Below, piece by piece: positions 1-64,000 of a stretch of 64,000 bases of DNA. The notes below the pieces were generated by a model. That model searched no databases. It saw nothing but the letters and a program-made list of their open reading frames with translations, and was not told where the DNA came from. Positions within the stretch are counted from its first letter, which is position 1. Each line of letters starts with the position of its first letter. This DNA is from a virus, in the IMG/VR virus record IMGVR_UViG_641201025_000001, positions 1 to 64,000 of that record; one strand, written 5' to 3'. The position numbers and the translations under genes were made by a program.

Positions 1-47
1 ATTCAAAACAATTTCGATATTAAACATTTCGTGAGGATTCTGATGAA

Positions 48-248
48 ATGAAGACATACCTGAGGGCTATGGTCCTTGCTGCTGCGTTCGTGTTTTTCGT
101 CTTCGTGTGCGTCATGGCTTTGCCGTGGCTCATCAACGAGGGCGGCACGCTCGGCATGTTCGGTATCCCGTTCGTCGCGGTTACGGCCGCAGCGCTTCTC
201 GTTCTCGCAGTAAAACTCGCTTTCAACCCGGAGAAACTCCAAAAATGA
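48..248 (+). CDS. small membrane protein, possible NfeD-like partner of the downstream SPFH protein
   Basis: 66-aa ORF with two long hydrophobic stretches. Its stop overlaps the start of the SPFH gene (ATGA at 245-248), consistent with translational coupling. Confidence 0.4.
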   Translation: MKTYLRAMVLAAAFVFFVFVCVMALPWLINEGGTLGMFGIPFVAVTAAALLVLAVKLAFNPEKLQK

Positions 249-1063
249 AGAAATACTTTCGCGTAGTGATGATGGCCGTCGCAATGGCACTCATGGCGTG
301 CGGCATGTCCGCGTGCGATAACGTGCCGTCCGGCTATGTCGGCGTCAAGGTGCAGAAATACGGTGACGATCGCGGCGTTCAACTCGAAGTGAAGGGGCCG
401 GGGCGCTACTTCGTCGGACCGACCGCTGATATCTTCGTTTTCCCGACGTTCACGCAGTCCTACATTTGGGACAAGGCGAACGGGGACGAGTCGTTCAGTT
501 TCCAGACCGTCGAGGGCCTGAGCGTCAACACAGATATCGGGATCAGTTACAGCATTCCGCGCGAGAACGCCCCGAAAGTATTCCAGAAATACCGGCGTGG
601 CGTCGACGAAATCACGGGCGTTTACCTGCGCGCGATGGTGCGCGATTCGCTGAACATGGCGGCGGCTTCGATGGGTGTCGAGGACGTGTACGGCAAGGGG
701 AAGGCGCAACTTCAAGCGACTGTCGAGAAGGACGTGAAGATCGAAGCGGCGAAAGTCGGCATCACCGTCGAGAAAGTCTATTTCGTCGGCGAAATGCGAC
801 TGCCGGATCAGATTCGCACGTCGATCTCGAACAAGATGGCAGCAGCTCAGCAAGCGCAACAGAAGGAGACGGAACTGAAATCGGCCGAAGCCGACGCCGC
901 GAAGGAGATCGCACGAGCAAAGGGCGACGCTGAAGCGATCCGGATCAAGTCGGAAGCCATGCGCTCGAACCCGATGTATTTGCAGGACAAGGCGATCGAC
1001 AAGTGGGACGGAAAACTTCCGCTCTACACGCAAGGCGTGCCGTTCGTGAAAACACTCCCGTAA
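245..1063 (+). CDS. SPFH/band-7 (stomatin/prohibitin-like) domain protein, probable lipoprotein
   Basis: ATG at 245 is in the ORF frame and is preceded by CCGGAGAAAC. The N-terminus is signal/lipobox-like (MAVAMALMACGMSAC), the core is SPFH-like, and the C-terminal tail is Ala/Gln/Glu-rich coiled coil. Confidence 0.6.
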   Translation: MKKYFRVVMMAVAMALMACGMSACDNVPSGYVGVKVQKYGDDRGVQLEVKGPGRYFVGPTADIFVFPTFTQSYIWDKANGDESFSFQTVEGLSVNTDIGISYSIPRENAPKVFQKYRRGVDEITGVYLRAMVRDSLNMAAASMGVEDVYGKGKAQLQATVEKDVKIEAAKVGITVEKVYFVGEMRLPDQIRTSISNKMAAAQQAQQKETELKSAEADAAKEIARAKGDAEAIRIKSEAMRSNPMYLQDKAIDKWDGKLPLYTQGVPFVKTLP

Positions 1064-1105
1064 TCCATCGACGACAAGGCCCGCTTCGGCGGGTCTTCAA
1101 CCATC

Positions 1106-1378
1106 ATGAAACAGTTTCTCATCCTCTGGATTCAATTCACGTTCCGAATCCCGCTCAGTCCGTTCCTGCCGTCGAACTGGCGCGCGTGGAAGGAGTGGTG
1201 GGGCCAAATGTTCTTCTACATGGCAATCACAAGCCTATGGATATCGCTGACCGTCACCTTACCTATCTCTGCGCCCTTACTGGCGCTCGTTCAGTGTCGT
1301 CTGAACACTCGCGCCGCTCGGATGCGGGAGAAGGCGATGCAGGAGTTCGATGCTCATCACAGGAGTTCGCAAAAATGA
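1106..1378 (+). CDS. hypothetical membrane protein
   Basis: 90-aa ORF with hydrophobic helices, immediately downstream of the SPFH gene. Confidence 0.35.
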   Translation: MKQFLILWIQFTFRIPLSPFLPSNWRAWKEWWGQMFFYMAITSLWISLTVTLPISAPLLALVQCRLNTRAARMREKAMQEFDAHHRSSQK

Positions 1379-1599
1379 CGCTCGAAGAAGAGTTGATCGC
1401 GGCATATGACCGCTACCTGTGCCGCATGGCGAGTCTCGGAAAGACCGATGAGCAATGGAACTACGACGAATTCTGCGTGAAATCGATGGACGCGGTATCG
1501 ATCAAGTGTCGGCGCAACGGTCAAAAGGACGCACAGAAAGAACTTCCAATCGAACTTCAACGGAATCCGAAGTTGGGTCGCCGGTCGGAATGGAGTTGA
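1375..1599 (+). CDS. hypothetical protein
   Basis: ATG at 1375 with AGGAG about 10 nt upstream; 74 aa; overlaps the previous stop. Confidence 0.4.
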   Translation: MTLEEELIAAYDRYLCRMASLGKTDEQWNYDEFCVKSMDAVSIKCRRNGQKDAQKELPIELQRNPKLGRRSEWS

Positions 1600-1656
1600 C
1601 TCGAATCATCCGTTTCTGATAACATCACAGCTTCTCAATAACCGGCATATCCAACA

Positions 1657-1947
1657 ATGGCAGTCAGCAAACTTCGTCGTGACGTATCGAAAGGTCGAGC
1701 AAAGATCGCACATGTCGGAAAGAATGATGAATGGCGAGTCGTCACGACGAGCGCAGGCCCGAAAGGCGAGTTTCATCACGTGCAATTCCGAGGTCAATCG
1801 TGGGTTCATTCCCCGTCGCTCGCGGCCGGCGTCCACGCGTGTAACACGATGGCGGAAATGCCGTTCGAGTCTTTCACGCTCGCCGATCGTCAAAAGATGA
1901 TCTACGTTCGTCGCATCACGACGGCCTACAATCCCGCTTCTCTGTGA
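1657..1947 (+). CDS. hypothetical protein
   Basis: 96-aa ORF with coding-like composition. Confidence 0.4.
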   Translation: MAVSKLRRDVSKGRAKIAHVGKNDEWRVVTTSAGPKGEFHHVQFRGQSWVHSPSLAAGVHACNTMAEMPFESFTLADRQKMIYVRRITTAYNPASL

Positions 1948-1954
1948 GGGCAGA

Positions 1955-2146
1955 ATGAACATTCACTACAATTCGACAATCATCAAACCGCGCGCCAAGT
2001 ACAATTACACATTCGGTGTCTGGTTCGTCCGATATCCCAACAGCGCGAAGGGAATCGGTTATGGAGGTGTCGGCGGCGATCTCGATTCCGCTCTGAAAAT
2101 AGCGGCAGAAGAGCATCACAAAGAAATTCAGAAGCGAGCGCAATGA
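1955..2146 (+). CDS. hypothetical protein
   Basis: 63-aa ORF; its stop overlaps the next start (ATGA). Confidence 0.3.
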   Translation: MNIHYNSTIIKPRAKYNYTFGVWFVRYPNSAKGIGYGGVGGDLDSALKIAAEEHHKEIQKRAQ

Positions 2147-2484
2147 AGCCGCGCCGCCGGTTCCACTGCCGCTGTAGGAAGTGCGATAGGCGGCGAGTCT
2201 TTCGCGATAATCCGGAAAAGGTTGAAGCGAAATTGTTTCCACGGTGTGAATGCGGGAAGCGAGATTGGCGTCTCGACAAGTGGATGAATAACCGAGACAC
2301 CGGAAAGACGCGCTGTGATTGCGCCGGCTACAGTTTCCCGCACCGCATGTCGACGATTTATTGCTGGCACCGCAAGGACGGATCCGATCGTCTGCCGGGT
2401 CATGAGGATTTCTGGACTCGCGACATGACACAGGAACAGCACGACGAACTGGTTCGACGCTATGACGAAGACGTTACCGCTTGA
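2143..2484 (+). CDS. Cys-rich (zinc-finger-like) protein
   Basis: 113 aa with multiple CxC/CxxC pairs (HCRCRKCD…CECGK…CDCAG), immediately upstream of the HNH gene. Confidence 0.4.
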   Translation: MKPRRRFHCRCRKCDRRRVFRDNPEKVEAKLFPRCECGKRDWRLDKWMNNRDTGKTRCDCAGYSFPHRMSTIYCWHRKDGSDRLPGHEDFWTRDMTQEQHDELVRRYDEDVTA

Positions 2485-2827
2485 AGGTGGATACGACCAC
2501 GGACCGTTGTTCGAGTTCAGATCGCGTCGCGGAATCATCCACAGGAACGCATGGTTGCACGGCGCACGCCGACGCCGTACAGAGCGGGAGCAAACCCCCG
2601 CATGGGTCGATCGCAAGGCGATAGCGGACCTGTACAGAAAAGCGCGACGCCTCACGCGCGAAACAGGCGAGCGATACGTGGTCGATCATATCGTTCCGTT
2701 GCGTGGGAAGACAGTATGCGGTCTGCACTGGCACGGGAACATGCGGGTTATGCACTGGCGCGAGAATGCACAGAAAGGCGCGTTCGAGTGGCCCGGCATG
2801 CCATTTGAACAAATAACACTCTTTTGA
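2462..2827 (+). CDS. HNH endonuclease
   Basis: Motif VDHIVPL…GLHWHGNMRVMHWRENAQKG matches the HNH His-Asn-His pattern. Confidence 0.7.
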   Translation: MTKTLPLEGGYDHGPLFEFRSRRGIIHRNAWLHGARRRRTEREQTPAWVDRKAIADLYRKARRLTRETGERYVVDHIVPLRGKTVCGLHWHGNMRVMHWRENAQKGAFEWPGMPFEQITLF

Positions 2828-2907
2828 TGAAAATCTGTTGATCCTGAAATACTTTCTGAGTTAAGATTCTTCAATCGACAACGTAACACCCAAACGGAGA
2901 TAGTGAA

Positions 2908-3936
2908 GTGACCGAACAAAAGACCCTGACCACGACGTTTAAGCAGAAAATCGCATCGGGCGAAGTCAAGCGCGCCGATATGATGAAGTGCCGACTCGAA
3001 GACCTTTACGTCGAAGAAGGCTTCAACCTTCGCACGCCGTTCGATCAACTCGAAGGTGAAGCCCTTCAAGAAGTTCTCGACGCCGACGAAGCGCTTTATG
3101 AGTTCATCAAAGCTGGCGGTCAGATTCCGCCGCTCGAAGTTCGCCCGCGCGCGGAAGGTGGCGTGTGGGTCGTCGAGGGCCATCGCCGCCGCCGCGTGCT
3201 GATGCGTTGCGATGCTGAAGGCGTTCCGCTGCGCGACGGCAAGCCGGTTCCCGGCGGCGATCCGCGCGGCGAACTGTGGGTTAAGATCGAATCCTTCACG
3301 GGTGACGACGCTGACCGCAAGTCGCGCATCCTCACGTCGCAAGACAACCTGAAGCTGCACGCGGTCGAAATCGCGAACGGCTATCTCGAACTGTCGAAGT
3401 TCGGGTGGACGAACGAGCGTATCGCGAACCTGCGCAAGAAGACCCCGCAACACGTCGCACAGTACCTCATCGTGGCCGGCGCGGACACCTATGTGAAGTG
3501 GGCGATCCGTAACGACAAAATCGCATTCACGGAAGCGGTAAAGATCGTTCGCAAGCACGGCGACGGCGCGGCACAATTCATCAAGGATAAGCTGTCGGGC
3601 GCGGGGAAGAAGCTGACCGCCGCGACGATCGGCTCGAAGAATCTGCCGAAAAAGATCGTCGACGAGGTTGAAGCCTCTACGATCTTCGTCATCGACAATC
3701 TCACCGCAGAAGCGAGCGAGGCAATCGCGAAGGCCGCACTCAGCCCGGAACAATTCGCCGATGAAATCGTAGAAATCCGTGCCGGCGATCTCGCGGAACT
3801 GCTGAAGGCCGTCAACGCGATCAAGGAAGAGCGCGCGAAACAGGCCGAGAAGCGCGCGGAAGCGGCCGGAATCGACCCGCGCAAGAAAACGCCATCGGGT
3901 CTGACCGACGAAGAAGTCGAAGAGGCACAAAGCTGA
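2908..3936 (+). CDS. ParB/sulfiredoxin-like nuclease-domain protein
   Basis: GTG start after GGAGATAGTGAA. The N-terminal VVEGHRRRR motif is typical of the ParB N-terminal domain; the C-terminal half is charged and helical. Confidence 0.6.
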   Translation: MTEQKTLTTTFKQKIASGEVKRADMMKCRLEDLYVEEGFNLRTPFDQLEGEALQEVLDADEALYEFIKAGGQIPPLEVRPRAEGGVWVVEGHRRRRVLMRCDAEGVPLRDGKPVPGGDPRGELWVKIESFTGDDADRKSRILTSQDNLKLHAVEIANGYLELSKFGWTNERIANLRKKTPQHVAQYLIVAGADTYVKWAIRNDKIAFTEAVKIVRKHGDGAAQFIKDKLSGAGKKLTAATIGSKNLPKKIVDEVEASTIFVIDNLTAEASEAIAKAALSPEQFADEIVEIRAGDLAELLKAVNAIKEERAKQAEKRAEAAGIDPRKKTPSGLTDEEVEEAQS

Positions 3937-4110
3937 CAAATTGCGCACAACGATCTAACAGTAACATTTCGGTGTGCGCTTCTCAGTATATCCCCTACCG
4001 AAAATTGTTTTCTTCATACTTCCTTTCCAAAATTTTTGAGCTATAAATGAATCGTCGCTTCTGAGAATCAAAGATCGACGTTCACTTTTGCCACTTTTTG
4101 GAGAGTCACC

Positions 4111-4506
4111 ATGTCACCGCGCGCTAAAGAAGTAAAGCAATCCGTCTTCCTCCAAGCATCGCCCGCGAAGGACCAGTTGATAGCCGTCTACCGCGAACTT
4201 CAGAAAATCCCTCGGACTATGGTCGCCCGGCGTCAGCTTGGCGTAATCATTTCGAATCTGAACACGTGGCAGCAGCGGTATATGCCGGAAGCCTCGATTC
4301 CCACGTGGGAGACGATGGAGTTCGACGCCGGCCTCGATCAAGCCGACAAAAACCGGTTCCCGTACACGCGGGCAGAGATCGATTTGATGCTCAAGAAGTA
4401 CCGCGAGGTGGGGTATCTAGGCATGGATTCCGAGGAAAAGAAAATTCTGGCTTGGTACGATGAACACTACGTTAGCGGCCCGGAGAACGGAAACGGAAAG
4501 CATTAA
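4111..4506 (+). CDS. hypothetical protein
   Basis: 131-aa ORF with GGAG upstream (tggagagtcaccATG). Confidence 0.45.
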   Translation: MSPRAKEVKQSVFLQASPAKDQLIAVYRELQKIPRTMVARRQLGVIISNLNTWQQRYMPEASIPTWETMEFDAGLDQADKNRFPYTRAEIDLMLKKYREVGYLGMDSEEKKILAWYDEHYVSGPENGNGKH

Positions 4507-4664
4507 AATGGCAACTTTTCAAGCAAGTTGCGCGAAGATTCTAAGGCCGCGCAACTTGCTAAGGGCGACGCCGAGTGAAAGTGTAACAATCCGAAACAAC
4601 CGGGGCGCGGCGTTCCGGTTGCTCGATAATCGACATGGCGACTAACCCAACAGGAGAGCCGACT

Positions 4665-5279
4665 ATGTCAAAGAATTTTACGTTCGTTGTCCCAGATAAC
4701 GGCGTCTTTAATTTCTCCCCGCTCCGAATCCTCGAACTCGACCAGAACCCGAAATTTCCCGGAACACTCGCCGTAAATAGCAACCTGAGCGTAAAGGGTA
4801 CGATCAGTTCGTCGAACGATGCGAACCCCGCCAGCCCGACCAACACGGGCGTCCTCTTGCTTTCCGGAACAGGTATCGCCGACGTTGTGCTTTACGATGC
4901 GTCGCAGACTGCGAACAATCGCGAGGCGGAATGGATGTTCTTTCAGGGAAAGCTACAGGCCCGCGTGAAGAACGATTCGGGGAGCGCCGCGAAGGTTCCG
5001 CTCGCGATTACGGCTGGATATGCCTCTGGTATCAAGGCGATCGACAGCGATTCCGGTAGCGGTGCGTGGTCACATACCGGAGACATGTCCGTGTCGGGCG
5101 TGTTCACGATCAAGTCGAGCTACACCGTGGCGAATCTGCCGGCACCTTCTGCCGCGCTGAAGGGCGCGCGTACCGCTGTCACAGACGGGAAATTCGTTTC
5201 ATGGGGCGCAGACGTGACAGGCGGCGACACTCAGTTCTCTCCGGTGTACTGCGACGGCACGAAGTGGGTGTACGGCTGA
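4665..5279 (+). CDS. tail-fibre-like / receptor-binding-like protein encoded in the early region
   Basis: ATG at 4665 with CAGGAGAG SD. Ser/Thr/Gly-rich beta-type composition; the C-terminus (TAVTDGKFVSWGADVTGG…VYCDGTKWVYG) resembles phage tail-fibre C-terminal domains. Confidence 0.45.
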   Translation: MSKNFTFVVPDNGVFNFSPLRILELDQNPKFPGTLAVNSNLSVKGTISSSNDANPASPTNTGVLLLSGTGIADVVLYDASQTANNREAEWMFFQGKLQARVKNDSGSAAKVPLAITAGYASGIKAIDSDSGSGAWSHTGDMSVSGVFTIKSSYTVANLPAPSAALKGARTAVTDGKFVSWGADVTGGDTQFSPVYCDGTKWVYG

Positions 5280-5359
5280 GATCATTCTCACAAACACTCT
5301 TGCGCAATCATCCAAAGGTGGTTAATATCTTGTTCATAGATCAGATGAACGGAGATAGC

Positions 5360-5575
5360 ATGGTTCGCGTAACGGTGCGCCAGAATTTTGTAGAAAAAGA
5401 CCCCATCGTTTTCTGTCAGCATCCAGACGAACATATTGCCTTGAAATGTGTCGCCGCCGGGTTCGCCGCGCACTGCGCAAAGTCCGGAATGCGCCTTGAC
5501 GTTCACTCGGAGTTTGTCGTCGACATGCTCCGTCAAGATTTCGGATACCACGTCTCGATCGAAACCGACCACTAG
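5360..5575 (+). CDS. hypothetical protein (alternative: antisense ORF 5288-5692 on the minus strand)
   Basis: ATG at 5360 directly after ACGGAGATAGC; 71 aa; local GC dip. A 134-aa minus-strand ORF overlaps it completely. Confidence 0.3.
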   Translation: MVRVTVRQNFVEKDPIVFCQHPDEHIALKCVAAGFAAHCAKSGMRLDVHSEFVVDMLRQDFGYHVSIETDH

Positions 5576-5671
5576 GCCGAAACATACGCGTCCGCAAGGC
5601 AGTAGAGCGGGCGCGGTTGCAGCGTGTGGCGCTGCCTGACGATGGCCGTCAACTTTATCGGAGATAACCCA

Positions 5672-6001
5672 ATGAATCTTTGCCCCGTACAAATCGAGTT
5701 GTTGAAAGAAGTGCGCGCTGCGTTCGATGAGATCGACTGCGCCCGGCGAACCGGATACATTTGCCTCGAATTGAATCGCATCGCGCGCGCTGGTCGTGGC
5801 CGTGAAGAACTCTCACACGAGGCGAAGAGGCTGTTCGACGCGATTCAATACGCAATAAGTCCGAATATGACGATCGAAATGTGGATCGCGCGGCGTTACA
5901 CGAACTGGTATAGGTTCAGCATAAGCGAGCGCCACTATCTCACGCACATGGCCCGTTGCGCATGGCTCGACCGCATGATCGAAACCGGAGTTTGCGCGTG
6001 A
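5672..6001 (+). CDS. paralog family member 1 (YICH / AWLDRMIETG family, unknown function)
   Basis: Start after CGGAGATAACCCA. Shares N-terminal xLxxxQ[IV]ExL…YIC[LH]A and C-terminal ARCAWLDRMIETGVCA motifs with 7678, 9664 and 12868. Confidence 0.55.
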   Translation: MNLCPVQIELLKEVRAAFDEIDCARRTGYICLELNRIARAGRGREELSHEAKRLFDAIQYAISPNMTIEMWIARRYTNWYRFSISERHYLTHMARCAWLDRMIETGVCA

Positions 6002-6196
6002 AACGATATCAATTCGTTTTTAGTATCAAGCCGCGCCCGCAACCGTGGGCCCCCGGAATGGCCGTGATCGGCGCGTTCAGCGGAGCCCCGCTTATCCTGC
6101 CTTGCGAGCCGTTCACCGAAGCGTCTCAAAAGATGGTGCGTGAGGCTGACCTGTGCATCTACAAGGCTATGGCTCATCCTCTGAATTGATTTCAAC

Positions 6197-6233
6197 CAAA
6201 AGTGTTGACGAGCAACGGAAACGAGTTCATACT
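6197..6233 (+). promoter_or_regulatory. sigma70-like promoter box (CCAAAAGTGTTGACG-17-CATACT)
   Basis: Member of a repeated promoter family; gene 6268 lies downstream. Confidence 0.5.
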
Positions 6234-6267
6234 CTGTTCCGTTGCTTAATCATTTCCGGAGATAACC

Positions 6268-6657
6268 ATGTCGAACCGATACATCGTGAAGGGCGTCAAT
6301 GACGAGCGCGATTTTTGTGAATGCTGCGGCAAGAAAGGGCTGAAGCGCGTCGTCTGGATCGAGGACACGGAAACCGGCGAAATCAAGCACTTCGGCACGA
6401 CGTGTGCCGCGCAACCGGTCAAGGGTTTCGGCGTCGATCGCGAAATTCAATACGCGATCCGTCAATTCGACAACCGCGCAAAGGAAATCGGCCGGATGAC
6501 GCTCTTTCATTACAAGAAACTCGGCGGAAAGTACATCGCGCATCCGACGAAAGAATTTTCGTTCGTTCCGGAAGACTCGGACCTTTATGCAAAGGCCCTC
6601 GCGGAAATGACGATCGAGGTTGATAAGTTCTACTCAGGGTTCAAGGCTATCAAATGA
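6268..6657 (+). CDS. hypothetical CxxC protein
   Basis: Promoter box at 6197-6233 and CCGGAGATAACC ATG; 129 aa with CECCGK…C. Confidence 0.5.
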   Translation: MSNRYIVKGVNDERDFCECCGKKGLKRVVWIEDTETGEIKHFGTTCAAQPVKGFGVDREIQYAIRQFDNRAKEIGRMTLFHYKKLGGKYIAHPTKEFSFVPEDSDLYAKALAEMTIEVDKFYSGFKAIK

Positions 6658-7388
6658 CCAAACAAAAACGATCGAACGGGTCGGTCATGCGCACGCGACC
6701 ATGCTGCGTCGAAGGATGCGAGAAGCCGGCCTACATCAACTTCCGATGCCATGAGCATCATCGCCGGTTTTTGCTCGGATTCCAGACAGAGGACGTGCCG
6801 GCCGAAACTCGCGATCTCGTGCGCGAACTGTTCAAGACTCCAAAAACGGTTCGGCAGGTTGCGGACCTGACCGGAATCGATGCCGCGACGGTCGTCTCGG
6901 CCGCTTGGCAATCTGGCGCGACGATCCTGTTCAACCTGCCTGATGGCGCGGCGGTATTCAGCACGGCGCGCGTCGAGGGTATCGCCTCGTATCGCCTCGT
7001 GGCTGAGATCATGCAGCTATCGCCCGGCATGTCGTGCACGGCAATTGCGCGCCTCGCTCAACGATCGAACGCAGCGACAAGGCGTATCGTGCGGGAGTTT
7101 CATGAGAACGGGCTCGCGCACATTTCCGGATGGAACCCGATTCGACACGGACACGAACCGCGATACATGTTTTGGGCGGGCAAGGATGCACCGAAGCCGG
7201 CACCGCTCACGAGCCAGCAAGTAAGCGAGCGATACTATCGGAAGAACCGCACGTCGACCGAGTTCAAGATCAAGCGCGCTAACCGTCGCCGCGCTGAGAA
7301 GCTGACGAAGAACGTGCAGCGCGATCCGATGATCGCAGCGTTTTTCGGGCCTTCATCAAAAAGTGTTGACCATGAAATGATTTCGTGA
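6654..7388 (+). CDS. putative DNA-binding regulator (zinc ribbon plus HTH-like segment)
   Basis: N-terminal CCVEGC…CHEHH ribbon and an internal HTH-like segment (MSCTAIARLAQRSNAATRRIVREF); ATGA overlap with the upstream gene. Confidence 0.45.
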   Translation: MTKQKRSNGSVMRTRPCCVEGCEKPAYINFRCHEHHRRFLLGFQTEDVPAETRDLVRELFKTPKTVRQVADLTGIDAATVVSAAWQSGATILFNLPDGAAVFSTARVEGIASYRLVAEIMQLSPGMSCTAIARLAQRSNAATRRIVREFHENGLAHISGWNPIRHGHEPRYMFWAGKDAPKPAPLTSQQVSERYYRKNRTSTEFKIKRANRRRAEKLTKNVQRDPMIAAFFGPSSKSVDHEMIS

Positions 7389-7394
7389 GACTAT
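7358..7394 (+). promoter_or_regulatory. sigma70-like promoter box (CAAAAAGTGTTGACC-17-GACTAT)
   Basis: Family member; overlaps the 3' end of gene 6654-7388. Confidence 0.45.
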
Positions 7395-7429
7395 TCTTTC
7401 ACTGATTCATCACTACCGGAGATAACGAA

Positions 7430-7663
7430 ATGACGAAGACCGAAATCCAAGCGCTGAAAAACATCGCCGCGCGCCTGAAGGAGCAAAACTGCGGATGCTC
7501 GAATAGCAACCGCAACGCCGAACTCGTCGCCGAGTGCAACAAGCGCGAGATTGAAGCCGTTTCGCGCATCTACCTCGACACGTGGATCATTTCGGCGCTC
7601 GATCTGTTGATCGAAGGCGGAAACCGTAACGCCGAACTCGCGCGTAGCCTTTCGTCGAAGTGA
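7430..7663 (+). CDS. hypothetical protein
   Basis: ATG after CCGGAGATAACGAA; 77 aa. Confidence 0.45.
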   Translation: MTKTEIQALKNIAARLKEQNCGCSNSNRNAELVAECNKREIEAVSRIYLDTWIISALDLLIEGGNRNAELARSLSSK

Positions 7664-7677
7664 TCGGAGATAACGAA

Positions 7678-8049
7678 ATGGTTCTCAACGCAAAGCAAGT
7701 CGAAATTCTGCGCAAGGCGCGCGTCATGATTGGTCTGAAATTCGACCATGAGAATGACGCGCGATGGAAGCGAGTATCGGAGTTCATCTGTCATGCGATC
7801 GACGATGCGTGCCAATGCGAACGGGCATCGGCTACGGAAAACAACGATCTGTTGTCGATCATCCGGCGCGGTCTGCGATCGCGTCATGGCTTTCAGGAAA
7901 CGTTCGTCGGCTGGTACGTCGACGAGGTTCCGTTTGACATCCGGTTTTCTGGCAAGCATATCGAGAACGAGGACGAATTTATCGTGCTTGCTCGCCTGTG
8001 CTGGCTCGATCGCATCATCTACATCAACGAATCGAGGGACTACCAATGA
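7678..8049 (+). CDS. paralog family member 2 (YICH / WLDR family)
   Basis: ATG after CGGAGATAACGAA; contains FICHAI and LCWLDRIIY motifs. Confidence 0.55.
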   Translation: MVLNAKQVEILRKARVMIGLKFDHENDARWKRVSEFICHAIDDACQCERASATENNDLLSIIRRGLRSRHGFQETFVGWYVDEVPFDIRFSGKHIENEDEFIVLARLCWLDRIIYINESRDYQ

Positions 8050-8144
8050 TCATCACCATCGTTTGTTCGACGCTCGCCTTCATCATGGGCGCAATCCTCG
8101 GCGCGACCGGCATCATCTGGTGGGGTCTTCGGGAGGTCATGTGA
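8046..8144 (+). CDS. small hydrophobic peptide (32 aa)
   Basis: Single TM-like helix; start overlaps the previous stop. Confidence 0.25.
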   Translation: MIITIVCSTLAFIMGAILGATGIIWWGLREVM

Positions 8145-8242
8145 TGAATACGTGGCTCGTGGCCGGCGCGTTTCTCGCGTTCTACGTGTGGGTCGTCATG
8201 CCGATCCTTTCATACTTTTTCGGGAAGAGTGATGAGTCTTGA
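8144..8242 (+). CDS. small hydrophobic peptide (32 aa)
   Basis: Single TM-like helix; ATGTGATG overlap with the previous peptide. Confidence 0.25.
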   Translation: MNTWLVAGAFLAFYVWVVMPILSYFFGKSDES

Positions 8243-8513
8243 ATTGAAAGTTGGCCAAGTATGGCGCGCAAAGCGTCCGGCCGCTGCGGGCTCGTTCCTG
8301 TGCCCGATGATCAACGATCGTCAGATCATCTGGATCGATTCATTCGGGTCTGAAATCCAATACGACTCGCCGAGCGTCGCGCCGGGGCGGAAGTATCCCA
8401 AGGTAACGCGCGAGGCGTTCGAGAAGTGGGCGGGCCGCGAGGTAAAATCCGAACTACCGCCGGGTGGCGAGTGGGCGCGGTGGAACGATCAAGATCGGAG
8501 TCAAAATAAATGA
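8229..8513 (+). CDS. hypothetical protein
   Basis: 94-aa ORF. Confidence 0.4.
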   Translation: MMSLELKVGQVWRAKRPAAAGSFLCPMINDRQIIWIDSFGSEIQYDSPSVAPGRKYPKVTREAFEKWAGREVKSELPPGGEWARWNDQDRSQNK

Positions 8514-8686
8514 TCATGTTCACAGAGGCGCAATTGCGCGAGTTCGCAAAGAAGTGTTTCCTCGCCGGGTTCGAGGCGTCCGCGCAAGGCTGGAACGGAG
8601 AATTCGGGATTCGGACCGACTCGGACAGAAAGCACCTATCGGATTTCGCCGACAACGAAGTTCGAGACATCATGGAGAAAAGGTGA
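8510..8686 (+). CDS. hypothetical protein
   Basis: 58 aa; ATGA overlap. Confidence 0.35.
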   Translation: MIMFTEAQLREFAKKCFLAGFEASAQGWNGEFGIRTDSDRKHLSDFADNEVRDIMEKR

Positions 8687-9144
8687 TGAGGCGCGACATT
8701 TCCATCATCACGGAACGGAAGCATCTGAACAACACGGGAACGTCGCGCATGTTTCGCATGTATCAACCCGATCCGATCAATCCGTTCACCCTTCGTCTGA
8801 ATCAAGAACGCGAGGAACTCGGACGCGTTGATGATTTGGTCGAGAACCAAAAATCGTTACTTCGTTCCGTACTTGCCGCATCACGCGAAGCGCGCCGCGA
8901 ACGAGCGCAAAAGAAGCGCGCTGCCGGTATCAAGCGACTCGACCATTGCGCGTTCGGCACGGACCATTGGGAGTTCCGATGGACCGACAAGAAGTATGGC
9001 GTGACCGGAACGTTCAATTGCTTCTCGTCGCGTTCGGACGCAATCAAACAACTTCGCCGCGCCTACAATCATCCGGATTTCGCTGGATTCCGCGATTTGC
9101 CGGTGGAAATTGTTTTCGTTCCCGGTCTTGCGCGCGACGCATAA
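8686..9144 (+). CDS. hypothetical protein
   Basis: 152 aa; GTGATGA overlap with the previous gene. Confidence 0.45.
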   Translation: MRRDISIITERKHLNNTGTSRMFRMYQPDPINPFTLRLNQEREELGRVDDLVENQKSLLRSVLAASREARRERAQKKRAAGIKRLDHCAFGTDHWEFRWTDKKYGVTGTFNCFSSRSDAIKQLRRAYNHPDFAGFRDLPVEIVFVPGLARDA

Positions 9145-9185
9145 TCGGGTTAGGATTATGATTCATCAATAACGGAGATATCAGA

Positions 9186-9380
9186 ATGAGTGTAACAGCG
9201 CGGATTCGCGTCGAGGTCGAGGTGACTGTCGGCACGTGGGGCCAGAAAAACACGGTCGCCGATATGGTCGAGGTCGCCAAGCAGGAAGGCACGCAAAAGC
9301 TGTCTAACATGATCTACAAGGGCGGCGGAAAGATCGTCGGTGAACCGAAAGTGATTCTCGTCGTCGGCACGGAGGACTGA
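9186..9380 (+). CDS. hypothetical protein
   Basis: ATG after ACGGAGATATCAGA; 64 aa. Confidence 0.45.
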   Translation: MSVTARIRVEVEVTVGTWGQKNTVADMVEVAKQEGTQKLSNMIYKGGGKIVGEPKVILVVGTED

Positions 9381-9382
9381 TC

Positions 9383-9667
9383 ATGTCGAGCCTCGACGTT
9401 TTCATGAAAGAATGGTACACGCCGATAGCGCTGCGCAAGATGCGCCGCGAAGGGTCGACGAATTTCCGCATCTACTGTGTCGGCTGGCTGGAAACGGGCG
9501 GTCCGAGCGACACGTGGGACACGCTGGAAATCATCGGCGCGGAGTTCCGCGAGGTCAAGCGCGGCCCGCGTAAAGGTCAGCTTGGGATCATGGTTCCGGG
9601 CACGATCGTCAAGGCGTATGTCGGGGTCAAGGAGAACCCGAATTACGAAGAAAAGGTGAAGTCGTGA
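9383..9667 (+). CDS. hypothetical protein
   Basis: 94 aa, tightly packed in the operon. Confidence 0.45.
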   Translation: MSSLDVFMKEWYTPIALRKMRREGSTNFRIYCVGWLETGGPSDTWDTLEIIGAEFREVKRGPRKGQLGIMVPGTIVKAYVGVKENPNYEEKVKS

Positions 9668-10056
9668 ATCTGACAGACGATCAATTGAAGGCGCTGAAGT
9701 TCGCACGCAACCGCATTCAGTGCGGCGCAAAGTACATCTGTCATGCCGTCGCGGAGTTCTACAAGGCGAATGACGATGCGATAGAACACGAAGAACTGAA
9801 CCACGCGATTCTCGTCTACGGTCTGCGCGACAAATGCACGAGTTTCGCCGGATTCGTTGAGGCCATGCACGACGATATCGTTCCGATCATTCAACAAGCG
9901 CGAATCCGCTGGCTCGACGAAATGATCGAGAAGGGCGATGTCACGCGCGCGGACGATCATGCGCGATGGGCTTACGAGCAATCGCAAGGCCCGCAAGGAT
10001 GGCAGAAGCGATATGACGGCAAGCCGGCGGTGCGGGGGCCGTATGATCCGGCGTAG
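9664..10056 (+). CDS. paralog family member 3 (YICH / WLDR family)
   Basis: Contains YICHAV and IRWLDEMIEKG motifs; GTGA overlap with the upstream gene. Confidence 0.5.
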   Translation: MNLTDDQLKALKFARNRIQCGAKYICHAVAEFYKANDDAIEHEELNHAILVYGLRDKCTSFAGFVEAMHDDIVPIIQQARIRWLDEMIEKGDVTRADDHARWAYEQSQGPQGWQKRYDGKPAVRGPYDPA

Positions 10057-10249
10057 CGTGACCGCGCAGTGCGGCGCTGAGATCGATCGGTTCCGGATGC
10101 GGTATGTCACGGCCGACTCTGCGTCCCGGCGGCGAATCGCTCTGACCTGTCAGTTGATCTGGCATATCGGTTTAGACCGTGAACTCGATGACGACGATGG
10201 CGAAGCGCGTCAAGAGGCACACGTAAGACGTTTATCACCTGTGGAGTAA
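10043..10249 (+). CDS. hypothetical protein
   Basis: 68 aa; overlaps the 3' end of the previous gene. Confidence 0.3.
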   Translation: MIRRSVTAQCGAEIDRFRMRYVTADSASRRRIALTCQLIWHIGLDRELDDDDGEARQEAHVRRLSPVE

Positions 10250-10252
10250 GAC

Positions 10253-10498
10253 ATGGAACTCGAAGTTTGCCCCGGCATGAAAATCACCCCGATCGCGAGC
10301 GAAAACCCGACGCCGGGAAAAGCGAGCGTTCACGAACTGGTCATCGATCATCCGAACAGGACGACCCCGCCGCTCGTTCTCAAAGGAACCGGCGACGCGT
10401 TGCTCAAGATGCTTTCGGCGTCGGAAAACACGGTGCGCGAAATGATCGCGTTCGAGGTCGCGGCGAAGGCGCTGAAGAACTCGCGAGTGACATCGTGA
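10253..10498 (+). CDS. hypothetical protein
   Basis: 81 aa. Confidence 0.4.
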   Translation: MELEVCPGMKITPIASENPTPGKASVHELVIDHPNRTTPPLVLKGTGDALLKMLSASENTVREMIAFEVAAKALKNSRVTS

Positions 10499-10717
10499 AA
10501 GGGCCGCGCATGAGGACACCGCGCGAGGCTGCGTGCGGTGCGGTTCTCGATACGCTGCACGATATCAAAAAGATGCAGGCAAACCTTTTGGGCGACGATC
10601 CTTTCTCGGTCTGAGCGGTCAGGAACTGTCGCCTGAGTTCCGGCAAGAGGTCTTCGTCCGTCTCGATTTTCTGAAGGCTGAAATGACCGCCGCTTACGAG
10701 TGGCTCAGGAGTGGAAA

Positions 10718-10912
10718 ATGACGTTTCAATTTTTGGCGCGCGACGATTTCGGTCGCACTAAGGCGCTCACGAAGGAGCAATTCGAACTCGCGTCGACGAT
10801 GATTGTTGATCTGGTGAATGGTCGGGTAAGCCCGTCCAAGGCGAACAAGAGCATTCTGCGCTTGCTGGAAAACGCGGGCATCCCGGTCAAGTTCGGAGAG
10901 GAAACAACGTGA
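10718..10912 (+). CDS. hypothetical protein
   Basis: ATG with AGGAGTGG SD; 64 aa. Confidence 0.4.
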   Translation: MTFQFLARDDFGRTKALTKEQFELASTMIVDLVNGRVSPSKANKSILRLLENAGIPVKFGEETT

Positions 10913-11082
10913 CAACGTGGACACTGATCCTTGTCATCCTCGGATATAACGCCGTCGCTGTCGACCACATAGACGGGTTCCAGTCGAAAGAATCCTGCAT
11001 GGATGCCTTCAACAATACGTGGTTGGTCGTGAAGAATTCTCGCGAAGACAAGCGAGCGTTAGGCTACTGCACGAAGAAATAA
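10909..11082 (+). CDS. small membrane protein (GTG start)
   Basis: GTG 9 nt after GGAGAGG; 57 aa with an N-terminal TM helix. Confidence 0.3.
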   Translation: MTTWTLILVILGYNAVAVDHIDGFQSKESCMDAFNNTWLVVKNSREDKRALGYCTKK

Positions 11083-11087
11083 TTTTC

Positions 11088-11124
11088 GAAAACCGTTGAC
11101 CGACTCCAAAAAGGGTGAGACTAT
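11088..11124 (+). promoter_or_regulatory. sigma70-like promoter box (AAAACCGTTGACC-17-GACTATAC)
   Basis: Family member upstream of gene 11163. Confidence 0.45.
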
Positions 11125-11162
11125 ACGTTTACACCCTTTTTGTGCTTACCGGAGATAACGAC

Positions 11163-11384
11163 ATGGCAAACCTTCCGAAACTGATCCGCACGAACTTCGA
11201 CGACGGCAACTTCTTCCAAGGCAGCGAGGAAGGCGGTTCGATCCGGATCGGCATGAACGGCTACCGCTGCATTTCGTTGCCTGTCGGAAACAAGTTTTGG
11301 GCCGAAGCATCCGAGGCACTCGATGCGGACGCAATCGAAGCCCTGTTCGATAAGTGCGTCGAAAACGGCCTGATTCCCCTTTAA
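11163..11384 (+). CDS. hypothetical protein
   Basis: Promoter box at 11096 and CCGGAGATAACGAC ATG; 73 aa. Confidence 0.5.
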   Translation: MANLPKLIRTNFDDGNFFQGSEEGGSIRIGMNGYRCISLPVGNKFWAEASEALDADAIEALFDKCVENGLIPL

Positions 11385-11403
11385 TAAAACGGAGATAGCC
11401 GAA

Positions 11404-11616
11404 ATGAAACTCACCAAAGAACAAATCTCGAAGAAGGCACACGCGCGCACGATGCGCCTCGGCGACCGCATCATCAAGCAATGGGGCTCGGAGAAGAAAC
11501 AACACGCCAAGCGTCGCCGCCTCACGCGTCGAATGATGCGCTGCATGGCGGTTCATTTCGAGGCATCGGAACTTCTGTCGGCTCCGGATGCCCTCCGATG
11601 GGCGCGCAAGTTTTAA
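11404..11616 (+). CDS. hypothetical basic protein
   Basis: ACGGAGATAGCCGAA ATG; 70 aa, Lys/Arg-rich. Confidence 0.45.
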   Translation: MKLTKEQISKKAHARTMRLGDRIIKQWGSEKKQHAKRRRLTRRMMRCMAVHFEASELLSAPDALRWARKF

Positions 11617-11618
11617 TC

Positions 11619-11656
11619 CAAAAGTGTTGACATGGTGAAATGGTTTCGTCGATAAT
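11619..11656 (+). promoter_or_regulatory. sigma70-like promoter box (CCAAAAGTGTTGACA-18-GATAAT)
   Basis: Best match to consensus in the family; gene 11688 lies downstream. Confidence 0.55.
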
Positions 11657-11687
11657 CATTTCACCGCAACGAACCGAGATAACTGAA

Positions 11688-12026
11688 ATGACGAAGAAAA
11701 TCAAACCGCGCGAAATCGAAGGTTTCGACAATGCTGCGATGGTCACAGGCGAAGAACTCGCCGCGCTGCTGAAGCGTGCACCGTCCGGCTCGAAGTTCGT
11801 TGTCCACGCAAGCATGGATGCGGCGATCATCGACAATCCGGAGTGCGTCTATACGAAGGCGATTCGGGCCTGCCTCAACGTAGCGCGTGCAGAGGCGATC
11901 CGATTCGCGAAGGGCGCACTCAGCGAGCGGCAGGAAGCGCGCGGCGCTCGGTTTCGTGTCTACACGTCCTTCTACACGCGCACGTATCCGCGCGAAAAGG
12001 AAGTTACGACGTACTGGATCGTTTGA
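11688..12026 (+). CDS. hypothetical protein
   Basis: Promoter box at 11627 and CCGAGATAACTGAA ATG; 112 aa. Confidence 0.5.
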   Translation: MTKKIKPREIEGFDNAAMVTGEELAALLKRAPSGSKFVVHASMDAAIIDNPECVYTKAIRACLNVARAEAIRFAKGALSERQEARGARFRVYTSFYTRTYPREKEVTTYWIV

Positions 12027-12043
12027 CCAACAGGAGATACAGA

Positions 12044-12298
12044 ATGAAAATCGAAGTCGAGCCGCGCGAATGGACGCGCTTTGCTGATCTGAAACCCGGC
12101 GAGATTTTCTCGCATGCGCGGCGCGAGTCGTCGATCAATCAGCACCCGGCGAATTACGTGGTCTATTACTACGTCTCGCTCGGCGATAACGGCGCGATGC
12201 CGCTCGCGGGCCAGTGCATCGAGGCGCGCACCGTCCACCTGCGATCTGATGAAAAGGTCGTGCGCGCCGACAACGTTCGTTTGTCGTTCAAGTCATGA
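12044..12298 (+). CDS. hypothetical protein
   Basis: CAGGAGATACAGA ATG; 84 aa. Confidence 0.45.
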   Translation: MKIEVEPREWTRFADLKPGEIFSHARRESSINQHPANYVVYYYVSLGDNGAMPLAGQCIEARTVHLRSDEKVVRADNVRLSFKS

Positions 12299-12525
12299 TG
12301 AACTCCAAGGAAGTCGCCTACGTCGCCGCGCTGCGGGCTCAACTCGTCTCGCTGCGTGCGCGCCTGAACTGCGCGAACGAGTTCACGCTGAACCGTGATC
12401 TGCACGTCGAGCGCGTCATGCTCGCGCGGCAAATCGATGCCCTCTCGGATGAGGCCGATCGAATCGAGGCGAAGGCCCGAGAACGCGCGGAGAAAATGAA
12501 GGCTGTTCTCGATAAAACGTGTTGA
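12295..12525 (+). CDS. hypothetical coiled-coil protein
   Basis: 76 aa; ATGA overlap. Confidence 0.4.
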   Translation: MMNSKEVAYVAALRAQLVSLRARLNCANEFTLNRDLHVERVMLARQIDALSDEADRIEAKARERAEKMKAVLDKTC

Positions 12526-12551
12526 CCCTTTCCGGTTGATTCTGAGATAAT
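12513..12551 (+). promoter_or_regulatory. sigma70-like promoter box (AAAACGTGTTGACC-17-GAGATAAT)
   Basis: Family member upstream of the small peptide at 12582. Confidence 0.5.
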
Positions 12552-12581
12552 CGATTCGCTCAATCAACCGAGATAACCGAA

Positions 12582-12677
12582 ATGCTTCATGTTCTATTCC
12601 ATGCGCTTCCGTTCGCTATCGGTTTCGCAATGGCGCTTTTTGTTTTCGCTGTGCATCAACAGCTAAAGGTGAAATGA
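12582..12677 (+). CDS. small hydrophobic peptide (31 aa)
   Basis: Promoter box at 12522 and CCGAGATAACCGAA ATG; single TM helix. Confidence 0.3.
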   Translation: MLHVLFHALPFAIGFAMALFVFAVHQQLKVK

Positions 12678-12871
12678 TGAACAATTCACAGAACCGCCGC
12701 GCGGCCGCTCGATTAATGCGGGACACGCGGAAACTCAACAACTATCAGCGGCACGGATCGCGCGCGGTCAAGGTCTTCATCCGCCGGGCTCGGCAGGCAT
12801 GCTGGACGGTCGGCCGGATCGTCGACACGCTCGACGCGGGCGAACGCTATTTCACATGGAGTCGTGCATGA
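12674..12871 (+). CDS. hypothetical basic protein
   Basis: 65 aa; ATGA overlap. Confidence 0.4.
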   Translation: MMNNSQNRRAAARLMRDTRKLNNYQRHGSRAVKVFIRRARQACWTVGRIVDTLDAGERYFTWSRA

Positions 12872-13236
12872 AACTGAACGAAATTCATATCGAAATCCTT
12901 CGCGCGGCGAAGGAACATATCGATCATCGTGTGTATATCTGCCATGCGATCGAGTTCGGACTTCGCGATGTAATCTATCGGAACGGCTGGCACAAGAAGT
13001 CTGAAGAATTGATCGACGCGATTCAGCGATCGCTCAGTGGGTCGACGGTCGCCGGCTTGATCATTCGATCAGGGGTGTCCGGCACGGCCGCGATGCGCGA
13101 TCGGGGCTCGGAAGAGGTGGACTCCGAAACGCTCACTCGGAACGATCGTGAATACGGCGATTGGGTCGAGCGCGTCAGCAACCTCGCGCGTCACGCATGG
13201 GTCGAACGCATGATCGAGACGGGGGTGTGCGCATGA
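12868..13236 (+). CDS. paralog family member 4 (YICH / AWVERMIETGVCA family)
   Basis: Contains YICHAI and RHAWVERMIETGVCA motifs; the C-terminal 13 aa are near-identical to member 1. Confidence 0.55.
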   Translation: MKLNEIHIEILRAAKEHIDHRVYICHAIEFGLRDVIYRNGWHKKSEELIDAIQRSLSGSTVAGLIIRSGVSGTAAMRDRGSEEVDSETLTRNDREYGDWVERVSNLARHAWVERMIETGVCA

Positions 13237-13520
13237 AACTCGTCTACATCACAGACGCGCAACTCGCCGCGATTAACGCGCTTGCGAATCTCGGCGAGGC
13301 GATGGGGAACACGACGATCGTCGAGCATGCTCGCGAATTCCTGACCGCTGCGGCTCGTTCCGAGGACAAAGGTTCGTACCGCGCGAAGCTGGACCTTCCG
13401 ATCGCGCCCGAACCGCGCACGGCTGACGAAGCAACGTTCGTGATTCGCACGTTCGAAATTCCGAAGAGCGGTCTGTACCTGTACCGCGACACCGGCCCGC
13501 TCGAAAATGGAGACGCATGA
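13233..13520 (+). CDS. hypothetical protein
   Basis: 95 aa; ATGA overlap. Confidence 0.45.
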   Translation: MKLVYITDAQLAAINALANLGEAMGNTTIVEHAREFLTAAARSEDKGSYRAKLDLPIAPEPRTADEATFVIRTFEIPKSGLYLYRDTGPLENGDA

Positions 13521-13708
13521 TGAAAAGCCCAAATCTGATTCAAGCCGATGACCTGCGCACGCAGAACATGTCGGCAAACCTGAAGGGACGATGGGTGTCC
13601 TGCCGGCCGATCGCAGTTCCGGCGACGCCGCGCATTTTCGCGCGCTTCATCCTTGCGTGGGGCGTTTTCGTCGGAAAGTACGACGCACTGAAATGGTTCG
13701 AGCAATGA
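13517..13708 (+). CDS. hypothetical protein
   Basis: 63 aa. Confidence 0.35.
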   Translation: MMKSPNLIQADDLRTQNMSANLKGRWVSCRPIAVPATPRIFARFILAWGVFVGKYDALKWFEQ

Positions 13709-14112
13709 AGACCGCCGGAGAACTTCTCCTTCAACTCGAACCCTACATGGATTCGATCGTGTGCTATGCCTCGACGCTCAACGAGCATGAGGGGAACCGG
13801 CTCGCGAAAGAGGTCGCGGAATATCTCGCCGCGAGCAAAGAAGAGAAGCCGGGAATCGATCGGCCTCTGTCTTCCTACGGCATGCTCGTGCGCGCGTTGC
13901 GCATCGTGACGGGTACGAACCTCATGGAAATGTCGAAGGCATGGGGAGCGAGCCCGGCAACGCTTTCCGGGCTCGAATTCGGCCGTCACTATGTGAGCAA
14001 GCACACGGTGCACAAGGCTGCGAAGTTTTTCGAGGGTTACGGGCTCCCTGACGTGTATAATCTTCTCTGGATTGCAGCAGAGAAGGCTAACGAAGAATGG
14101 AGAAAGAAATGA
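13705..14112 (+). CDS. XRE-family helix-turn-helix transcriptional regulator
   Basis: HTH_3-like segment SYGMLVRALRIVTGTNLMEMSKAWGASPATLSGLEFGRHYVS. Confidence 0.55.
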   Translation: MKTAGELLLQLEPYMDSIVCYASTLNEHEGNRLAKEVAEYLAASKEEKPGIDRPLSSYGMLVRALRIVTGTNLMEMSKAWGASPATLSGLEFGRHYVSKHTVHKAAKFFEGYGLPDVYNLLWIAAEKANEEWRKK

Positions 14113-14525
14113 CGCAGGAAAAGTTCACGGTTACGGAGGATATGGTCCGTGAGGGTGATGCTTACCTTCAGGCTCTGAACGCGTTGCATATCGTTACCGA
14201 TGGTGTCACGTCAGCAATGTGGGCGGCCGGCGTCGCGTTCGGCCGGCAGGACGCAGCCCTGAGCGCGTTGAGGGATTCAGAGCGCAACTGGACGCCGATG
14301 AAGGAAGGAAAGTCGGAGTTCGTCTTGAAGGTCGACGCGAGCGAGATCGAAAAGACGATCAAGGCCAGCATGCAAGAAATTCTGACGGGCGCGGTCATTC
14401 TGTCGGAACTCGAACGACAGGCGATCATCACCGCGCGCAACTGGTGCCGAAACACTGTCGGCGGGGAGCATGGCGAGGCTGTCGCGAACCGTCTGGACGA
14501 CGTTATCGGAAGGATTTCGAAATGA
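14097..14525 (+). CDS. hypothetical protein
   Basis: 142 aa. Confidence 0.45.
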   Translation: MEKEMTQEKFTVTEDMVREGDAYLQALNALHIVTDGVTSAMWAAGVAFGRQDAALSALRDSERNWTPMKEGKSEFVLKVDASEIEKTIKASMQEILTGAVILSELERQAIITARNWCRNTVGGEHGEAVANRLDDVIGRISK

Positions 14526-14785
14526 CGCCTCCGGCAATCAAATGGACGCTCATCGCATACGGAGAAAGCGACTTCCCGCAATGTCGCCTCGTGTTCGAGA
14601 ATGGCGATTTGCTGCGTGAAATTCTTTCGCTCATCTACACGAACCCGGATGAAGCTGACTCGGATTACGTCGATTCGATCCGTCGACAACTGGATGATCC
14701 GGACGAGTGGTTTTGCGCCAGTGGCGGTAACAAGCTGGAAATTCGTTTCGAAATCGGCGGTATCGACGTTTGGAGGTTGGCATGA
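14522..14785 (+). CDS. hypothetical protein
   Basis: 87 aa; ATGA overlap. Confidence 0.4.
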   Translation: MTPPAIKWTLIAYGESDFPQCRLVFENGDLLREILSLIYTNPDEADSDYVDSIRRQLDDPDEWFCASGGNKLEIRFEIGGIDVWRLA

Positions 14786-15948
14786 CGGACGACAAAGAGC
14801 GCGGCCTGTTCAAGAAGTTCCACGTCACGCGCGTGGACGGCAGCAGCGCGCCGGGGCAGAAGCATGAGAACTGCGAATATGTCGTTTTCGACATGAACCA
14901 CGACGGGTTCGCGCGGCATGCTCTTCGTGCGTATGCGCGGGCCTGCGCGGACGAGTTCCCGGCGCTCGCTGCTGATCTGATCAAGCGGTATGGGCTCGAT
15001 CAGCACGAAGCAGCGCCGGCCGAGCGGTCGACCGACTACTCCGAAGGCTACGATGACGGGCTCAACGCAGGGCGCGAGATTCTTGAGGATATGCGTGCGA
15101 AGGTCGAGCGACTGGAAGCACGTTTGACGGTCGCGCAGCCCGAACCGGAAGTGGCGGGCGAACGAGCGGCACCCGATGTGCCCGAGAAGCGAGACGCAAC
15201 CGATCCAGAGCAGCAATGGAGGGAATTCTGGCGGGAGATTTGCACCAATGCAGATGGCTCGATCAATCTTGATCAGGTGAAGAAAGAGTTGTCAGATTTC
15301 TCGATGCTCTTGTCATGGGTTCCTCGCGTCTACATGCACGTTACTGGGGGCCGGGTATCGAAGGTGAATACGTGGCCTAGCGTCGTTGTTTCGCTGCACG
15401 ACGATCATGTAAACGAACTGGTCGAAGAGGCTTTGCGTGATGAAATCGAATCCCACGCCTCATCGCCCGTTGCAGCGTTCTCGAAAGACGTAATCCGCGA
15501 AGTGTTCATGGCGCACGGCTTCACGATCAAGGAAGGGCAACCCGACTTGAAGCCCTACGTGTACGAGGCGGCATATGCACTTCTCGCCCGCTTCTCGTCG
15601 CCCAATGCGGCGGACGGTTCCGACATCGACGCATGTATCGAGGCTCTGGTCGACGCCGGCTCGCTGATCGGCGAACGTTTTCGCGCGCGCACGCAACTCG
15701 ATATCGCAATCGAGCGGGAAGTATCCCGGCGCACGTCCGTCCCGATCGACATGATCCTTCATTGTCCGACGTGCAACACTCAACACGTCGACGAGGCGAA
15801 AGGCGAATGGACAAACCCGCCGCACAAATCGCACCTGTGCCACGTGTGTCATAACATCTGGCGTCCTGCCGACGTTCCGACGAACGGCGTTCCCGCGATC
15901 AAGACCATCGGCCAAAACGATACGGTCGACAACCGAATGGAGTTCTGA
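14782..15948 (+). CDS. hypothetical protein with C-terminal zinc ribbon
   Basis: 389 aa; TGGAGG SD; C-terminal CPTCN…CHVCHN motif. Confidence 0.5.
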   Translation: MTDDKERGLFKKFHVTRVDGSSAPGQKHENCEYVVFDMNHDGFARHALRAYARACADEFPALAADLIKRYGLDQHEAAPAERSTDYSEGYDDGLNAGREILEDMRAKVERLEARLTVAQPEPEVAGERAAPDVPEKRDATDPEQQWREFWREICTNADGSINLDQVKKELSDFSMLLSWVPRVYMHVTGGRVSKVNTWPSVVVSLHDDHVNELVEEALRDEIESHASSPVAAFSKDVIREVFMAHGFTIKEGQPDLKPYVYEAAYALLARFSSPNAADGSDIDACIEALVDAGSLIGERFRARTQLDIAIEREVSRRTSVPIDMILHCPTCNTQHVDEAKGEWTNPPHKSHLCHVCHNIWRPADVPTNGVPAIKTIGQNDTVDNRMEF

Positions 15949-15953
15949 GAAGC

Positions 15954-16160
15954 ATGGAATTGATTTCGATTCAAGCTGATTGCGGCCGGCGACTGACGCC
16001 TGAGGAAATCCGCGCGTTCGGCTTCTCGTTCGATCTGGACGATTTCCAACTGACCGCGATTCAAAAGATCGGCGAAAACTACACCTATCACTACATCGTA
16101 GAACTCGGTTCGAAATCCGACCCTGTGCGAGTTCTCGAAGCGCTGAAACATTTGACCTGA
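15954..16160 (+). CDS. hypothetical protein
   Basis: 68 aa. Confidence 0.4.
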   Translation: MELISIQADCGRRLTPEEIRAFGFSFDLDDFQLTAIQKIGENYTYHYIVELGSKSDPVRVLEALKHLT

Positions 16161-16218
16161 CGCACAAAGCCCGAAAAGTGATATACTGATCGGGCTTTGT
16201 TATTTGGAGATAACTGAA

Positions 16219-16455
16219 ATGAACGAAATTGAGGAAAGGGTCGTTTGCGTCCCGGTTCTGATGTTCAGTCTGGAACGAGAATTGACCGTGGCCGATCGAA
16301 TCCGGATCGAGGAAACGGGCGTCTCGATGGAACACAACTACACGACGACTCGCGCGGACGTTGTGACGAAGCAAGTCTTCTACGTTTATCCGTCGAGCAA
16401 AACGAGTCTCGCTCTGTTGGTCACGGTCCTTCAGAACGTCGCGGCGGGGGCATAG
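16219..16455 (+). CDS. hypothetical protein
   Basis: TTGGAGATAACTGAA ATG; 78 aa. Confidence 0.45.
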   Translation: MNEIEERVVCVPVLMFSLERELTVADRIRIEETGVSMEHNYTTTRADVVTKQVFYVYPSSKTSLALLVTVLQNVAAGA

Positions 16456-16662
16456 ATGATAATCACCCTTCGCGTGTTCATGCCGCGACGAATCACGGTC
16501 GAAGAAATGGAAGGCGTTCACCGGCTCGGCGCGACTATCACGAACGACTATGAAGTTCAGGTGAATCGAAAAGCGGAAGCTGCTTACTACTGCGTTCGAC
16601 CGCGCCAAGCAGACATCATCGAGTTGACGAAATACCTCGATCAATTGGGAAGAGAGAAATGA
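16456..16662 (+). CDS. hypothetical protein
   Basis: 68 aa. Confidence 0.4.
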   Translation: MIITLRVFMPRRITVEEMEGVHRLGATITNDYEVQVNRKAEAAYYCVRPRQADIIELTKYLDQLGREK

Positions 16663-17423
16663 TTTCACTGACTGTACGCGCGGCCGACGTTAAGATCGGC
16701 GACCATCTGTTTCACGAAAACGCAGGGCGCTATGTCGTCGACACCGCAATGCGCGATCATGACGGCGCGAATCAGGTTGTCCTCTATCTGATGAAGCCGG
16801 GTTCGATCCAGATGGACTCGCTGATTTTCGAGCCGGACGAGCCGATCATGGTTGGTCGGTATCAGGCGGTCGAGATTGTCCGCGATCCGATGCCCTGTCA
16901 GGAAATCGTTTCGGTCGATCCGATCTCGATGACGGACACGGGCAACCGCCGGTTCATGGTCATGGGCTCGGTCAAAAGCAACCCGTCGCGCGAATATCGC
17001 ATCGAACACACGAAGGCGCTGATTGCGAGCCTCGACGATTTGCCGAAAGTGGAGGAAGTGATTCCGACGGGTCAGGTGGATATCATGGGTCGAAAGATCG
17101 ACAGGGCATGGGTGAACGAGGTCAAGAGTTCCGAGATTCCGACAGACTACTATCCCCCTCTGAAGGACAAGTTGAAAGGATGGCTCACGGAACGACAGGT
17201 TTCGCGCATGCTGCACGTCGCTTTCATTCAGAACAAGCAGACCCGCCGCGTGTTCGACGACTGGCTCACGGTCAAATGCTCGAAGCCCGACGAGAAGGGG
17301 ATTTCGCGCTCCTACGTGTCGGTGCACTGGCGCGAGGCAAAGTGCGATATGACCATCGCCGGCCGCGCTCGTGATGTTCTGCCTTTTCTGGTCAAGATGC
17401 TGAACAAGGGGAAGAGAAAATGA
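16659..17423 (+). CDS. hypothetical protein
   Basis: 254 aa; ATGA overlap; no recognisable motif. Confidence 0.5.
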   Translation: MISLTVRAADVKIGDHLFHENAGRYVVDTAMRDHDGANQVVLYLMKPGSIQMDSLIFEPDEPIMVGRYQAVEIVRDPMPCQEIVSVDPISMTDTGNRRFMVMGSVKSNPSREYRIEHTKALIASLDDLPKVEEVIPTGQVDIMGRKIDRAWVNEVKSSEIPTDYYPPLKDKLKGWLTERQVSRMLHVAFIQNKQTRRVFDDWLTVKCSKPDEKGISRSYVSVHWREAKCDMTIAGRARDVLPFLVKMLNKGKRK

Positions 17424-17647
17424 ACTACTGTAAGGATTGCAACAATTACAGAAGCATTCTCAACCGCGATTTGTGCACTCGCGGCCGGAAGGTCGAAACT
17501 GTCGAGGACATGGTGCGCGGCCCGATTGAAACCGTGACGTACGAATTCTCAGGCACGGCCCGCGATCATCGGATGGATGAAAGCATTTATGGATGCGGCC
17601 CGGAAGCGCGGTTCTTTGTCCCGATCTCGATCGAGAGTGAGGATTGA
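17420..17647 (+). CDS. small zinc-ribbon protein (MNYCKDC family; paralog of 33361-33567)
   Basis: MNYCKDCNNY…CTRG…CGPEARFF shares a pattern with the MNFCKDCANL…CARG…CGKNARFF protein at 33361. Confidence 0.45.
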   Translation: MNYCKDCNNYRSILNRDLCTRGRKVETVEDMVRGPIETVTYEFSGTARDHRMDESIYGCGPEARFFVPISIESED

Positions 17648-17868
17648 TGATGGTGCGATGTCCAATTCCTCCACCCCCTCCACCGCGACGCGACAAGGAA
17701 GAGCGTTACAAAATCCGAGTCTCGCGCGCAGGCGTCGAAGTCGAGCTACACGCTGAATCTCTGATGTTTGCTGCTGCGGTGATCGATCTCGTCAAGATCG
17801 GCTCACAGGTCACAATCACTGACAAGCGCGATGGGAAGGTCAAATTCAGCGACGTTGTGATGGACTGA
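17644..17868 (+). CDS. hypothetical protein
   Basis: 74 aa, Pro-rich N-terminus. Confidence 0.4.
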   Translation: MMMVRCPIPPPPPPRRDKEERYKIRVSRAGVEVELHAESLMFAAAVIDLVKIGSQVTITDKRDGKVKFSDVVMD

Positions 17869-17885
17869 AATTATTTCTCAAAAAG

Positions 17886-17914
17886 GCTTGCGCTCTGTCG
17901 ATACTCCAATTATG
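17886..17914 (+). promoter_or_regulatory. sigma70-like promoter (TTGCGC-17-TATGAT)
   Basis: Lies in a 70-bp gap after gene 17644-17868; a second promoter subtype (CTCGAAAGTGCTTGC…). Confidence 0.5.
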
Positions 17915-17947
17915 ATTACTACATCGACAACGCAGGCATGAAGGGGA

Positions 17948-18184
17948 ATGAAAATGGCAAAGGCAGCAGGCACGCACTTCACCAGCTACAACGAATTTCT
18001 GGCGATTCTCGATGAAATCGTAGAAGGAAAAGCCGGTTGCTGCCGCGTCATCAAGCGCCAGTGCGAAGAATTGGGCCTGCAAATGGGCTCGTTCACTATC
18101 GCCGCGCAACGTCGCGGTCTGGAAGTCGATCGGCGCGGTGCGCAAGGCGTGATGTTCCGCCGGCCGCGACAACAGAAAGCCTGA
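17948..18184 (+). CDS. hypothetical protein
   Basis: Promoter TTGCGC-17-TATGAT at 17886-17914; 78 aa. Confidence 0.45.
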   Translation: MKMAKAAGTHFTSYNEFLAILDEIVEGKAGCCRVIKRQCEELGLQMGSFTIAAQRRGLEVDRRGAQGVMFRRPRQQKA

Positions 18185-18216
18185 CCAACCGAGCCCGCTA
18201 CGGCGGGCAACCTGAC

Positions 18217-18237
18217 CACATAACCGAGAGAACTGAC
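18217..18237 (+). repeat. 21-bp translation-initiation repeat CACATAACCGAGAGAACTGAC, copy 1
   Basis: Identical copies at 18684-18704 and (CACATAACCGAGAGAACC) 19016-19033, each directly before an ATG. Confidence 0.6.
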
Positions 18238-18441
18238 ATGTACGCAATCCGCAACACGAACGCAATCACCGAAACCGCTGCTATCGAAGCGATCTTCAAC
18301 GCATGCCGCTCGAACGATGCGCGCGCCCCGAAAGACAATGTGACGTTCCGCCTGCTCGCGAATGGTGAGTATGAGGCCACGCTGCGCGACGCGGACGGCG
18401 TTGTGATCGCGCAGGCAATCGTCGACAAATTCGACTGCTGA
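18238..18441 (+). CDS. hypothetical protein
   Basis: Preceded by CACATAACCGAGAGAACTGAC (repeat copy 1); 67 aa. Confidence 0.45.
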   Translation: MYAIRNTNAITETAAIEAIFNACRSNDARAPKDNVTFRLLANGEYEATLRDADGVVIAQAIVDKFDC

Positions 18442-18455
18442 ACGGAGAAGCTGAA

Positions 18456-18626
18456 ATGAACGTCAAAAGAGAGGTTGTGACGTTGCCCGATGGACGCGAG
18501 CGAACGCGCCTCACGTTCGAGAACGGACGTAAAACGTACTGGTGGCACGTTCAGCACAGGGCGCGCGAGATTACCTCGGAGAAACATCGGGCATTGATCG
18601 ACGCAGCAATCGAGCGACTGAAATAA
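18456..18626 (+). CDS. hypothetical protein
   Basis: ACGGAGAAG SD; 56 aa. Confidence 0.35.
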   Translation: MNVKREVVTLPDGRERTRLTFENGRKTYWWHVQHRAREITSEKHRALIDAAIERLK

Positions 18627-18640
18627 TTTCTCGAAAGTGC

Positions 18641-18669
18641 TTGCATTGTGAGAATGTAGGCACTATAAT
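18641..18669 (+). promoter_or_regulatory. sigma70-like promoter (TTGCAT-17-TATAAT)
   Basis: Near-consensus match; upstream context AATAATTTCTCGAAAGTGCTTGC is shared with the promoter at 17886. Confidence 0.6.
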
Positions 18670-18704
18670 CATTTCTACCGCATCACATAACCGAGAGAAC
18701 TGAC

Positions 18705-19007
18705 ATGAACAACGAACGCCGCAAACTGATCCGCGCACAATACGCAGCCCTCGAAGCGCTGAAGGCGCAAATCGAGGCAATCAAAAGCGAAGCCGAAACG
18801 ATCCGCGATGAACTGCAATCGATCCGTGACGACGAGCAAGAGGCGTTCGATAACATGCCGGAATCGCTCCAACAGGGAGAGCGCGGGCAAGCCAGCGAAA
18901 CGGCAATGAACGAACTGGACACTGCGATCGATGCGGTCGGCGAGATTTGTGACCTGTCCGATCTTGACGACGCCATGACGGCACTCGACGACGCAGAACA
19001 CGCCTGA
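18705..19007 (+). CDS. hypothetical acidic coiled-coil protein
   Basis: Promoter TTGCAT-17-TATAAT at 18641-18669 plus repeat copy 2; 100 aa. Confidence 0.5.
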   Translation: MNNERRKLIRAQYAALEALKAQIEAIKSEAETIRDELQSIRDDEQEAFDNMPESLQQGERGQASETAMNELDTAIDAVGEICDLSDLDDAMTALDDAEHA

Positions 19008-19037
19008 CCCACTCATCACATAACCGAGAGAACCAAA

Positions 19038-19277
19038 ATGAAAACCATTCTGAACAAGTCGCAGGCCGAAGCCGTCTACCGCGCAATGTGTGAACTGAAT
19101 AACATCGGCGCACGCGCGGACATTACGATCGGCGATCCGGGTGATGCGCATATCACGGTCAAGGAGAGCCGATTCGGCCAGATCGTTATCGTGCAGTCGT
19201 TCGACGATCCGTATCGGGACCACGCGCGCGAGAGCCATCTGAACCAAGGCGACTTCAAGCTGTACTACGGCCTGTAA
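19038..19277 (+). CDS. hypothetical protein
   Basis: Repeat copy 3 upstream; 79 aa. Confidence 0.45.
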   Translation: MKTILNKSQAEAVYRAMCELNNIGARADITIGDPGDAHITVKESRFGQIVIVQSFDDPYRDHARESHLNQGDFKLYYGL

Positions 19278-19286
19278 GGGAAGACG

Positions 19287-19421
19287 ATGAACGTCGAACT
19301 TCTGAGCGCGGCCTATTGGGCTGGCGTCTTCACGGGATTCTGGACCGGTGCCGGACTTGTTCTGTTCGGCGTTGTGTCCATCATGTACCTCGAATGGGGC
19401 GATAAGGGAAAGCTGAAATGA
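19287..19421 (+). CDS. small membrane peptide (44 aa)
   Basis: Two hydrophobic segments; ATGA overlap with the next gene. Confidence 0.3.
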   Translation: MNVELLSAAYWAGVFTGFWTGAGLVLFGVVSIMYLEWGDKGKLK

Positions 19422-19867
19422 TTATCAACTTCGTCGACAACGGGCAGGACTTCACCACGTGGACGCTGAACGAGCAAGGCGTCGTGGTCGACTGCCGGCC
19501 GTTCCAAGCGTGGCTGTGGAATGGCACGGTCGTTCTGAACCATCGCGATCTTAAGCCCGGCATGCTGGTTCAGGTGCAGAACCAGACCGGCCCGACAACT
19601 CTGCGCCATCGCGTCGAGAGCGTCGTTCAACAGTTCGAGTCGGAAGGCTTCACGAAGGAATGCCGCGACAAGCACATGGCGAAGGGTTCTGTGATGGGGA
19701 AGGCTGAAACCGTCGAGGTCGAATTCAGCCTGAAGTGGATCGAGAAAAATCCGATCCTATTCGTGCGCAAATACGAACAATTCTTCAAGGATCATGAAAA
19801 TGATTTCTTGATTACAAGCAAGGTCCGGCCCGGATTTCTGACATTGTACGGAACGCGCAGGAAGTAA
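19418..19867 (+). CDS. hypothetical protein
   Basis: 149 aa; last gene before the terminator. Confidence 0.5.
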   Translation: MIINFVDNGQDFTTWTLNEQGVVVDCRPFQAWLWNGTVVLNHRDLKPGMLVQVQNQTGPTTLRHRVESVVQQFESEGFTKECRDKHMAKGSVMGKAETVEVEFSLKWIEKNPILFVRKYEQFFKDHENDFLITSKVRPGFLTLYGTRRK

Positions 19868-19882
19868 AGCAGCAGAAACGAG

Positions 19883-19916
19883 AAAGCCCCGGCGATGAAC
19901 CGGGGCTTTCTGCTTT
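19883..19916. terminator. bidirectional rho-independent terminator
   Basis: AAAGCCCCGG-cgatgaa-CCGGGGCTTT is followed by a T-run on the plus strand and an A-run upstream, which gives a T-run on the minus strand. It sits between convergent gene ends at 19867 (+) and 19986 (-). Confidence 0.75.
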
Positions 19917-19985
19917 GTGAGGACCGAATTACAGGCCCGTGGTGCCTTTGTAGTGGTCTACCCTCACCGTACCATTACCGAGGTC

Positions 19986-20525
19986 TTAGAAACCGTCTGC
20001 CGGTGCCTTCCCGTCGGTCTCTGCTGCGTTTTTCGCCTTCTCGGTCGGCGTCAGCGGGAGTTGAGCCTTCAGAGTCTCCGCATTCGCGTAGAAATCGTTC
20101 AAGTCGCGGCCGGCGCGCGTATTGCCGTCTGCGTCGATGAACGTGTGACCCGCAAGCACGTTCAACTGGTCGATGACCTTCTGTTTCGTGCTGCATTTCG
20201 TGAACGGGGAACGCGCCAGCTTCAGCATTTCGACAATAGCATCCGGGATACTCCAAACCTCACCGAGTTTGAGAGCCTTCTTAACCCGATCATGCTCCGC
20301 GATGAAGTACGGGTTCGATTCGATTGCGATGATGTATTTCGGCATCATCTGATGGCCGAAATATTCGATACCGAAAACCTTCGAGAAAGATTCGCTGGCG
20401 TTGTAACCGACAACAACCTTCGCCACAAACTCGTCGTATTTTCGAGCATTGGCAATCGCGAACTTCTCATCGCGAAACAAGTAAGGCGGAAGAATCTCGC
20501 CTTCAACGTCGTCCCAATCTGACAT
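19986..20525 (-). CDS. hypothetical protein
   Basis: 179 aa; ATG at 20525 with AGGGG SD; last gene of the minus-strand block before the terminator. Confidence 0.5.
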   Translation of the reverse strand: MSDWDDVEGEILPPYLFRDEKFAIANARKYDEFVAKVVVGYNASESFSKVFGIEYFGHQMMPKYIIAIESNPYFIAEHDRVKKALKLGEVWSIPDAIVEMLKLARSPFTKCSTKQKVIDQLNVLAGHTFIDADGNTRAGRDLNDFYANAETLKAQLPLTPTEKAKNAAETDGKAPADGF

Positions 20526-20529
20526 TTCA

Positions 20530-21185
20530 ATAACCCCTGTGTGATCCGGTGCAGCGAATGACGCCGCGTGATGCGAGCGATTGTATCAGGCTATCGGAAT
20601 TTCGTGGCGATTGGATTGCGAGTGTATGGAAGATTATGAAAATTGGAGAAGTTTCGCTCTGCGTGCGTCGGGCTCGGAGGGTAACTAACGTCGCAGAGCC
20701 TTACTGGACAAGGGTTTGCGGGCCGTCGCCGCGCCATTAGTTACGCTGGAATTAGTTCGGACTCCGAGTGATAACTAAGCAGGCATCGCCGCTAAGTTCC
20801 TGATCCTGTTGGTTTTTCTTCTTTCTTTCTTCTTCTTAGTTATTCTTAGTTAAGAATAGTTAAGGAAGAGAAAGAGGTCGAATGACTTACGATGGCCGAC
20901 CCTCTTCGGAGACGCGTAACTAACTAACTATCGTAACTATCTCCCGCAAACCCTTGCGGCGTAAGGCTGAGCGGCTAGTTACGGTCATCACTAAGGGTTT
21001 TTACTCTGCGTTTGGTGAAATGCCCGCAAACCCTTGCGGCGTAAGGCTCTGAGCTAGGGGAACGGTAGGATTGTTTTCGGCCCTCGTATTTCCACTTTCT
21101 CACCATGCGCAACGTCCCACAAACAACCAATATTGCCACTCGAATTTCACTCCAAGCGGCAATATTTACCGTCATCCGTCAGAGG
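20530..21185. repeat. non-coding repeat field, putative replication origin
   Basis: There are at least 9 copies of a TAGTTA/TAACTA iteron core in both orientations. An AT-rich near-palindrome lies at 20810-20880. A 26-bp element CCCGCAAACCCTTGCGGCGTAAGGCT, with an internal hairpin, occurs twice directly (20946-20971, 21025-21050) and once inverted and degenerate (20697-20722). Confidence 0.55.
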
Positions 21186-22823
21186 TTAAAAACCCTCATG
21201 TTCTTGCTCACCAGCGGTCGGAAGTTCGTCGTCAATGATGCCAAGTCTGCGGTGTACTTCTTCTTCGTTGTATGCACCTTCGTACAGAAAGAATTTTCGG
21301 TTGCCGCCGCCTACGATTTTCTCGAAGCCGAGAGCCGTCATTTTCGGTTCCAAATGCTTGAAATTGACATCGAAGCGATATACAGAGCTAAGTCTCTGAA
21401 ACAGTTCAGCAGGATCAATCACCATTCCATGCCTCACATTTGTTCCGCGACCCTGATATACACGCATTTTGACGCCGCGAATCGCAGGCAAAAGAACGAT
21501 ATCCAGTTTGTCATCCCGGATCGTCCCTCGATCCATGACCATTTCTGAATGGTTGAAGTTCTTCACGTCGCGCACGACATCGTTCACGAACTTGATATAT
21601 CCTTTTTGGCCGAGAGATTCGTAAAACATCCGAGCTTCAGACAATACCTGCCAGAAATCAGTCTCGAAATTGCTGAAATCCGTCGTAAATTCCTTATCCC
21701 ACTGCGGCTGACCGCCTTCATCCGGCTTCTGCGCAACGAAGAAGGGATAAAATCGCCGATTGCCTGTATCGTCTCGATTCAGCCCGTCATACGAATTACC
21801 GTCCATCAAACAGACCCATTGTCGCGGCTGCTGAATATTCCCCTCGAACTTGTAGTTCAGGTTATCTGACGTGCGAGTAATGAAGTCTTTGATCTTGTTC
21901 AGGTCGCCTTTCGTGAAGCCGGTCATTTCGCCAATTTGAGCGATAACGGACTGCCCCGTGATTTCGCGCAGAAATTCATTCTTGTTGCCGGCCAGATCGA
22001 GCGGCATCGAATCGGCGTCCTTGTCGTTCAGCACGTATTGACAGATCAACCGGCCGAAATGCGACTTGCCGGCGTTCTGCCCGCCGATCAGGAATACCAC
22101 GAGCGGCGCGAAACTGCCGGGGTGCATGAGGCGCGCATAAAGGCTCGTGAAGAAGTAGCGCGACACCTTGCGGTTCAATTCCGTCTCGAACGGCTTGAAC
22201 AGGTCGATCATCAGCGTATCGAGGCGCGGCACGCCGTCCCATTCCGGAATGCGCTCGACAAGCGACTGAACCATGTCGTTTCGCTTCAGCGTCAGCGCAT
22301 ACTCGCGGATCGTGTCGCGAACAACCTTCGCCGACTGCTGTTTCATTCCGGCGGCGCTGACCGCTTGCAAAAGGTCGACGGCCGGATAGTGGTCGTCGAT
22401 GATCTCGCCGCGATGGTCGACGACGCGACCCACGAACTCGTCGAAGTGCGGGCGTTGCTTGCCTTCCCCGAAAAGCGCTTTGAATACGGCAATGCGGTTC
22501 ATATCGCACGAAACAGGCTGAGAAACGAACTCGTCACCACTCTTAATCCATTTCACGTCATCCCAATTGATCGCCTGAAGCGCCGCGAGAGCCTTCGCTC
22601 GCTTGATCAGATTCGGTTCGTTTTGGCGGATGTTCTCCGCTTCATTTGCGGTTGCGTTTTTGCGATCGACGACTGAGAGAATGTTTGCGCGGGCTTCTTT
22701 ATCCGCGACTACGGTCAAATCCGCCGATTCGTCTTCGAGGCTAATATCGAGTTCATCGTCGGGCGCAGCGTTATCGACAGGGCCTGCGTCGAGTTCTTTT
22801 TGTGAATCCTTTTTGCGTGTCAT
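21186..22823 (-). CDS. VirE / D5-type (P4 alpha C-terminal-like) replicative helicase
   Basis: Walker A (IGGQNAGKSHFGRLI); ATG at 22823 with GGAG SD (the ORF track's GTG at 22832 is an alternative). Domain order is typical of VapE/DUF927-type primase-associated helicases. Confidence 0.65.
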   Translation of the reverse strand: MTRKKDSQKELDAGPVDNAAPDDELDISLEDESADLTVVADKEARANILSVVDRKNATANEAENIRQNEPNLIKRAKALAALQAINWDDVKWIKSGDEFVSQPVSCDMNRIAVFKALFGEGKQRPHFDEFVGRVVDHRGEIIDDHYPAVDLLQAVSAAGMKQQSAKVVRDTIREYALTLKRNDMVQSLVERIPEWDGVPRLDTLMIDLFKPFETELNRKVSRYFFTSLYARLMHPGSFAPLVVFLIGGQNAGKSHFGRLICQYVLNDKDADSMPLDLAGNKNEFLREITGQSVIAQIGEMTGFTKGDLNKIKDFITRTSDNLNYKFEGNIQQPRQWVCLMDGNSYDGLNRDDTGNRRFYPFFVAQKPDEGGQPQWDKEFTTDFSNFETDFWQVLSEARMFYESLGQKGYIKFVNDVVRDVKNFNHSEMVMDRGTIRDDKLDIVLLPAIRGVKMRVYQGRGTNVRHGMVIDPAELFQRLSSVYRFDVNFKHLEPKMTALGFEKIVGGGNRKFFLYEGAYNEEEVHRRLGIIDDELPTAGEQEHEGF

Positions 22824-23010
22824 TTCTGTCACTCCGAAAAACGATAGGCCGAGTCGTGTTGAGTCGACGCATGGTTTTTCGGAGTCAGGTTGATCAATTG
22901 CATTGTTCTATCGATCCGAGTTGAGAGGTTGGGAAAATAAATTCCCCCTGATACCGGGCATAGCACAGGGGGAATCGATTCTATCACAAATCAGTTATGT
23001 AACAGAATGT

Positions 23011-25242
23011 TTATTTGCCCTCCACAATTTTCGCAATTTCTTTCCTGTGCGAACTGTGAAGCGTCAAATGACCGTTTCGCAGATTCCAGCCATGCAGCAG
23101 ACCCCGAAGCAATTTCACCGCTTCCCGCCCGCGCCGATGGTTGCGCTGCTTCTCCGCGCTGATCGCCTCTTTCTCGAAACCTACCAGACTATCGAACTTG
23201 ATGATCTGATTGATATCGTCGATGAACCGCTTGGCGTCGATCATCGCGGCGGGGTGCAGGTTGAGGCAGTGGCCGTTGCCAATGATCGACTGCGCGCCGA
23301 GCGTGAACGGCTCGAACTTGCGCACGTATCGCAACGTTTCCTTGGCGTCTTCGAGTTCCTCGTCGTCGCTCTGCATGGTTGCCAGCGTGTTCCGCAGAAT
23401 CGCAGCAGCCCGGCGCTCGTCATGCTTACGCAGCAGCGACACGAGATTCTCGCGCAGCAGAGTCGGCGACTGGCCGATTGCTTGCGCGCAGGCCATGATA
23501 TCGGCCACGGTCGCGCCCTCCGGCAGCTTGACGGGCTTCAGCTTGAGAATCTGATCGACGAGTTCAGCGAGCGTCGCGGTCTTGGCATTGGGGCCGTTCA
23601 GTGCGACGCTCAGTGTCGCCACGAGTTGATCGTAGTCTTGCCGCGCCTCGCGATATTCGTCGATCTTCTGCGCGAGTTCGTGTGCGCGCGAAGTCTGGTT
23701 ACGCAGTTCCGCCGCGACATTTTCATCGGCCGCGCCGAAGACGGTCATGACGAACTTGCCGGATCCCGCTTGCGGATGAGCGCTTTCCATGACCGTGAGC
23801 GGACGCACAACGCAGCCGAAAGGATAGGGGTCCGCCGGGGCAGCAGAAACGCCGGTCGTCACCTTCACGATGGGCTCACCTTCAGCCGTGCGGATGATCG
23901 TCGACTCGATATGCTTCAGATCGCCGGCATGCTGCTCGACACGACGCTCGACGAGCGTTCCTTGCGAACCAATCGAGGCGATCGTGTTTTGAAGGCTGCG
24001 GATGGTGCTCGCTTGGTTCGAGTGTTTTTGCGACAGGTCATCGCGCGTCGCTTGCAACTCGCGAATGTGATTCGCCTGATTCTGGTTCAAGCCGCTGAAG
24101 TAGTCGCGATCCTCACGAGCCTTCGCGAGTTGCTCCCGAAGTTGCTTTGTGACGCTTTCAAATCCGCTCAACTGATCAGCGAGCCGCGTGAATTCACCCT
24201 TGATCGAGTCGCGTTGCGCGAGGGCTTCAGCGAGCGCTCCTGCGCTGTTGCCGGCCGCGTTTCGGGCCGCGATCAGGTCTTCGTTCATCCGAGCGAGGTT
24301 TCGGTTCGCTGCGTCGCGCTGCGTGCATGCTTCGTTCAAGGCACGAGCAAGAACGTCGCCCGAATCTTGACTCGCGGCAAGCCTCTGACCACTTGCCGCG
24401 AGTTGCCGGGAATACTCGTTCAACTCGTCCTTCGTCGAAGCATGACGGCCTACTTCGTTTTGGAGTTGAGCCGCGAGCGAATCACGCTCCTTGCGCATTT
24501 CTCCGAGAGTTCGCAGCGCTCGTTCACCTTGAGCCTTCAACTCTTCGGTTTCGTTCCGCAAGCGCGTATTGCTGATTTGCACGCTTTCCAGATGCGTGCG
24601 CGAGTCGTCGCGTTCCTTTCGGGCGATTTGAAGCTGACGCTCATACGAGCCGCGAACTTCTTTCAGGTTGCGAATCTGTTCGTCGGCGACTTTCCCCTTT
24701 TCGACCGCAGCTTCGTACATCAGGCGCAGATCGTGAATGCGCTCTTCTGCCGTCGCATGCTCGCGGCGCTTCGCGGCGAACGCTTCCTCGAACTGACGCA
24801 CCGAGGCGACGAGTTCCGCTATTCGCGCTTCAGCTTCCGCCGACACCGCACGATTGCGCAAGGAAGCCAGTTCTTCGCGCACGGCCGGCGGGACGCGATA
24901 TTGATGGCCGTCCGAACAGTCGACGGCGACGAGCGAGCGCGAATCGCGTTCATGCGCATCGAGGATCGTTTTCACGCCCGCGCACATGTCGCTGATTACT
25001 TGGTCGAGGCTCTGATTGAACAGCGAAACTGCGACCGGATACGGCACGCCGACGCGATTCATCAGCGAACGCACGAGGTTACATTCTTTAGTCGACAGAC
25101 GCGGCCGAATGTCGCTCAGGTCGACGCGATGCGTCTGCGCGGTCGTGGTGTTTCGCAGGTGTTCAGCAAAGTCTTCCGTCACGGGTTCCCACGGAACGCC
25201 GGCCCCGGCACGCGCAAACCATTTGATATTGGGATCACTCAT
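23011..25242 (-). CDS. large coiled-coil protein (744 aa, SMC/Rad50-like heptad repeats without a recognisable ATPase head)
   Basis: ATG at 25242 with GGAGG 7 nt upstream. Long Ala/Glu/Arg/Leu/Gln-rich heptad-like stretches occur between residues ~180 and 480. Confidence 0.55.
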   Translation of the reverse strand: MSDPNIKWFARAGAGVPWEPVTEDFAEHLRNTTTAQTHRVDLSDIRPRLSTKECNLVRSLMNRVGVPYPVAVSLFNQSLDQVISDMCAGVKTILDAHERDSRSLVAVDCSDGHQYRVPPAVREELASLRNRAVSAEAEARIAELVASVRQFEEAFAAKRREHATAEERIHDLRLMYEAAVEKGKVADEQIRNLKEVRGSYERQLQIARKERDDSRTHLESVQISNTRLRNETEELKAQGERALRTLGEMRKERDSLAAQLQNEVGRHASTKDELNEYSRQLAASGQRLAASQDSGDVLARALNEACTQRDAANRNLARMNEDLIAARNAAGNSAGALAEALAQRDSIKGEFTRLADQLSGFESVTKQLREQLAKAREDRDYFSGLNQNQANHIRELQATRDDLSQKHSNQASTIRSLQNTIASIGSQGTLVERRVEQHAGDLKHIESTIIRTAEGEPIVKVTTGVSAAPADPYPFGCVVRPLTVMESAHPQAGSGKFVMTVFGAADENVAAELRNQTSRAHELAQKIDEYREARQDYDQLVATLSVALNGPNAKTATLAELVDQILKLKPVKLPEGATVADIMACAQAIGQSPTLLRENLVSLLRKHDERRAAAILRNTLATMQSDDEELEDAKETLRYVRKFEPFTLGAQSIIGNGHCLNLHPAAMIDAKRFIDDINQIIKFDSLVGFEKEAISAEKQRNHRRGREAVKLLRGLLHGWNLRNGHLTLHSSHRKEIAKIVEGK

Positions 25243-25499
25243 TTCTTTACCTCCGGCGCACGATAGCGCCAAGTGATGTTTTTCCGATACTGCAAATCGC
25301 TTCCCGGCGCTCGCGGCATGCCGGCAAGAACGACCCTCTTCACCACACGCGGGCAACGTTCCAGCCAACAGAAGAATTGCCACTCACCCGCTCGCGTCTC
25401 GCGAGGCCAGATCGCGAAGAAACGCGACCACTCGTCACGCTTCTCCTGATCCTCTGCCGCTGCGACCCGATCCGCATGTGTCCTGAACCGGATTCGCAT
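25239..25499 (-). CDS. hypothetical protein
   Basis: 86 aa; its stop overlaps the start of the coiled-coil gene (ATGA). Confidence 0.35.
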   Translation of the reverse strand: MRIRFRTHADRVAAAEDQEKRDEWSRFFAIWPRETRAGEWQFFCWLERCPRVVKRVVLAGMPRAPGSDLQYRKNITWRYRAPEVKK

Positions 25500-25502
25500 G
25501 CT

Positions 25503-25814
25503 CTACCCCGCTTTCGGCGAATCGATCGACTGCGCCGCGATGAGCGGGCGAACATCGCCGAGAATGCGCTCGTTCTTGTCCGTCGTGTACAGATACGACA
25601 CCTCAACGAAAACGCGATACAGCCATTTCGTATGTTCGCTCTTCGTCGCCGGCTCCGCGACACGGAAACCGGTAACAAAGCCGACATGGTCCTTGTCGTC
25701 GCTTCCGTGTCGAATCAGGACAAGCGCACCTTGCGGCGGCATGACGGGTTGACCGTTCCACGCCGGGGCCTCGTCGAGAATCTCGCGTACCTCGTTCGGG
25801 TAGCGCTTCGACAT
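25503..25814 (-). CDS. hypothetical protein
   Basis: 103 aa; its start overlaps the upstream stop (TAATG). Confidence 0.45.
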   Translation of the reverse strand: MSKRYPNEVREILDEAPAWNGQPVMPPQGALVLIRHGSDDKDHVGFVTGFRVAEPATKSEHTKWLYRVFVEVSYLYTTDKNERILGDVRPLIAAQSIDSPKAG

Positions 25815-26101
25815 TAATCGATCTCCACGTCGTCGATGTTGAAGATGTCCGTCTCTGCCTGCGCGCGGATCAGCTTCGCCGCGCTGACGAACTCCGAGCC
25901 GAGATACGTTTCGGCACGTTTCGCGATCTTGACCGACACGCGACGCTCACCCGTGAGGTAGCGATGCAGGTTCTGAATGTGCATCCCCATTGCTTCCGCC
26001 GCCGCGCTTTGCGTCATGTCGGCTTTCGCGATTGCGGCCTTCAGGATTTCTGCGGCCGTCTTCGGTGCCTTCACTGCCGTGTTTTGCTTCTTCGTTGCCA
26101 T
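25814..26101 (-). CDS. XRE-family HTH regulator (Cro/CI-like)
   Basis: HTH segment MTQSAAAEAMGMHIQNLHRYLTGERRVS. ATG at 26101 is preceded by GACGGAGAAGTGAGC; the ORF-track start at 26137 is an alternative. Confidence 0.55.
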   Translation of the reverse strand: MATKKQNTAVKAPKTAAEILKAAIAKADMTQSAAAEAMGMHIQNLHRYLTGERRVSVKIAKRAETYLGSEFVSAAKLIRAQAETDIFNIDDVEID

Positions 26102-26103
26102 GC

Positions 26104-27213
26104 TCACTTCTCCGTCCAAGTTGAAATTTCCGCCCATGCCGGGGCGGTTCGGTTTGCGCGGTTCAAGTCGCTCGTGATGACAGGTGAAACAATTTCATCC
26201 ACGAAAGCTGACCATCCCCACTTGAAAGTCTTGCGACACGTATCGTGTCCGCAGCCAAAAACGAAATCGACATCTGCACCGGGGATCGGGCCGCGAAAGT
26301 ACGCGCCGAACTCATCCCCGTTCGTGTGCATGTGGCCCCACGGGCAACGGATGCGATACTTGCCGGACATGTTCATCGAGACTTCGCCGCCGGAACCCTC
26401 ACCATACTTCATTTTGGAGAGTATCTTTTCAGCAGCCTTCAGATAGTACATGTCGAGCCGATGATCGCTCGGATCGATCTCTTGCGTCCGATAGATAGGC
26501 AGGACCGTGGTGAATCCGAATGCCTGCTCTATGTCCTCCATCGTGTATCGGTTCGAGTAGTCGGCGTGGAGTAGACGCACTTCAAACGGTCGGCCGTCTG
26601 CGCCCGCATACTTGAAAGCGCCGCCCGATCCGTGTCGCTTATTGTTGATGCCAATTGGCATCCGACCATAGCGGGAAACGTCTTTGATAGTGTTATCTCC
26701 GCCCTTCTTAAGCACCGACGAAACGAAACTACTGAGGAACGCTTTGAACTGTCGCATGTTTTCGACCGGCGTTGCCATGAAGTACCAAAGCTGATGATTC
26801 CCCGGACTCGTTTCGACAATTGCGGTCGGAACCAACTTCGAACAGATTTCCTCAAGGCCGAAATCACCTTTCGATCCCTTGCCCGTCCCGATATCGTCGA
26901 CCATGAGTGCAAGGCCATGCCCGAACGACGCTTCACCACGCCAATACCGCATCTGACCTTTGGCGTTCGCCGTGCGGATGGACGACGAGATACAGACGTA
27001 ACAGTTCGCTTTGTCATTGATGTATTTTCCATCCTTCCACGGAACCGGCCACCAACCGCCGTTCACCTTTTTGCCGTTCTCGTCGGTCTGTACCGTTGCC
27101 TCTTCAGCATAGCCGGCCATGACGCGCTCAGGCTCATCACCTTCCCACGGAATTCCTCGTCCGAGTTCGCGCAAGAACTCTTCGCATTTCACCAACTTCT
27201 CTTTCGGGGTCAT
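26104..27213 (-). CDS. AEP-type primase/polymerase (PrimPol-like) with C-terminal zinc-binding region
   Basis: Motifs resemble archaeo-eukaryotic primase motifs (LALMVDDIG; SPGNHQLWYF; …RYGRMP). C-terminal CPWGHMH…CGHDTC motif. ATG at 27213 is preceded by AGAGATAGCGGC. Confidence 0.5.
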   Translation of the reverse strand: MTPKEKLVKCEEFLRELGRGIPWEGDEPERVMAGYAEEATVQTDENGKKVNGGWWPVPWKDGKYINDKANCYVCISSSIRTANAKGQMRYWRGEASFGHGLALMVDDIGTGKGSKGDFGLEEICSKLVPTAIVETSPGNHQLWYFMATPVENMRQFKAFLSSFVSSVLKKGGDNTIKDVSRYGRMPIGINNKRHGSGGAFKYAGADGRPFEVRLLHADYSNRYTMEDIEQAFGFTTVLPIYRTQEIDPSDHRLDMYYLKAAEKILSKMKYGEGSGGEVSMNMSGKYRIRCPWGHMHTNGDEFGAYFRGPIPGADVDFVFGCGHDTCRKTFKWGWSAFVDEIVSPVITSDLNRANRTAPAWAEISTWTEK

Positions 27214-27338
27214 GCCGCTATCTCTGTTTTTCTGACTGAGAACGAACTCTATCATCAAGAAAAGTTCAGTGCAACCATTGTTTTCATCATAAACGACTGA
27301 TAAACTCTGATCCTCAACTCATAACGGAGATATTGAGC

Positions 27339-27656
27339 ATGGCGAAAACGATTCACAAGTACCACATTGACGCGGCAAGAGGGATCGCTGCGATCAGCAC
27401 TATCGAAATGCCGCGCGGCGCACATATCCTGTCGGCCGACTCCGAGGGCAGCGCCTTCGTTGTATGGGCGCATATCGATCAGAACGCCCCGTTCGTGAAC
27501 CGCCACGTCTACATCGCACCGACCGGCACGGTCACGCCTGAATTCCTCGGACGCGTGCCGGCGCTCATCGGTCGTATCGATGCTCGTCCGGTATCGACCA
27601 ACTCGAACTACATCCTGCGCTTCCACGCATTCGACTTTGGAGAAACCCCGCTGTGA
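27339..27656 (+). CDS. hypothetical protein
   Basis: ATG at 27339 after ACGGAGATATTGAGC (TTG at 27333 is an alternative); 105 aa; first gene of the rightward operon. Confidence 0.5.
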   Translation: MAKTIHKYHIDAARGIAAISTIEMPRGAHILSADSEGSAFVVWAHIDQNAPFVNRHVYIAPTGTVTPEFLGRVPALIGRIDARPVSTNSNYILRFHAFDFGETPL

Positions 27657-27904
27657 ATATCGCAAAAGGTTGGAGGTTTTACACTGCTGATTTCAGTGTT
27701 GTTGCGCGCGGCGACGGTCTGTCGCGAACCGGTCACGTCCTTCTCATCCGGGACGCTCCGAACCGTGCCGCTTGGCACAAACTCCCGGAACACGAGCAAG
27801 GCATAGTTCATCTGTTCGTGAACGGCGAAGGCGAGAATGTCTTTGATGCTATCGAAGACGCAAACTCCAAGGCGGCGAAGATTCCGCCGCTCACCAAGGA
27901 CTGA
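27653..27904 (+). CDS. hypothetical protein
   Basis: GTG start overlapping the previous stop (GTGA); 83 aa. Confidence 0.4.
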   Translation: MNIAKGWRFYTADFSVVARGDGLSRTGHVLLIRDAPNRAAWHKLPEHEQGIVHLFVNGEGENVFDAIEDANSKAAKIPPLTKD

Positions 27905-27907
27905 TAC

Positions 27908-29059
27908 ATGTCGGAAATCATTTTCAACGACCAGCAGGAAGCCGCGATTCACAAGGTTCTTGACTGGTTCGAGAAACACCAACGGATCGCGACGCCGAAA
28001 GACTGGTTCTTTCTGAGCGGGTACGCAGGAACCGGCAAAACGACGCTCGCCAAGTACATCGCGCAGCAGGTGGGCGGAATGGATAAAGTGGCGTTCATCG
28101 CGCCTACTGGAAAGGCAGCGGCACGCCTGCGCGCCAAGGGCTGCTACACCGCAAAGACCGTTCACCAATTCGCGTTCCGCTACCTTGGGGATGACGCAGA
28201 CGAAGACCCGATGTTCGTCGCGAAGGGCTCGATCGACGAGAAGCCGAAACTGATCATTCTTGACGAAGCCGTGATGAATGGTCAGCGCGCGATGGATGCG
28301 ATTCTTTCACACAATATCGCGACTCTCGGGCTCGGAGATATCGGGCAACTTCCGCCTGTGAAGGACAAAGCGTTCTTCCATGAGGGGAACGTCGACGTGC
28401 TACTCGATCAGATCGAGCGCAACGCCGGGAACATCGTGAAAGCGTCCATGTTCTTGCGGCAGGGCAAGCGTCTGCCGATCCGCGAATATGACGACGTTGC
28501 GGTTCGCGCGCAACTTCCGAGCGATGATGAACTCATGGCCCTTACCGGCGAAGACGCCGTGATTCTGTGTGCATATAACACGACACGCGAATCGATCAAC
28601 GATCGAATTCGCAACCTTCAGGGTCATACGTCGCGCATGCCGAAAATCGGCGAGAAACTCGTCTGCACGTTCAATCAGCATTCGCACCGCTTGATGAATG
28701 GCGAACAAGTAATTCTCCTTGAACTGCGCGAGCCGGCATCGCACGAGGCAGAAGCATTCCACCCCGACGCGCCGGACGAAATGATGATCGCCCGTGTGAA
28801 GAATCTGTCGGACGGCCGCGAACACCTGTGCGCTTTCAATCCGCTTTCGTTCAGCGATGATGCGACGACCCGGATCGCCGCGCAGAAGCGCCACGGCGGG
28901 TTCGACTACGGCGGCTGCCTGACCGTGCACAAGGCACAGGGTTCCGAGTGGGAGCGTGTCGGCGTTATCGAGGAAACCCTTCGAAACATGCCGTATGAGA
29001 AAATCATGTACACGGCCGCTACGCGTGCAATTTCGAGATTGGAGGTTTATCGCGCATAA
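27908..29059 (+). CDS. Dda/RecD-like SF1 DNA helicase
   Basis: Walker A GYAGTGKTT; Walker B ILDEAVM; GDIGQLPPV; C-terminal TVHKAQGSEW. Confidence 0.75.
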   Translation: MSEIIFNDQQEAAIHKVLDWFEKHQRIATPKDWFFLSGYAGTGKTTLAKYIAQQVGGMDKVAFIAPTGKAAARLRAKGCYTAKTVHQFAFRYLGDDADEDPMFVAKGSIDEKPKLIILDEAVMNGQRAMDAILSHNIATLGLGDIGQLPPVKDKAFFHEGNVDVLLDQIERNAGNIVKASMFLRQGKRLPIREYDDVAVRAQLPSDDELMALTGEDAVILCAYNTTRESINDRIRNLQGHTSRMPKIGEKLVCTFNQHSHRLMNGEQVILLELREPASHEAEAFHPDAPDEMMIARVKNLSDGREHLCAFNPLSFSDDATTRIAAQKRHGGFDYGGCLTVHKAQGSEWERVGVIEETLRNMPYEKIMYTAATRAISRLEVYRA

Positions 29060-29084
29060 AATAGCGTAAATTTCATCCAATTTA

Positions 29085-29117
29085 GGGCGTTGCTCACAAG
29101 GCAACGCCCTTTTATTA
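29085..29117 (+). terminator. rho-independent terminator
   Basis: GGGCGTTGC-tcacaag-GCAACGCCC followed by TTTTATTA. Confidence 0.75.
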
Positions 29118-29168
29118 TGTCGTCACGTTCTTAAACGAACCCCAATCAATTTTACACAGGTGACGAAC

Positions 29169-29834
29169 ATGACGCATGCAGCAGCCCACAATCAGGAGCC
29201 GGAACTGACCGCCGAACAGAAGCGCGAGAAGCGTGCAGCAGAAAAGCAGGCGGCGAAGGACGAAGAGCGCCGAATCGCGCAGGAGAAGAAGGACGCCGAG
29301 CGCGCCGAGCGCGCCGCGAAGAAGCAGGCCGAGAAGGACGCCGAGAAGAAGGCGAAGGCCGACAAGAAGGACGCCGAGCGCGCACTCGCAGCAGCGCAGG
29401 CGGCGGAAGAAGCCAAGACCCGCAAGGAAAAGCGCGCGGCCGAGAAGGCAGAAGCCGAGAAGGTCGCAGCCGAGAAGAAGGCCGCAGCCGCCGAGCAACG
29501 TATCCTTGATCGTCAGGCCCGTCGCGACGCGCTCGCGGCCCGCCGTGAGTCGACCATCACGGAAGGCGAGCGCCGGCAGAAGGCGACGCATATCGTGTTC
29601 ACGGACAAGGGTTTGAGCAAGCCGCAGCAGTTCTCGGTTCGCGGCCGGATTCTGGCGTGGATTCGCGCGAACTGTCCGATCGGCGAACCGGTTGCGATCG
29701 ACCATATCGGCAAGGAACTCGAACCGATCCTGTTCGGCTCGTCGATCCGTTCGTTCCTGTCGAAGCTGGAAGAAACGTGTCACGTCGACTTCGTTTCGCT
29801 CGAGAGTGCGCCGGCGGACAAGCCCGCAGAATAA
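29169..29834 (+). CDS. Lys/Ala/Glu-rich histone-H1-like / nucleoid-associated-like protein
   Basis: N-terminal ~140 aa are low-complexity AEKxAxKxAE repeats; the C-terminal ~80 aa are a globular, possibly winged-helix domain. Terminators flank the gene on both sides. Confidence 0.5.
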   Translation: MTHAAAHNQEPELTAEQKREKRAAEKQAAKDEERRIAQEKKDAERAERAAKKQAEKDAEKKAKADKKDAERALAAAQAAEEAKTRKEKRAAEKAEAEKVAAEKKAAAAEQRILDRQARRDALAARRESTITEGERRQKATHIVFTDKGLSKPQQFSVRGRILAWIRANCPIGEPVAIDHIGKELEPILFGSSIRSFLSKLEETCHVDFVSLESAPADKPAE

Positions 29835-29855
29835 GCGTAAAATTTAACGCTTGGA

Positions 29856-29897
29856 AAAAGCCCCGAAAGGTGAGATACTTTCGGGGCTTTTTCTTTA
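29856..29897 (+). terminator. rho-independent terminator
   Basis: AAAGCCCCGAAAG-gtgagatac-TTTCGGGGCTTT followed by TTCTTT. Confidence 0.8.
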
Positions 29898-29924
29898 TAT
29901 ACAACTTTCGAGGATTATCCTGAT

Positions 29925-30413
29925 ATGTCCAAAATGATTCGCCGCCCGCTCTACATTTTCGATCTGGACGGAACGATCGCCCTGATCGACCATCGCCGCC
30001 CGCTCGTCGACCCGCAACGAAAGCCGACGAAAGAGGACTGGCTCCGCTTCTATCTGCTGTGTCCGATGGACGAGCCGAACGCGCCGGTCATCCAAACCAT
30101 GATGTCGCTCTACGAGCGCGGATGCGACATTCAAATCTGGTCGGCCCGTGACGAAATCGCGCGAGAACTGACCATCGCATGGTTGTGCCACTACACGACT
30201 TCGCCGCGACATACCGTCGATGGCTGGCTCACGCACATGCGGCCCAATACCGACACAACGCCTGACACGCAACTGAAGCGGAAATGGTTGAACGCGATGA
30301 CGCCGTTCGATCGTGAACGTCTGGTTGCGGTCTTCGACGATCGTGATAAGGTCGTCGAGTTCTGGCGCGCGGAAGGTGTCGCGTGCTTTCAGGTGGCGAA
30401 GGGGGACTTCTGA
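29925..30413 (+). CDS. HAD-superfamily polynucleotide 3'-phosphatase-like protein (T4 PseT phosphatase-domain-like)
   Basis: N-terminal motif I IFDLDGTI; 162 aa; AGGA SD. Confidence 0.55.
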   Translation: MSKMIRRPLYIFDLDGTIALIDHRRPLVDPQRKPTKEDWLRFYLLCPMDEPNAPVIQTMMSLYERGCDIQIWSARDEIARELTIAWLCHYTTSPRHTVDGWLTHMRPNTDTTPDTQLKRKWLNAMTPFDRERLVAVFDDRDKVVEFWRAEGVACFQVAKGDF

Positions 30414-30676
30414 TGGATGCGAAGAAATTCAATGCGGCGGTTGTTCACACGATCGGAGAAGGGCATTCGGGAGTTCAGGACGACACGTGCATTATCAACG
30501 TCGAGAACGAACCGAGCCGGCTCGCGAAAATCATTTTGCTCGCGCCTCAAAATGTCCGCATCGTGACGGATGTCGGTGCGTCTTCGCTTTCCGGATGGGA
30601 TGACGTGAAAGAGGTCATCTATTGGGAGCCGAATAGCCCCGGAGAAAACGCGGTCCTCGAACTGAAGTTCATGTGA
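30413..30676 (+). CDS. hypothetical protein
   Basis: 87 aa; TGATG overlap. Confidence 0.4.
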   Translation: MDAKKFNAAVVHTIGEGHSGVQDDTCIINVENEPSRLAKIILLAPQNVRIVTDVGASSLSGWDDVKEVIYWEPNSPGENAVLELKFM

Positions 30677-30893
30677 CCCTTGCGCGCGGCGAGTTCCGCG
30701 CGTATCATCACCTTTCACACATAACGGAGATAGCGAAATGAAACAGATTCCCCAAGCAGACAGCGAAATCGCGCATACGTCAAGGCTGGAACGATGCGAT
30801 GCGCGGACAGTCGCCGCGACATGATCGCGCCGTCACGCCCATCGCATACGCGATCGGTTACGCTGATGCGAAACAACCCAAAACGGAGAAGCA

Positions 30894-32342
30894 ATGAGTA
30901 ACGAAAATGCGAAGGTGGTTTTCGAGGTCGACGGCGGTCTGAGCGATAACCGCTGGCGTCAGTACGCGCGCAACAATCCGGACCTGTACGACGAACTCGC
31001 GTGCAACGACGAGCCGAATCCGGATGTCGTGGCCGAACTGCACCGCGTGCGCAAGGAAGGATACGGGATCGTCATCGCGAGCGAGCGCAACGCGTTGAAC
31101 CGCGAACCGCTCGTCAACTGGCTCATTCGCAACTGCGATCTGCGGCCCGGCGAATATACGCTCGTCGACGATGCGAAATACGATGCTGCGGAGCATTTCG
31201 AGTGTGTCGTCGCGATCTACACGCCGAGCGAGGCGTCGTGCGAACTGCACTACAGCAAGACGGACATTCCGACGCCGCGCCTGTTCCTGATCGACAAGGG
31301 TCGCGTCGTCGACTACAGCGAAAAGCGCCGTGCACTCGAAAACGAAGCGAAACGCCTGAAACTCTTTCCGCAAGACATCGCGATCGACGCGAAAGGAGAA
31401 ATCATCGTCAACGCTCCGAAGGTCAGCATGAAAGCGATCGTGCCGGCCCCCGACGATCTGAACGCAGTCTTCGACGCGGCGGACGATCTCGGTTCATCGG
31501 AAGACGACCCGGTTCATCACCAAGAAGGCGATCCCGAAGAAGGTTACACCGAAAGCCCCGAAGAAAACGGCCCGTCCACCGCGAGCCCCGTTTTCTCGTC
31601 GCCCGTCGCGAACAAGGTCATCGTCCTCTACGTGACCGAAGACGGAAACAGCGAACTCGGTCAGCAAATTACGTTCGCCGTCCGCAATCTCGTGAAGGAA
31701 GGCTTCCCGATCGCGGTGATTGCTCACGCCGGCCGCGAACGAAGCATCGACGTTCACGAGCGCATCCGGAAGTTCTTCCCGGAAATTCAGCAAGGTCAAG
31801 CGCTCATCGCGTTCCGTGAAGACGGCATTCCCTACGATTCGCACGTGGCGAAATCGCTCATCGATCTGAACACGATGACGGGAAACAATGGCGCAAGCAT
31901 CGTCGCGTATTTCTCCAACGTGGAGCATACGGCCGCAATGTGCGACGGGTTCGTGGGGGCGGGTATCGCCGCGACGACGCCGGCCGAAGTCGAGTCGATG
32001 GCGCAAACCCTGAAATTGATTGCGCAGCATTCTCGCGGCGAATTCGGCGCAGGCCAAGCGGAACTCAGCGGGGGCCGCACGAACTACTATCTGATCCGCG
32101 TCGAAAATCCGCAGCGTGAAGAGCAGCCGGCCTATACGGCGGAATGCGAAGACATCATCGAAGCGCTGAACATGACGTTCGACGAAGGCTGCGAGTTTAA
32201 GGCTCTGTGGCGCACTGCCGCCGCGCGCCTTGGCAACCGGAAACAAGGTCATACGGCGCTGTATGACGCGCAAAAACGCGTGCATTACGCAACGCGCAGC
32301 CTGAAGCAAGAAGAGCGCAAGAAAGACTTGCTCGAAAGCTGA
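30894..32342 (+). CDS. two-domain protein: degenerate HAD-phosphatase-like N-terminal domain plus unknown ~330-aa C-terminal domain
   Basis: The N-terminal ~110 aa align with the 29925 protein (VVFEVDGGL vs YIFDLDGTI; PNPDVVAELHRVRKEGYGIVIASER vs PNAPVIQTMMSLYERGCDIQIWSARDE). The catalytic Asp is replaced by Glu. ACGGAGAAGCA ATG. Confidence 0.5.
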   Translation: MSNENAKVVFEVDGGLSDNRWRQYARNNPDLYDELACNDEPNPDVVAELHRVRKEGYGIVIASERNALNREPLVNWLIRNCDLRPGEYTLVDDAKYDAAEHFECVVAIYTPSEASCELHYSKTDIPTPRLFLIDKGRVVDYSEKRRALENEAKRLKLFPQDIAIDAKGEIIVNAPKVSMKAIVPAPDDLNAVFDAADDLGSSEDDPVHHQEGDPEEGYTESPEENGPSTASPVFSSPVANKVIVLYVTEDGNSELGQQITFAVRNLVKEGFPIAVIAHAGRERSIDVHERIRKFFPEIQQGQALIAFREDGIPYDSHVAKSLIDLNTMTGNNGASIVAYFSNVEHTAAMCDGFVGAGIAATTPAEVESMAQTLKLIAQHSRGEFGAGQAELSGGRTNYYLIRVENPQREEQPAYTAECEDIIEALNMTFDEGCEFKALWRTAAARLGNRKQGHTALYDAQKRVHYATRSLKQEERKKDLLES

Positions 32343-32715
32343 TACTACGTTAATCTAGAGTCTCACGTAGGGCATGCGTGAAACTCCGAAGCGTGGTTGA
32401 TGAGGGGCAGTAAAAGGAATGGCTCTCCTTGTTAGATGATCAGGCATCGAGCGAATTAGCGTGCGGAGTGAGTGGCGCACTTAAATGAATCTCGCAGGCT
32501 CGCAGTAATCGCGCATAAACGCGAAGACCCAAAGTTTGCAGATACCACAAACCAATTTCAAGAATCGGCCGCGCGCGTCGCGGTTGCACGGGCAAACAGG
32601 TGCATTAAACGAGGATAGACAGGGCATCTAGACGCAGAAGAGCAAGAACGCGGAGAATCTTCGTTTTTGTGATGACGATGCGGTCCTGAAAGTCTTACTG
32701 TTCGTCGCTTCCCCA

Positions 32716-32753
32716 AAGGGCAGATAGGTTCTCACAACTATCTGCCCTTTTTC
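32716..32753 (+). terminator. rho-independent terminator
   Basis: AAGGGCAGATAG-gttctcacaa-CTATCTGCCCTT followed by TTTC. Confidence 0.75.
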
Positions 32754-32780
32754 ATAACCGATAGAACAGGAACCCCGAAA

Positions 32781-33374
32781 ATGATTTTCACCGTTTTCGA
32801 TACGGAAACTACTGGTCTTCCGTCTCACCCGCTCGCGCCGCTCGATCGACAGCCGCGCATTATCGAATTTGCCGGCATCGTAACGGACGGCCGCGATATT
32901 CTCCATACGCTGGAATTCCGCTGTAACCCCGGCGTCGCACTCGAAGAGATCATCACGAAAATCACCGGCTTGACCGATGCAGACTTGCGCGATCAACCGG
33001 ACATTTCGCATTTCTTCGGCGAACTGAAATCGTTTTTCGGGAAAGAGCCGATGCCACATGTTTTCGGCGAGAAACCGAAATTCGCTCGCGTCGCACACAA
33101 CCTGTCGTTCGATCGAAACCTTCTCGACTACGATCTGAAACGCCGGGGAAAGACGCTCGACGACATCGGGTTCAATGACGCCCTGATGATCTGCACGGTC
33201 GAGCAGACGACGCCGCAGTTCGGCCGGCCGATGAAGCTACAGGAACTCTGGTCGCGCGCTCGCGGCGAGTTCACGCAGAAACACCGGGCGCTCGACGACG
33301 TGATGCGCCTGCACGATGTCTGTATTGACTACGGCATTTACTCCGCTTTCGAGGAACAAAATGAACTTCTGTAA
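32781..33374 (+). CDS. DnaQ-like (DEDD) 3'-5' exonuclease
   Basis: Exo I VFDTETTGL, Exo II AHNLSFD, Exo III HRALDD. Confidence 0.75.
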   Translation: MIFTVFDTETTGLPSHPLAPLDRQPRIIEFAGIVTDGRDILHTLEFRCNPGVALEEIITKITGLTDADLRDQPDISHFFGELKSFFGKEPMPHVFGEKPKFARVAHNLSFDRNLLDYDLKRRGKTLDDIGFNDALMICTVEQTTPQFGRPMKLQELWSRARGEFTQKHRALDDVMRLHDVCIDYGIYSAFEEQNELL

Positions 33375-33567
33375 AGACTGCGCGAACCTGACGATCGACG
33401 GCATCACGTGCGCTCGCGGACCGTATATCAAAGGCGTCGACCCGGTAACGGGGAACGAAATTCGCGATTACAAAGTAATCGACTATGCGCGGCAAGAGCG
33501 CAAAGGGATCATGCCGTGGAAGTGCGGCAAGAACGCTCGTTTCTTCAAGGCAAAGGAGCAAAAATGA
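33361..33567 (+). CDS. small zinc-ribbon protein (MNFCKDC family; paralog of 17420-17647)
   Basis: See 17420. Overlaps both the 3' end of the exonuclease gene and the start of dnaE. Confidence 0.45.
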   Translation: MNFCKDCANLTIDGITCARGPYIKGVDPVTGNEIRDYKVIDYARQERKGIMPWKCGKNARFFKAKEQK

Positions 33568-36434
33568 GTCTTCCACAATTGCGCGTGCGCACCGGATACA
33601 GCTTCAAGAAGTGCTACGGCCATCTGGACGACATCGTAGCTCGCCTCGGTGAAGTCGCCGCGCCGTTCGCCGGCATCGTTGACGCGTCGACGTGGGGCCA
33701 CGTCCGATTCGACAAAGCGATCCGCAAGACCGAAATCACGCCGGGATTCGGGGCTGAAATTCCGATCATCGGGACTGGTGACATGGAAGGATTCTCGCCG
33801 CGAGCGTGGATTCTGGCAAAGGACACGCGGCGCATGTATAACGCCTCGACGGCAGCGGCCCAAAAGGGCGCTCTGTCGGCTTTCGAGTTCGGGGCGTTGT
33901 CTGGAGTCATCCGATTCGCCGGAGGGGCGCTGGACGCCGTTCTGGCCGACCACAGCAGCCAAGCCGACCATGCGCCGATCGACTATATCGACGTGAATCC
34001 GGCGTTTCTCGTGCACGCGGCCCGCGCGGTTCGGTGGCATCGCCGCAGCGGAATCCCGCTCGTGCTGACGAGCTACAACGACATGCCGCGCGCGTCCGAT
34101 GCGCACTTCGCCTATGCGACAGAGGTCCGCGATTCGGTTGGTATGCGCCATATTGCGACCGAGGATGAAATGTGGTCGCAGCTTCAGCACGTGATGACGC
34201 GCTTGGAGTTCGTCACGGCGATCGAGAATACGCACGACGTTGCGGCCGATCTGAAAGGCGTCGCGCTTCAGAAGGCCCCTATCATCAGCCTCGAAGGCGA
34301 CATGCTCGCATGGTGTCGAGAGGGTCAAGCTGAACGGCTCGCGAAGGGTCACATTAAGGAATGGACGAATGAATATGAGTCTCGACTTCTTATGGAATGC
34401 GAACAAATTCGCTCTAAGAATTTCGATTCCTATTTCCTGTGCGTTGCGGACCTTGTTCGTTTCGCCAAACGCCATATGCTTGTCGGCCCTGCACGCGGAT
34501 CGTCCGCCGGTTCCCTTGTCTGCTATCTCATGGGGATCACGGAAGTTGATCCGCTGCCATATGGCCTTCTCTTCCAGCGATTCATCGATGTTAGTCGGTC
34601 CGACTTCCCCGACATCGATATCGATTTCAACGATGAAAAGCGAGAAATGGTTTTCGACTACTTACGCGACAAGTATGGTGATGCGTCTGTCGCACGAGTG
34701 GGGAATGTCTCTACACTGAAAGCCGCATCCGTCATCGGCATGGTGAGTAAGAAGTTCGGTATCGGCTACATCGAGAATGATTACATCAAGAACTCGCTGT
34801 TGTCATACGCGAAGGGTGATGACCGGTACGGCTACGAACTCGAAGACACGTTCAAGCAAACGGAGCCGGGGCAAGACTATGCCGCGACGCATCCGGGGGC
34901 CGCGCGCATGATGGCCGAAGTCGAGATTCACCCGTCGCACACGTCTGTTCACGCGGCCGGCATTCTCGTGTGTAACGATCCGGTTTCGGACTTCTGTACG
35001 GTCGAGGCTAACGGCGTTGCATCGCTCGACAAGGACGACGCCGAATCGCTGAACCTGTTGAAAATCGACGCGCTCGGCCTGCGAACGCTTGGCATCATCG
35101 AAAGCGCGAACGTGATGACGCCGGATGAACTGTATGCGCTCACGCCGACCGATCAGCGCGTGTTCGACGTTCTGAACGAAGGCAAGGTGCTTGCTATTTT
35201 CCAGTTCGAGGGCAATGCTGTCCGACAGGTGACGAAGCGCGTTCATATCGACCGGTTCTCCAAGATCGATAACATCACGTCACTCGCGCGCCCCGGCCCG
35301 CTCGGTGCAGGGATGGACGAGCCGTATATCAAGCGCACCGCCGGCAAGGAAGCCGTGACGTTCGCGTTCCCGGAACTGCGGAAGTACCTCGGAGACACGT
35401 TCGGCATTCTGCTTTACCAAGAACAGATCATGGCGATCGTGCGCGAGATCGGCGGGTTCGACTGGCCTCGCGTTACCGAGATTCGGAAGGCGATGGGGAA
35501 ATCGAAGGGAGCGGAATACTTCGACAAGCACGGCGACGATTTCGTGAAGGGCGCAGTCGAACGCGGGATCAACGCAGAAGCCGCGCGCAAGCTGTGGAAA
35601 GAAATGGTCACGTTTGGAGCATACGGCTTCAACAAGTCTCACTCCGTGGCTTACTCGCTCGTGACGTACTGGACACTGCACCTGAAACGATTTCATCGTC
35701 TCGAATTCGCGGCGGCGTGCTTGCGCAGCGCGAAGGATGAACAGCAGACTATCGCGATCCTGCGCGAACTCGTTCAGGAAGGCGTCCAATACACGGCACT
35801 CGATCCTGAATATAGTACGGACAACTGGCGAGTTGCGAACGGTCGACTCGTCGGCGGGATCATGAACGCGAAGGGCTACGGCGCGGCGAAAGCTGCGAAA
35901 TACATCGCACTCCGAGAGAATCGCGACAACAGCGAGAAGGATCGAAAGGCGTTCGAGAAAGCCGCCGCGACGCTCGCAAAGGCCGAGGTTCCGTACAACG
36001 ATCTGAACGAGGCTCACACGCGCTTCGGATACGCGTATGAGAATCCGTCGGCGCTTGGTGTTACGTCCGGCAAGCCGATCATGAACATCCGCGCTGCGAT
36101 CGGTGGAGAGGTCATGCTCTTCATCGGCAAATTGAAGGAGAAGAAGCAAGGCGATTTCAATGACCCGAAAGAGTTGAAGCGCAGCGGAAAGAAACCGCGC
36201 TCCGGCTGCACACAATATCTCGATCTCTTCTTCACGGATGACTCCGTGGATTCGCCGGTCAAATTCCGAATCGCGGACTACGAAAACATGCGCACGCCGG
36301 TTCGTAGCTTTTCCAGCTTTGGCAAGGAAGTTGCGGAAGCAGACAACAAAAACAAGTGGTTCTTGATCAAAGCGAAGAAGTGGGAAGGGTTCGAGTCCTT
36401 CCAAGTTCTGAACGTGAAACAAATTTCGGAGTAA
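33564..36434 (+). CDS. dnaE: DNA polymerase III alpha-subunit-like (DnaE-type, C-family) polymerase
   Basis: 956 aa with an N-terminal PHP-like region and the motifs GSSAGSLVCYLMGITEVDP, FPDIDIDF, LKIDALGLRTL and GFNKSHSVAYS. Confidence 0.8.
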   Translation: MSLPQLRVRTGYSFKKCYGHLDDIVARLGEVAAPFAGIVDASTWGHVRFDKAIRKTEITPGFGAEIPIIGTGDMEGFSPRAWILAKDTRRMYNASTAAAQKGALSAFEFGALSGVIRFAGGALDAVLADHSSQADHAPIDYIDVNPAFLVHAARAVRWHRRSGIPLVLTSYNDMPRASDAHFAYATEVRDSVGMRHIATEDEMWSQLQHVMTRLEFVTAIENTHDVAADLKGVALQKAPIISLEGDMLAWCREGQAERLAKGHIKEWTNEYESRLLMECEQIRSKNFDSYFLCVADLVRFAKRHMLVGPARGSSAGSLVCYLMGITEVDPLPYGLLFQRFIDVSRSDFPDIDIDFNDEKREMVFDYLRDKYGDASVARVGNVSTLKAASVIGMVSKKFGIGYIENDYIKNSLLSYAKGDDRYGYELEDTFKQTEPGQDYAATHPGAARMMAEVEIHPSHTSVHAAGILVCNDPVSDFCTVEANGVASLDKDDAESLNLLKIDALGLRTLGIIESANVMTPDELYALTPTDQRVFDVLNEGKVLAIFQFEGNAVRQVTKRVHIDRFSKIDNITSLARPGPLGAGMDEPYIKRTAGKEAVTFAFPELRKYLGDTFGILLYQEQIMAIVREIGGFDWPRVTEIRKAMGKSKGAEYFDKHGDDFVKGAVERGINAEAARKLWKEMVTFGAYGFNKSHSVAYSLVTYWTLHLKRFHRLEFAAACLRSAKDEQQTIAILRELVQEGVQYTALDPEYSTDNWRVANGRLVGGIMNAKGYGAAKAAKYIALRENRDNSEKDRKAFEKAAATLAKAEVPYNDLNEAHTRFGYAYENPSALGVTSGKPIMNIRAAIGGEVMLFIGKLKEKKQGDFNDPKELKRSGKKPRSGCTQYLDLFFTDDSVDSPVKFRIADYENMRTPVRSFSSFGKEVAEADNKNKWFLIKAKKWEGFESFQVLNVKQISE

Positions 36435-36439
36435 GCCTA

Positions 36440-36877
36440 ATGGCAAGAAAGCCTGAGCAGCAGCTTTACGACAACTTCAAAAAATACGCAGAACACAATC
36501 TGTTATTCCACCGTGTTGAAAATCTCATGATGAACGGCATGTCCGACATGATCGTTCAGAACAAGCGCGGCATTACTGCATGGGTCGAAAACAAGGCGAT
36601 CGAGGCGTGGCCTGTACGCTCAAATACGGTCCCCCTTCGCCGCGCATTTCAGCCGGGCCAACTCGGGTTTCTGCGCGAATGGCGCGAATGGGGCGGAGAT
36701 TCTTTCGTAATGCTGCGAGTCGGAAAGAGCGCTAATTCGGAGTATCTCCTTCTCGATCCGCGTCAGCCGCTCGACTACATGTCGCAGGGCCAAATACGAG
36801 ATCGAGCCGTGATTGTTTGCGGCGGGATGAAGGATATCGTGAAATTTTTCGAGCAGCTTGGCAAGGACGAAGCATGA
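36440..36877 (+). CDS. VRR-NUC (PD-(D/E)xK) nuclease-like protein
   Basis: D…ExK arrangement (MSDMIV…AWVENKA), ~145 aa, immediately upstream of an SNF2 helicase (a conserved phage gene pair). Confidence 0.5.
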   Translation: MARKPEQQLYDNFKKYAEHNLLFHRVENLMMNGMSDMIVQNKRGITAWVENKAIEAWPVRSNTVPLRRAFQPGQLGFLREWREWGGDSFVMLRVGKSANSEYLLLDPRQPLDYMSQGQIRDRAVIVCGGMKDIVKFFEQLGKDEA

Positions 36878-38451
36878 AAACGCAAGGCATGAAGCATCAA
36901 ATCATCGGGCTTGCTCGATCGGAAGGAAAACGCAATTTCGCATTTCTGATGGAACAAGGAACCGGCAAGACATGGGAGACGCTGGCTGACGCGGAACGCT
37001 GCTATTACGGCAACAAGATCGACGCTCTACTCGTCTTTGCTCCGAATGGGGTGCACACGAACTGGACGCGTCGCGAGGCCCCCATGCACCTGTCGGCCCC
37101 GTTCGTCGGGTATGCGTGGAATGGCCCGATCAAGACGAAGAAGCAGAAAGCGGCGTGGGCGGAACTCTTTCGTGATTATTCACTGTCAGAAGCGCCGCCG
37201 ATGCGCATTTTCACGATCAACTTCGAAGCCATGACGACGACCGCCGGTATCGAGGCTGTTTCGGAGTTCTTGCGATGTTTCCGTGTGATGGCCGTAGTCG
37301 ACGAGTCGACACGGATCGCGAACCCGACAGCCAAGAGAACGAAAAACATCATCACGGCCGGCCGCGAAGCAGTCGCGAGGCGAATCCTGTCGGGGACTCC
37401 GCTGAAGAAAGACCCGAATGACCTTTACAGTCAGTTCGATTTCCTGAAGCCGGGTTTGCTTGGCACTACGAGCTATCGTGCATTCGTCGCCGAGTATTCC
37501 GTGTTGCTCGACAAGGATGACCCGAAAATGCGCGGCATCATGCGCCGCGTAATGGAAGGGCGGAAGGGATGGCGCGATCAAGAGCGCGCGCAAGAAATGA
37601 TTCCTCAGGTCGTCGCGGTCGACGAGACTGGAAACAAAATGTTCCGGAACCTCGACAAGCTGTCCGATATGATTCAGCCACACTCGTATCGCGTGCGCAA
37701 AGAGGATTGTCTGGACCTTCCGCCCAAGATTTACCAGACGGTGTTTTTCGAGTTATCGCCGGAACTGCGAAAGGTCTACGACCGTCTGCGCGATGAATAC
37801 GAGTATCTGAAGAAGCAATACATCGAGAACTACGTGACGGATCACCCTGAAGTCGATTACGGGGATGCTGTCGAGTATTTCGAGACGCATTGCTTCGAGG
37901 GCATCGCGTGTCAGGTAAAGATGAAGCAGGTTGTGTCGGGCTTCATCAACGTGGAAGGCGAACCGGTACTGATCGACCCGGAAAACAACCCTCGCATGAA
38001 ATTGTTTTCGGAGTACATGGAAGGCGTCGACGGTCAGACGATCGTCTGGTGTCTGTACGAGGTCGAAATCCTTCAGGTCGCCGAGAAACTGAGATCGATG
38101 GGTCGGAGGGTCGCGACGTACTACGGCAAAACCAAAAAGGGTGAGACGCGCGAAAAGATCATCGACGATTTCCAGAACGGTTTGATCGACGATATAGTGG
38201 GTCACGCGGCGGCGCTCGGCATCGGTCTGACGCTGACCGCCGCGACGACATCGCTCTACTACTCGTGCGACCGGAACAACGAGTTGCGGCTTCAGTCTGA
38301 GGACCGGAACCATCGTATCGGGACGGTCAAGTCGCCGGTCTACGTGGACTTCATCGCGGAAGACACGATCGACGAAGACGACATGCGGGGTCGCGCGTTC
38401 AAGACCGAACTTGCGAACATCGTCATCGATCGGACAGCACGAAAAGATTAA
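36874..38451 (+). CDS. SNF2-family (DEAD-like) helicase
   Basis: Motif I MEQGTGKT; motif II AVVDESTRI; motif III LSGTPL; C-terminal helicase motifs. Confidence 0.75.
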   Translation: MKTQGMKHQIIGLARSEGKRNFAFLMEQGTGKTWETLADAERCYYGNKIDALLVFAPNGVHTNWTRREAPMHLSAPFVGYAWNGPIKTKKQKAAWAELFRDYSLSEAPPMRIFTINFEAMTTTAGIEAVSEFLRCFRVMAVVDESTRIANPTAKRTKNIITAGREAVARRILSGTPLKKDPNDLYSQFDFLKPGLLGTTSYRAFVAEYSVLLDKDDPKMRGIMRRVMEGRKGWRDQERAQEMIPQVVAVDETGNKMFRNLDKLSDMIQPHSYRVRKEDCLDLPPKIYQTVFFELSPELRKVYDRLRDEYEYLKKQYIENYVTDHPEVDYGDAVEYFETHCFEGIACQVKMKQVVSGFINVEGEPVLIDPENNPRMKLFSEYMEGVDGQTIVWCLYEVEILQVAEKLRSMGRRVATYYGKTKKGETREKIIDDFQNGLIDDIVGHAAALGIGLTLTAATTSLYYSCDRNNELRLQSEDRNHRIGTVKSPVYVDFIAEDTIDEDDMRGRAFKTELANIVIDRTARKD

Positions 38452-38453
38452 TC

Positions 38454-38491
38454 CAAAAGTGTTGACACGTTCGCCGAAACCGTGAGACTAT
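38454..38491 (+). promoter_or_regulatory. sigma70-like promoter box (CCAAAAGTGTTGACA-17-GACTATAC)
   Basis: Family member immediately after the SNF2 stop. Confidence 0.5.
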
Positions 38492-38541
38492 ACGTACATG
38501 GGTTCGGCGAACCCGATAACCGAAATAACCGGAGAAGCAAA

Positions 38542-38670
38542 ATGCGCATTCAACTCATCAACCTTGGCATGATCCGTAACGAAATCGTCGCTTTCGAAGA
38601 AGTTGACAATCGCGGTCGCCGCCTCGGCGCGCGAATCCGGGTCGATTTCTTTGACACGAAGGAAGTTTAG
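38542..38670 (+). CDS. small ORF (42 aa) ending at an in-frame TAG
   Basis: Promoter box at 38462 and CCGGAGAAGCAAA ATG. The same reading frame stays open for 107 codons after the TAG at 38668-38670. Confidence 0.35.
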   Translation: MRIQLINLGMIRNEIVAFEEVDNRGRRLGARIRVDFFDTKEV

Positions 38671-38736
38671 GAAGAAGAACGCCATTCGGCCAGCACCTAC
38701 ACCGACAAGTTCGCGTTCCGTGGCAAGCATTTCCGC

Positions 38737-38991
38737 GTGTACGTTCAAGCAACGCGCGGCGGCGCAGATTTCGGCGCGTCGCAAATGGGCGAGCGCTTCT
38801 ATCACCAGTCTGAAGTCGACGCATACATTGCAAAGCGTGTTGCCGATTCGCGCAAGGCAGCAGCGAAGAAGTTCGCCGCGCCGGCTGCAAAGGCTGACGA
38901 GTGGGAACCGCTGTCGGAAGCAGAGCAAGAGGCGAACATCGCCGCAGAATGCAAGGCGATCCGCGAAGGTCGTCCGGTTCACAAGAAGTAA
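38737..38991 (+). CDS. hypothetical protein (no ATG; frame is open from 38671; possible readthrough extension of 38542-38670)
   Basis: The only candidate start is GTG at 38737, with no SD. Coding-like composition begins directly after the TAG. Confidence 0.3.
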   Translation: MYVQATRGGADFGASQMGERFYHQSEVDAYIAKRVADSRKAAAKKFAAPAAKADEWEPLSEAEQEANIAAECKAIREGRPVHKK

Positions 38992-38993
38992 CC

Positions 38994-39030
38994 AAAAAGT
39001 GTTGACAGGGGGCTTCGGCCCCTTCAAAAT
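38994..39030 (+). promoter_or_regulatory. sigma70-like promoter box (CCAAAAAGTGTTGACA-17-CAAAAT) whose spacer contains a GGGGGC-TTCG-GCCCC hairpin
   Basis: Family member with a weaker -10; the hairpin may double as a terminator for 38737-38991. Confidence 0.4.
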
Positions 39031-39070
39031 AGAGCCTCACATTGCAGCAAATACAGGAAATAACCAAAAT

Positions 39071-39403
39071 ATGAGCATCGTCTACATCCCGCAACTTCCC
39101 ATGCGATTCGATCACGCATCGCAGCGACGAGTGCCGCAGTTCAATATCACGCCTGCGATGCAGTTCGGTCAACTGGAAATGGTTCTCGAAGAGGCCGATG
39201 ACTCGCGGATGATTGCGCGGCTGACCCCCAAGATTCGCGAGCGTCTCGCGGCGTTCACCGAAAACGATTTCATGGTCGCGATGGGGAACCCGGCTGTCAT
39301 CGCGATCTGCGCGGCGATCGTCCTGCGCCGTCAAAAGAAGCTGAAAATGCTTCAGTGGGATAAGAAGCTGGAAATGTACTATCAACTGGAGTTGAACCCG
39401 TGA
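39071..39403 (+). CDS. hypothetical protein
   Basis: Promoter box at 39002; 110 aa. Confidence 0.45.
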   Translation: MSIVYIPQLPMRFDHASQRRVPQFNITPAMQFGQLEMVLEEADDSRMIARLTPKIRERLAAFTENDFMVAMGNPAVIAICAAIVLRRQKKLKMLQWDKKLEMYYQLELNP

Positions 39404-40017
39404 GCGAACTGGAAACAAAACTGGCTGAAGCGAACGCCGCGCCGGCCGATGCCTCGATCGCATGGTGGGAAGAAGAGAAGAGCGTCGCCCCCGAAGACGC
39501 GATGAAGCGCATCACCGATCTCGCGACGCTGGCCGGCCATCTTGAAGTGCAGATCGCAGAGGATAAACAGCATCTCGGCGAGAAGGAAGAGCGCTTGAAC
39601 CGAATCCTCATGGTGACGATTCCGGGCATCCTCGAAGAACTTCAGATGGCCGATTTCAGCCTCACGGACGGGACGAAAGTCGAGGTCAAGCCCGATCTGA
39701 AGGTTAGCGTCACGGAAGCGAACCGGCCGCGCGTATTTGCGTGGATGAAGTCGAAGGGCTTCGGCGGACTGATCAAATCCAAGTTGTCGATGGATTTCGG
39801 ACAAGGCGAAGGAGAGTCGCTGAAGGAGGTAATGGACGGTCTGAAAGAGATGGGTTACACTCCTTCTGTTTCGGAAGACGTTCACCACGCAACGATGAAA
39901 GCATTCGTTAAGGAGCAACTGGAAAAGGGCAATTCCGAGTTGCCGACGAAAGAGTTCGGAGTCTTCGAGTTCAAGAAGGCAAAGATCACCAAGCCCAAAG
40001 CAAAGAAGTCGAAGTAA
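39400..40017 (+). CDS. hypothetical acidic protein with Lys-rich tail
   Basis: GTG start overlapping the previous stop; 205 aa. Confidence 0.45.
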   Translation: MSELETKLAEANAAPADASIAWWEEEKSVAPEDAMKRITDLATLAGHLEVQIAEDKQHLGEKEERLNRILMVTIPGILEELQMADFSLTDGTKVEVKPDLKVSVTEANRPRVFAWMKSKGFGGLIKSKLSMDFGQGEGESLKEVMDGLKEMGYTPSVSEDVHHATMKAFVKEQLEKGNSELPTKEFGVFEFKKAKITKPKAKKSK

Positions 40018-40047
40018 CTCATCACATTTCACGGAGAGTAGGAAATC

Positions 40048-40938
40048 ATGGCAAAAGCAAACGAAAAATCAGGTACGGAACTGGCGGAAGTGAAGGCGGG
40101 CGCACTCGCGATGGTCGCTGACTTCATCGGCGCAGGCGATTTCGACGGCGCTGGCTTCGAAGGTGCAGACGCGGATTCGTTCGCGATTCCCTTCTGGCAA
40201 GTTCTTCAGAAAATGTCGCCCAAGGTCGACGAGGACAATGCGGAGTACATCCAAGGCGCGAAAGCCGGCATGTTCTTCAACACGGTCACGGGCAAATTGC
40301 TCGACGGCAAAAACGGGTTCGACATCATCCCGTGCGCGTTCAAGCGCTCCTTCATCCTGTGGGGCGGCAATCGCGGCGGCTTCAAGGGCGAATTCACGCC
40401 GGAACAGATCGACGAGTTGATTGCGAACAATCAGGTCATCGCCGCTGACGGTCGCCTGTACGTGCCGGACGAGAAGGGCGCATACGACAAGGACAAGTCG
40501 GACTACTACGCCGACACGCGTTCGCACTACGTCATCGCGTTCGATCCGGAATCGGGCGAATTCGGCCAAGGCATCCTCGCCTGTTCGTCGTCGCAGATCA
40601 AGTCGTCGCGCAACCTCATGACTTCGCTTTCGCAGAAGAAGGTGAACACGCCGGCCGGCCTGAAGACGCCGCCCTCGTTCCTGAACGTCGTGCACGTGTC
40701 GACTGTCGGCATGACGAACGACAAGGGCTCGTGGTCCGGCTTGAAGTTCGATCTCGTCGGTCTGGTGACGGACGCGGGCCGCTTCACCGATCCGAAGACG
40801 ATCTACGAAGCCGCGAAGCAGTTCTACGAACTGGTGAAGACCGGCGAAGCGAAGGCCGACTTCGCCAAGGCGGGCGCGGAAGCGGCCGGCGCGAACGATG
40901 GCGTCGCCAATACGCCGAGCGAAGCCGACAACTTCTGA
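40048..40938 (+). CDS. hypothetical protein (possible DNA-binding / recombination-associated)
   Basis: 296 aa; strong SD ACGGAGAGTAGGAAATC ATG; followed by a terminator. Confidence 0.45.
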   Translation: MAKANEKSGTELAEVKAGALAMVADFIGAGDFDGAGFEGADADSFAIPFWQVLQKMSPKVDEDNAEYIQGAKAGMFFNTVTGKLLDGKNGFDIIPCAFKRSFILWGGNRGGFKGEFTPEQIDELIANNQVIAADGRLYVPDEKGAYDKDKSDYYADTRSHYVIAFDPESGEFGQGILACSSSQIKSSRNLMTSLSQKKVNTPAGLKTPPSFLNVVHVSTVGMTNDKGSWSGLKFDLVGLVTDAGRFTDPKTIYEAAKQFYELVKTGEAKADFAKAGAEAAGANDGVANTPSEADNF

Positions 40939-40949
40939 TCGGCACGAAC

Positions 40950-40986
40950 AAAACCGCCGCGCTACAATACGCGGCGGTTTTTCTAT
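40950..40986 (+). terminator. rho-independent terminator
   Basis: ACCGCCGCG-ctacaata-CGCGGCGGT followed by TTTTTCT. Confidence 0.75.
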
Positions 40987-40998
40987 GGAGGTTCGGTT

Positions 40999-41604
40999 AT
41001 GGACTGGAAAGAGGTTGGACAAAAAATTGCGGGCGCGGCCCCTTTGCTTGGCGGTTTGCTCGGTGGCCCTGCTGGTGCAGCCATCGGCGGCATCGTCGCC
41101 GCGACGCTCGGTTCCGGTAATGATGCCGTTTCCGTGGACGCTGCGATTGCTGCTAATCCGGATGCGCTCTTGAAGTTGAAGGAACTCGAATCGGCTCAGG
41201 CGACGCGTTTTCAGGAACTCGCTGTCGAGGCCGAAAAGAACCGGCTTGCGGCGGACACTGCATCATTCGCGACCGAGGTCGACGACCGCAAGAACGCGCG
41301 CGATCTGGCTGCGAAACAGGATGGCGATTGGCTCCGGCCGACGCTCGCGCTTCTGCTGATGTGTGCGGTTATCGGGATCGTTGTCGCGATCTTTCTGCCG
41401 TCGTCGCGCGACATCCTGAAGGATAGCGTCGCCGTCTCGATGGTTTCGATGGTCGTCGGGATGATCCTGCGCGACTTCGGGAACGTCATGTCGTTCCTGT
41501 TCGGCACGAGCCGCGACGCACAACGCCAGAGCGCGGATATTGCGAAGTTCGCGACGACGCCGGGCGACGTTAATCTGTACGATCAACAAAAAGAGGTGAA
41601 GTGA
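40999..41604 (+). CDS. putative holin (3-TM, glycine-zipper N-terminus; GTA/phage 3TM-holin-like)
   Basis: N-terminal MDWKEV…LLGGLLGGPAGAAIGGIVAATLGS, plus TM segments at ~110-130 and ~140-165. GGAGG SD. Confidence 0.45.
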   Translation: MDWKEVGQKIAGAAPLLGGLLGGPAGAAIGGIVAATLGSGNDAVSVDAAIAANPDALLKLKELESAQATRFQELAVEAEKNRLAADTASFATEVDDRKNARDLAAKQDGDWLRPTLALLLMCAVIGIVVAIFLPSSRDILKDSVAVSMVSMVVGMILRDFGNVMSFLFGTSRDAQRQSADIAKFATTPGDVNLYDQQKEVK

Positions 41605-42260
41605 TGATCGAATCGCAACGCATCGCCGCTGAAGGCGAACAAGAACCGACCCAAGACGCGGAACTGGCCGTCGTCGAGGAACCGGAGTATTTCGGCCGCA
41701 TCCGTCAATGGGCGAGCGATCGCAACCTCATCAATGGTTCCGATTCGAAGTCGCAGTTCCTGAAACTGCAATCGGAGAAGGGCGAACTCGCCGAAGCAAT
41801 TCGCCTCGGAAATCGCGACGAGATTATCGACGGCATCGGCGATGCTTCGGTGGTCCTGACGATCATCGCCGCGCAGAACGGCATCGAAATCACGAACGAC
41901 GTGATTCAGGAGGAAGTGAGCTACATCAACGGCATCGTTGAACGCTCGCAGGGGTTCGTCTACTCGTTCCTGTCGCTCGACGCTCAAATCGGCCGGCTTG
42001 GCGACGCGATCGCGAAGGGTCAGGACGTGAACGCTCCGATCATGAAGTCGATTCTCGAACTTCAGTTTCTGGCGCAGATGTACCACGTTCAGATGGGCGT
42101 CGAGGCGGCGAAATCCTATGCGTTCGCGCTCGAAAACGCGTGGAACGACATCAAGGATCGCAAAGGTGTGATGTACAATGGTGTTTTCGTGAAGTCGACT
42201 GACGAACGATACGAGTCAATCGTGGCGGAACTCGCCGCCGCGCAGAAAAACACCGACTAA
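41604..42260 (+). CDS. MazG-like nucleoside-triphosphate pyrophosphohydrolase
   Basis: MazG EExxE-type helix (KLQSEKGELAEAIRLGNRDEIIDGIGDASVV). Confidence 0.55.
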   Translation: MIESQRIAAEGEQEPTQDAELAVVEEPEYFGRIRQWASDRNLINGSDSKSQFLKLQSEKGELAEAIRLGNRDEIIDGIGDASVVLTIIAAQNGIEITNDVIQEEVSYINGIVERSQGFVYSFLSLDAQIGRLGDAIAKGQDVNAPIMKSILELQFLAQMYHVQMGVEAAKSYAFALENAWNDIKDRKGVMYNGVFVKSTDERYESIVAELAAAQKNTD

Positions 42261-42269
42261 AGGAAGAGA

Positions 42270-42506
42270 ATGAACGCCGCGATTGAACCCGATGTTTTCT
42301 ATGTCGACAGAACCGGGAAGGTGTACCCGGCGAAGACGGTCGAAAAGAATGTGGATTACCTGATCGAACTTGCGGACGGCTCGCAGACTCGAACGAGCGA
42401 ATTCAACCTCTTCAAGACGCGGACCGCTGCGAACATCGCGGCAGTTACCCGTGTATCTCAGAACTTCGGGAACAATCGAGAGCCCAAAACTTTCTTCCAA
42501 AAGTGA
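42270..42506 (+). CDS. hypothetical protein
   Basis: AAGGAAGAGA ATG; 78 aa. Confidence 0.4.
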   Translation: MNAAIEPDVFYVDRTGKVYPAKTVEKNVDYLIELADGSQTRTSEFNLFKTRTAANIAAVTRVSQNFGNNREPKTFFQK

Positions 42507-42521
42507 ACAGGTTGTGATAGC

Positions 42522-42767
42522 ATGACGGCACTGACTCTAAATCAGTGCCGTTTTTCTTTGTGGGGTAACTATTCCTTACAATGTTTCCCGAAAATGGTCG
42601 CTCCCTTAACGTATCATGGCTTTAACCTTGGGGGCTTCATGGAAATAATTTCGGACTTGCTGATGATTTTTTGTTGGGTCGTGGTCGGGCACTTCCTACG
42701 ACCGTCGACCGGAGAGATCGATGACATTCGAAGGGGGCTTCAAGAAATATTCGGGAAAAGAGGATGA
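42522..42767 (+). CDS. hypothetical membrane protein (low-GC island)
   Basis: 81 aa, hydrophobic; overlaps the next ORF. Confidence 0.3.
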   Translation: MTALTLNQCRFSLWGNYSLQCFPKMVAPLTYHGFNLGGFMEIISDLLMIFCWVVVGHFLRPSTGEIDDIRRGLQEIFGKRG

Positions 42768-43050
42768 GAGGCAGACAGCCTTAGAATTCGTGCTGAAACG
42801 ATTTCTTCTGTTCGTTGTTCGCTGTGCGGTCTATGGATGGGCGGCGTTTTACATGGCTCATCCGAAGACAGAGTTTTACCCTCGACCAGACAGGTACAGC
42901 AGGTTTGCGCACTGTTGGTATATCCAGTTTGCACCGGAAAGGGCGCGTTGTTGGTACGAGAAGAAGAAGCAGGAAGACCTAGTAGCTTACAGAATCAAGC
43001 GATTTCAAGAAACCGGAAATAACTTTTATTTGGAAGGAATTGTGAAATGA
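42721..43050 (+). CDS. hypothetical protein (low-GC island)
   Basis: 109 aa; Trp/Tyr-rich. Confidence 0.3.
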   Translation: MTFEGGFKKYSGKEDERQTALEFVLKRFLLFVVRCAVYGWAAFYMAHPKTEFYPRPDRYSRFAHCWYIQFAPERARCWYEKKKQEDLVAYRIKRFQETGNNFYLEGIVK

Positions 43051-43358
43051 AAAAGATCATCATTGCAGCGGCAATTCTCGCGGCATCGACCGGCGCATTC
43101 GCAAAGCGTCTCCCCGGAGGCGCAACGTGGCCCGATTGCACGTCTCTCGGCGCACAGGGGGCCGTCATTTCACAAGCCATTCACCAAGGGATTCCGTTCG
43201 AGGAAATGGAGGCTCAGATTCTCGAAAACACGAATCTGCGGCGCACCGAGAAAGCCGCGCTGCTCGGACTGCTTATGGTCCTCGAAGAGCCTCAGTATCA
43301 GATGCTTTCGCCGCTGCAATTCGGGGAATTCACGAAACGCTGGTGCAATTCGAAGTGA
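43047..43358 (+). CDS. secreted protein with signal peptide
   Basis: MKKIIIAAAILAASTGAFA signal; 103 aa. Confidence 0.4.
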   Translation: MKKIIIAAAILAASTGAFAKRLPGGATWPDCTSLGAQGAVISQAIHQGIPFEEMEAQILENTNLRRTEKAALLGLLMVLEEPQYQMLSPLQFGEFTKRWCNSK

Positions 43359-43368
43359 CGAGGAAACA

Positions 43369-43542
43369 ATGAAACGTATTGTTTCTATTCTAATACTGAC
43401 AATTCTGTCCGGTTGTGCTACGATAGCGGATCGCGCGAGCGATGCGCCGATTCGGCACCCGTGCGGAAACGTGTGGGATGTATGCCCCGGAGATAGCGCG
43501 TTCCTCGATCGGATTAACGCTGTTCTTCAGGGGCATATGTGA
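43369..43542 (+). CDS. small lipoprotein (o-spanin-like or superinfection-exclusion-like)
   Basis: Lipobox ILTILSGC, 57 aa, 3 additional Cys; AGGAAACA ATG. Confidence 0.4.
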   Translation: MKRIVSILILTILSGCATIADRASDAPIRHPCGNVWDVCPGDSAFLDRINAVLQGHM

Positions 43543-43763
43543 TGTTCAAATGGAAGAAACGCCGGTTCCGATGGTTGCCGCGCCTCTCGAACGAAAACAT
43601 CGAAATAGCAGCGGACATCGCGTTTAAATCGTCGTCCGGACTTACGAAGGTTGCGTTCTTGAAAGGCGCGATTATCGCATTGATAACCGGCCTGTCTCAA
43701 CTCAATCCCGACTACGTGGAAGCGCTAGTCGAAGAAGCAACGAAAATCATTTCCACGCATTAA
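43542..43763 (+). CDS. small membrane protein
   Basis: 73 aa; basic N-terminus followed by a TM helix. Confidence 0.35.
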   Translation: MFKWKKRRFRWLPRLSNENIEIAADIAFKSSSGLTKVAFLKGAIIALITGLSQLNPDYVEALVEEATKIISTH

Positions 43764-44403
43764 GAGCCGCTTCATAGCGGCTTTTTCGCGTCGGCCCGTG
43801 ATTCGCGGCACAGGATGTCTGACCGTTCACAATTTTCGTTGTTGCGTCAAAATCGCCCGCATCGATCGCGGCGAGAAACCCCGCCTTGTATTTCGTACAG
43901 AACCAGACGGCCGAACGAGCGCCGTTTTTCGGTTCTGCGAGAAGTTCCGGAGTGTTCACCATATCCACGTCGCATGCGAGCATAAACGCGAACTGAGTGT
44001 CTTTGCCGGTCAACTGAATCGGGCCGACGCCGCGATGTCGCCAACCGTCTCCGCTCGCCTCGTCACCGTTCCCCATGCGGTTCGCGTAGACGTTGTTCGC
44101 GATCGCCTGAGGATTTCGCGCGATACGGTTCGCGAGATCGTTCGGAGCGCCGCCGGGACGCCCCGTGACACTGTACCGCGAGCCCCACGTGTTCGCGAGC
44201 CCCTGAGCGCTGTAATTCAGGTTCTCGAAAAATACAGTCAATCCGGCCGACTCGACTCCGACATGCGCCAAAACCGCACAGACGCGTTCAGGCGTGTTCA
44301 GGCCGAATTCGTCGCATGCAGCCTCGAACGCAGGAAGCCACGCTTGCGCGGCGGAATCTTTGCAGGCCGTAGCCGTCTGAAATACGTTAATCGGAATGTT
44401 CAT
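43747..44403 (-). CDS. glycoside hydrolase family 19 (chitinase-like) endolysin
   Basis: GH19 signature-like segments (YSAQGLANTWGSRY…NVYANRMGNGDEASGDGWRHRGVGPIQLTG); AAGGTGA SD. Confidence 0.65.
   Translation of the reverse strand: MNIPINVFQTATACKDSAAQAWLPAFEAACDEFGLNTPERVCAVLAHVGVESAGLTVFFENLNYSAQGLANTWGSRYSVTGRPGGAPNDLANRIARNPQAIANNVYANRMGNGDEASGDGWRHRGVGPIQLTGKDTQFAFMLACDVDMVNTPELLAEPKNGARSAVWFCTKYKAGFLAAIDAGDFDATTKIVNGQTSCAANHGPTRKSRYEAALNAWK
43763..43788 (+). terminator. rho-independent terminator (plus strand), embedded in the 3' end of the convergent endolysin gene
   Basis: AGCCGCT-tcat-AGCGGCT followed by TTTTC. Confidence 0.6.
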
Positions 44404-44815
44404 AAATCACCTTTGGTCGAACGGGCCAATCGATTTCCATCGGAAATCCGATCTGGTTTCTAACTTCTCGAATCAGAACACGATATCCGCGCCATTCGCT
44501 TTCAGCGACTTTGTTCTGAACGTCAGTCGCATACTCGATTTGCGGGCCAGCGAATTGAAGTTCTTCCTTGATACGAATTCCTGCCGAATTATTCGCACAA
44601 GCGAGTTTCCATTCGCTATCGTAAACCTCTGCCAAGCGCTTTATTTGCGCCATTGTCGGCTCGAAATGCTTTTTGCTCTTCCACCCCTGAATTTCAGGGT
44701 CGCCGACTTGATTGCCGTTGTCGTCAGTTCGAGCGCAAATGTGAAAATCCTTCCCGGATTGAAGTTCCGGGAAGGCTTGCTTCAAAGTGAACCAAACTCT
44801 TTCTTGCGAAATCAC
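44387..44815 (-). CDS. putative tail-fibre assembly protein
   Basis: 142 aa, immediately downstream of the tail-fibre gene (P2 H-G-like order); GTG start 1 nt after the fibre stop. Confidence 0.4.
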   Translation of the reverse strand: MISQERVWFTLKQAFPELQSGKDFHICARTDDNGNQVGDPEIQGWKSKKHFEPTMAQIKRLAEVYDSEWKLACANNSAGIRIKEELQFAGPQIEYATDVQNKVAESEWRGYRVLIREVRNQIGFPMEIDWPVRPKVIYEHSD

Positions 44816-44816
44816 T

Positions 44817-46955
44817 TTAGTCTACTCGCGAATATCGTGCATACATGTAAATAGCGTTCGCCGTCGCCTCTCCGGTCGAAGCGGTAACGCCGGTAAGGAA
44901 CATGTTCGACGGAATTTCACCGAAGCCAGCCGCCGGGCCGTAACGCTGATTGCCACCGTTCCAGACGACGCCCGAGCCGCGCGGCACGCGTGCGTTCACT
45001 TGGTTGAAAATGTACGTCGAAAGAGCGCCGCCCCATACCGTACCGAAAAGGTTCCCGTCGTTTTGGAGATACGTCCCGCCGACCGCATCTTCCAGAATAT
45101 TGGACTGAGTGGAACTGGAAACCCGTTTCAGAGTGCCGTTTGACTGGACATCCCATCGGCAAAGTTCGACCGTGTAGTTCGCGTTGACGTTTCGCAGACG
45201 AATCCCGCCGACGCCCCCAGCGGGGTTGTTGATGATGGAGGTTGCGCCGCCGCCGTTGTCCTCGTTCCAGCAGAAGTTCGCGCCGCCCTGCGTCGGAAGG
45301 CTGATGCCGCCGGTAACGTGAACGTCGCCGAAACTCGGACCGTTTGCGGCATTCGCTGCCGTGCCACGGGCGACATACGGAACGTCGTTTGTCAATTGCG
45401 ACAGCTTATTGAGCGTCGCTTGCGACCACACGGTAGAGCCGGCCACTTGCGCGCCTTGCGGGAAGTTCACAATCCCGTTCGTGCGGTTCGAGTTCATCAG
45501 CGTGAACTTGAACGTGCCGGTGTTGTCCATCGCGTTCAACGCGAGATTCGACCCGGTGTCGCCGGCCCCTTCTGCCGTCGCATCCATGTAGAACTGATAC
45601 CGGGTCGTTCCGCGCTTCAACAGAAACTGCGCGACGTGAGTGGCGTCGTTTGCATCTGCGATAAATGCCGCGTCTTGGCCCGCTGCGGCCCCGCTCTTTG
45701 CCGTCGCCGTCCAATTGAACGTAGGGTTCAGGCTCGAAACGAAGTTCGCACGAACCCACGCCGCGTTCGCGATCCGCTGCGTGTTGTCCGTTGCGACCAG
45801 AGTCGGTACGATCGAGCCGGAATAGGCAAGCGATGCCGTACCTGCCACGAGAACGAACCCCGTCGACTGCGCGACGAAGACTGCCGAATCGCCGGGCTGC
45901 AAAACGATGCTCGTAACCGCCGCTCCCGGAACGAGCAAGGTTTTCCCCGCTGCTGCGTTGACCGTAAGCGCACCGGTCGAAGACAGGTTGAAAATGCTGA
46001 TCGCGGCACCGGCCCGAGTGAACGTCGCCTGATCCGGCATCGTGACTGCGGCCGCAGCAGCTTGACCATAAACTGACATCGCGCCGGCATACGAGACATC
46101 CAGAACCGTTGCATTCGCGAGAACCTTGTAACCCGAATAGCTGCCGAGTTCCCGATTAACCCACGACGTGTTCGGAAGGTTGGTCGTGCTGTCGAACTGA
46201 GCCGGCGCGCTCGCGACTTTCGAGTTCGCCGCGAGCGTAATCGCGCCGGTAGTGGTGTCTCCGCGACGGTTGATGCTTTCTTGCCATGCCGTATAGGTCG
46301 CACCGTTCTGCGTCGCACCGCGCGTGTAGACGCGGCCGTTCCGATCCGTGTAAATCTGAACCGTGACCGTGTTGCCCGAGTCCACGTCGCGGCTTTCGAG
46401 CATGCCGGCGATACCGACAGGCGAGTTCGGCGATGCTGCCGCGATCGCGTCGGTCGGGATATACCACGTGCCGCGACGGAACGTGTTGAAATCGGTTGCG
46501 GACGCAACGATACCCGTACCCGAACCGCCGCCGACAGGCATCGGAATGTGTGAAAGAGTTTCAGACGAGAATTCGAAGTATTGCCACGTCGTCGAGTTCT
46601 GCGGATCGGAAACGTTGTTATTCGTCGTCGATCGATAGGGCATCCAATCGCCGCCGGCATTCTGTCGAACGACGATCGCATTCACGACATAACCGCCCGG
46701 CATGCCGGAATCCCACGCCGGGAACCCCATTTGCTGCCATGCTTGAACGTTCTGAGTGAGGATCGAGAACAATTGGTTCTGAATTCGACGCTCGACAGCC
46801 TTCGCTTTCGGATTGCCCGATTTCAGCGAAATTTCGTAGTCGGCCGTGTAGCCCGTAGTGAAGTTGACGAAGCCATTCGGATCAGCGGCAGTCGGAATCG
46901 CGATCGTGTCGCCTTGCTTGGCCCACGGTACGGTAATCAGCGGCGGAGTGAACAT
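44817..46955 (-). CDS. tail fibre protein
   Basis: 712 aa from ATG at 46955 (5 nt after the gpI stop); a TTG at 46997 is an alternative. Ser/Thr/Gly/Ala-rich beta composition and position after baseplate J/I. Confidence 0.6.
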   Translation of the reverse strand: MFTPPLITVPWAKQGDTIAIPTAADPNGFVNFTTGYTADYEISLKSGNPKAKAVERRIQNQLFSILTQNVQAWQQMGFPAWDSGMPGGYVVNAIVVRQNAGGDWMPYRSTTNNNVSDPQNSTTWQYFEFSSETLSHIPMPVGGGSGTGIVASATDFNTFRRGTWYIPTDAIAAASPNSPVGIAGMLESRDVDSGNTVTVQIYTDRNGRVYTRGATQNGATYTAWQESINRRGDTTTGAITLAANSKVASAPAQFDSTTNLPNTSWVNRELGSYSGYKVLANATVLDVSYAGAMSVYGQAAAAAVTMPDQATFTRAGAAISIFNLSSTGALTVNAAAGKTLLVPGAAVTSIVLQPGDSAVFVAQSTGFVLVAGTASLAYSGSIVPTLVATDNTQRIANAAWVRANFVSSLNPTFNWTATAKSGAAAGQDAAFIADANDATHVAQFLLKRGTTRYQFYMDATAEGAGDTGSNLALNAMDNTGTFKFTLMNSNRTNGIVNFPQGAQVAGSTVWSQATLNKLSQLTNDVPYVARGTAANAANGPSFGDVHVTGGISLPTQGGANFCWNEDNGGGATSIINNPAGGVGGIRLRNVNANYTVELCRWDVQSNGTLKRVSSSTQSNILEDAVGGTYLQNDGNLFGTVWGGALSTYIFNQVNARVPRGSGVVWNGGNQRYGPAAGFGEIPSNMFLTGVTASTGEATANAIYMYARYSRVD

Positions 46956-46959
46956 GTTT

Positions 46960-47652
46960 TTAGGGTTCCTGAATTGCGGTAATTTTGCTCCCCGCAAAAG
47001 AAGGGAGAATTCCGTATGTGCTTTGCGTGGTGTTCAAAAGATTGATGAACTGAGCCGAAAGGTTCAAGCCCGCGCCAAACCGATATTCTATCTGAAACGC
47101 ACCGGTGACGGCACCCGTGCTTGCGTCAGGAACGATCGTCGAATCTGCCACATACGCGTACACCTTATTTGCGTAATCCCAATCCTCACCATCGTTGAAA
47201 ATCCACTGAAGCATGCGATTTACATACTCGATCCGGCCATTCCCGACGAGCGCGGCATAACGCAGCATGAGCGCGTATCTCACTTCGTCGAGATTCAGAA
47301 GAGTCGAGTCCGAGCCGCCGTAGAAGTTGCCGCCGACGAGGTTCGCGTCGGCAGGAGCAGGCGAGCCGCCGGACCAGACATAGTTCTCGCGCTGATCCCC
47401 ATAGGCCCACGCCGTATCGATCGGATACAGGCCGAACTTCGTCGACGGCAGACCCAAAATAATACACCAGACCTGAAGGCCGAACGGGTTCGCCGTTTTG
47501 ATATTGAAAACTGAGTCGAACCAATTTTCCCAAAATCGGGTGTTATAGGTTCGATACCAATCGTTTTCTTGTTGAAGCAAACTCTGAATTTTGGGCGCGT
47601 TGTTTTGCATCCATTTCAGAGCCTGCATTACGTCGCTGTTATATGGCTTCAT
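46960..47652 (-). CDS. baseplate protein (P2 gpI-like tail protein I)
   Basis: 230 aa; position between gpJ and the tail fibre; Trp-rich N-terminus. Confidence 0.5.
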   Translation of the reverse strand: MKPYNSDVMQALKWMQNNAPKIQSLLQQENDWYRTYNTRFWENWFDSVFNIKTANPFGLQVWCIILGLPSTKFGLYPIDTAWAYGDQRENYVWSGGSPAPADANLVGGNFYGGSDSTLLNLDEVRYALMLRYAALVGNGRIEYVNRMLQWIFNDGEDWDYANKVYAYVADSTIVPDASTGAVTGAFQIEYRFGAGLNLSAQFINLLNTTQSTYGILPSFAGSKITAIQEP

Positions 47653-48918
47653 TTAGACGATCGTCACATTGATTCGACCCGCCGCGAGAACAGCACGTTC
47701 GAATTGATTGATAACTTTCTCGTAGACGTAATCTCCCGGAACCGGAATTTGTCCGGCCGGCACGACAGCAACCTTGCATTCCTTCACGTAAAGGCCCGGC
47801 TGCTGACGCGAGATCGAACCGCCGATTTCCCACGACGAGACGGGAGCGCCGATGACCAAACCTTCTTCTCCGTCCTCTTGGCCGTTTGCATAAGACAGCA
47901 TCGCGCTTTGAACGGATTCGGTCGGGTCGGCCGTCGAAGTTCCTTGACCGACCGTGATGTTCACGTAGCAATCGAGCAGGACCGCCGTGACGAGTTTGAC
48001 GTAGTACGTCTTCTTCGACCACGGGTCAACGACCGGCGTCCCGTTCGGCGCGTCAACCTGCGTCCCCTGATTCGCCGCGCCGTAATCCCACGGACAACCG
48101 CCCTGATGCGCCCGGTAGATCGCGAGCGCAAGCGCGGCTTTGTTGTTCGCGGTCATGCCGTCCACGCAGACCCACATTGCATTCGGCAGGGTGAACCTGA
48201 TGCCCTGAACCGGATTCGCGATCTGCGCCGTGTTGTTCTCGACCACGTTCACGGACGTGATGCCGTCGATGTCGAGCGCGTTCGCCTTGATTGCCCCGCT
48301 CGAACCGATTCCCTGCTTGAAAAGCTGCTGTTTCCGCTTCGTTTTCAGCGGGCCATCTTTCAGCGCGGTCGTGCCGGGCTTTGCCACGGTTCCGACCGGA
48401 ACGGTACACGAGCCCCAACCAATGAACGCGTCGATGATTTCGAGGTCGCCGACAGGCAGCGGCACGACGCCATACGCCTGAGATTGCAAGTTCACGGTCG
48501 TGGTTCGGCTCGCCGGGATCGTCACGTCTGTGACCGTCGAGAACACGTCGCCATTGTCCGTCTTGACCCGTGAGCCGGCCGGAATCGTTTTCTGAGGGTC
48601 ACCCGTCACGACGATGCCGGAAGCCGTCGTAGGCGTGTTCTTGCCGCGTCCAATGCCAGCGAACGAGCATACGGCGTCGAGAAAAATGCCGTATGTCTGA
48701 TCGGGGTTCAGCAGGTTCGCCATTTCGGCGTTGTTTTTCATCACCCCGGTTCGAGCGATCGTCGAGCCCGCAATCAGCGTCCCTTGCGTGGTCGCGGCGT
48801 CGACATTCAGGTTTTGACCGAGCGCCGTTTTCCACTCGTTTTGAACGTCTGTCAGAAGGTCCGCCGTATCGGCTACGATTGTGCCGGTATCGGTAATATA
48901 TTCGTATGAAGCCGTCAT
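47653..48918 (-). CDS. baseplate J-like protein
   Basis: 421 aa with AAGGA SD; size and position match gpJ. Confidence 0.55.
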   Translation of the reverse strand: MTASYEYITDTGTIVADTADLLTDVQNEWKTALGQNLNVDAATTQGTLIAGSTIARTGVMKNNAEMANLLNPDQTYGIFLDAVCSFAGIGRGKNTPTTASGIVVTGDPQKTIPAGSRVKTDNGDVFSTVTDVTIPASRTTTVNLQSQAYGVVPLPVGDLEIIDAFIGWGSCTVPVGTVAKPGTTALKDGPLKTKRKQQLFKQGIGSSGAIKANALDIDGITSVNVVENNTAQIANPVQGIRFTLPNAMWVCVDGMTANNKAALALAIYRAHQGGCPWDYGAANQGTQVDAPNGTPVVDPWSKKTYYVKLVTAVLLDCYVNITVGQGTSTADPTESVQSAMLSYANGQEDGEEGLVIGAPVSSWEIGGSISRQQPGLYVKECKVAVVPAGQIPVPGDYVYEKVINQFERAVLAAGRINVTIV

Positions 48919-48929
48919 TTTCTGAATCC

Positions 48930-49694
48930 TTAAAACTGACCGGAATTGTTCGTGAGCGAACCGCCTTGGCTGTCTTTGTACGTGCCGGGTCCGTGAGTGT
49001 GCGTGTCGACTTGCTTATTGTTCACGGTCGTTGTGGCCGGAAGCGTGCACGGTTGACCGGGGGCGGACGTGAAGCCGCCATTCACATTCGTTGTGCCAGT
49101 GACGACCAGATTTTTATCGATCGTAACATTCCCCGTAAATTCCGATTCAGGAGCGCGAACCAAAACTTTCTGAGTCGAAATGAGAATGTTATCGGCACGG
49201 ATGCTGATTTTCGTTGCTCCGTCCGTGCTTTGAATCACCATCGCATCGGCGTCCTCTCCCGCAACAGTGTAATTCCGGAACACGTCCGGATAGAACAGAG
49301 AGTCCGCGAAATTGTGCGTTCGGCGCGTCGGAGCCTTCGATTCCTTCAGAGATTGGAGGAAGAGGCTCAGATCGCGATCAGACGCGACAATCCACCCCAA
49401 ATCGCCGGGCTTCAGCGGAAAGCTGATATGAAATTTACCGCCGCCGAGGGAAAGCGTCGGCACGTCTACGATCTGATCGCGCGAAATGGGGTCGCCGCTC
49501 GTCGTCGTGAACATGATGAGCGGCTGGACGGTAGCAACGTTCTTTTCGCGGTCATACTTGATGACGCGGGCCGGAAGTTGCTGATTCGATTCGAATAGCT
49601 GAAACTGTTTCAGTGCGAAGTCGACGACGGCCGACATGCTCGACCGATCCGCGACGCCATTCTGATTGAGTTTCGGGCTTTGTTTGTCCGCCAT
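48930..49694 (-). CDS. baseplate spike / gpV-like protein
   Basis: 254 aa with a C-terminal HTHGPG (HxH apex-like) motif and a beta-helix-like repeat region. Confidence 0.5.
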   Translation of the reverse strand: MADKQSPKLNQNGVADRSSMSAVVDFALKQFQLFESNQQLPARVIKYDREKNVATVQPLIMFTTTSGDPISRDQIVDVPTLSLGGGKFHISFPLKPGDLGWIVASDRDLSLFLQSLKESKAPTRRTHNFADSLFYPDVFRNYTVAGEDADAMVIQSTDGATKISIRADNILISTQKVLVRAPESEFTGNVTIDKNLVVTGTTNVNGGFTSAPGQPCTLPATTTVNNKQVDTHTHGPGTYKDSQGGSLTNNSGQF

Positions 49695-49728
49695 AACACA
49701 CTCGAAAAGTGAATGGCAAGATTATAAC

Positions 49729-50247
49729 TCAACGTCGATTCGCTTTCGATTCTCGTTCTGCTTGCTCGTGCTGATACGCGATATTTACTCCCTTTGCGGT
49801 CAGAATATCAAACAGCTTAAAGGCATCCTCTAAGGAGTAGTACTCTTCGAGTTCCTTCAAACTTGCCATATCATCCTGTATCAACTGAGCGATGATCGGA
49901 TCAGCGTAATCCGTCGCGACACTCTTTGCCTCGCTCAGAAATTTACGCGGAACCTTTACGCCTTTCCAATTCTTCAGAAATCCGAAGTTGAAATCGTGAA
50001 CGACGAAGAGAATCCCATCAAGAACAACACGCGGCGCGAGAATTTTCGCTTCATCGCGAATTGCTCTGTCGATATTCTCTTCGTCTTTGAGACTCAACCA
50101 TGCGCCCTCGAAAAGAACCTCTGTTTTTTCGAGGAAATCGGTCGGATAAACGTCTTCGTCGGAAAGCAGTTCCAGCCCGCGCGCTGCCGCGAATTGCTTC
50201 GTTCGGTATTTCACGCCGAACGCTTCGAAATTCTTTTCTTTAATCAT
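49729..50247 (-). CDS. hypothetical protein (low-GC insertion in the baseplate operon)
   Basis: 172 aa, clearly lower GC than its neighbours; ATGATTAA overlap with the upstream gene. Confidence 0.4.
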   Translation of the reverse strand: MIKEKNFEAFGVKYRTKQFAAARGLELLSDEDVYPTDFLEKTEVLFEGAWLSLKDEENIDRAIRDEAKILAPRVVLDGILFVVHDFNFGFLKNWKGVKVPRKFLSEAKSVATDYADPIIAQLIQDDMASLKELEEYYSLEDAFKLFDILTAKGVNIAYQHEQAERESKANRR

Positions 50248-51172
50248 TTGCGGGAGGGCTTCCGTAGCCTGTCACATAAAAAGGCGTGTCGCGGGACGTC
50301 AATTGATATTCCAGAATATACACGACATAATCGCCGTTGACTGCATCATTCAGGAGCGAAGTGAGATTCACGCCGCGAGCCAGCTTTACGCGCGCATCGA
50401 AAAGGGTCGTGAACGACACTCCATATTCATTCCAAAGCGGGGTTGAAACGAATTCAGTCAGCTTCGTCACGTCGTTACGGTCTGCGATTTTATTCGCGTC
50501 CTTCACGATCAGCCGGCCGTCGTCGATGAATGCGTAAATGCCTTGACCGTTTCCGCCCGTCATCCCATAGACCGATTGCAGGTACGTCACGAGCGACTGA
50601 AGCGTGACCATCGAGCAAGCGGGGTTCGTCAAAACGTCGTCCGCGTGCGTCGTATCGATTTCCGGTTCCTGATCGAGACGCAATTCTGTGTTCACCCACT
50701 GGATGAACTCCTTCAGCGTCGGTTTCGCCGGAGACTGCCGCGACTTGAACGTGGAGCGATCCATCTGCCGGGTTTGCGCCGTGATCCGCGTCGCGATATC
50801 CGGCGGCCCGGCGATCGGTTCGACGAGGGCAATTTGACCCTTGAACACGGTCGACACTTCGCTGATACCGCGATCGACTGTCGCGACCGTAGAGGCGTTC
50901 GGCGGCGCACGATAGCCGGCTTTGATCTCGACATCGATCGGATTCTCGACGACGCCCTCAGGAGAGGACGCGAGAACGCGCTTCTTCCACGCCGTGAAGC
51001 GGGAAAGAAGGCGCTCACGAACCGATTTCGAGAGGTTCGTGATATCGATCGTCGCGCGGCTCTGCATGACGAAACAGTTTTTCTTGATGTTCACTCTCAG
51101 ATTCAGACTTTCATCGAGCGTAATCGGCTCGCCGTCGATTGTGAAAGTGACTTGTAGGACTCTTGATCGCAT
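50240..51172 (-). CDS. tail/baseplate protein (gpD- or hub-like)
   Basis: 310 aa, directly downstream of the tape-measure gene. Confidence 0.4.
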   Translation of the reverse strand: MRSRVLQVTFTIDGEPITLDESLNLRVNIKKNCFVMQSRATIDITNLSKSVRERLLSRFTAWKKRVLASSPEGVVENPIDVEIKAGYRAPPNASTVATVDRGISEVSTVFKGQIALVEPIAGPPDIATRITAQTRQMDRSTFKSRQSPAKPTLKEFIQWVNTELRLDQEPEIDTTHADDVLTNPACSMVTLQSLVTYLQSVYGMTGGNGQGIYAFIDDGRLIVKDANKIADRNDVTKLTEFVSTPLWNEYGVSFTTLFDARVKLARGVNLTSLLNDAVNGDYVVYILEYQLTSRDTPFYVTGYGSPPAND

Positions 51173-53287
51173 TTAGTTGTGCAGTGGGAAACTTCTGTCG
51201 TTCACGATCTGACCGCCTTCAGATTTCAAGGCGTCTACTACTGCCTGTCCAGTTTCGTGCGGAGTTTGTGCCTCGTTAATGACGACCGAAATCGGCATTT
51301 CACCGACAGTAATCTCTCTGCCGCCTTCGCGAGAATATCCCTGAACGGTCGCGCCATATTCACGGATATTTTGAAGCCCAATTTGCTGCTGTTGAATCTG
51401 CTGATTCATTTGCGACCGCTGCATCGGCGTCAAACGCTGATTCTCGGTAAGCTGAATCTGCATTTTCCGAATTTCATTCTGCCCGCCCGCTTCCATCTGG
51501 CGCAGGGACCATGCAACGTCGCCTTTTGTAGCTTCGCCGCGTTGAACCTGCTGCGGGTCGAGCCCCAAGCGGTTCGCGATCTCCTTTTCGACCATCGTCC
51601 GACGCAGACGCGAGCGGGATTCGCCGCCGTACCGGTATCCAGTATCGCCGCCGCCCATCCGAGCGCGCGCGGCATCGATTTTGCCCGTGTACGCGGCGGT
51701 TTCCTTGTTGCCCCACGTCGAAGGAGTCCAGCCGCCATTGTAGGCCCGCTGTGCGTCTTTCAGGTTCCCGAATTTTTGGAGGTTCTGAAGCATGACGCGC
51801 GCCATCGCCTCAATGTTCTTGACCGGATCGCGCAAGTCTGCCTCGGAATAACCGAGAGACTTCCCTGTGGCCGGCATGATCTGGCCGATACCGATTGCAC
51901 CTTTCTTCGAGGTCGCATTCGGGTTCAATTGCGATTCGACGATTGCTTGTGCTTTCAGGTCTGCGCCAGTGACACCGTATTTCGACAGGCCGTATTTCTT
52001 CGCCATCTGATCGAACGTCGGATCGTACTGATTCGTAGCGCCGCCTGACATTCCGCCGCCCGAGATATTCGCGGGCGCGGTCAGGCCCGCAGCCTTGCCG
52101 ATCTCGCCGGCCCATGCCGCCCACGCCTGCTGTTGGTCGACCGCGTTCGCGAACGTGTGCACCGCGCCGGAGAACAGATTGATATCTCGTTTCAGACCGA
52201 GATTCATTTGGCGCGTGTTGTCGTTCTGATTTTTCGCTTGTTTGAGCGTCTCATCCGAAACGCCCTTGTTCATGTCGGCGACTTCTTTGCCGGCCGTCTG
52301 TGCAACCTCGTCGACGACGCTGGCCCACGTCTGCTTTCCGGTCGCGAAGTTGAATACCCCTTCGATCTGCTTGCCGGCGACGCGAAACGCGGCAGGGAGC
52401 CACGTCGTAGCGGCGTTCACACCCTTCTCCATGACCTTCGCGAGCGCCCCGAACGCCTCTGCGCCCTTCGTGACGATCGGCAGGAGAACATCGCCGATGT
52501 CATGCCCCATCTTTCGGAACGCTTCGCCCGTTTCGCCGAGCGCCTTGTCGAGTTCGACCGTCGCCTTTGCGCCCTCGATGCTGCGCTGCGCCTGCGCCTC
52601 GGTCATCTTCCCCAAGTCTTCTTCAGACTTGCCGGCTTCTCGTAGCGCGTCCGTGAAATTCCGGGAAAGGCCGATCAGATCGCCATATGCGCGTGCCTGT
52701 TCCTGCGACATCGCCGCGAACTTCGATTGGATGTCCGAAATGAACTTGTCGATGTCCTTGCCGGCACTCATCCCGAGTTTTCGCAGGACGAGATTCTCTT
52801 TCCCCATCCCCGAAACATCGGTAAATGCAGACTCTTGGAAGTTGGCAAGCTGGCCGAGGTTTTCGCGCGTGTCCTGTGCACCGACGTTGCCGCCGCTCGC
52901 CTTGGAATAGCGTCGCTGAAGTTGTTCAACGTTCAGTTCGCCGAGCCCGACGCGCTGGCCCGTGATCCGCTGCTCGCGAAACTCAGCCGCAGCGGCCGAC
53001 GCGATCTTGATCGATGCGCCGATGGCTGCGATCGCCGCCGCAACGCCGAGAAACTTCGCGGGCATCTTTCCAACGCCCGACATGAAGCCTTCGACCGAAC
53101 TCGACGCGCCGACAATCTCTTTTTTCGCCTTCTGAAATTGTTTCGTCCATTTCGAGACGCCAGATTGAGAATCTTCCCCCTTTTTCTCAACCTGATTCAT
53201 TTTTTCGTTGAGTTTTTCGAGCCTCGTAATCGAGTCTTTCAAGTCAACGGAATATTGAAGGACGAATTTATCGATTTCGTCAGCCAT
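51173..53287 (-). CDS. tape measure protein with C-terminal lytic transglycosylase (SLT) domain
   Basis: 704 aa; helical N-terminal two-thirds; SLT-like motif ESQLNPNATSKKGAIGIGQIM…YNGG; GGAG SD. Confidence 0.7.
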   Translation of the reverse strand: MADEIDKFVLQYSVDLKDSITRLEKLNEKMNQVEKKGEDSQSGVSKWTKQFQKAKKEIVGASSSVEGFMSGVGKMPAKFLGVAAAIAAIGASIKIASAAAAEFREQRITGQRVGLGELNVEQLQRRYSKASGGNVGAQDTRENLGQLANFQESAFTDVSGMGKENLVLRKLGMSAGKDIDKFISDIQSKFAAMSQEQARAYGDLIGLSRNFTDALREAGKSEEDLGKMTEAQAQRSIEGAKATVELDKALGETGEAFRKMGHDIGDVLLPIVTKGAEAFGALAKVMEKGVNAATTWLPAAFRVAGKQIEGVFNFATGKQTWASVVDEVAQTAGKEVADMNKGVSDETLKQAKNQNDNTRQMNLGLKRDINLFSGAVHTFANAVDQQQAWAAWAGEIGKAAGLTAPANISGGGMSGGATNQYDPTFDQMAKKYGLSKYGVTGADLKAQAIVESQLNPNATSKKGAIGIGQIMPATGKSLGYSEADLRDPVKNIEAMARVMLQNLQKFGNLKDAQRAYNGGWTPSTWGNKETAAYTGKIDAARARMGGGDTGYRYGGESRSRLRRTMVEKEIANRLGLDPQQVQRGEATKGDVAWSLRQMEAGGQNEIRKMQIQLTENQRLTPMQRSQMNQQIQQQQIGLQNIREYGATVQGYSREGGREITVGEMPISVVINEAQTPHETGQAVVDALKSEGGQIVNDRSFPLHN

Positions 53288-53304
53288 CGGGCATCACTCC
53301 ATAT

Positions 53305-53718
53305 TTATTCGCCCTGAATTGCGCTCGACGCGACAGCTTCAGAGATTGCGCCCATATAGGCCATTGCGGAAATCGCGACGCGTTCGCCGACTTTGTCCCA
53401 ATACGAGGGGTTGTCAGCGTGCGTTTCGGGGTATATGCCGTTTGCCCTCAGGACACCATTGAAAACAGCTTCGATATTTTCCCACGTTTCGAGTTGATTC
53501 TCAACGAGTGCGCTCGTGGAGAGTTCATACTCCATTCCTTCCTTGAGAGCCTTCGCGTATTTCAGAACCTCGAAAAGAAACGCGCGGCGATACGCCTTAT
53601 CTTCCGACGCCGCGAAGACTTTGAACTCGTTCTGCATTTCCCAACCAACAAGGGCCGGGAAGAGGGAAATGTCGACGATGATCGCGTTATGGTTGCGTCC
53701 TTCGAGTTCGAGAATCAT
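53305..53718 (-). CDS. putative tail assembly chaperone
   Basis: 137 aa, immediately upstream of the tape-measure gene; acidic; lower GC. Confidence 0.35.
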   Translation of the reverse strand: MILELEGRNHNAIIVDISLFPALVGWEMQNEFKVFAASEDKAYRRAFLFEVLKYAKALKEGMEYELSTSALVENQLETWENIEAVFNGVLRANGIYPETHADNPSYWDKVGERVAISAMAYMGAISEAVASSAIQGE

Positions 53719-54290
53719 AGAAATCCGCTCACTTTGGAAATTGCCGTATCAAAAAGATTTCTGGCAGTCGTTAAAACGCTATCCGGCGTTTGAATCGTAA
53801 TTGACTGAGTACTTCTGTCAGAAGGTTGTGAGGGATTATACGACGATCCGCTACCCGGCGCATTACTTTGCTTCATGAGAATTTCGACATGAGTGGCCGA
53901 AAGAATCTCGGAACTCTGTGTCGCGGTAACTTCGACAACCGCCATATTTTGCGCGATGACACCCTTCGTCGAAATCGTCAGAGTCTGCATGACGTTCGCA
54001 AACGCCGCGACGACGTTCTCGTAAATCGAAAGGTTCTGGCATAGAGCCGTAACTCTCATGATGGCCGGCTGAATGATTTTCGTCGCGCGAATGTCGTCCT
54101 GCGTCAGACTCACGAGAACGATGTCTTCGGAGCGCTGATTGATCCCGAGCGGAGTTTCGCTGTTCGCCGAACTTGCATCGATTTCGACGTTCAGGATTTT
54201 AATCCCCGTCCAGACTGGCGTGTTCGTGATTTCGCTGATAGCGCTAAAACTCGCTTTCCCGAATAGAGAAGAAAGGATTGAGCCCGGCAT
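53715..54290 (-). CDS. tail-associated protein, paralog B (MPGSILSSLF family)
   Basis: 191 aa; its N-terminus (MPGSILSSLFGKASFSAISE) and an internal TKGVI motif match the 54290 protein. Confidence 0.45.
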   Translation of the reverse strand: MPGSILSSLFGKASFSAISEITNTPVWTGIKILNVEIDASSANSETPLGINQRSEDIVLVSLTQDDIRATKIIQPAIMRVTALCQNLSIYENVVAAFANVMQTLTISTKGVIAQNMAVVEVTATQSSEILSATHVEILMKQSNAPGSGSSYNPSQPSDRSTQSITIQTPDSVLTTARNLFDTAISKVSGFL

Positions 54291-54817
54291 TAGAACGCCC
54301 CTTGGATTCGGCCGGCGATGTCGGAAATTGTTTCCTTCGCGCTCGTGAGGATCGCCATGCCGCGATCGATGAGCGACGAGTCTGCGCCCTGAGCGAAAAC
54401 GATCGGTTGCCGGCCCTGCACGAGCATCTGTTTGAACTGAAGCTGAACCGGCGACGCCGACAGCATATCCGAGGATTGCCGAATGCTCTGCGACTCGATG
54501 CGCATCGTCGGCAAGATGACCCCCTTCGTCGTCACACGATAAACGCCGTTGCGATCCGCCGCAACGTTCGTGATCTGCGAAAGGGTGTCGAGGTCGGGCG
54601 CGATCGCCTCGACCGTCAAGAGAGTCGGCTGAATGGTCCGCGCGTCGACGATCGTCGAGCCGTCTTCGCGGCGGTGTTCGTGCGTGGTCGAGACGTAACG
54701 AATCGTCACGCGGCGGATTTTCAACCCTTTCGCGACATCACGGGAAAACGTGGTTGTTTCGTCTGTGATCCGAAATGACGCTTGGGAAAACAGACTCGAA
54801 AGGATCGACGACGCCAT
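54290..54817 (-). CDS. tail-associated protein, paralog A (MASSILSSLF family)
   Basis: 175 aa; TAATG coupling on both ends. Confidence 0.45.
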   Translation of the reverse strand: MASSILSSLFSQASFRITDETTTFSRDVAKGLKIRRVTIRYVSTTHEHRREDGSTIVDARTIQPTLLTVEAIAPDLDTLSQITNVAADRNGVYRVTTKGVILPTMRIESQSIRQSSDMLSASPVQLQFKQMLVQGRQPIVFAQGADSSLIDRGMAILTSAKETISDIAGRIQGAF

Positions 54818-55315
54818 TTAAAAGAGACTCAGAATGTTTTGAGCGATGCTCGCGATAAGCTGACGCGGGTTTTGTGCGCCGGCAAACGAGCCGAAACCGA
54901 ACGTGTAGACGTTCCCCTTTTTCCGGGCTTGCTGCGTGATCGAATCGGCGAACGGACCCGACAGGATAGAACCATTCGTCAAAATGACTCGACCGCCATT
55001 CGGGTAGTTGACAGTCATCGTTGTGGAGTCTGGAAGGGGGATGATTGACTGAGAACCTTTTCGAGACTGAAGCAGAATCTTAAGGTTCGTGTCGTCATCC
55101 CCGCCCGGAACTACAGCGATGCTGACCCGGATAATCGCGGCTTTGTCGAAGAAAAACGGGTTCCCGTCATAGAGGAATTCAAAACCGGTCGGCTCGACTT
55201 CCTCAAATTTCAGCGGGTCTTGATCGTCAGCGAATTCGGACAGGTTGAAGCCCATCGGAAAAGTTTGAAGCGCCGCGACCGTAATCGAAGCGCCAAACCC
55301 GCTGATGTCGATCAT
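54818..55315 (-). CDS. tail tube-like protein, paralog 2
   Basis: ATG at 55315 with GAAGG SD. MIDISGFGASI…FNLSEFADDQDPL parallels the tube protein at 56205 (MINISGFGLTG…FDVNAFADDLDPL). Confidence 0.5.
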   Translation of the reverse strand: MIDISGFGASITVAALQTFPMGFNLSEFADDQDPLKFEEVEPTGFEFLYDGNPFFFDKAAIIRVSIAVVPGGDDDTNLKILLQSRKGSQSIIPLPDSTTMTVNYPNGGRVILTNGSILSGPFADSITQQARKKGNVYTFGFGSFAGAQNPRQLIASIAQNILSLF

Positions 55316-55316
55316 G

Positions 55317-55532
55317 TTATACCTTCGCGGTCTTCGTCGCCTTGGTCGCGGCTTCGGTCGGGGCCGGGTCAACCGGCGTCGTGTCAGCGGCCGGCGGTTC
55401 CGGAAGAGCCGGGTCCGTCTCCACGAGTTCCTTGTCGAGCGGCGCGGTTCCGGTCGCTTCTTGCCCTGCGTGCTGACCCGTCTCGACGTTCATCAAAACG
55501 CCGCACGCGAATTGTTGGAAAATTGCGCTCAT
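55317..55532 (-). CDS. small acidic Pro/Thr-rich protein
   Basis: 71 aa; ATGA overlap. Confidence 0.35.
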   Translation of the reverse strand: MSAIFQQFACGVLMNVETGQHAGQEATGTAPLDKELVETDPALPEPPAADTTPVDPAPTEAATKATKTAKV

Positions 55533-55885
55533 GCTTCATCCTTGATGGTTTTGAGGCCGTAAATCGTCATGATCTGAGCCTCGTATTTAAACGCCTCACC
55601 ATCAATTTCAATGGTGAGACTCTCAACGCTCAGAACGTCAGGGACGGTCTGAAGGTTGTCCAGAATTGATTTCCGCGCCGCGTCATAATCCTTTTGCGGC
55701 GTGAAAATAGTCCCGAAGTAGTCGACCCCGTTGCTCTGGTCGTAAATATCCTCGGTCTTCCGCATCAAACATTTCTGTCGACAACTCTGAACAGTAGCTG
55801 CGGCATCCGTGATGATCGAAAGATTCTGACCATCCGGAAGGAAAATGTCGTTGTTCTCGTCCGTCTGAATCGTTGCGGTACTCAT
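55529..55885 (-). CDS. hypothetical tail-module protein
   Basis: 118 aa; ATGA coupling. Confidence 0.4.
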   Translation of the reverse strand: MSTATIQTDENNDIFLPDGQNLSIITDAAATVQSCRQKCLMRKTEDIYDQSNGVDYFGTIFTPQKDYDAARKSILDNLQTVPDVLSVESLTIEIDGEAFKYEAQIMTIYGLKTIKDEA

Positions 55886-56205
55886 GCCGATGCCTCAGAT
55901 AGAGATTGATAAGCCTTCCATTCGGAATTTGTCAAATAGAACAGGTTTGACCTTCCGTCGAAAAGTTCCCAATCTGCATCATTGTCGAAAACGAAGTTCC
56001 CGAAGTCGGGCTCGTACATGTACTCATACGGCATCAACGGAATCCCGCTGAAACACCGAATTCCACGAGCAATCGGAGAACCGCCGCGCGATACGTCCGC
56101 GCACATGTGATCGATTGCTTGAAAAATCCGGATGGTCCAATACGCACTATCGACGTTAAACGAGATAGCTTGATTCGGAACCTGAATCAGCGGGATTTTG
56201 AACAT
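55882..56205 (-). CDS. hypothetical tail-module protein
   Basis: 107 aa; TAATG coupling. Confidence 0.4.
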   Translation of the reverse strand: MFKIPLIQVPNQAISFNVDSAYWTIRIFQAIDHMCADVSRGGSPIARGIRCFSGIPLMPYEYMYEPDFGNFVFDNDADWELFDGRSNLFYLTNSEWKAYQSLSEASA

Positions 56206-56666
56206 TAAGCCGCTTCCGTCGAAGTCTTCTTCGCGACGTTCTCGAAACGGAACGTGTACGGCTTCGAGGTCAGTCGGCCCGACTGCGAAACCTGCTGAAT
56301 CGGCCGGCCGCGCACGATGACGCCTTGCGAGAGCGTCACGATGTCACCGTTCGGATAGTTCACGACGATGTTAATCGTATCGCGCGCGCCGCGTTTGCCT
56401 TTCGCAACACGGTTCGCTTCGAGCGTCGCGCCGAAATTCCGATCGTCCTCGGAATTCGGAATCACGCCGAGCGTAATTTCGATGCCTGTCGGCTTCGACC
56501 ACGTAACCATGTCACCGTTAAGGCCGAAACCCGTGTCAGCGACTTCGAGATCGGGCGAATCGAGCGGGTCGAGGTCGTCGGCGAACGCGTTCACGTCGAA
56601 GCCGTTCGGGAAGGTATTGGACGCTGTGACGCGGCCCGTCAACCCGAACCCGGAAATGTTGATCAT
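56205..56666 (-). CDS. tail tube protein
   Basis: 153 aa, immediately downstream of the sheath gene; AAAGGGG SD. Confidence 0.55.
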   Translation of the reverse strand: MINISGFGLTGRVTASNTFPNGFDVNAFADDLDPLDSPDLEVADTGFGLNGDMVTWSKPTGIEITLGVIPNSEDDRNFGATLEANRVAKGKRGARDTINIVVNYPNGDIVTLSQGVIVRGRPIQQVSQSGRLTSKPYTFRFENVAKKTSTEAA

Positions 56667-56743
56667 TGCATACCCCTTTCAATTTCGGATGATTTTAACA
56701 GCGGGCGGAATTCAGATGTTTCTCAGAATTCCGCCCGTGGCCG

Positions 56744-58267
56744 TTAGATCAGAGTGTCAGTGCCTTCCACGAATCGGATTGCGTCGTCCTTCGAATAGAT
56801 GAGTTGATAACTCGCTTTCCATTCGGTCAATTGCGTGTTCGGGTTCGTGTAGCTGCTGAACGTGATGTTCAGCCAATACCCGATGTTCGCAACCTGACGC
56901 CATGCGTTCGCATCGCCGGAAATCTGCGTGATGTATTGCTGCTGAATCACATTCAGATTCTTGCCGGCGCTGATCGTGCCGTTGTTTTTCGCGGTGTTGA
57001 CGACGCTCTGAATCACGCTCAGAAGCATGGATTCGCCCGTCTCGTTCGCCGGTACGCGCGGCACGTTCAGGAACAGCGACAGAATCTGCGCGCTGATCGC
57101 CGACTTCAGCCAGATTTCGTTCGCGTAAATGTTCATGTCGACGGCATCGTTCGGACCGCCGCACAGGATGCCGCGCTGATAGAACGCGAGCGACTGGCCG
57201 GCACTCTGCGTCTGACCGATGTAGTTCCCGCGATTGGCGTCGACGAGGTTCGCCGTCGTGTCGTCCGAAACCGTGATGTTGCGCGACGGGAACTGGTAGT
57301 ACATGTAGTTCTGCGTCGCGTTCACGCGCGTGTAATCGGTCGCCGCGAGGATTTCGCAGGGCGATTGCTCGATGTAGTCGACCGGAAGCGAATCGCTCGT
57401 GATGTTCAGCGCGCAGCCCGAAAAACCCTTCACGGCTGCATACAGCGTGCCGATGTTCGCGATCGTCGTCGGAACGCTGTACATGTACATGTTGTTCTGC
57501 GACGCGTTCCAGCTTGCAACGGCCGTGATCTGATCGTTCGTGAGCGCCGGGGTCGACGTGTAGATGAACGAACCGAAATTCGTGCTGATCGCGGCGGATT
57601 TCGAGATCGACGTGTCCGGCGTTTCGGCCGCTTGACCCTTCACGAAAACCGTGCCGGTGTTCGTCCAGCCGAGCAACGACGAAATGTCGGTTGCCGGGTC
57701 CGTGCGAACGGCCGTGATCGTCGGAGCGAGTGCGCCGGTCGTCGTACCGTTCAAGACGAACTGATTCGTCGTCGTGTTGAACGTGACCGTCGCCGTCGCA
57801 AGTTCAGCGTTCGCCGATGCGCGAATTTTCGTTTGCAGCGTCGCCGCGACATCGGTCAGCGTGAGCGCGGCCGTGAGGTCGATGCCCGCGATCGGGACGA
57901 CGGTTCCGCCGATGGAAAGGCTGAGGGTCGGTGTTGCGACTGCCTTCAGCGCAGGCAGATTCTTCACGAGCGAATCGCCGACGATCATCGACGCGATCGC
58001 CGCGTTCACCCAACGGGCGAAACTGATGTACGACGGCGAATTGATCGACTTCGAAATGAAGCTCATGTACGCTTTTGCGCGCTTGTATTCTTCGGATGCC
58101 ATGCCGAAGTACGCGCCGACTGCATCTGCCGAACTGGACTCGAAAACGACACCCGGCGGAAGAACAGCATTCGTCGTCATCACTCGCATGATGAGGCGAC
58201 GCTGTGCAACCGGAGCGCCCGCGCCGACACCCGACACGATGCGGACATAGCGGCTTTGTGAAATCAT
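56744..58267 (-). CDS. contractile tail sheath protein
   Basis: 507 aa; size, composition and position upstream of the tube gene; GGAGAATAGC SD-like motif. Confidence 0.65.
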   Translation of the reverse strand: MISQSRYVRIVSGVGAGAPVAQRRLIMRVMTTNAVLPPGVVFESSSADAVGAYFGMASEEYKRAKAYMSFISKSINSPSYISFARWVNAAIASMIVGDSLVKNLPALKAVATPTLSLSIGGTVVPIAGIDLTAALTLTDVAATLQTKIRASANAELATATVTFNTTTNQFVLNGTTTGALAPTITAVRTDPATDISSLLGWTNTGTVFVKGQAAETPDTSISKSAAISTNFGSFIYTSTPALTNDQITAVASWNASQNNMYMYSVPTTIANIGTLYAAVKGFSGCALNITSDSLPVDYIEQSPCEILAATDYTRVNATQNYMYYQFPSRNITVSDDTTANLVDANRGNYIGQTQSAGQSLAFYQRGILCGGPNDAVDMNIYANEIWLKSAISAQILSLFLNVPRVPANETGESMLLSVIQSVVNTAKNNGTISAGKNLNVIQQQYITQISGDANAWRQVANIGYWLNITFSSYTNPNTQLTEWKASYQLIYSKDDAIRFVEGTDTLI

Positions 58268-58281
58268 TTGCTATTCTCCAT

Positions 58282-58884
58282 TTAAGAAACTTTGCTGCTA
58301 ACTGTCTGCCACATATGCGCAGTGTCGATCAGCGGTTTATCGAAACCCTTAGCGCGAATCGTCGCAGGAGAATTCGCCGCCCAAGGTCCAGATTTAATGC
58401 TTCGCACAATGCACCCTTCTAACGCCAAGCCAATCTGAGCTAAAGCCTGTTCCGGGTTAATCGTACCGTCCAGCAATTGCCGCGCAATTTGTGCTTGAAT
58501 CTTTACCTTGTCCTTGTTGAACGTGGCCCAAGCTAATCGCATAAAAGGGCGAGCCGGGATTACGATTTGATGCGCTTTCGTAACCTCGTGTTCGCCCTGA
58601 AAACTCTTGTGAACAAAGCGAGTGCCGACATACCGTCCGTCCACAATCGCGTCTTTTATGTACTTCGTTCCGCCGGGGTGATTAATCACGCCGCCAAATT
58701 CGAGTTGTCGCGCAATTTTCGCGACGAGCGGCCCGATAGTTTCCCCTTCTTTCGCCGGATATCGATCAGTCTCGAACCAGCCGGCTTGCACCGTCTTGCC
58801 TTTCAGAGCGTCGAATTGCTTAAGCATCTGAAAGTGCTTTAACGGCGCGGCGACTGAGTTGCTTTTCGAGAATCCTTTTTTCAT
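58282..58884 (-). CDS. hypothetical virion/tail-completion protein
   Basis: ATG at 58884, 1 nt after the upstream stop; an alternative ATG at 58911 would overlap by 26 nt. Lower GC. Confidence 0.4.
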   Translation of the reverse strand: MKKGFSKSNSVAAPLKHFQMLKQFDALKGKTVQAGWFETDRYPAKEGETIGPLVAKIARQLEFGGVINHPGGTKYIKDAIVDGRYVGTRFVHKSFQGEHEVTKAHQIVIPARPFMRLAWATFNKDKVKIQAQIARQLLDGTINPEQALAQIGLALEGCIVRSIKSGPWAANSPATIRAKGFDKPLIDTAHMWQTVSSKVS

Positions 58885-58885
58885 T

Positions 58886-59446
58886 TCAAACCGGGAATGT
58901 ACCCGATCCATAAGGCGGCACTTCGAGAGGATCGCATCGGTCTACCGCCGCGACACTGAATGTTACCTTACCTGAATGTGTAACCTCAAGGTCGAAATTC
59001 GGGTGATTCGAAAACTGATGATTATCGTCTTCAAACCATTGCGCGCGAACTTCAGAAACCCGGTAGATATTCACCTTCTTTTTAACCAATTCGCGAGCGA
59101 TATTCCGGCTTGCTACGTAACGCTTCACGTATTGGAGAACATCATTTGCGGTCGGCTGATCGATGTTTTTCGGATCTTGCGGAATCAACGCCGAAATCTG
59201 AATGGTCGTAATAACCAATTGCGTTTCAATCTCGTCGAACTGATTCGATGCTGCGTTGTATTGGTTCTCCGTCGCCGGGCTCCCATATTCAATGTTGAAT
59301 AGGAGTTCGAAAAATACCGTCCCGATAGACGGCACGCCTTGCTGTGTCGGTTGATCCTTCTGCACGACGAGAAACGGCCATCCCTGTGAGGCGATGGCGG
59401 CTTCGATGTACGGGACAACCGTGTCGATCAGTTCAAGATCAGTCAC
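58886..59446 (-). CDS. hypothetical head-tail joining protein
   Basis: No in-frame Met; GTG at 59446 overlaps the upstream stop (GTGA); 186 aa. Confidence 0.4.
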   Translation of the reverse strand: MTDLELIDTVVPYIEAAIASQGWPFLVVQKDQPTQQGVPSIGTVFFELLFNIEYGSPATENQYNAASNQFDEIETQLVITTIQISALIPQDPKNIDQPTANDVLQYVKRYVASRNIARELVKKKVNIYRVSEVRAQWFEDDNHQFSNHPNFDLEVTHSGKVTFSVAAVDRCDPLEVPPYGSGTFPV

Positions 59447-59838
59447 AACGGGTTCCCCTTTTGATCCGATCGAATCCCGAGGTCGACAGCGAGCGACATC
59501 GCCCAACCATCCTGTAAATACCACGTGTTCTGAGATTCGATTTTGTGTTGCCGGCCGTGCCAGATGATCATGTCTCCGCCGCAATCGCGATCGAGGTCGA
59601 CCATTTCGATAGGCGCGAACAAACGCACATAATTGCGCTGGAATTCGAGGCCGAACTGCACATACTTGTTACGCGGCACGCGTTGAACGGACATCGGAAC
59701 GTCCACGGCTGCGGCATAGGTTGTAATCCACTGCCGCGCAGGGTTCAGCACGCGCTGTGTGAAGCGCAAATACGGAACAGGCGTGAGCGCGATGACGCTC
59801 GCCGCCTGCATGAAGAGGTTCGAGCCCGGAACAATCAC
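59443..59838 (-). CDS. hypothetical head-tail joining protein
   Basis: GTG at 59838 with GGAGGGG SD; GTGA overlap with the upstream stop; 131 aa. Confidence 0.4.
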   Translation of the reverse strand: MIVPGSNLFMQAASVIALTPVPYLRFTQRVLNPARQWITTYAAAVDVPMSVQRVPRNKYVQFGLEFQRNYVRLFAPIEMVDLDRDCGGDMIIWHGRQHKIESQNTWYLQDGWAMSLAVDLGIRSDQKGNPL

Positions 59839-60296
59839 AGGAACACCCCTCCGACTTTGCGGAACCCGGTTCTTTCGGGTAGCCCGCCGATCGCGAACCC
59901 GCCGACTGAAAGCATTTTCAGAAGCGCCCACAGCGCTTGACCGTATGGCGTCTGAGCAAGCCAGAATTCCCAACCATCTTTCGCGGGCGGGGCCATTTTG
60001 GACACCGAAACTTCACCGATCGTCGCAGACAGGGTGTAGCCGCCTTGATCGTTCGTCGCCCCGAGTGCGGTTTGGGAACGCTGCATGCTCAGGCTCATCA
60101 AGTGAGCCGTGAGCATGTTCAAAGCCCCGACGAGTTGCTTTCCGGACAACGCCGCGCACGGGAACATGCTCCCCGTGATGAAGAGCGTCGCGGTGTCATA
60201 GTAAATCTCGATAACTTCGGGCGGATACTTCTCTTGGTCCGCGAACTCCGGATACATGATCCGAAAAAGCCCGTCGTTATATACCGGATCAGCCAT
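59835..60296 (-). CDS. hypothetical head-completion protein
   Basis: 153 aa; CGGAGTTCTGACG ATG. Confidence 0.45.
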   Translation of the reverse strand: MADPVYNDGLFRIMYPEFADQEKYPPEVIEIYYDTATLFITGSMFPCAALSGKQLVGALNMLTAHLMSLSMQRSQTALGATNDQGGYTLSATIGEVSVSKMAPPAKDGWEFWLAQTPYGQALWALLKMLSVGGFAIGGLPERTGFRKVGGVFL

Positions 60297-60311
60297 CGTC
60301 AGAACTCCGAA

Positions 60312-60770
60312 TTACAGCGTGAATTGCGAACCTTCTTGCGCGAGGGATTCCTTCACCTTCGCCTTCAGCTTCGAGCGCTCCGGCGTCAGCGGGAGAAGGT
60401 TCTCCGTCTGCGTCATGTTGCGCGCTTCCTTGGCAACCTTGCCATGATCGTGTTGGTAGCTCGAATCGACGAGTCGAACCAGACCGGCCTTTTCATGCTT
60501 GATGAAGATCGGATGCGTCAGAAGCCGCTCGTAGTTTTCATCGGTCACGGGGGTAACGAAGCCCTGAGCCGTCCAGATCGGATGACCGTCGAAGTCTTCG
60601 GTTCGTTCGCCGAAACCGGAACGCGTCGAGCGCAGACCAGCGCCGCCGCGAATGGTGATTTTGTGACGGAGAATCGGAACGGGTCCGCCGTTCTTCATGT
60701 CCTTGGAACCAGCCCAATCGACGAAGGGATACGAGACGCTCGTCGTCATGGTGGAGAGAATGAATTTCAT
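60312..60770 (-). CDS. hypothetical structural protein
   Basis: 152 aa; AAGGA SD; first gene after the post-capsid hairpin. Confidence 0.45.
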   Translation of the reverse strand: MKFILSTMTTSVSYPFVDWAGSKDMKNGGPVPILRHKITIRGGAGLRSTRSGFGERTEDFDGHPIWTAQGFVTPVTDENYERLLTHPIFIKHEKAGLVRLVDSSYQHDHGKVAKEARNMTQTENLLPLTPERSKLKAKVKESLAQEGSQFTL

Positions 60771-60832
60771 GATGCTCAGTCCTTGTAGTGTACGTCTGCC
60801 GTTAGCCCCTGAAGCCCCGCAGATCGGTTTAA

Positions 60833-60862
60833 AGAGGCAGGGAGCGATTACCCCCTGCCTCT
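60833..60862 (-). terminator. stem-loop downstream of the major capsid gene (partial terminator / attenuator)
   Basis: AGAGGCAGGG-agcgatta-CCCCTGCCTCT; on the minus strand it is followed by TTTAAACC, a short U-tract. Confidence 0.4.
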
Positions 60863-60909
60863 ACTCGTCGAGCCTGACAGCGGCCCGATTTGCTACGCCG
60901 CCGACCGTT

Positions 60910-62076
60910 TTACAGGCCGATGAGGCGGACAACCGCCCACGGACGCTTCAGCATGACGCCGGCCGTCGCGTTCGAGTATGCCTCGACGTAGTTTTTCACG
61001 CGCTTCTCGACGCCGAGCGTCACGAACTTCGACTGGACCAGTTGCGCCCACGTGTCGCCGCCGTCCGTCGAGCCGTCAACCGCCGTATCGACCGAGTCGA
61101 GGAACATGTATGCGATGTCCTTGCCGTCGTCCGGGTTGCCGCCTTGGAGTTCCGGAGCCGACATCACGCGCACGCGCGGATACGTCTGCTTCAGCCAGTC
61201 GCGCACCGAAATGCCGAGGTCCGTGACGACCGACAGCATGTCGACTTTGTTCATCGGCAGGACGAGCGTGATATCCACGTCTTCCGGATCGATGTTGTCT
61301 TCCGACTGAACGCGCAGCGTGATCAGCATGAGACGCAGATCGCCCACGATGCCTTGGAAGGCGTTCGCGCCGCCCGACACCCAGCCGCCGGGAGTCGTCG
61401 AGGCGATGGCCGGCAAGAGCGACGGATCGTTCAGGAAACCGAACGTCCGATTGCCGTTCTTGCCTTCCCAGCCGTAGAAGCCGATGGCGTTGCGCATGAT
61501 CTCAAGCTGAACCGCAGCGCCTTGACGCTTCACTTCAGCCGAATTGATGCGCATCGCGCTCGCGCGGCCTTCTTCGAGCAGGCCGACTTGAATCCCCATT
61601 TCGCCGCGAACGATCGTGCGACGCTCGAAGTTCACGTTCCACGAGGAAAGGGGAATGTTCGTCAGGTCGCCGTACTCCATCGCCGTACCTGCCGGCTCGA
61701 CGATACCCTGAACGATTTCTTGATCTTCCCACGAGCCGACCGTCTTGACGCCGAGAATCTCGTCGATCTTGCGCGCCGAGGTCAGCACCTTCACGAAGCC
61801 CGGAAGCCATTGTTGCAGGAACTGAATCGGCGTCGGGATGCTCGCTTGCGTGGTCGGCGCGACATATGCCGAGTCGAACGCTTGCGTCGCCACGCCGCCT
61901 TCGTGCAGCAGTTCGATTTGACGCTTCACCGTCGCATGGTCGAAGACCAGACCGAACTTTTTCAGTTCGCGAACGGCCATGTCGGTCAGGCGGTAATCTG
62001 CCTTGCCGTTCGCCATGTCGAAGGCACGCACCGAACGCCCCGCGAGCGACTGGTGAACCTTGCTCAGTTGTTTCAT
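60910..62076 (-). CDS. major capsid protein (HK97-fold-like)
   Basis: 388 aa; AAAGGAGTAGC SD; position after the scaffold and decoration-like genes; followed by a hairpin. Confidence 0.6.
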
Positions 62077-62110
62077 TCTTGCTACTCCTTTTTATGGTCG
62101 CCGAACTCGC

Positions 62111-62734
62111 TTACTGCGTGAGTTGGATTTGCGTGACGACCGACACCACTGCGCCGGGGGCCGACGCGGCAACCGCTGCGATCGGGTTGATGACGCGAGC
62201 GTTCGGGATCGGCGTGAGGCCGTCCGGAACTGCGCCGCCTGCCGGATACGACACGATCGCGCCGAGCGGCAGAGCGTTCGGGTTCTGCGCGGCCGTCGTC
62301 GCATCGCTCACGTATGCGAGCGCGTCGCCGTAACCGATGTCCTTCGCGGCGGTCGTTTCGTTGAACAGTTCCGCGTGCATGATCGCCATGTCGGCGAACT
62401 CGCCTTCGTAGCCTTTCGGCAGGTCATACGACGCCGCGAGCGAGCCGCCGGCAACCGTGCCGTTCAGCACGTAATGCTTCGGGTGGAACAGCACGCCGTA
62501 GAACTTCGCGCCGCCGACGATGACTTCCGGGCAATTCGCGGAAAGCGTCTTGCCTTGAATGCCTTGTTCGCCGAACCAGCCGAAAACGCGGCTGATGCGG
62601 TTCGTCGACTTTGCCGGGTCGGTGCCGATCGTTTCCGATACGATGCGAGCCGGCTTCGCGCGAAGGGGACCGTCGCGGCTGACTTCACCCGCGAAACCCG
62701 ACGTGTACGACCGATTGATTTTCTGTTGGAACAT
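62111..62734 (-). CDS. capsid-associated structural protein (decoration / cement-like)
   Basis: 207 aa; strong AAGGAGGA SD; Gly/Ala-rich; sits between the scaffold and capsid genes. Confidence 0.45.
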   Translation of the reverse strand: MFQQKINRSYTSGFAGEVSRDGPLRAKPARIVSETIGTDPAKSTNRISRVFGWFGEQGIQGKTLSANCPEVIVGGAKFYGVLFHPKHYVLNGTVAGGSLAASYDLPKGYEGEFADMAIMHAELFNETTAAKDIGYGDALAYVSDATTAAQNPNALPLGAIVSYPAGGAVPDGLTPIPNARVINPIAAVAASAPGAVVSVVTQIQLTQ

Positions 62735-62749
62735 GGTTGCGTTTCCTCC

Positions 62750-63682
62750 TTACTTTTGGCCGCTCATGTACGCGGCATACGCTTCGGTTTGTTCCGAAGT
62801 CGCCGAGTCCAGCGCGGTTTGTTTGGTGAGCGCATCAGCGCGGCCCTTCGTTGCACGCTCGTGAGCGTCGAGGAACGACGTGACAGCGACGACTTCCTGA
62901 CCGTCCACCACGCCCTTGATTCCCAGCTTCTTCACGCCGTAAGCAGCAACTTCACGTGCGCCCATACGCGCGCAATCGAAGGCGCCAACAACTTTAGAAA
63001 GCCGCCCATAGATGCGAGTCTTAGCATCAAGATCAGCATAGAAACGGCGAAGCGCAGCATCACCCGCTTTCGCGTGGACGCCTGCTGCCGGTCCTGCCGG
63101 AGCCTTGCCGCCGTTCTGCGGAATGTCGCCGCCTTCGCCGCCCTCGTCGCCGGCCGCGCCTTCGAGTTCGATTTCGTGCGAGCCTTCGCCGCTTGCGAGC
63201 CCTTCGATTGCGTCCGCGCCATTCTCGCCCGCCATTTCTTCGCCTTCGTCACCCGCCGCGCCACCTTCAGCGCCAGCGCCGCCCGAGGTTGCGGCCTTCA
63301 ATTGCGCGATCAGGGCTTCGGCCTGCGAAATCAGTTCCGCGAGGTTGCCGCCTGCTGCCGGGGCCGCGCCCGCTGCCGGGTCTGCTGCGCCGCCTTCGTC
63401 GCCTTCCGCACCGGTCGATTCGGGCGCGGCTGCTTCCGCACCTTCTGCGCCCGCCGCCGGAGCCGCCGGGTTTGCTGCGTTTTCGCCGCCTGCTGCCGCA
63501 CCTTCCGCACCCGAAGCAGCCGCGCCCGCGCCGCCTTGGTGGGCCGGTTCGGCCGCTTCCTGCTGCATGAATTCTTGAAGCGCCTGACCGAATTGCGGGA
63601 TCAGGGCTTGCAGCTTTGCGACGGCGTTGTCTACGGCGGCTTTGCTTTTCAGCTTCTTCGCCGGAACGACTGTCTTCGCCAT
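62750..63682 (-). CDS. scaffolding protein (Ala/Gly/Glu-rich), nested in frame within the protease ORF
   Basis: Internal ATG at 63682 (MAKTVVPAKK) with an AAAAAGG SD. A 310-aa low-complexity acidic region ends in a globular C-terminus. The same ORF continues upstream with no stop. Confidence 0.45.
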   Translation of the reverse strand: MAKTVVPAKKLKSKAAVDNAVAKLQALIPQFGQALQEFMQQEAAEPAHQGGAGAAASGAEGAAAGGENAANPAAPAAGAEGAEAAAPESTGAEGDEGGAADPAAGAAPAAGGNLAELISQAEALIAQLKAATSGGAGAEGGAAGDEGEEMAGENGADAIEGLASGEGSHEIELEGAAGDEGGEGGDIPQNGGKAPAGPAAGVHAKAGDAALRRFYADLDAKTRIYGRLSKVVGAFDCARMGAREVAAYGVKKLGIKGVVDGQEVVAVTSFLDAHERATKGRADALTKQTALDSATSEQTEAYAAYMSGQK

Positions 63683-64000
63683 GTCGATACCTTTTTCGTT
63701 GATTGTGGAAAAGTTCAGAGAGTCGAAACAGAAGTTCCGGCTATCAAGAACGCGTGCGCCTTGGACGCGTGCCTCACCGACCAAGGCAATGTGGTTCCCG
63801 CGCATGTTCGTCTGGACTACTTCGTAATCCTGACCGTTCCATGTGCCGGGTTGATCGAGAAAATCACAGCTATAACCGAGCGACAACTCGCACTTCCCGG
63901 AGTCGAGCGCAGCTTGAAGCCGTCGAGTGAAAATTTTGAGGTCGCCGCGCAACCATCCCGAGTCGTATCGAACATTCGTCAGAACGCCGTCGACACCGTA
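63683..64000 (-). CDS. putative prohead protease domain (partial; 5' end beyond the window), fused in frame to the scaffold
   Basis: The ORF 62750-64000 has no stop; the upstream part (…GWLRGDLKIFTRRLQAALDSGKCELSLGYSCDF…NMRGNHIALVGEAR…) is globular and unlike the scaffold region. This parallels the lambda C/Nu3 and XkdF-type protease-scaffold arrangement. Confidence 0.35.

What the first reader, a model, noticed from the sequence alone, without database searches (positions are those of the whole stretch)
5672..13236. Four-member paralogous family of ~110-130-aa early proteins (YIC[HL]A … AWLDRMIETGVCA)
Four genes scattered through the early operon (5672-6001, 7678-8049, 9664-10056, 12868-13236) share an N-terminal xLxxxQ[IV]E[IL]L[KR]xA…YICHAI block and a C-terminal AR.[AC]WLDRMIE.G block. 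Members 1 and 4 end with the identical peptide RMIETGVCA, while the middle segments are highly divergent. Each copy sits behind the same conserved RBS motif. Intragenomic paralog expansion of a small early gene with diversified centres is unusual in phages and is the pattern expected for host-takeover or anti-defence proteins facing variable host targets. I do not recognise the family.
Basis: seen in the sequence. Interest (0 to 1): 0.7.

Follow-up and report, generated by a model that had tools for sequence, protein, structure and literature searches.

The report
Multi-copy uncharacterised phage helical-bundle family
Burkholderia phage BcepF1 carries four old, diverged copies of a small five-helix protein that matches no characterised family or solved structure, and related phages keep the same family in ordered sets of up to eleven copies, which points to several distinct but still unknown roles during infection.

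Summary
The window is Burkholderia phage BcepF1. The four ORFs exist at the stated coordinates and are true homologs. A profile built only from unrelated metagenomic sequences scores them at 49-84 bits (E 4e-28 to 3e-17); 1000 shuffles score at most 8.6 bits. Copy 2 (7678-8049) is missing from GenBank, which calls an overlapping wrong-frame "membrane protein" instead.

The claim that every copy shares one RBS motif fails. That motif precedes only copies 1 and 2, and it is generic to genes that follow a gap in this region.

The family equals phrog_8421 (unknown function). It has no Pfam, NCBIfam, PADLOC or PDB match. A confident AlphaFold model (pLDDT 95) is a five-helix bundle with no solved structural relative.

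An exhaustive search finds at least 303 cluster representatives. Nearly all those looked up are unnamed phage or metagenome proteins.

Multi-copy is the rule: 11 of 13 phage loci hold 3-11 copies. The copies are old (17-31% identical within a genome), and related phages keep them in the same order (38-62% identical orthologs).

Best guess (about 0.4): a conserved scaffold carrying copy-specific surfaces that bind different host or defence targets. Function is inferred, not shown.

The parts
5672..6001 (+). Family copy m1 (BcepF1.014, 109 aa, pI 8.3). It is the copy closest to the family consensus. Orthologs are Maja_100 and Karil-Mokiny-1 CDS0112.
   Evidence: phrog_8421, E 4e-31; 84 bits against the external-only profile; AlphaFold2 pLDDT 95, five helices; orthologs at about 44% identity.
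7678..8049 (+). Family copy m2 (123 aa, pI 5.8). It is not annotated in NC_009015/EF153632, which instead call BcepF1.019 'membrane protein' (7793-8242) in another frame. The ortholog is Maja_096.
   Evidence: annotation; 62 bits against the external profile; Maja_096, 44% identity, E 3e-30; codon-usage score +0.45 bits per codon in the m2 frame against -0.25 in the BcepF1.019 frame; GGAG Shine-Dalgarno, ATGA overlap with the next ORF.
9664..10056 (+). Family copy m3 (BcepF1.025, 130 aa, GTG start overlapping the stop of BcepF1.024). The family domain is residues 1-95. A roughly 35-aa C-terminal tail is conserved in its orthologs Maja_090 and Karil-Mokiny-1 CDS0101.
   Evidence: 49 bits; profile match covers residues 1-95; orthologs at 52% and 42%, tail motif A.W....S.GP.GW.K.
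12868..13236 (+). Family copy m4 (BcepF1.038, 122 aa, ATGA overlap with BcepF1.037). It has a roughly 25-aa insertion between helices 4 and 5. The ortholog is Karil-Mokiny-1 CDS0093. Maja has none at the matching position.
   Evidence: 62 bits; insertion in the alignment; no positional ortholog in Maja; 36% ortholog in Karil-Mokiny-1.

Best explanation
The four genes encode members of a phage-restricted family (phrog_8421) of small soluble proteins of about 110 aa.

**Shown or predicted**
- The predicted fold is a compact five-helix bundle.
- The conserved N-terminal helix, the [YF]-I-C turn that opens helix 2, and the almost fully conserved C-terminal helix (A-R-L-A-W-L-D-R-M-I-E) are the family-wide conserved blocks. 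The two chain ends are predicted to lie next to each other.
- The segments between these blocks differ from copy to copy, namely the helix 2-3 region and the insertion-prone helix 4-5 connection.

**Inferred**
- The conserved blocks form the scaffold, and the variable segments form copy-specific surfaces.
- Each copy acts without catalysis, by binding a different host or defence macromolecule. The phage therefore keeps a fixed panel of old, non-redundant copies rather than one gene.
- The genes are expressed from the block of small accessory genes at the left genome end, before replication genes act.
For: **Shown**
- Homology of all four copies.
- A confident five-helix model, pLDDT 95 and pTM 0.86, with residue 2 bridging to residue 107.
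- The conservation pattern: core positions plus invariant C31, R95 and W98, with variable segments at 20-28, 35-53 and 73-92.
- No Pfam domain in any copy; the model is all-helical and the N-terminus (MKLNEEQIE consensus) is polar.
- At least 303 cluster representatives, nearly all single-domain proteins of 100-135 aa. All 10 looked up are metagenomic.
- The one pattern scan of 185,579 species genomes returned a single marginal hit.
- 3-11 copies in 11 of 13 phage loci.
- Paralogs are 17-31% identical (medians), while positional orthologs are 38-62% identical and collinear between phages.
- The repertoire turns over while the copy number stays at four in BcepF1, Maja and Karil-Mokiny-1.
- The identical m1/m4 tail is kept by selection on the protein.

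**Inferred**
- Binding rather than catalysis, from small size, lack of any known catalytic fold, and long-term retention of many distinct copies.
- Timing, from position in the unidirectional block of small genes upstream of the replication module.
Against: - No direct evidence identifies any target or any anti-defence activity.
- An absolutely invariant Cys, Arg and Trp (136/136 sequences; 60/60, 59/59 and 59/59) is more than packing usually demands. It could mark a catalytic or ligand-binding site.
- The family's orthologs do not evolve conspicuously faster than neighbouring genes, so there is no clear arms-race signature.
- The C-terminal helix is conserved on nearly all faces. That would also fit a conserved common partner or self-association.
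- Early expression is not demonstrated. The promoter scan was not enriched.
Confidence: 0.4

Rival explanations
1. The family is a small enzyme or a ligand-binding or sequestering protein. Its site would be formed by the invariant Cys31, Arg95 and Trp98 with Asp100, Arg15 and Glu104. Examples would be a thiol-dependent activity or a sponge for a nucleotide-type signal. The copies would differ in substrate or ligand.
For: - C31, R95 and W98 are invariant in 136/136 profile hits. In the 60 independently collected locus copies they are 60/60, 59/59 and 59/59.
- D100 is 93%, R15 86% and E104 71% conserved.
- An Arg plus an aromatic residue plus an acidic residue is a typical nucleotide-contacting set (general knowledge).
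Against: - There is no similarity to any known enzyme or sponge, by sequence or by fold.
- Part of the invariance is circular, because sequences were collected with a profile that rewards these residues.
- The residues could equally form a buried salt-bridge and packing network.
- Sets of 10-11 distinct retained copies are not typical of the known phage sponges (own knowledge).
- I could not inspect 3D clustering of these residues, because no coordinates were available.
Confidence: 0.2
2. The copies are subunits that assemble with each other into homo- or hetero-oligomers. The conserved terminal helices would form the common interface. The ordered array would encode a multi-subunit structural or regulatory complex rather than independent binders.
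For: - Natural tandem fusions of two family domains exist: P0008, P0073, P0138 and P0145.
- AlphaFold2 of P0008 gives two intact five-helix units with pTM 0.72. I judge that higher than expected for two freely oriented halves.
- The C-terminal helix is conserved on nearly all faces.
- Arrays keep their order and composition between related phages.
Against: - Fusions are rare, 4 of the 150 listed hits.
- They are easy accidents in head-to-tail arrays. In P0008 the second unit begins VKL, which looks like a read-through GTG start.
- No PAE or interface data were available, and the second domain had an alignment depth of only 2.
- Copy number ranges from 1 to 11, and the BcepF1-like phages swap members. 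That argues against a fixed-stoichiometry complex.
Confidence: 0.15
3. The proteins are small DNA- or RNA-polymerase-binding regulators that reprogramme transcription, with each copy controlling a different gene set.
For: - They lie among small genes next to a ParB-like gene and a putative DNA-binding protein.
Against: - The pI is unremarkable (family median 6.0; m2-m4 5.7-6.1).
- No helix-turn-helix or other DNA-binding Pfam model matches.
Confidence: 0.08
4. The similarity is chance or composition, or the proteins belong to an already well-characterised family. These were the first reader's own refutation criteria.
For: Direct pairwise BLAST between m2 or m3 and the other copies is only marginal (E 0.002-0.03 in a four-sequence database).
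Against: - The external-only profile gives 49-84 bits, against at most 8.6 bits for shuffles.
- All four hit phrog_8421.
- Each copy has a positional ortholog in Maja or Karil-Mokiny-1.
- Nothing matches in Pfam, NCBIfam, PADLOC, or the PDB by sequence or structure.
- No paper was found that describes the family.
Confidence: 0.01

Closest known systems
phrog_8421 (PHROGs v4, 'unknown function')
   Same: All four BcepF1 proteins match it (E 4e-31, 2e-3, 1e-5, 4e-5), as do 109 of 136 collected family members, over the full length. It is the same family.
   Different: The PHROG is only an unnamed cluster. It records no function, no structure, and nothing about the multi-copy, collinear-array organisation found here.
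Lineage-specific expansions of small proteins in phage genomes, for example the roughly 35-copy zinc-ribbon expansion in Bacillus phage G (PMC7824862)
   Same: One small domain is present many times in a single phage genome, and function is inferred only from context.
   Different: The domain is unrelated. Here the expansion is not confined to one lineage: ordered sets recur in several phage groups whose neighbouring genes are otherwise dissimilar, and the copies are old rather than recent.
Tandem arrays of paralogous immunity proteins in bacterial polymorphic-toxin loci (own knowledge: Zhang, Iyer, Aravind and colleagues, 2012)
   Same: Small, often all-helical proteins of about 100-130 aa sit in head-to-tail arrays of diverged paralogs, each thought to neutralise a different partner.
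   Different: No Pfam immunity-family model matches. No toxin gene is adjacent. The family lies in phage contigs and is essentially absent from bacterial genomes.
Small phage anti-defence proteins (anti-CRISPRs, the DNA mimics Ocr/ArdA, the signal sponges Acb2/Tad)
T4 internal proteins IPI/IPII/IPIII (own knowledge)
   Same: Several paralogous small proteins share a conserved N-terminus and have diverged bodies.
   Different: In T4 the shared N-terminus is a cleaved capsid-targeting peptide. Here the N-terminal block is helix 1 of the fold and is predicted to sit beside the C-terminus (pLDDT 97). The genes lie in the accessory block, not with structural genes.

Membership tests
phrog_8421 | Significant full-length match to the PHROG profile HMM | tested here: met
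   m1 E 3.9e-31, m3 1.2e-5, m4 4.3e-5, m2 2e-3, each covering about positions 2-107 of the 112-position profile; 109 of 136 family members match.
Any Pfam-A, NCBIfam or PADLOC family | Match to a curated model at or near its cut-off | tested here: not met
   - 0 Pfam families at E<=1 for all four copies.
- only three isolated chance hits among 136 members.
- nothing meaningful in NCBIfam; nothing in PADLOC.
[not shown]
   - best profile E-value 0.18.
- best Foldseek E 2.3, TM below 0.4.
- The AFDB library was unavailable.
DNA-mimic anti-restriction proteins (Ocr/ArdA type) | Strongly acidic protein with surface charge that mimics DNA | tested here: not met
   pI 8.3, 5.8, 5.7 and 6.1 for m1-m4; family median 6.0, with 21% of members above pI 8.
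Polymorphic-toxin immunity proteins | Match to an Imm/SUKH-type family model | tested here: not met
   No Pfam match of any kind.
Polymorphic-toxin immunity proteins | Located next to a toxin gene in a cellular genome | tested here: not met
   The neighbours are small phage ORFs. The scan of 185,579 species genomes gave one marginal hit.
Known anti-defence proteins (function) | Demonstrated inhibition of a defence system | not testable with these tools
   This needs infection or plating assays. No homolog with such data was found in papers.
Early (pre-replication) phage genes | Transcription early in infection from host-type promoters | tested here: inconclusive
   The position in the unidirectional block at 48-20740, upstream of the divergently transcribed primase, is consistent. 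Sigma-70-like matches were 10, against 8.5 +/- 2.5 expected from shuffles. No transcriptome is available.

The most novel reading that the evidence does not exclude
The family is a previously unrecognised fold that phages deploy as an ordered toolkit. Up to eleven old, individually conserved copies would share an invariant Cys-Arg-Trp-centred core, with each copy neutralising a different host defence or host factor, possibly as mixed oligomers. That would make it a new class of counter-defence or host-takeover module, occupying up to about 8% of a roughly 60-kb phage genome.
Probability: 0.2. Interest if true: 0.8.

Novelty: new variant of a known kind. Interest (0 to 1): 0.55.

Why it matters
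Most phage accessory genes are unexplained single genes. This family is different in three ways:

- It has a confident predicted fold with no solved relative.
- It has three absolutely invariant residues.
- It is organised in an unusual way: sets of 3-11 old copies kept in the same order across phages whose neighbouring genes are otherwise unrelated. That means each copy is separately needed.

The array occupies about 4.8 kb of a 57-kb contig (L011) and about 5.1 kb of a 61-kb contig (L017). That is a large investment for a small genome, so the selective value should be high and measurable.

BcepF1, Maja and Karil-Mokiny-1 are cultured Burkholderia phages with only four copies each. They offer a workable system for deletions, host-range tests and pull-downs.

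If the copies prove to be inhibitors of distinct host defences or host factors, the family would add a new scaffold to the known counter-defence proteins. It would also give a handle on strain specificity in Burkholderia phage therapy. If they prove to be enzymes or ligand binders, the invariant Cys-Arg-Trp site would define a new activity.

The work also corrects the reference annotation of BcepF1.

Tried and rejected
1. **Fifth copy in the window.** None was found with 4-, 7- and 136-sequence profiles on all six-frame ORFs.
2. **Family-specific RBS motif.** Rejected. GGAGATA[AGT]C precedes nine genes in this block that follow a gap, and m3 and m4 lack it.
3. **Recent gene conversion as the cause of the identical m1/m4 tail.** Rejected. 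Third-codon-position identity is 10/19, against 15/19 and 17/19 at positions 1 and 2.
4. **ParB link.** The fusion protein P0094 has a 150-aa N-terminal part with a DGHHR motif, and a ParB-like gene lies upstream of the family in BcepF1, Maja and Karil-Mokiny-1. However, that N-terminal part matches no Pfam, PHROG or PDB entry and does not match BcepF1.009. The lead is dropped as unverified.
5. **tblastn surveys of annotated phages.** The consensus query was masked as low complexity. Real members found only BcepF1-like Burkholderia phages.
6. **Pattern-based collection scans.** These were insensitive. The alignment of all 136 members was too diverse to give a pattern. Tighter alignments returned 1-3 loci per collection.
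7. **The second and third word-indexed protein searches.** They added little.
8. **AFDB fold search.** The library was unavailable.
9. **Structured RNA or terminator upstream of m1.** Folding of the intergenic stretch gave z = -0.7, so no evidence.
10. **Promoter and terminator scan.** Not enriched over shuffles.
11. **Arms-race signature.** Family orthologs are on the faster side but are not outliers.
12. **Literature.** No paper describes the family. The Aravind-lab mention of BcepF1 concerns gene 124.


Full report
**Identity of the window.** The 64-kb window is identical to positions 1-64000 of Burkholderia ambifaria phage BcepF1 (NC_009015/EF153632, 72,415 bp, genus Bcepfunavirus), so window and record coordinates coincide. 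The finding lies in a block of about 60 small same-strand genes (48-20740). This block sits upstream of a divergently transcribed primase gene.

**Check of the observation.**
- The four ORFs translate cleanly: 5672-6001 (109 aa), 7678-8049 (123 aa), 9664-10056 (130 aa, GTG start) and 12868-13236 (122 aa).
- Their alignment shows the described N-terminal and C-terminal blocks. Copies 1 and 4 both end in RMIETGVCA.
- Direct pairwise BLAST is convincing only for m1-m4 (E 5e-9). The other pairs are marginal, so I tested homology independently.
- A profile built from 130 family members that excludes every BcepF1 and Maja sequence scores m1, m4, m2 and m3 at 84, 62, 62 and 49 bits (E 4e-28 to 3e-17). 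The best of 1000 shuffled copies reaches 8.6 bits. The four are the only hits among all six-frame ORFs of the window.
- All four also hit one PHROG, phrog_8421.
- No fifth copy exists in the window.

**Corrections to the finding.**
- The motif ATCGGAGATAAC precedes only m1 and m2. Its core GGAGATA[AGT]C also precedes seven unrelated genes that follow an intergenic gap (013, 016, 018, 023, 031, 032, 046), so it is a generic leader and Shine-Dalgarno signature of this region.
- m3 and m4 instead overlap the upstream stop codon, as GTGA and ATGA.
- The centre of the protein is not uniformly divergent. L54, I58, L62, T67 and W/Y71 are conserved family-wide. Variability is concentrated at residues 20-28, 35-53 and 73-92.

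**Copy 2 is missing from the public annotation.** The record has no gene at 7678-8049. It calls BcepF1.019 'membrane protein' at 7793-8242 in another frame. Four lines of evidence favour m2:
- family membership;
- a 44%-identical ortholog, Maja_096, at the matching position in phage Maja;
- codon usage of +0.45 bits per codon in the m2 frame, against -0.25 in the BcepF1.019 frame over the same bases;
- a GGAG Shine-Dalgarno upstream and an ATGA overlap with the next ORF.

The rest of 'BcepF1.019' is better read as two 32-aa hydrophobic (transmembrane-like) ORFs at 8046-8144 and 8144-8242. These match Maja_095 and Maja_094 by position, and Maja_095 at 50% identity.

**What the family is.**
- No Pfam, NCBIfam or PADLOC model matches the four proteins. 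Only three isolated chance Pfam hits occur among 136 collected relatives.
- No PDB chain matches a family profile (best E 0.18).
- An exhaustive profile search of 1.84 billion cluster representatives finds 303 proteins at E<=1e-3 and 47 at E<=1e-10. Nearly all are single-domain proteins of 100-135 aa matched end to end. A few are tandem two-domain fusions.
- The 10 representatives I looked up are all metagenomic. The only functional name among them is a spurious one.
- Cultured carriers are Burkholderia phages: BcepF1, Maja, Karil-Mokiny-1, BCSR52 and vB_BglM_WTB by tblastn. By fold, the jumbo phage BcepSauron has at least 8 matching proteins, and BcepSaruman has a weaker match (Foldseek E 0.7).
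- A pattern scan of one genome from each of 185,579 bacterial and archaeal species gave a single marginal hit (E 0.005 inside a 610-aa ORF). That scan is insensitive, but the family does not appear to be a common cellular or prophage gene.
- I found no paper that describes it.

**Structure.**
- AlphaFold2 of m1 with the 136-sequence alignment gives mean pLDDT 95 and pTM 0.86. The helices are at 5-19, 30-40, 44-62, 68-75 and 84-105. Residue 2 forms a bridge with residue 107, so the two conserved ends are predicted to lie side by side. This explains why the N- and C-terminal blocks are conserved together.
- C31, R95 and W98 are invariant in 136/136 sequences. In 60 independently collected locus copies they are 60/60, 59/59 and 59/59.
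- I30, D100, R15 and E104 are 91%, 93%, 86% and 71% conserved. The segment A94-E104 is conserved on almost every face of the helix.

**Multi-copy organisation is the rule.** I scanned six-frame ORFs of every locus I could fetch with the family profile.

| Locus | Copies | Notes |
|---|---|---|
| BcepF1 (window) | 4 | scattered over 7.6 kb |
| Maja (L002) | 4 | |
| Karil-Mokiny-1 (L018) | 4 | |
| L011 | 11 | within 4.8 kb of a 57-kb contig |
| L003 | 10 | |
| L017 | 10 | within 5.1 kb of a 61-kb contig |
| L009 | 5 | |
| L015 | 4 | |
| L016 | 4 | on a 2.1-kb contig |
| L008 | 3 | |
| L013 | 3 | |
| L006 | 1 | |
| L010 | 1 | |

- The copies are old. Within-locus identity has medians of 17-31% and a maximum of 42%. 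Individual copies have closer relatives in other phages, at up to 62%.
- The arrays are collinear. L011 against L017 gives a diagonal of 58, 56, 50, 62, 38, 52, 57 and 46% identity, over a 15-30% background. L017 against L016 gives 57, 50, 50 and 51%. BcepF1 against Maja gives 42, 42 and 53%.
- Among the BcepF1-like phages the count stays at four but membership changes. The m1 and m3 lineages are in all three. The m2 lineage is in BcepF1 and Maja. The m4 lineage is in BcepF1 and Karil-Mokiny-1. Maja_101 and Karil CDS0092 are extra tandem copies.
- The metagenomic array loci share almost no other gene with BcepF1's accessory block.

**Evolutionary tempo.** BcepF1-Maja orthologs of the family are 44-52% identical. 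The 34 genes of this block with a Maja match range from 28% to 88%, with a median of about 56%. The family is on the faster side but is not an outlier. The identical m1/m4 tail shows 10/19 identity at third codon positions, against 15/19 and 17/19 at positions 1 and 2. It is therefore maintained by selection on the protein and not by gene conversion.

**How it most likely works.**
- *Shown:* a phage-restricted family whose members are retained separately as distinct copies, and which has an invariant residue trio.
- *Predicted:* a small, soluble, all-helical five-helix fold.
- *Inferred:* the conserved termini and core form a scaffold, and the variable helix 2-3 and helix 4-5 segments form copy-specific surfaces. 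Each copy would then bind a different host or defence macromolecule, expressed from the accessory block at the genome end. Long-term retention of many distinct copies, small size, absence of any catalytic fold and restriction to phages fit this best. I give it about 0.4.
- *Main rival (0.2):* the Cys-Arg-Trp(-Asp) set marks a catalytic or ligand-binding site.
- *Second rival (0.15):* the copies assemble with each other. Natural tandem fusions exist. One of them, P0008, is predicted as two intact units with pTM 0.72. However, the second unit had almost no alignment depth, no interface data were available, and such fusions are easy accidents in head-to-tail arrays.
- *Weakly supported (0.08):* a role as a transcription regulator.
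- *Excluded:* chance similarity, or membership of a characterised family.

**Comparison with what is known.** By membership the proteins belong to phrog_8421 and to nothing else that I could test. By analogy they resemble other small-protein expansions in phages, such as the zinc-ribbon expansion in Bacillus phage G (PMC7824862). They also resemble tandem arrays of immunity proteins in bacterial toxin loci (own knowledge). They differ from both in fold, in lacking any toxin neighbour, and in being ordered sets conserved across phage groups. They do not resemble known anti-defence proteins in structure or charge.

**Verdict.**
It extends well beyond the window and includes an unannotated gene.
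- Novelty: an uncharacterised family with an orphan fold, showing a known genomic theme (expanded accessory gene families) in an unusually conserved, ordered form.
- Interest: 0.55.

Noticed in passing
window 7793-8242 (BcepF1.019) against 7678-8049, 8046-8144 and 8144-8242: The RefSeq/GenBank gene BcepF1.019 'membrane protein' appears to be a mis-call. The region is better explained by family copy m2 plus two 32-aa hydrophobic (transmembrane-like) ORFs (MIITIVCSTLAFIMGAILGATGIIWWGLREVM and MNTWLVAGAFLAFYVWVVMPILSYFFGKSDES), joined by ATGA and TGATG overlaps. These match Maja_096, Maja_095 and Maja_094 by position.
   Followed up: yes
window 5348-5359, 5657-5668, 6255-6266, 7415-7426, 7663-7674, 9171-9182, 11148-11159, 11388-11399, 16203-16214: A conserved leader, GGAGATA[AGT]C followed by 0-5 nt and then ATG, precedes nine + strand genes that follow an intergenic gap. 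There are 19 matches with up to 2 mismatches to the 12-mer, against 5.3 expected. Four of these upstream regions (016, 018, 031, 046) also carry an AAA..TTGAC box about 55-65 nt upstream, which may be a repeated promoter.
   Followed up: partly
window 9949-10056 (C-terminal tail of m3); L002 28496-28600; L018 about 6918-7020: The m3 lineage carries a roughly 35-aa C-terminal extension outside the family domain. Its motif A.W....S.GP.GW.K is conserved in Maja_090 and Karil-Mokiny-1 CDS0101, and it continues as YDG....GPYD in BcepF1 and Maja. It may be a short linear interaction motif. The annotated BcepF1.026 (10013-10249) overlaps this tail by 44 nt, has weak coding statistics (+0.02 bits per codon) and has no Maja match.
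   Followed up: partly
L003 320-3271, L004 1100-4051 and L009 1244-4313: In three metagenomic phage contigs the family array lies directly downstream of a conserved trio of genes: an AAA ATPase (433-471 aa), a radical SAM protein (about 345 aa) and a YqeY-like protein. I did not examine whether this is functionally linked to the array.
   Followed up: no
L009 5923-6732 (P0094): A 269-aa protein fuses an unidentified 150-aa N-terminal part, which contains a ParB-like 'DGHHR' motif, to a family domain. ParB-like genes lie a few genes upstream of the family in BcepF1 (2908-3936), Maja and Karil-Mokiny-1. No sequence test confirmed a ParB relationship.
   Followed up: partly
window 5567-5651 (intergenic, upstream of m1): This short stretch matches other Burkholderia phages at the DNA level: 83.5% over 85 nt in Bups phi1, and 97% over 37 nt inside BcepB1A gene 71. 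RNA folding of the region is not unusual (z = -0.7). The origin of the match is unexplained.
   Followed up: partly
window 9383-9667 (BcepF1.024); L011 11729-11980; L017 17952-18203: BcepF1.024, the gene immediately upstream of m3, has 54%-identical homologs in two otherwise dissimilar array-bearing metagenomic phages, several kb from their arrays. BcepF1.016 has a 57%-identical homolog in L010.
   Followed up: no
BFVD hits to Burkholderia phage BcepSauron: Two structural matches to the family fold in BcepSauron are annotated 'DNA helicase' (140 aa) and 'Histidine kinase' (104 aa). Given their size and fold, these names are probably annotation errors.
   Followed up: no

What the first reader, a model, noticed from the sequence alone, without database searches (positions are those of the whole stretch)
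19986..27213. Self-contained satellite-like replicon (PrimPol, regulator, VirE helicase, ori) alongside the phage's own DnaE/DnaQ/Dda replication set
The minus-strand block encodes an AEP PrimPol-like primase, a Cro-like HTH, small ORFs, a large coiled-coil protein and a VirE/D5-type helicase next to the iteron field. This gene set is characteristic of P4-like satellites and PICIs. The plus strand, separately, encodes a C-family polymerase, a proofreading exonuclease, an SF1 helicase, SNF2 and VRR-NUC. Carrying two complete initiation/elongation toolkits is atypical and suggests a mosaic origin or a dedicated initiation versus elongation division of labour.
Basis: inference. Interest (0 to 1): 0.55.

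Follow-up and report, generated by a model that had tools for sequence, protein, structure and literature searches.

The report
Phage's own replication-initiation and packaging arm
This stretch of Burkholderia phage BcepF1 is not a hitch-hiking satellite. It is the phage family's standard primase, helicase, packaging/origin site and small-terminase arm, and it works as one set with the polymerase genes on the opposite strand.

Summary
The window is Burkholderia phage BcepF1.
- a RepB'-type AEP primase (26104-27213);
- an XRE HTH protein, two small ORFs and a coiled-coil ORFan;
- a VapE/D5-type SF3 helicase (21186-22823), whose closest solved relative is the SaPI1 self-loading helicase Rep1;
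- a 660-bp repeat-rich gap after the helicase.

The first gene of the interval (19986-20525) is the small terminase. The phage has one primase, one hexameric helicase and one polymerase, not two toolkits.

Primase, helicase, gap and TerS sit in the same order, next to the divergent Dda...DnaQ-DnaE-SNF2 arm, in about 357 phage genomes from several genera. Only gp64-67 are lineage-specific cargo.

The gap is a conserved cis element: an AT-rich palindrome flanked by outward-facing GCGGC repeats (29 loci; Fisher 1e-10 in the discovery set, 2e-20 in the hold-out set). In the relative JG024 the packaging start maps inside the homologous gap. The layout also matches a SaPI-type origin.

Integrase-bearing relatives in Burkholderiaceae chromosomes carry helicase-gap-TerS (one also the primase) with no DnaE arm within 10 kb.

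Verdict: ordinary and largely known, with modest new detail.

The parts
19881..19911 (-). Strong terminator hairpin that ends the leftward arm just after TerS. It lies within the inverted repeat 19873-19919, between the convergent early genes and TerS.
   Evidence: 13-bp stem followed by a T-run; I4.
19986..20525 (-). Small terminase (TerS), 179 aa. RefSeq instead annotates four small plus-strand ORFs here (BcepF1.058-.061).
   Evidence: PDB 7UXE (E217 TerS) E 2.9e-23. 35% identity to SN ORF76 and 34% to WFC gp107. phrog_4783. Homologue found in 359 phage records.
20526..21185 (.). Conserved non-coding cis element between the helicase and TerS genes. It is homologous to the gap where the packaging start maps in JG024, and it also has an origin-like layout.
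   Evidence: PMC10913387 (read starts at JG024 59,376, inside its 59008-59976 gap).
20824..20875 (.). AT-rich palindromic centre. It carries three TAACTA repeats 10-11 bp apart and a polypurine/polypyrimidine run. The sequence is conserved in Maja and in the distant Burkholderia phage WTB.
   Evidence: (I3), (alignment columns 600-700; hairpin -9.8 kcal/mol, z -2.35).
20562..20792 (-). TerS-side arm: three GCGGCR copies on the minus strand (20562-20567, 20727-20732, 20787-20792), plus one copy of the 26-30-nt repeat (20694-20723) bracketed by GTAACTA at 20681 and TAGTTAC at 20738.
20916..21048 (+). Helicase-side arm: two identical 26-nt repeats (20943-20968, 21023-21048), each containing GCGGCG on the plus strand (20956, 21036). 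GTAACTA lies at 20916 and 20933, and TAGTTAC at 20976.
21129..21166 (-). Terminator-like hairpin directly after the helicase stop codon. It contains a further plus-strand GCGGCA at 21156.
21186..22823 (-). gp63, a VapE/D5-type SF3 helicase. It is the phage's only hexameric replicative-type helicase and the candidate self-loading initiator.
   Evidence: Pfam PF05272 E 2e-29. 7PDS E 6e-17. Model pLDDT 82, Foldseek to 7PDS 1e-16 over about 480 columns, then poxvirus D5/E5, NrS-1 and E1.
22934..22974 (-). Hairpin (TTCCCCCTG...CAGGGGGAA) followed by a T-rich tail, between gp64 and gp63. A terminator is annotated at the equivalent place in Maja.
   Evidence: Read from the sequence; Maja annotation.
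23011..26101 (-). Lineage-specific cargo inserted between primase and helicase: gp64 coiled-coil ORFan, gp65, gp66 and gp67 (XRE HTH). Among the genomes inspected, seen only in BcepF1 and Maja. GC is 0.595 against 0.559 for the genome.
   Evidence: The same interval holds 0 to about 15 unrelated ORFs in other genera.
26104..27213 (-). gp68, a RepB'-type AEP primase and the only primase in the phage. The catalytic DD and ETSPxNxQ motifs are invariant, and the C-terminal part carries an invariant Cys/His motif (C290, H296, C321, H323).
   Evidence: 190 homologue clusters; for the 120 listed, the longest contig is at most about 75 kb.
27214..27338 (.). Divergent control region between the leftward arm (primase...TerS) and the rightward arm (DUF7352, Dda, PNK, DnaQ, DnaE, gp79, SNF2).
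   Evidence: The same divergent junction is seen in SN, WFC, WTB, Maja, Spe5P4 and Gekk3-15.
27908..38451 (+). Partner arm: Dda-like SF1 helicase (27908-29059), DnaQ-type exonuclease (32781-33374), DnaE-type polymerase (33564-36434), gp79 small nuclease candidate (36440-36877) and SNF2 translocase (36874-38451).
   Evidence: PMC12390725 for the Pbunavirus homologues.

Best explanation
The block 19986-27213 is the conserved leftward arm of the single replication and packaging system of BcepF1 and its relatives (PB1-like/Lindbergviridae-type myoviruses). It is not a satellite or a second replicon.

**Layout.** A short divergent control region (27214-27338) feeds two arms.
- One arm encodes the only primase (gp68, RepB'-type AEP) and the only hexameric helicase (gp63, SF3, homologous to the SaPI1 self-loading helicase Rep1). 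A cis element and the small terminase follow.
- The other arm encodes Dda, DnaQ, DnaE, a small nuclease candidate and SNF2.

**Proposed mechanism (inferred).**
1. gp63 assembles on the repeat-flanked AT-rich element and unwinds the DNA 3'->5'.
2. gp68 primes.
3. DnaE/DnaQ elongate.
4. Dda, SNF2 and the nuclease process forks and concatemers.
5. TerS and TerL start headful packaging.

**The cis element (20526-21185).** It is an AT-rich palindrome flanked by outward-facing GCGGC(R) repeats.
- By homology it is the region where the packaging start maps in Pbunavirus JG024, so I take it to be the pac region (about 0.7).
- Its layout is also that of a SaPI-type origin, so I think it also serves as the origin (about 0.45).
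- The two roles are not exclusive.

**Cargo.** gp64-67 are lineage-specific cargo in a variable slot, not a replicon regulator.

**Shown versus inferred.** Shown here: gene identities, conservation and synteny, and the motif architecture. Inferred: which protein binds the repeats, origin activity, and the order of events.
For: **Identity of the proteins:**

**One copy of each function:**

**Family-wide co-occurrence.**
- Primase is found in 364 phage records (357 near full length), full-length DnaE in 356 and TerS in 359, with near-identical breakdowns by host genus.
- The VapE helicase shows about 42% identity in Pbunavirus and Escherichia members of that set.

**Same order and divergent junction.** Seen in Maja, SN, WFC, WTB, Carpasina, Spe5P4, JG024 and Gekk3-15. 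In 50 IMG/VR loci the primase lies upstream in 40 and TerS downstream in 36; several of the rest are cut contigs or have larger inserts.

**Primase family looks phage-confined.** For the 120 listed of 190 clusters the longest contig is at most about 75 kb, and there is one weak plasmid hit.

**No satellite hallmarks.** BcepF1 has no integrase, AlpA or invertase homologue.

**Cis element.**
- The repeats are unique to the gap.
- In 11 loci, CGCGGC counts are left fwd 1/rev 13 and right fwd 33/rev 0 (Fisher 1e-10).
- GCGGC is the top-ranked polarity-switching 5-mer: 85 outward against 7 inward, with copies on both sides in 11/11 loci.
- In the hold-out set of 18 non-redundant IMG/VR loci: left fwd 18/rev 39, right fwd 78/rev 0, Fisher 2e-20, and 18/18 loci have more outward than inward copies.

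**Literature.**
- PMC12390725 describes the Pbunavirus homologues as one replication machinery, with the VapE-like protein as candidate initiator.
- PMC9371898 defines the SaPI pri-rep-ori layout.
- PMC10913387 places 36/161 long-read starts and a pac fragment at JG024 59,376. One search shows this lies inside the homologous gap, between the innermost inverted GCGGC copies.
- PMC6521218 reports a PhageTerm pac site in an AT-rich region that 'could be a replication origin'.
Against: - No experiment exists for BcepF1 itself.
- GCGGC/CGCGGC is only about 1.6-fold denser in the gaps than in the rest of these genomes. The signal is the orientation, not the abundance, and BcepF1 itself has only six GCGGCR copies.
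- The loci are related, so the counts are not fully independent.
- The Banzai study found no PhageTerm peak in its Pbunavirus, and purified E217 TerS did not bind DNA in vitro (PMC12390725, PMC9611059). Both weaken a simple 'TerS binds the repeats' reading.
- When ORFs are inserted between helicase and TerS, the element stays next to the helicase in three lineages and next to TerS in three. Linkage therefore does not tell pac from ori.
- No sigma-70-like promoter was found in the block, so the transcription units are inferred from terminators only.
Confidence: 0.85

Rival explanations
1. The block is a satellite-like (P4/PICI-type) replicon captured by the phage, or a recent mosaic acquisition, and it duplicates the phage's own replication toolkit.
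For: gp63 is homologous to the SaPI1 Rep1 helicase, and the order primase - helicase - iteron-flanked AT-rich region - TerS mirrors SaPIs (PMC9371898). VapE homologues with 40-56% identity lie beside integrases in Burkholderiaceae chromosomes.
Against: - Nothing is duplicated: there is one primase, one hexameric helicase and one polymerase.
- There is no integrase or AlpA.
- The arm and the DnaE arm co-occur in the same arrangement in about 357 genomes across at least six genera.
- The primase family was seen almost only on contigs of phage-genome size.
- GC content of the core genes is close to the genome mean.
- The integrated relatives carry tail genes and TerL, so they are prophage-like, not satellites.
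Confidence: 0.03
2. Deep modular origin. The arm primase-helicase-cis element-TerS is an old cassette of temperate Burkholderiaceae/Proteobacteria phages that replicate with the host polymerase. The Dda...DnaQ-DnaE-SNF2 arm was added when the lineage became virulent. The genome is therefore mosaic, but anciently so, and the 'extra' part is the polymerase arm.
For: - L011 (Caballeronia chromosome) has integrase - primase (49% identity) - VapE - gap - TerS - invertase - tail genes.
- No DnaE, DnaQ, Dda or SNF2 hit was found within +-10 kb in any of five integrated loci.
- L008, L009 and L012 carry VapE-gap-TerS with the same GCGGC polarity.
- In an NJ tree, BcepF1 VapE falls in a Burkholderiaceae clade that mixes phages and integrated elements.
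- The Maja authors suspected a temperate ancestry (PMC7862960).
Against: - Only five integrated loci were seen, each within +-10 kb, so a polymerase gene further away cannot be excluded.
- The NJ trees have no support values and the direction of change is not resolved.
- Loss of the DnaE arm in temperate derivatives is equally possible.
Confidence: 0.3
3. The gap 20526-21185 is only the packaging (pac) region. TerS binds the GCGGC arrays on both sides and TerL cuts in the central spacer, as in SPP1 pacL-pacC-pacR. The origin lies elsewhere.
For: - JG024 long-read starts and a pac restriction fragment map inside the homologous gap (PMC10913387).
- PhageTerm placed a pac site in an AT-rich region in SCUT-S1 (PMC6521218).
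- TerS is the next gene in most genomes.
- The TerS-side arm is the richer and strictly one-directional array (78 fwd, 0 rev).
Against: - E217 TerS showed no appreciable DNA binding in vitro (PMC9611059).
- In Carpasina-like genomes the element is more than 3 kb from TerS and directly after the helicase gene.
- In the genomes inspected, no other large repeat-bearing non-coding region was noticed near the replication genes.
- The layout fits the published definition of a SaPI ori (PMC9371898).
Confidence: 0.35
4. The gap is only the replication origin, SaPI-type: the gp63 C-terminal domain binds the outward-facing repeats and two hexamers load across the AT-rich palindrome. Packaging starts without a specific site.
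For: - gp63 is homologous to Rep1 over nearly its whole length.
- Penta/hexanucleotide repeats in opposite orientation on each side of an AT-rich centre, downstream of the helicase gene, match PMC9371898.
- Integrated relatives without the RepB-type primase keep the motif.
- The Banzai study saw no PhageTerm peak (PMC12390725).
Against: The JG024 read-start cluster and pac fragment lie inside the homologous gap (PMC10913387). In WFC-like genomes the element is 4-9 kb from the helicase gene and next to TerS.
Confidence: 0.15
5. IncQ-like priming. The 26-30-nt repeats on opposite strands are ssiA/ssiB-type hairpin sites recognised by the RepB'-type primase.
For: The primase catalytic domain is of the RepB' family. 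The three repeats lie on opposite strands around the AT-rich centre. RSF1010 uses two inverted 40-nt ssi sites (PMC8567376).
Against: - The predicted hairpins are weak and no better than shuffles (z -1.6, -1.1, -0.65), and the third copy folds differently.
- Among the seven genomes compared, the 26-mers were seen only in BcepF1 and Maja.
- No RepA or RepC homologues are present.
Confidence: 0.07

Closest known systems
SaPI1 (PICI) pri-rep-ori replicon; Rep1 self-loading SF3 helicase, PDB 7PDS
   Same: gp63 is homologous to Rep1 by sequence (6e-17) and by fold (1e-16, about 480 aligned columns). A primase gene lies upstream on the same strand. The helicase gene is followed by an AT-rich centre with short GC-rich repeats pointing in opposite directions on each side. 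A TerS gene belongs to the same element.
   Different: - It sits in a 72-kb phage that has a full virion gene set and no integrase, and it is that phage's only primase/helicase set.
- Among the genomes inspected, only BcepF1 and Maja have these four cargo genes between primase and helicase.
- The element works together with a phage-encoded DnaE/DnaQ.
- The cis element coincides with the mapped packaging start of a relative.
Replication and packaging genes of Pbunavirus (PB1-like) phages: Banzai PBanzai_075/077/058/059, E217 TerS (7UXE), JG024 putative pac site
   Same: The proteins are orthologous (primase about 66%, VapE about 42%, DnaE about 56%, TerS about 35% identity). The order and the divergent junction are the same. 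A homologous AT-rich, GCGGC-flanked gap lies between helicase and TerS.
   Different: BcepF1 and Maja carry a different cargo between primase and helicase (gp64-67). They also have their own AT-rich repeats (TAACTA) and 26-nt repeats. BcepF1's RefSeq annotation misses TerS.
IncQ plasmid RSF1010 RepB' primase with ssiA/ssiB in oriV
   Same: The catalytic AEP domain is of the same Pfam family (PF16793). The DD and ETSP-N-Q motifs are conserved, and RepB' is the best structural match.
   Different: There is no RepA or RepC. The C-terminal part carries an invariant Cys/His motif, in contrast to the helix-bundle domain described for RepB'. No supported ssi-type hairpins were found. The helicase partner is SF3.
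Satellite phage P4 (alpha primase-helicase, ori/crr)
   Same: A D5/VapE-clan helicase acts with a primase at an iteron-type origin.
   Different: In P4 the primase and helicase are fused in one protein. P4 is also described as having an integrase and genes that exploit its helper phage's capsid. These P4 features are from general knowledge; no direct comparison with P4 was run. BcepF1 has no integrase, and its primase and helicase are separate genes.
SPP1-type pac region (pacL-pacC-pacR). This comparison is from general knowledge, not from a paper read here.
   Same: Repeat-bearing arms flank a central region where the first terminase cut is made, next to the terS gene.
   Different: No TerS binding has been shown. 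The arms are inverted around an AT-rich palindrome. In some relatives the element is several kb from terS.

Membership tests
SaPI/PICI-type pri-rep-ori replicon | Rep is an SF3 hexameric helicase homologous to SaPI Rep | tested here: met
   phmmer to 7PDS 5.8e-17. Foldseek to 7PDS chains 1e-16 to 2.5e-15 over about 480 columns.
SaPI/PICI-type pri-rep-ori replicon | C-terminal winged-helix domain of Rep that binds the iterons (self-loading) | tested here: inconclusive
   The model has an H-E-E-H-H-E-E-H module at residues 438-527, and the alignment to Rep1 runs nearly full length. DNA binding is not testable here.
SaPI/PICI-type pri-rep-ori replicon | Primase gene upstream of rep on the same strand | tested here: met
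   gp68 lies upstream of gp63. The same holds in 40 of 50 IMG/VR loci.
SaPI/PICI-type pri-rep-ori replicon | ori downstream of rep: short repeats on both sides of an AT-rich centre, in opposite orientation | tested here: met
   The sequence layout is met. GCGGC is 85 outward against 7 inward in 11 loci, and 117 against 18 in 18 hold-out loci. Origin activity is not testable here.
SaPI/PICI-type pri-rep-ori replicon | The element is a satellite: integrase/att, no virion genes of its own, helper dependence | tested here: not met
   No integrase or AlpA homologue. The block is part of a 72-kb genome with head, tail, lysis and TerL genes. It is conserved in all relatives examined.
P4-like satellite replicon | Fused alpha-type primase-helicase, together with integrase and helper-exploitation genes (P4 features taken from general knowledge) | tested here: not met
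   Primase and helicase are separate genes 3.3 kb apart. No integrase was found.
IncQ (RSF1010) RepA/RepB'/RepC-oriV system | RepB'-type AEP catalytic domain | tested here: met
   PF16793 E 1.3e-39. 3H25/3H20 by sequence, E 0.04-0.09. Foldseek to 3H20 1.2e-6. The catalytic residues are invariant.
IncQ (RSF1010) RepA/RepB'/RepC-oriV system | ssiA/ssiB hairpin sites on opposite strands | tested here: not met
   The 26-mer hairpins are not better than shuffles, and the third copy folds differently.
IncQ (RSF1010) RepA/RepB'/RepC-oriV system | RepA helicase and RepC initiator | tested here: not met
   No such families were found among the proteins of the block or among the large proteins of the genome that were scanned.
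PB1-like/Lindbergviridae-type core replication and packaging arm | Orthologous primase, VapE helicase and TerS co-occurring with DnaE/DnaQ/Dda/SNF2 in conserved order | tested here: met
   357/356/359 records; synteny.
PB1-like/Lindbergviridae-type core replication and packaging arm | Packaging start inside the helicase-TerS gap | not testable with these tools
   Mapped only in JG024 (PMC10913387). One search shows that position 59,376 lies in the homologous gap. No read data are available for BcepF1.

The most novel reading that the evidence does not exclude
The conserved helicase-TerS gap is a dual-purpose site. A SaPI-type origin, built from outward-facing GCGGC iterons around an AT-rich palindrome, coincides with the packaging start. 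The arm primase-helicase-site-TerS would then be an ancient, portable 'replicate-and-package' cassette. This cassette also exists without any phage polymerase in integrase-bearing elements of Burkholderiaceae. On this reading the DnaE arm, not the 'satellite-like' arm, is the later addition in the virulent lineage.
Probability: 0.3. Interest if true: 0.5.

Novelty: already known. Interest (0 to 1): 0.27.

Why it matters
The finding does not reveal a satellite or a redundant replicon, so its main claim should be retired. Four things remain useful.

1. **A concrete candidate pac/ori element.** It is defined at base level, with a family-wide oriented GCGGC motif, for a phage group (Pbunavirus and relatives) that is widely considered for phage therapy and is being rebuilt synthetically. 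Knowing which 200-700 bp must be kept intact, and where cargo can be inserted, matters for that work. The slot between primase and helicase holds 0 to about 15 ORFs in different genera.
2. **A corrected annotation.** The BcepF1 small terminase is missing from RefSeq.
3. **A shared initiation logic.** A SaPI-type helicase and site can serve a large virulent phage, prophage-like relatives and satellites alike.
4. **Integrated relatives in Burkholderiaceae.** They bear on whether BcepF1-like phages come from temperate ancestors, which is a safety question for therapy.

Tried and rejected
- **ssiA/ssiB-like hairpins in the 26-nt repeats.** Folding gave weak hairpins no better than shuffles. Among the seven genomes compared, the repeats were seen only in BcepF1 and Maja.
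- **A known RNA in the block.** Rfam gave only far-sub-threshold miRNA-like hits on the palindrome.
- **Defence-system membership of gp63-gp68.** PADLOC found nothing.
- **Plasmid origin of the primase.** There was one weak hit (24% identity) in 72,556 plasmids.
- **VRR-NUC for gp79.** No Pfam hit even at E <= 1. PHROGs only gives a family labelled 'DNA helicase'.
- **Sigma-70 promoters in the block.** None were found.
- **Simple k-mer enrichment across the gaps.** AT-rich words and ACTTAG/GCGGCAA rose to the top, but no strongly over-represented word emerged. The signal appeared only when orientation relative to the AT-rich centre was scored.
- **Telling pac from ori by linkage.** The element follows the helicase in three lineages and TerS in three. 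Distant VapE phages (27-32% identity) have either no gap or AT-rich gaps without GCGGC. A candidate 'TerS-only' relative, Aeromonas phage Gekk3-15, turned out to have the full arm.
- **GC skew.** It tracks the direction of transcription and does not locate an origin.
- **Not obtainable.** The E217 terminase paper (PMC10026623) was not held, and P0201 could not be located on a contig.

Full report
**What the sequence is.** The 7.3-kb interval is 100% identical to Burkholderia phage BcepF1 (NC_009015/EF153632, 72,415 bp, genus Bcepfunavirus), and window coordinates equal record coordinates. The only other nucleotide-level match among 50,697 phage records is Burkholderia phage Maja, at 80% identity over 41% of the interval.

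**Checking the observation: minus strand.** Reading from 27213 down, the minus strand encodes the following.
- gp68 (26104-27213) matches the RepB DNA-primase N-terminal domain PF16793 at E 1.3e-39.
- gp67 (25814-26101) is an XRE-type HTH (HTH_3, 1.7e-7).
- gp66 and gp65 are small ORFs without a Pfam family.
- gp64 (23011-25242) gives only weak hits to coiled-coil families.
- gp63 (21186-22823) matches the VapE-like domain PF05272 at 2e-29.

**The primase and helicase in more detail.**
- The primase hits RSF1010 RepB' weakly by sequence (3H25/3H20, E 0.04-0.09).
- An AlphaFold model built on 19 homologues (pLDDT 85) has RepB' 3H20 (1.2e-6), the AEP domain of cyanophage S-2L PrimPol and 3H25 as its best PDB matches.
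- In the alignment, the DD pair (D106, D107), the ETSPxNxQ motif and D173/D178/R181 are invariant. So is a C-terminal Cys/His set (C290, H296, C321, H323).
- The helicase hits one solved protein strongly, chain 7PDS (5.8e-17). According to PMC9371898 this is the SaPI1 Rep1-DNA complex.
- Its model (pLDDT 82) matches 7PDS at 1e-16 over about 480 columns. Poxvirus D5/E5, ASFV PrimPol, NrS-1, SaPI5 PriRep5 and papillomavirus E1 follow.

**Checking the observation: plus strand.** DnaE (PF07733/PF17657), a DnaQ-type exonuclease (RNase_T), an SF1 Dda-like helicase and an SNF2 protein are confirmed. VRR-NUC for gp79 is not: there is no Pfam hit even at E <= 1.

- The first gene of the interval, 19986-20525(-), is the small terminase. 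It matches PDB 7UXE, the decameric TerS of Pseudomonas phage E217, at 2.9e-23 (PMC9611059). It is 34-35% identical to SN ORF76 and WFC gp107. RefSeq annotates four short plus-strand ORFs over it, whereas Maja's annotation has the minus-strand gene.
- There are not two toolkits. Scanning the block and all other large proteins found one primase, one hexameric replicative-type helicase, one polymerase and one proofreading exonuclease. Dda and SNF2 are accessory. The two strands hold complementary halves of one replisome.

**Is it a conserved core or an acquisition?**
- tblastn against the phage collection finds the primase in 364 records (357 near full length, 56-67% identity outside the genus), full-length DnaE in 356 and TerS in 359.
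- The breakdown by host genus is nearly the same for all three: Pseudomonas about 295, Escherichia 27, Serratia 9, Burkholderia 6, Xanthomonas 6, Pantoea 3 and others.
- The VapE helicase shows about 42% identity in Pbunavirus and Escherichia members of that set.
- The gene order is the same in Maja, Pbunavirus SN and JG024, Wifcevirus WFC, Burkholderia phage WTB, Carpasinavirus, Myosmarvirus Spe5P4 and Aeromonas phage Gekk3-15. In each, SNF2 - small nuclease candidate - DnaE - DnaQ ... PNK ... Dda reads one way, and primase ... VapE - large gap - TerS reads the other way from a divergent junction.
- In 50 family-level IMG/VR loci the primase lies upstream of VapE in 40 and TerS downstream in 36. 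Several of the rest are cut contigs or have larger inserts.
- For the 120 listed of 190 primase clusters in the 5.8-billion-protein collection, the longest contig is at most about 75 kb, that is, phage-genome size. Only one weak hit exists among 72,556 plasmids.
- BcepF1 has no homologue of the integrases, AlpA or invertase found in the integrated relatives.
- Published work on Pbunavirus Banzai already describes the homologues as one replication machinery. [quoted passage not shown]

**The variable part.**
- The interval between primase and helicase holds no ORF in Carpasina, one in SN and WTB, five in WFC and about 15 in Spe5P4.
- Among the genomes inspected, gp64-67 are seen only in BcepF1 and Maja. 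Maja's gp64 homologue is 230 residues shorter.
- They have no PADLOC hits and a slightly higher GC content (0.595 against 0.559).
- The HTH protein and the coiled-coil protein are therefore cargo in a plastic slot, not parts of a conserved replicon.
- A hairpin with a T-rich tail at 22934-22974(-) separates them from gp63. A terminator is annotated at the same place in Maja.

**The 'iteron field' (20526-21185).** The repeats are far beyond chance. The 13-mer CCGCAAACCCTTG occurs three times in 64 kb, all here: two direct 26-nt copies at 20943 and 21023, and one inverted copy at 20694-20723. GTAACTA occurs six times in the window, five of them between 20681 and 20982, against 0.83 expected. The centre is an AT-rich palindrome (20824-20875; -9.8 kcal/mol as a hairpin, z -2.35). 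It carries three TAACTA units 10-11 bp apart and a purine run. This core is conserved in Maja and even in WTB, whose TerS is only 30% identical. Terminator-like hairpins follow gp63 (21129-21166) and TerS (19881-19911).

**A family-wide signature of the gap: discovery set.** Every relative examined has one large non-coding gap (600-1080 bp) between VapE and TerS, with inverted repeats around an AT-rich centre. I oriented 11 loci (seven phages, four integrated elements) from VapE to TerS and took the AT-richest 60 bp as the centre.
- CGCGGC is found 1 time forward and 13 times reverse on the helicase side, and 33 times forward and 0 times reverse on the TerS side (Fisher 1e-10).
- An unbiased scan of all 5-, 6- and 7-mers ranks GCGGC first (85 outward against 7 inward, copies on both sides in 11/11 loci) and CGCGGC first among 6-mers (46 against 1).

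**A family-wide signature of the gap: hold-out set.** In 18 non-redundant IMG/VR loci not used for discovery, GCGGC is 18 forward and 39 reverse on the left, and 78 forward and 0 reverse on the right (Fisher 2e-20). Outward copies exceed inward copies in 18 of 18 loci.

**Caveat on the motif.** The word is common in these genomes (3.3 per kb against 5.2 per kb in the gaps). The evidence is the orientation switch, not the density, and related loci are not fully independent.

**BcepF1's own copies.** All six GCGGCR copies obey the rule: plus strand at 20956, 21036 and 21156, and minus strand at 20787-92, 20727-32 and 20562-67.

**What the gap does.** Two readings have support.
- **Origin.** PMC9371898 defines the SaPI origin as lying immediately downstream of rep, with penta- or hexanucleotide iterons on both sides of an AT-rich region pointing in opposite directions. 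The iterons are bound by the winged-helix C-terminal domain of the self-loading helicase. The BcepF1 layout fits this point by point, and gp63 is a Rep1 homologue with a helix/strand module at residues 438-527. Integrated relatives that lack the RepB-type primase keep the motif. This points to the helicase or TerS, rather than the primase, as the reader of the motif.
- **Packaging site.** In Pbunavirus JG024, 36 of 161 long reads start at 59,376 +-5, and a matching pac restriction fragment was seen (PMC10913387). I mapped that position inside JG024's 59008-59976 gap. It lies between the innermost inverted GCGGC copies (59300 reverse, 59487 forward) and 44-100 bp from the AT-richest window. [quoted passage not shown]
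- **Against a simple pac reading.** E217 TerS did not bind DNA in vitro (PMC9611059), and Banzai gave no PhageTerm peak (PMC12390725).
- **Linkage does not help.** With ORFs inserted between the two genes, the element stays with the helicase in Carpasina, L038 and L062, and with TerS in WFC, L028 and L052.
- **My position.** I take the element to be the pac region (about 0.7) and probably also the origin (about 0.45). The roles are not exclusive.
- **Rejected alternative.** An IncQ-like reading, with the 26-mers as ssi hairpins for the RepB'-type primase, is not supported.

**Integrated relatives.**
- VapE homologues at 39-56% identity occur in Burkholderiaceae genomes.
- In Burkholderia sp. 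1B3 (L008) the order is integrase - AlpA - VapE - 1-kb gap - TerS homologue - ... - tape-measure-like and gp101-like tail genes.
- A 15-kb Logan contig (L009) has an integrase, tail genes, VapE, the gap and TerS.
- Caballeronia sp. LZ035 (L011) has host genes - integrase - RepB-type primase (49%) - VapE - gap - TerS - invertase - tail genes.
- Paraburkholderia (L013) has a TerL homologue 2.5 kb after VapE.
- None of the five has a DnaE, DnaQ, Dda or SNF2 hit within +-10 kb.
- In a simple NJ tree, BcepF1's VapE groups with Burkholderiaceae phages and integrated elements. The L011 primase branches outside most virulent phages (no support values).
- These look like prophage relatives, some possibly degraded, not satellites. 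They fit the Maja authors' suspicion of a temperate ancestry (PMC7862960).
- They show that the leftward arm can exist without the polymerase arm, which leaves open an old modular history.

**Verdict.** However, the block is the resident, family-wide initiation and packaging arm of a known phage. It is complementary to the DnaE arm, not redundant with it. The gene content and its role are already annotated or published for close relatives. The increments from this work are the base-level definition of the conserved cis element and its oriented GCGGC motif, the missing TerS annotation, and the integrated relatives.

Noticed in passing
window 19895-20740 (+) versus 19986-20525 (-): RefSeq BcepF1 annotates four short plus-strand ORFs (BcepF1.058-.061). 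The first three lie over what is in fact a conserved minus-strand small-terminase gene. Maja's annotation has the minus-strand gene but calls it hypothetical.
   Followed up: yes
window 20975-21175 (-), BcepF1.062; also JG024 gp77/gp78 (L095 4206-4932): ORFs are annotated inside the conserved non-coding gap. BcepF1.062 has no PHROG family and overlaps the 26-nt repeats and a terminator hairpin. These are probably not genes.
   Followed up: partly
L008 (Burkholderia sp. 1B3, GCA_036631535), L009, L011 (Caballeronia sp. LZ035), L012 (Cupriavidus pauculus UM1), L013 (Paraburkholderia sp. EB58): Integrated, integrase-bearing relatives carry VapE-gap-TerS (plus the RepB-type primase in L011) together with BcepF1-like tail genes or TerL. 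No DnaE arm lies within 10 kb. L008 has no head genes between TerS and the tape-measure gene, so it may be a degraded prophage or a compact element.
   Followed up: partly
window 23011-26101 (-): gp64-67 (coiled-coil ORFan, two small ORFs, XRE HTH) fill a slot between primase and helicase that holds 0 to about 15 unrelated ORFs in other genera. GC is 0.595 against 0.559 for the genome. Their function is unknown, and there are no defence-system hits.
   Followed up: partly
L006 (Carpasina) 5076-5186: About ten tandem 11-mers (CACCAACCCAG / AACAACCCCAG) lie inside Carpasina's helicase-proximal gap, next to three CCTCGCGGCGTAT/CATCGCGGCGTAA repeats.
   Followed up: no
window 2908-3936 (+): A ParB-like protein (phrog_1033, 1.4e-62) is encoded among the early genes of a phage that has no integrase. 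It is conserved in Maja.
   Followed up: no
window 36440-36877 (+), gp79: This small protein is labelled 'DNA helicase' in GenBank and PHROGs. It has no Pfam hit at all, so its identity is unsettled.
   Followed up: partly
window 1-64000 (composition): Cumulative GC skew peaks near 19-21 kb and again near 43 kb, with a trough near 27-29 kb. These are the points where the direction of transcription switches, so the skew cannot be used to place an origin here.
   Followed up: partly
window 33564-36434 (+), gp78: The DnaE-type polymerase matches only the core and finger domains of Pol III alpha (residues 251-668). The first about 250 residues have no family hit. A 68-aa ORF (33361-33567) sits between DnaQ and DnaE in BcepF1 and is not annotated in Maja.
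   Followed up: no
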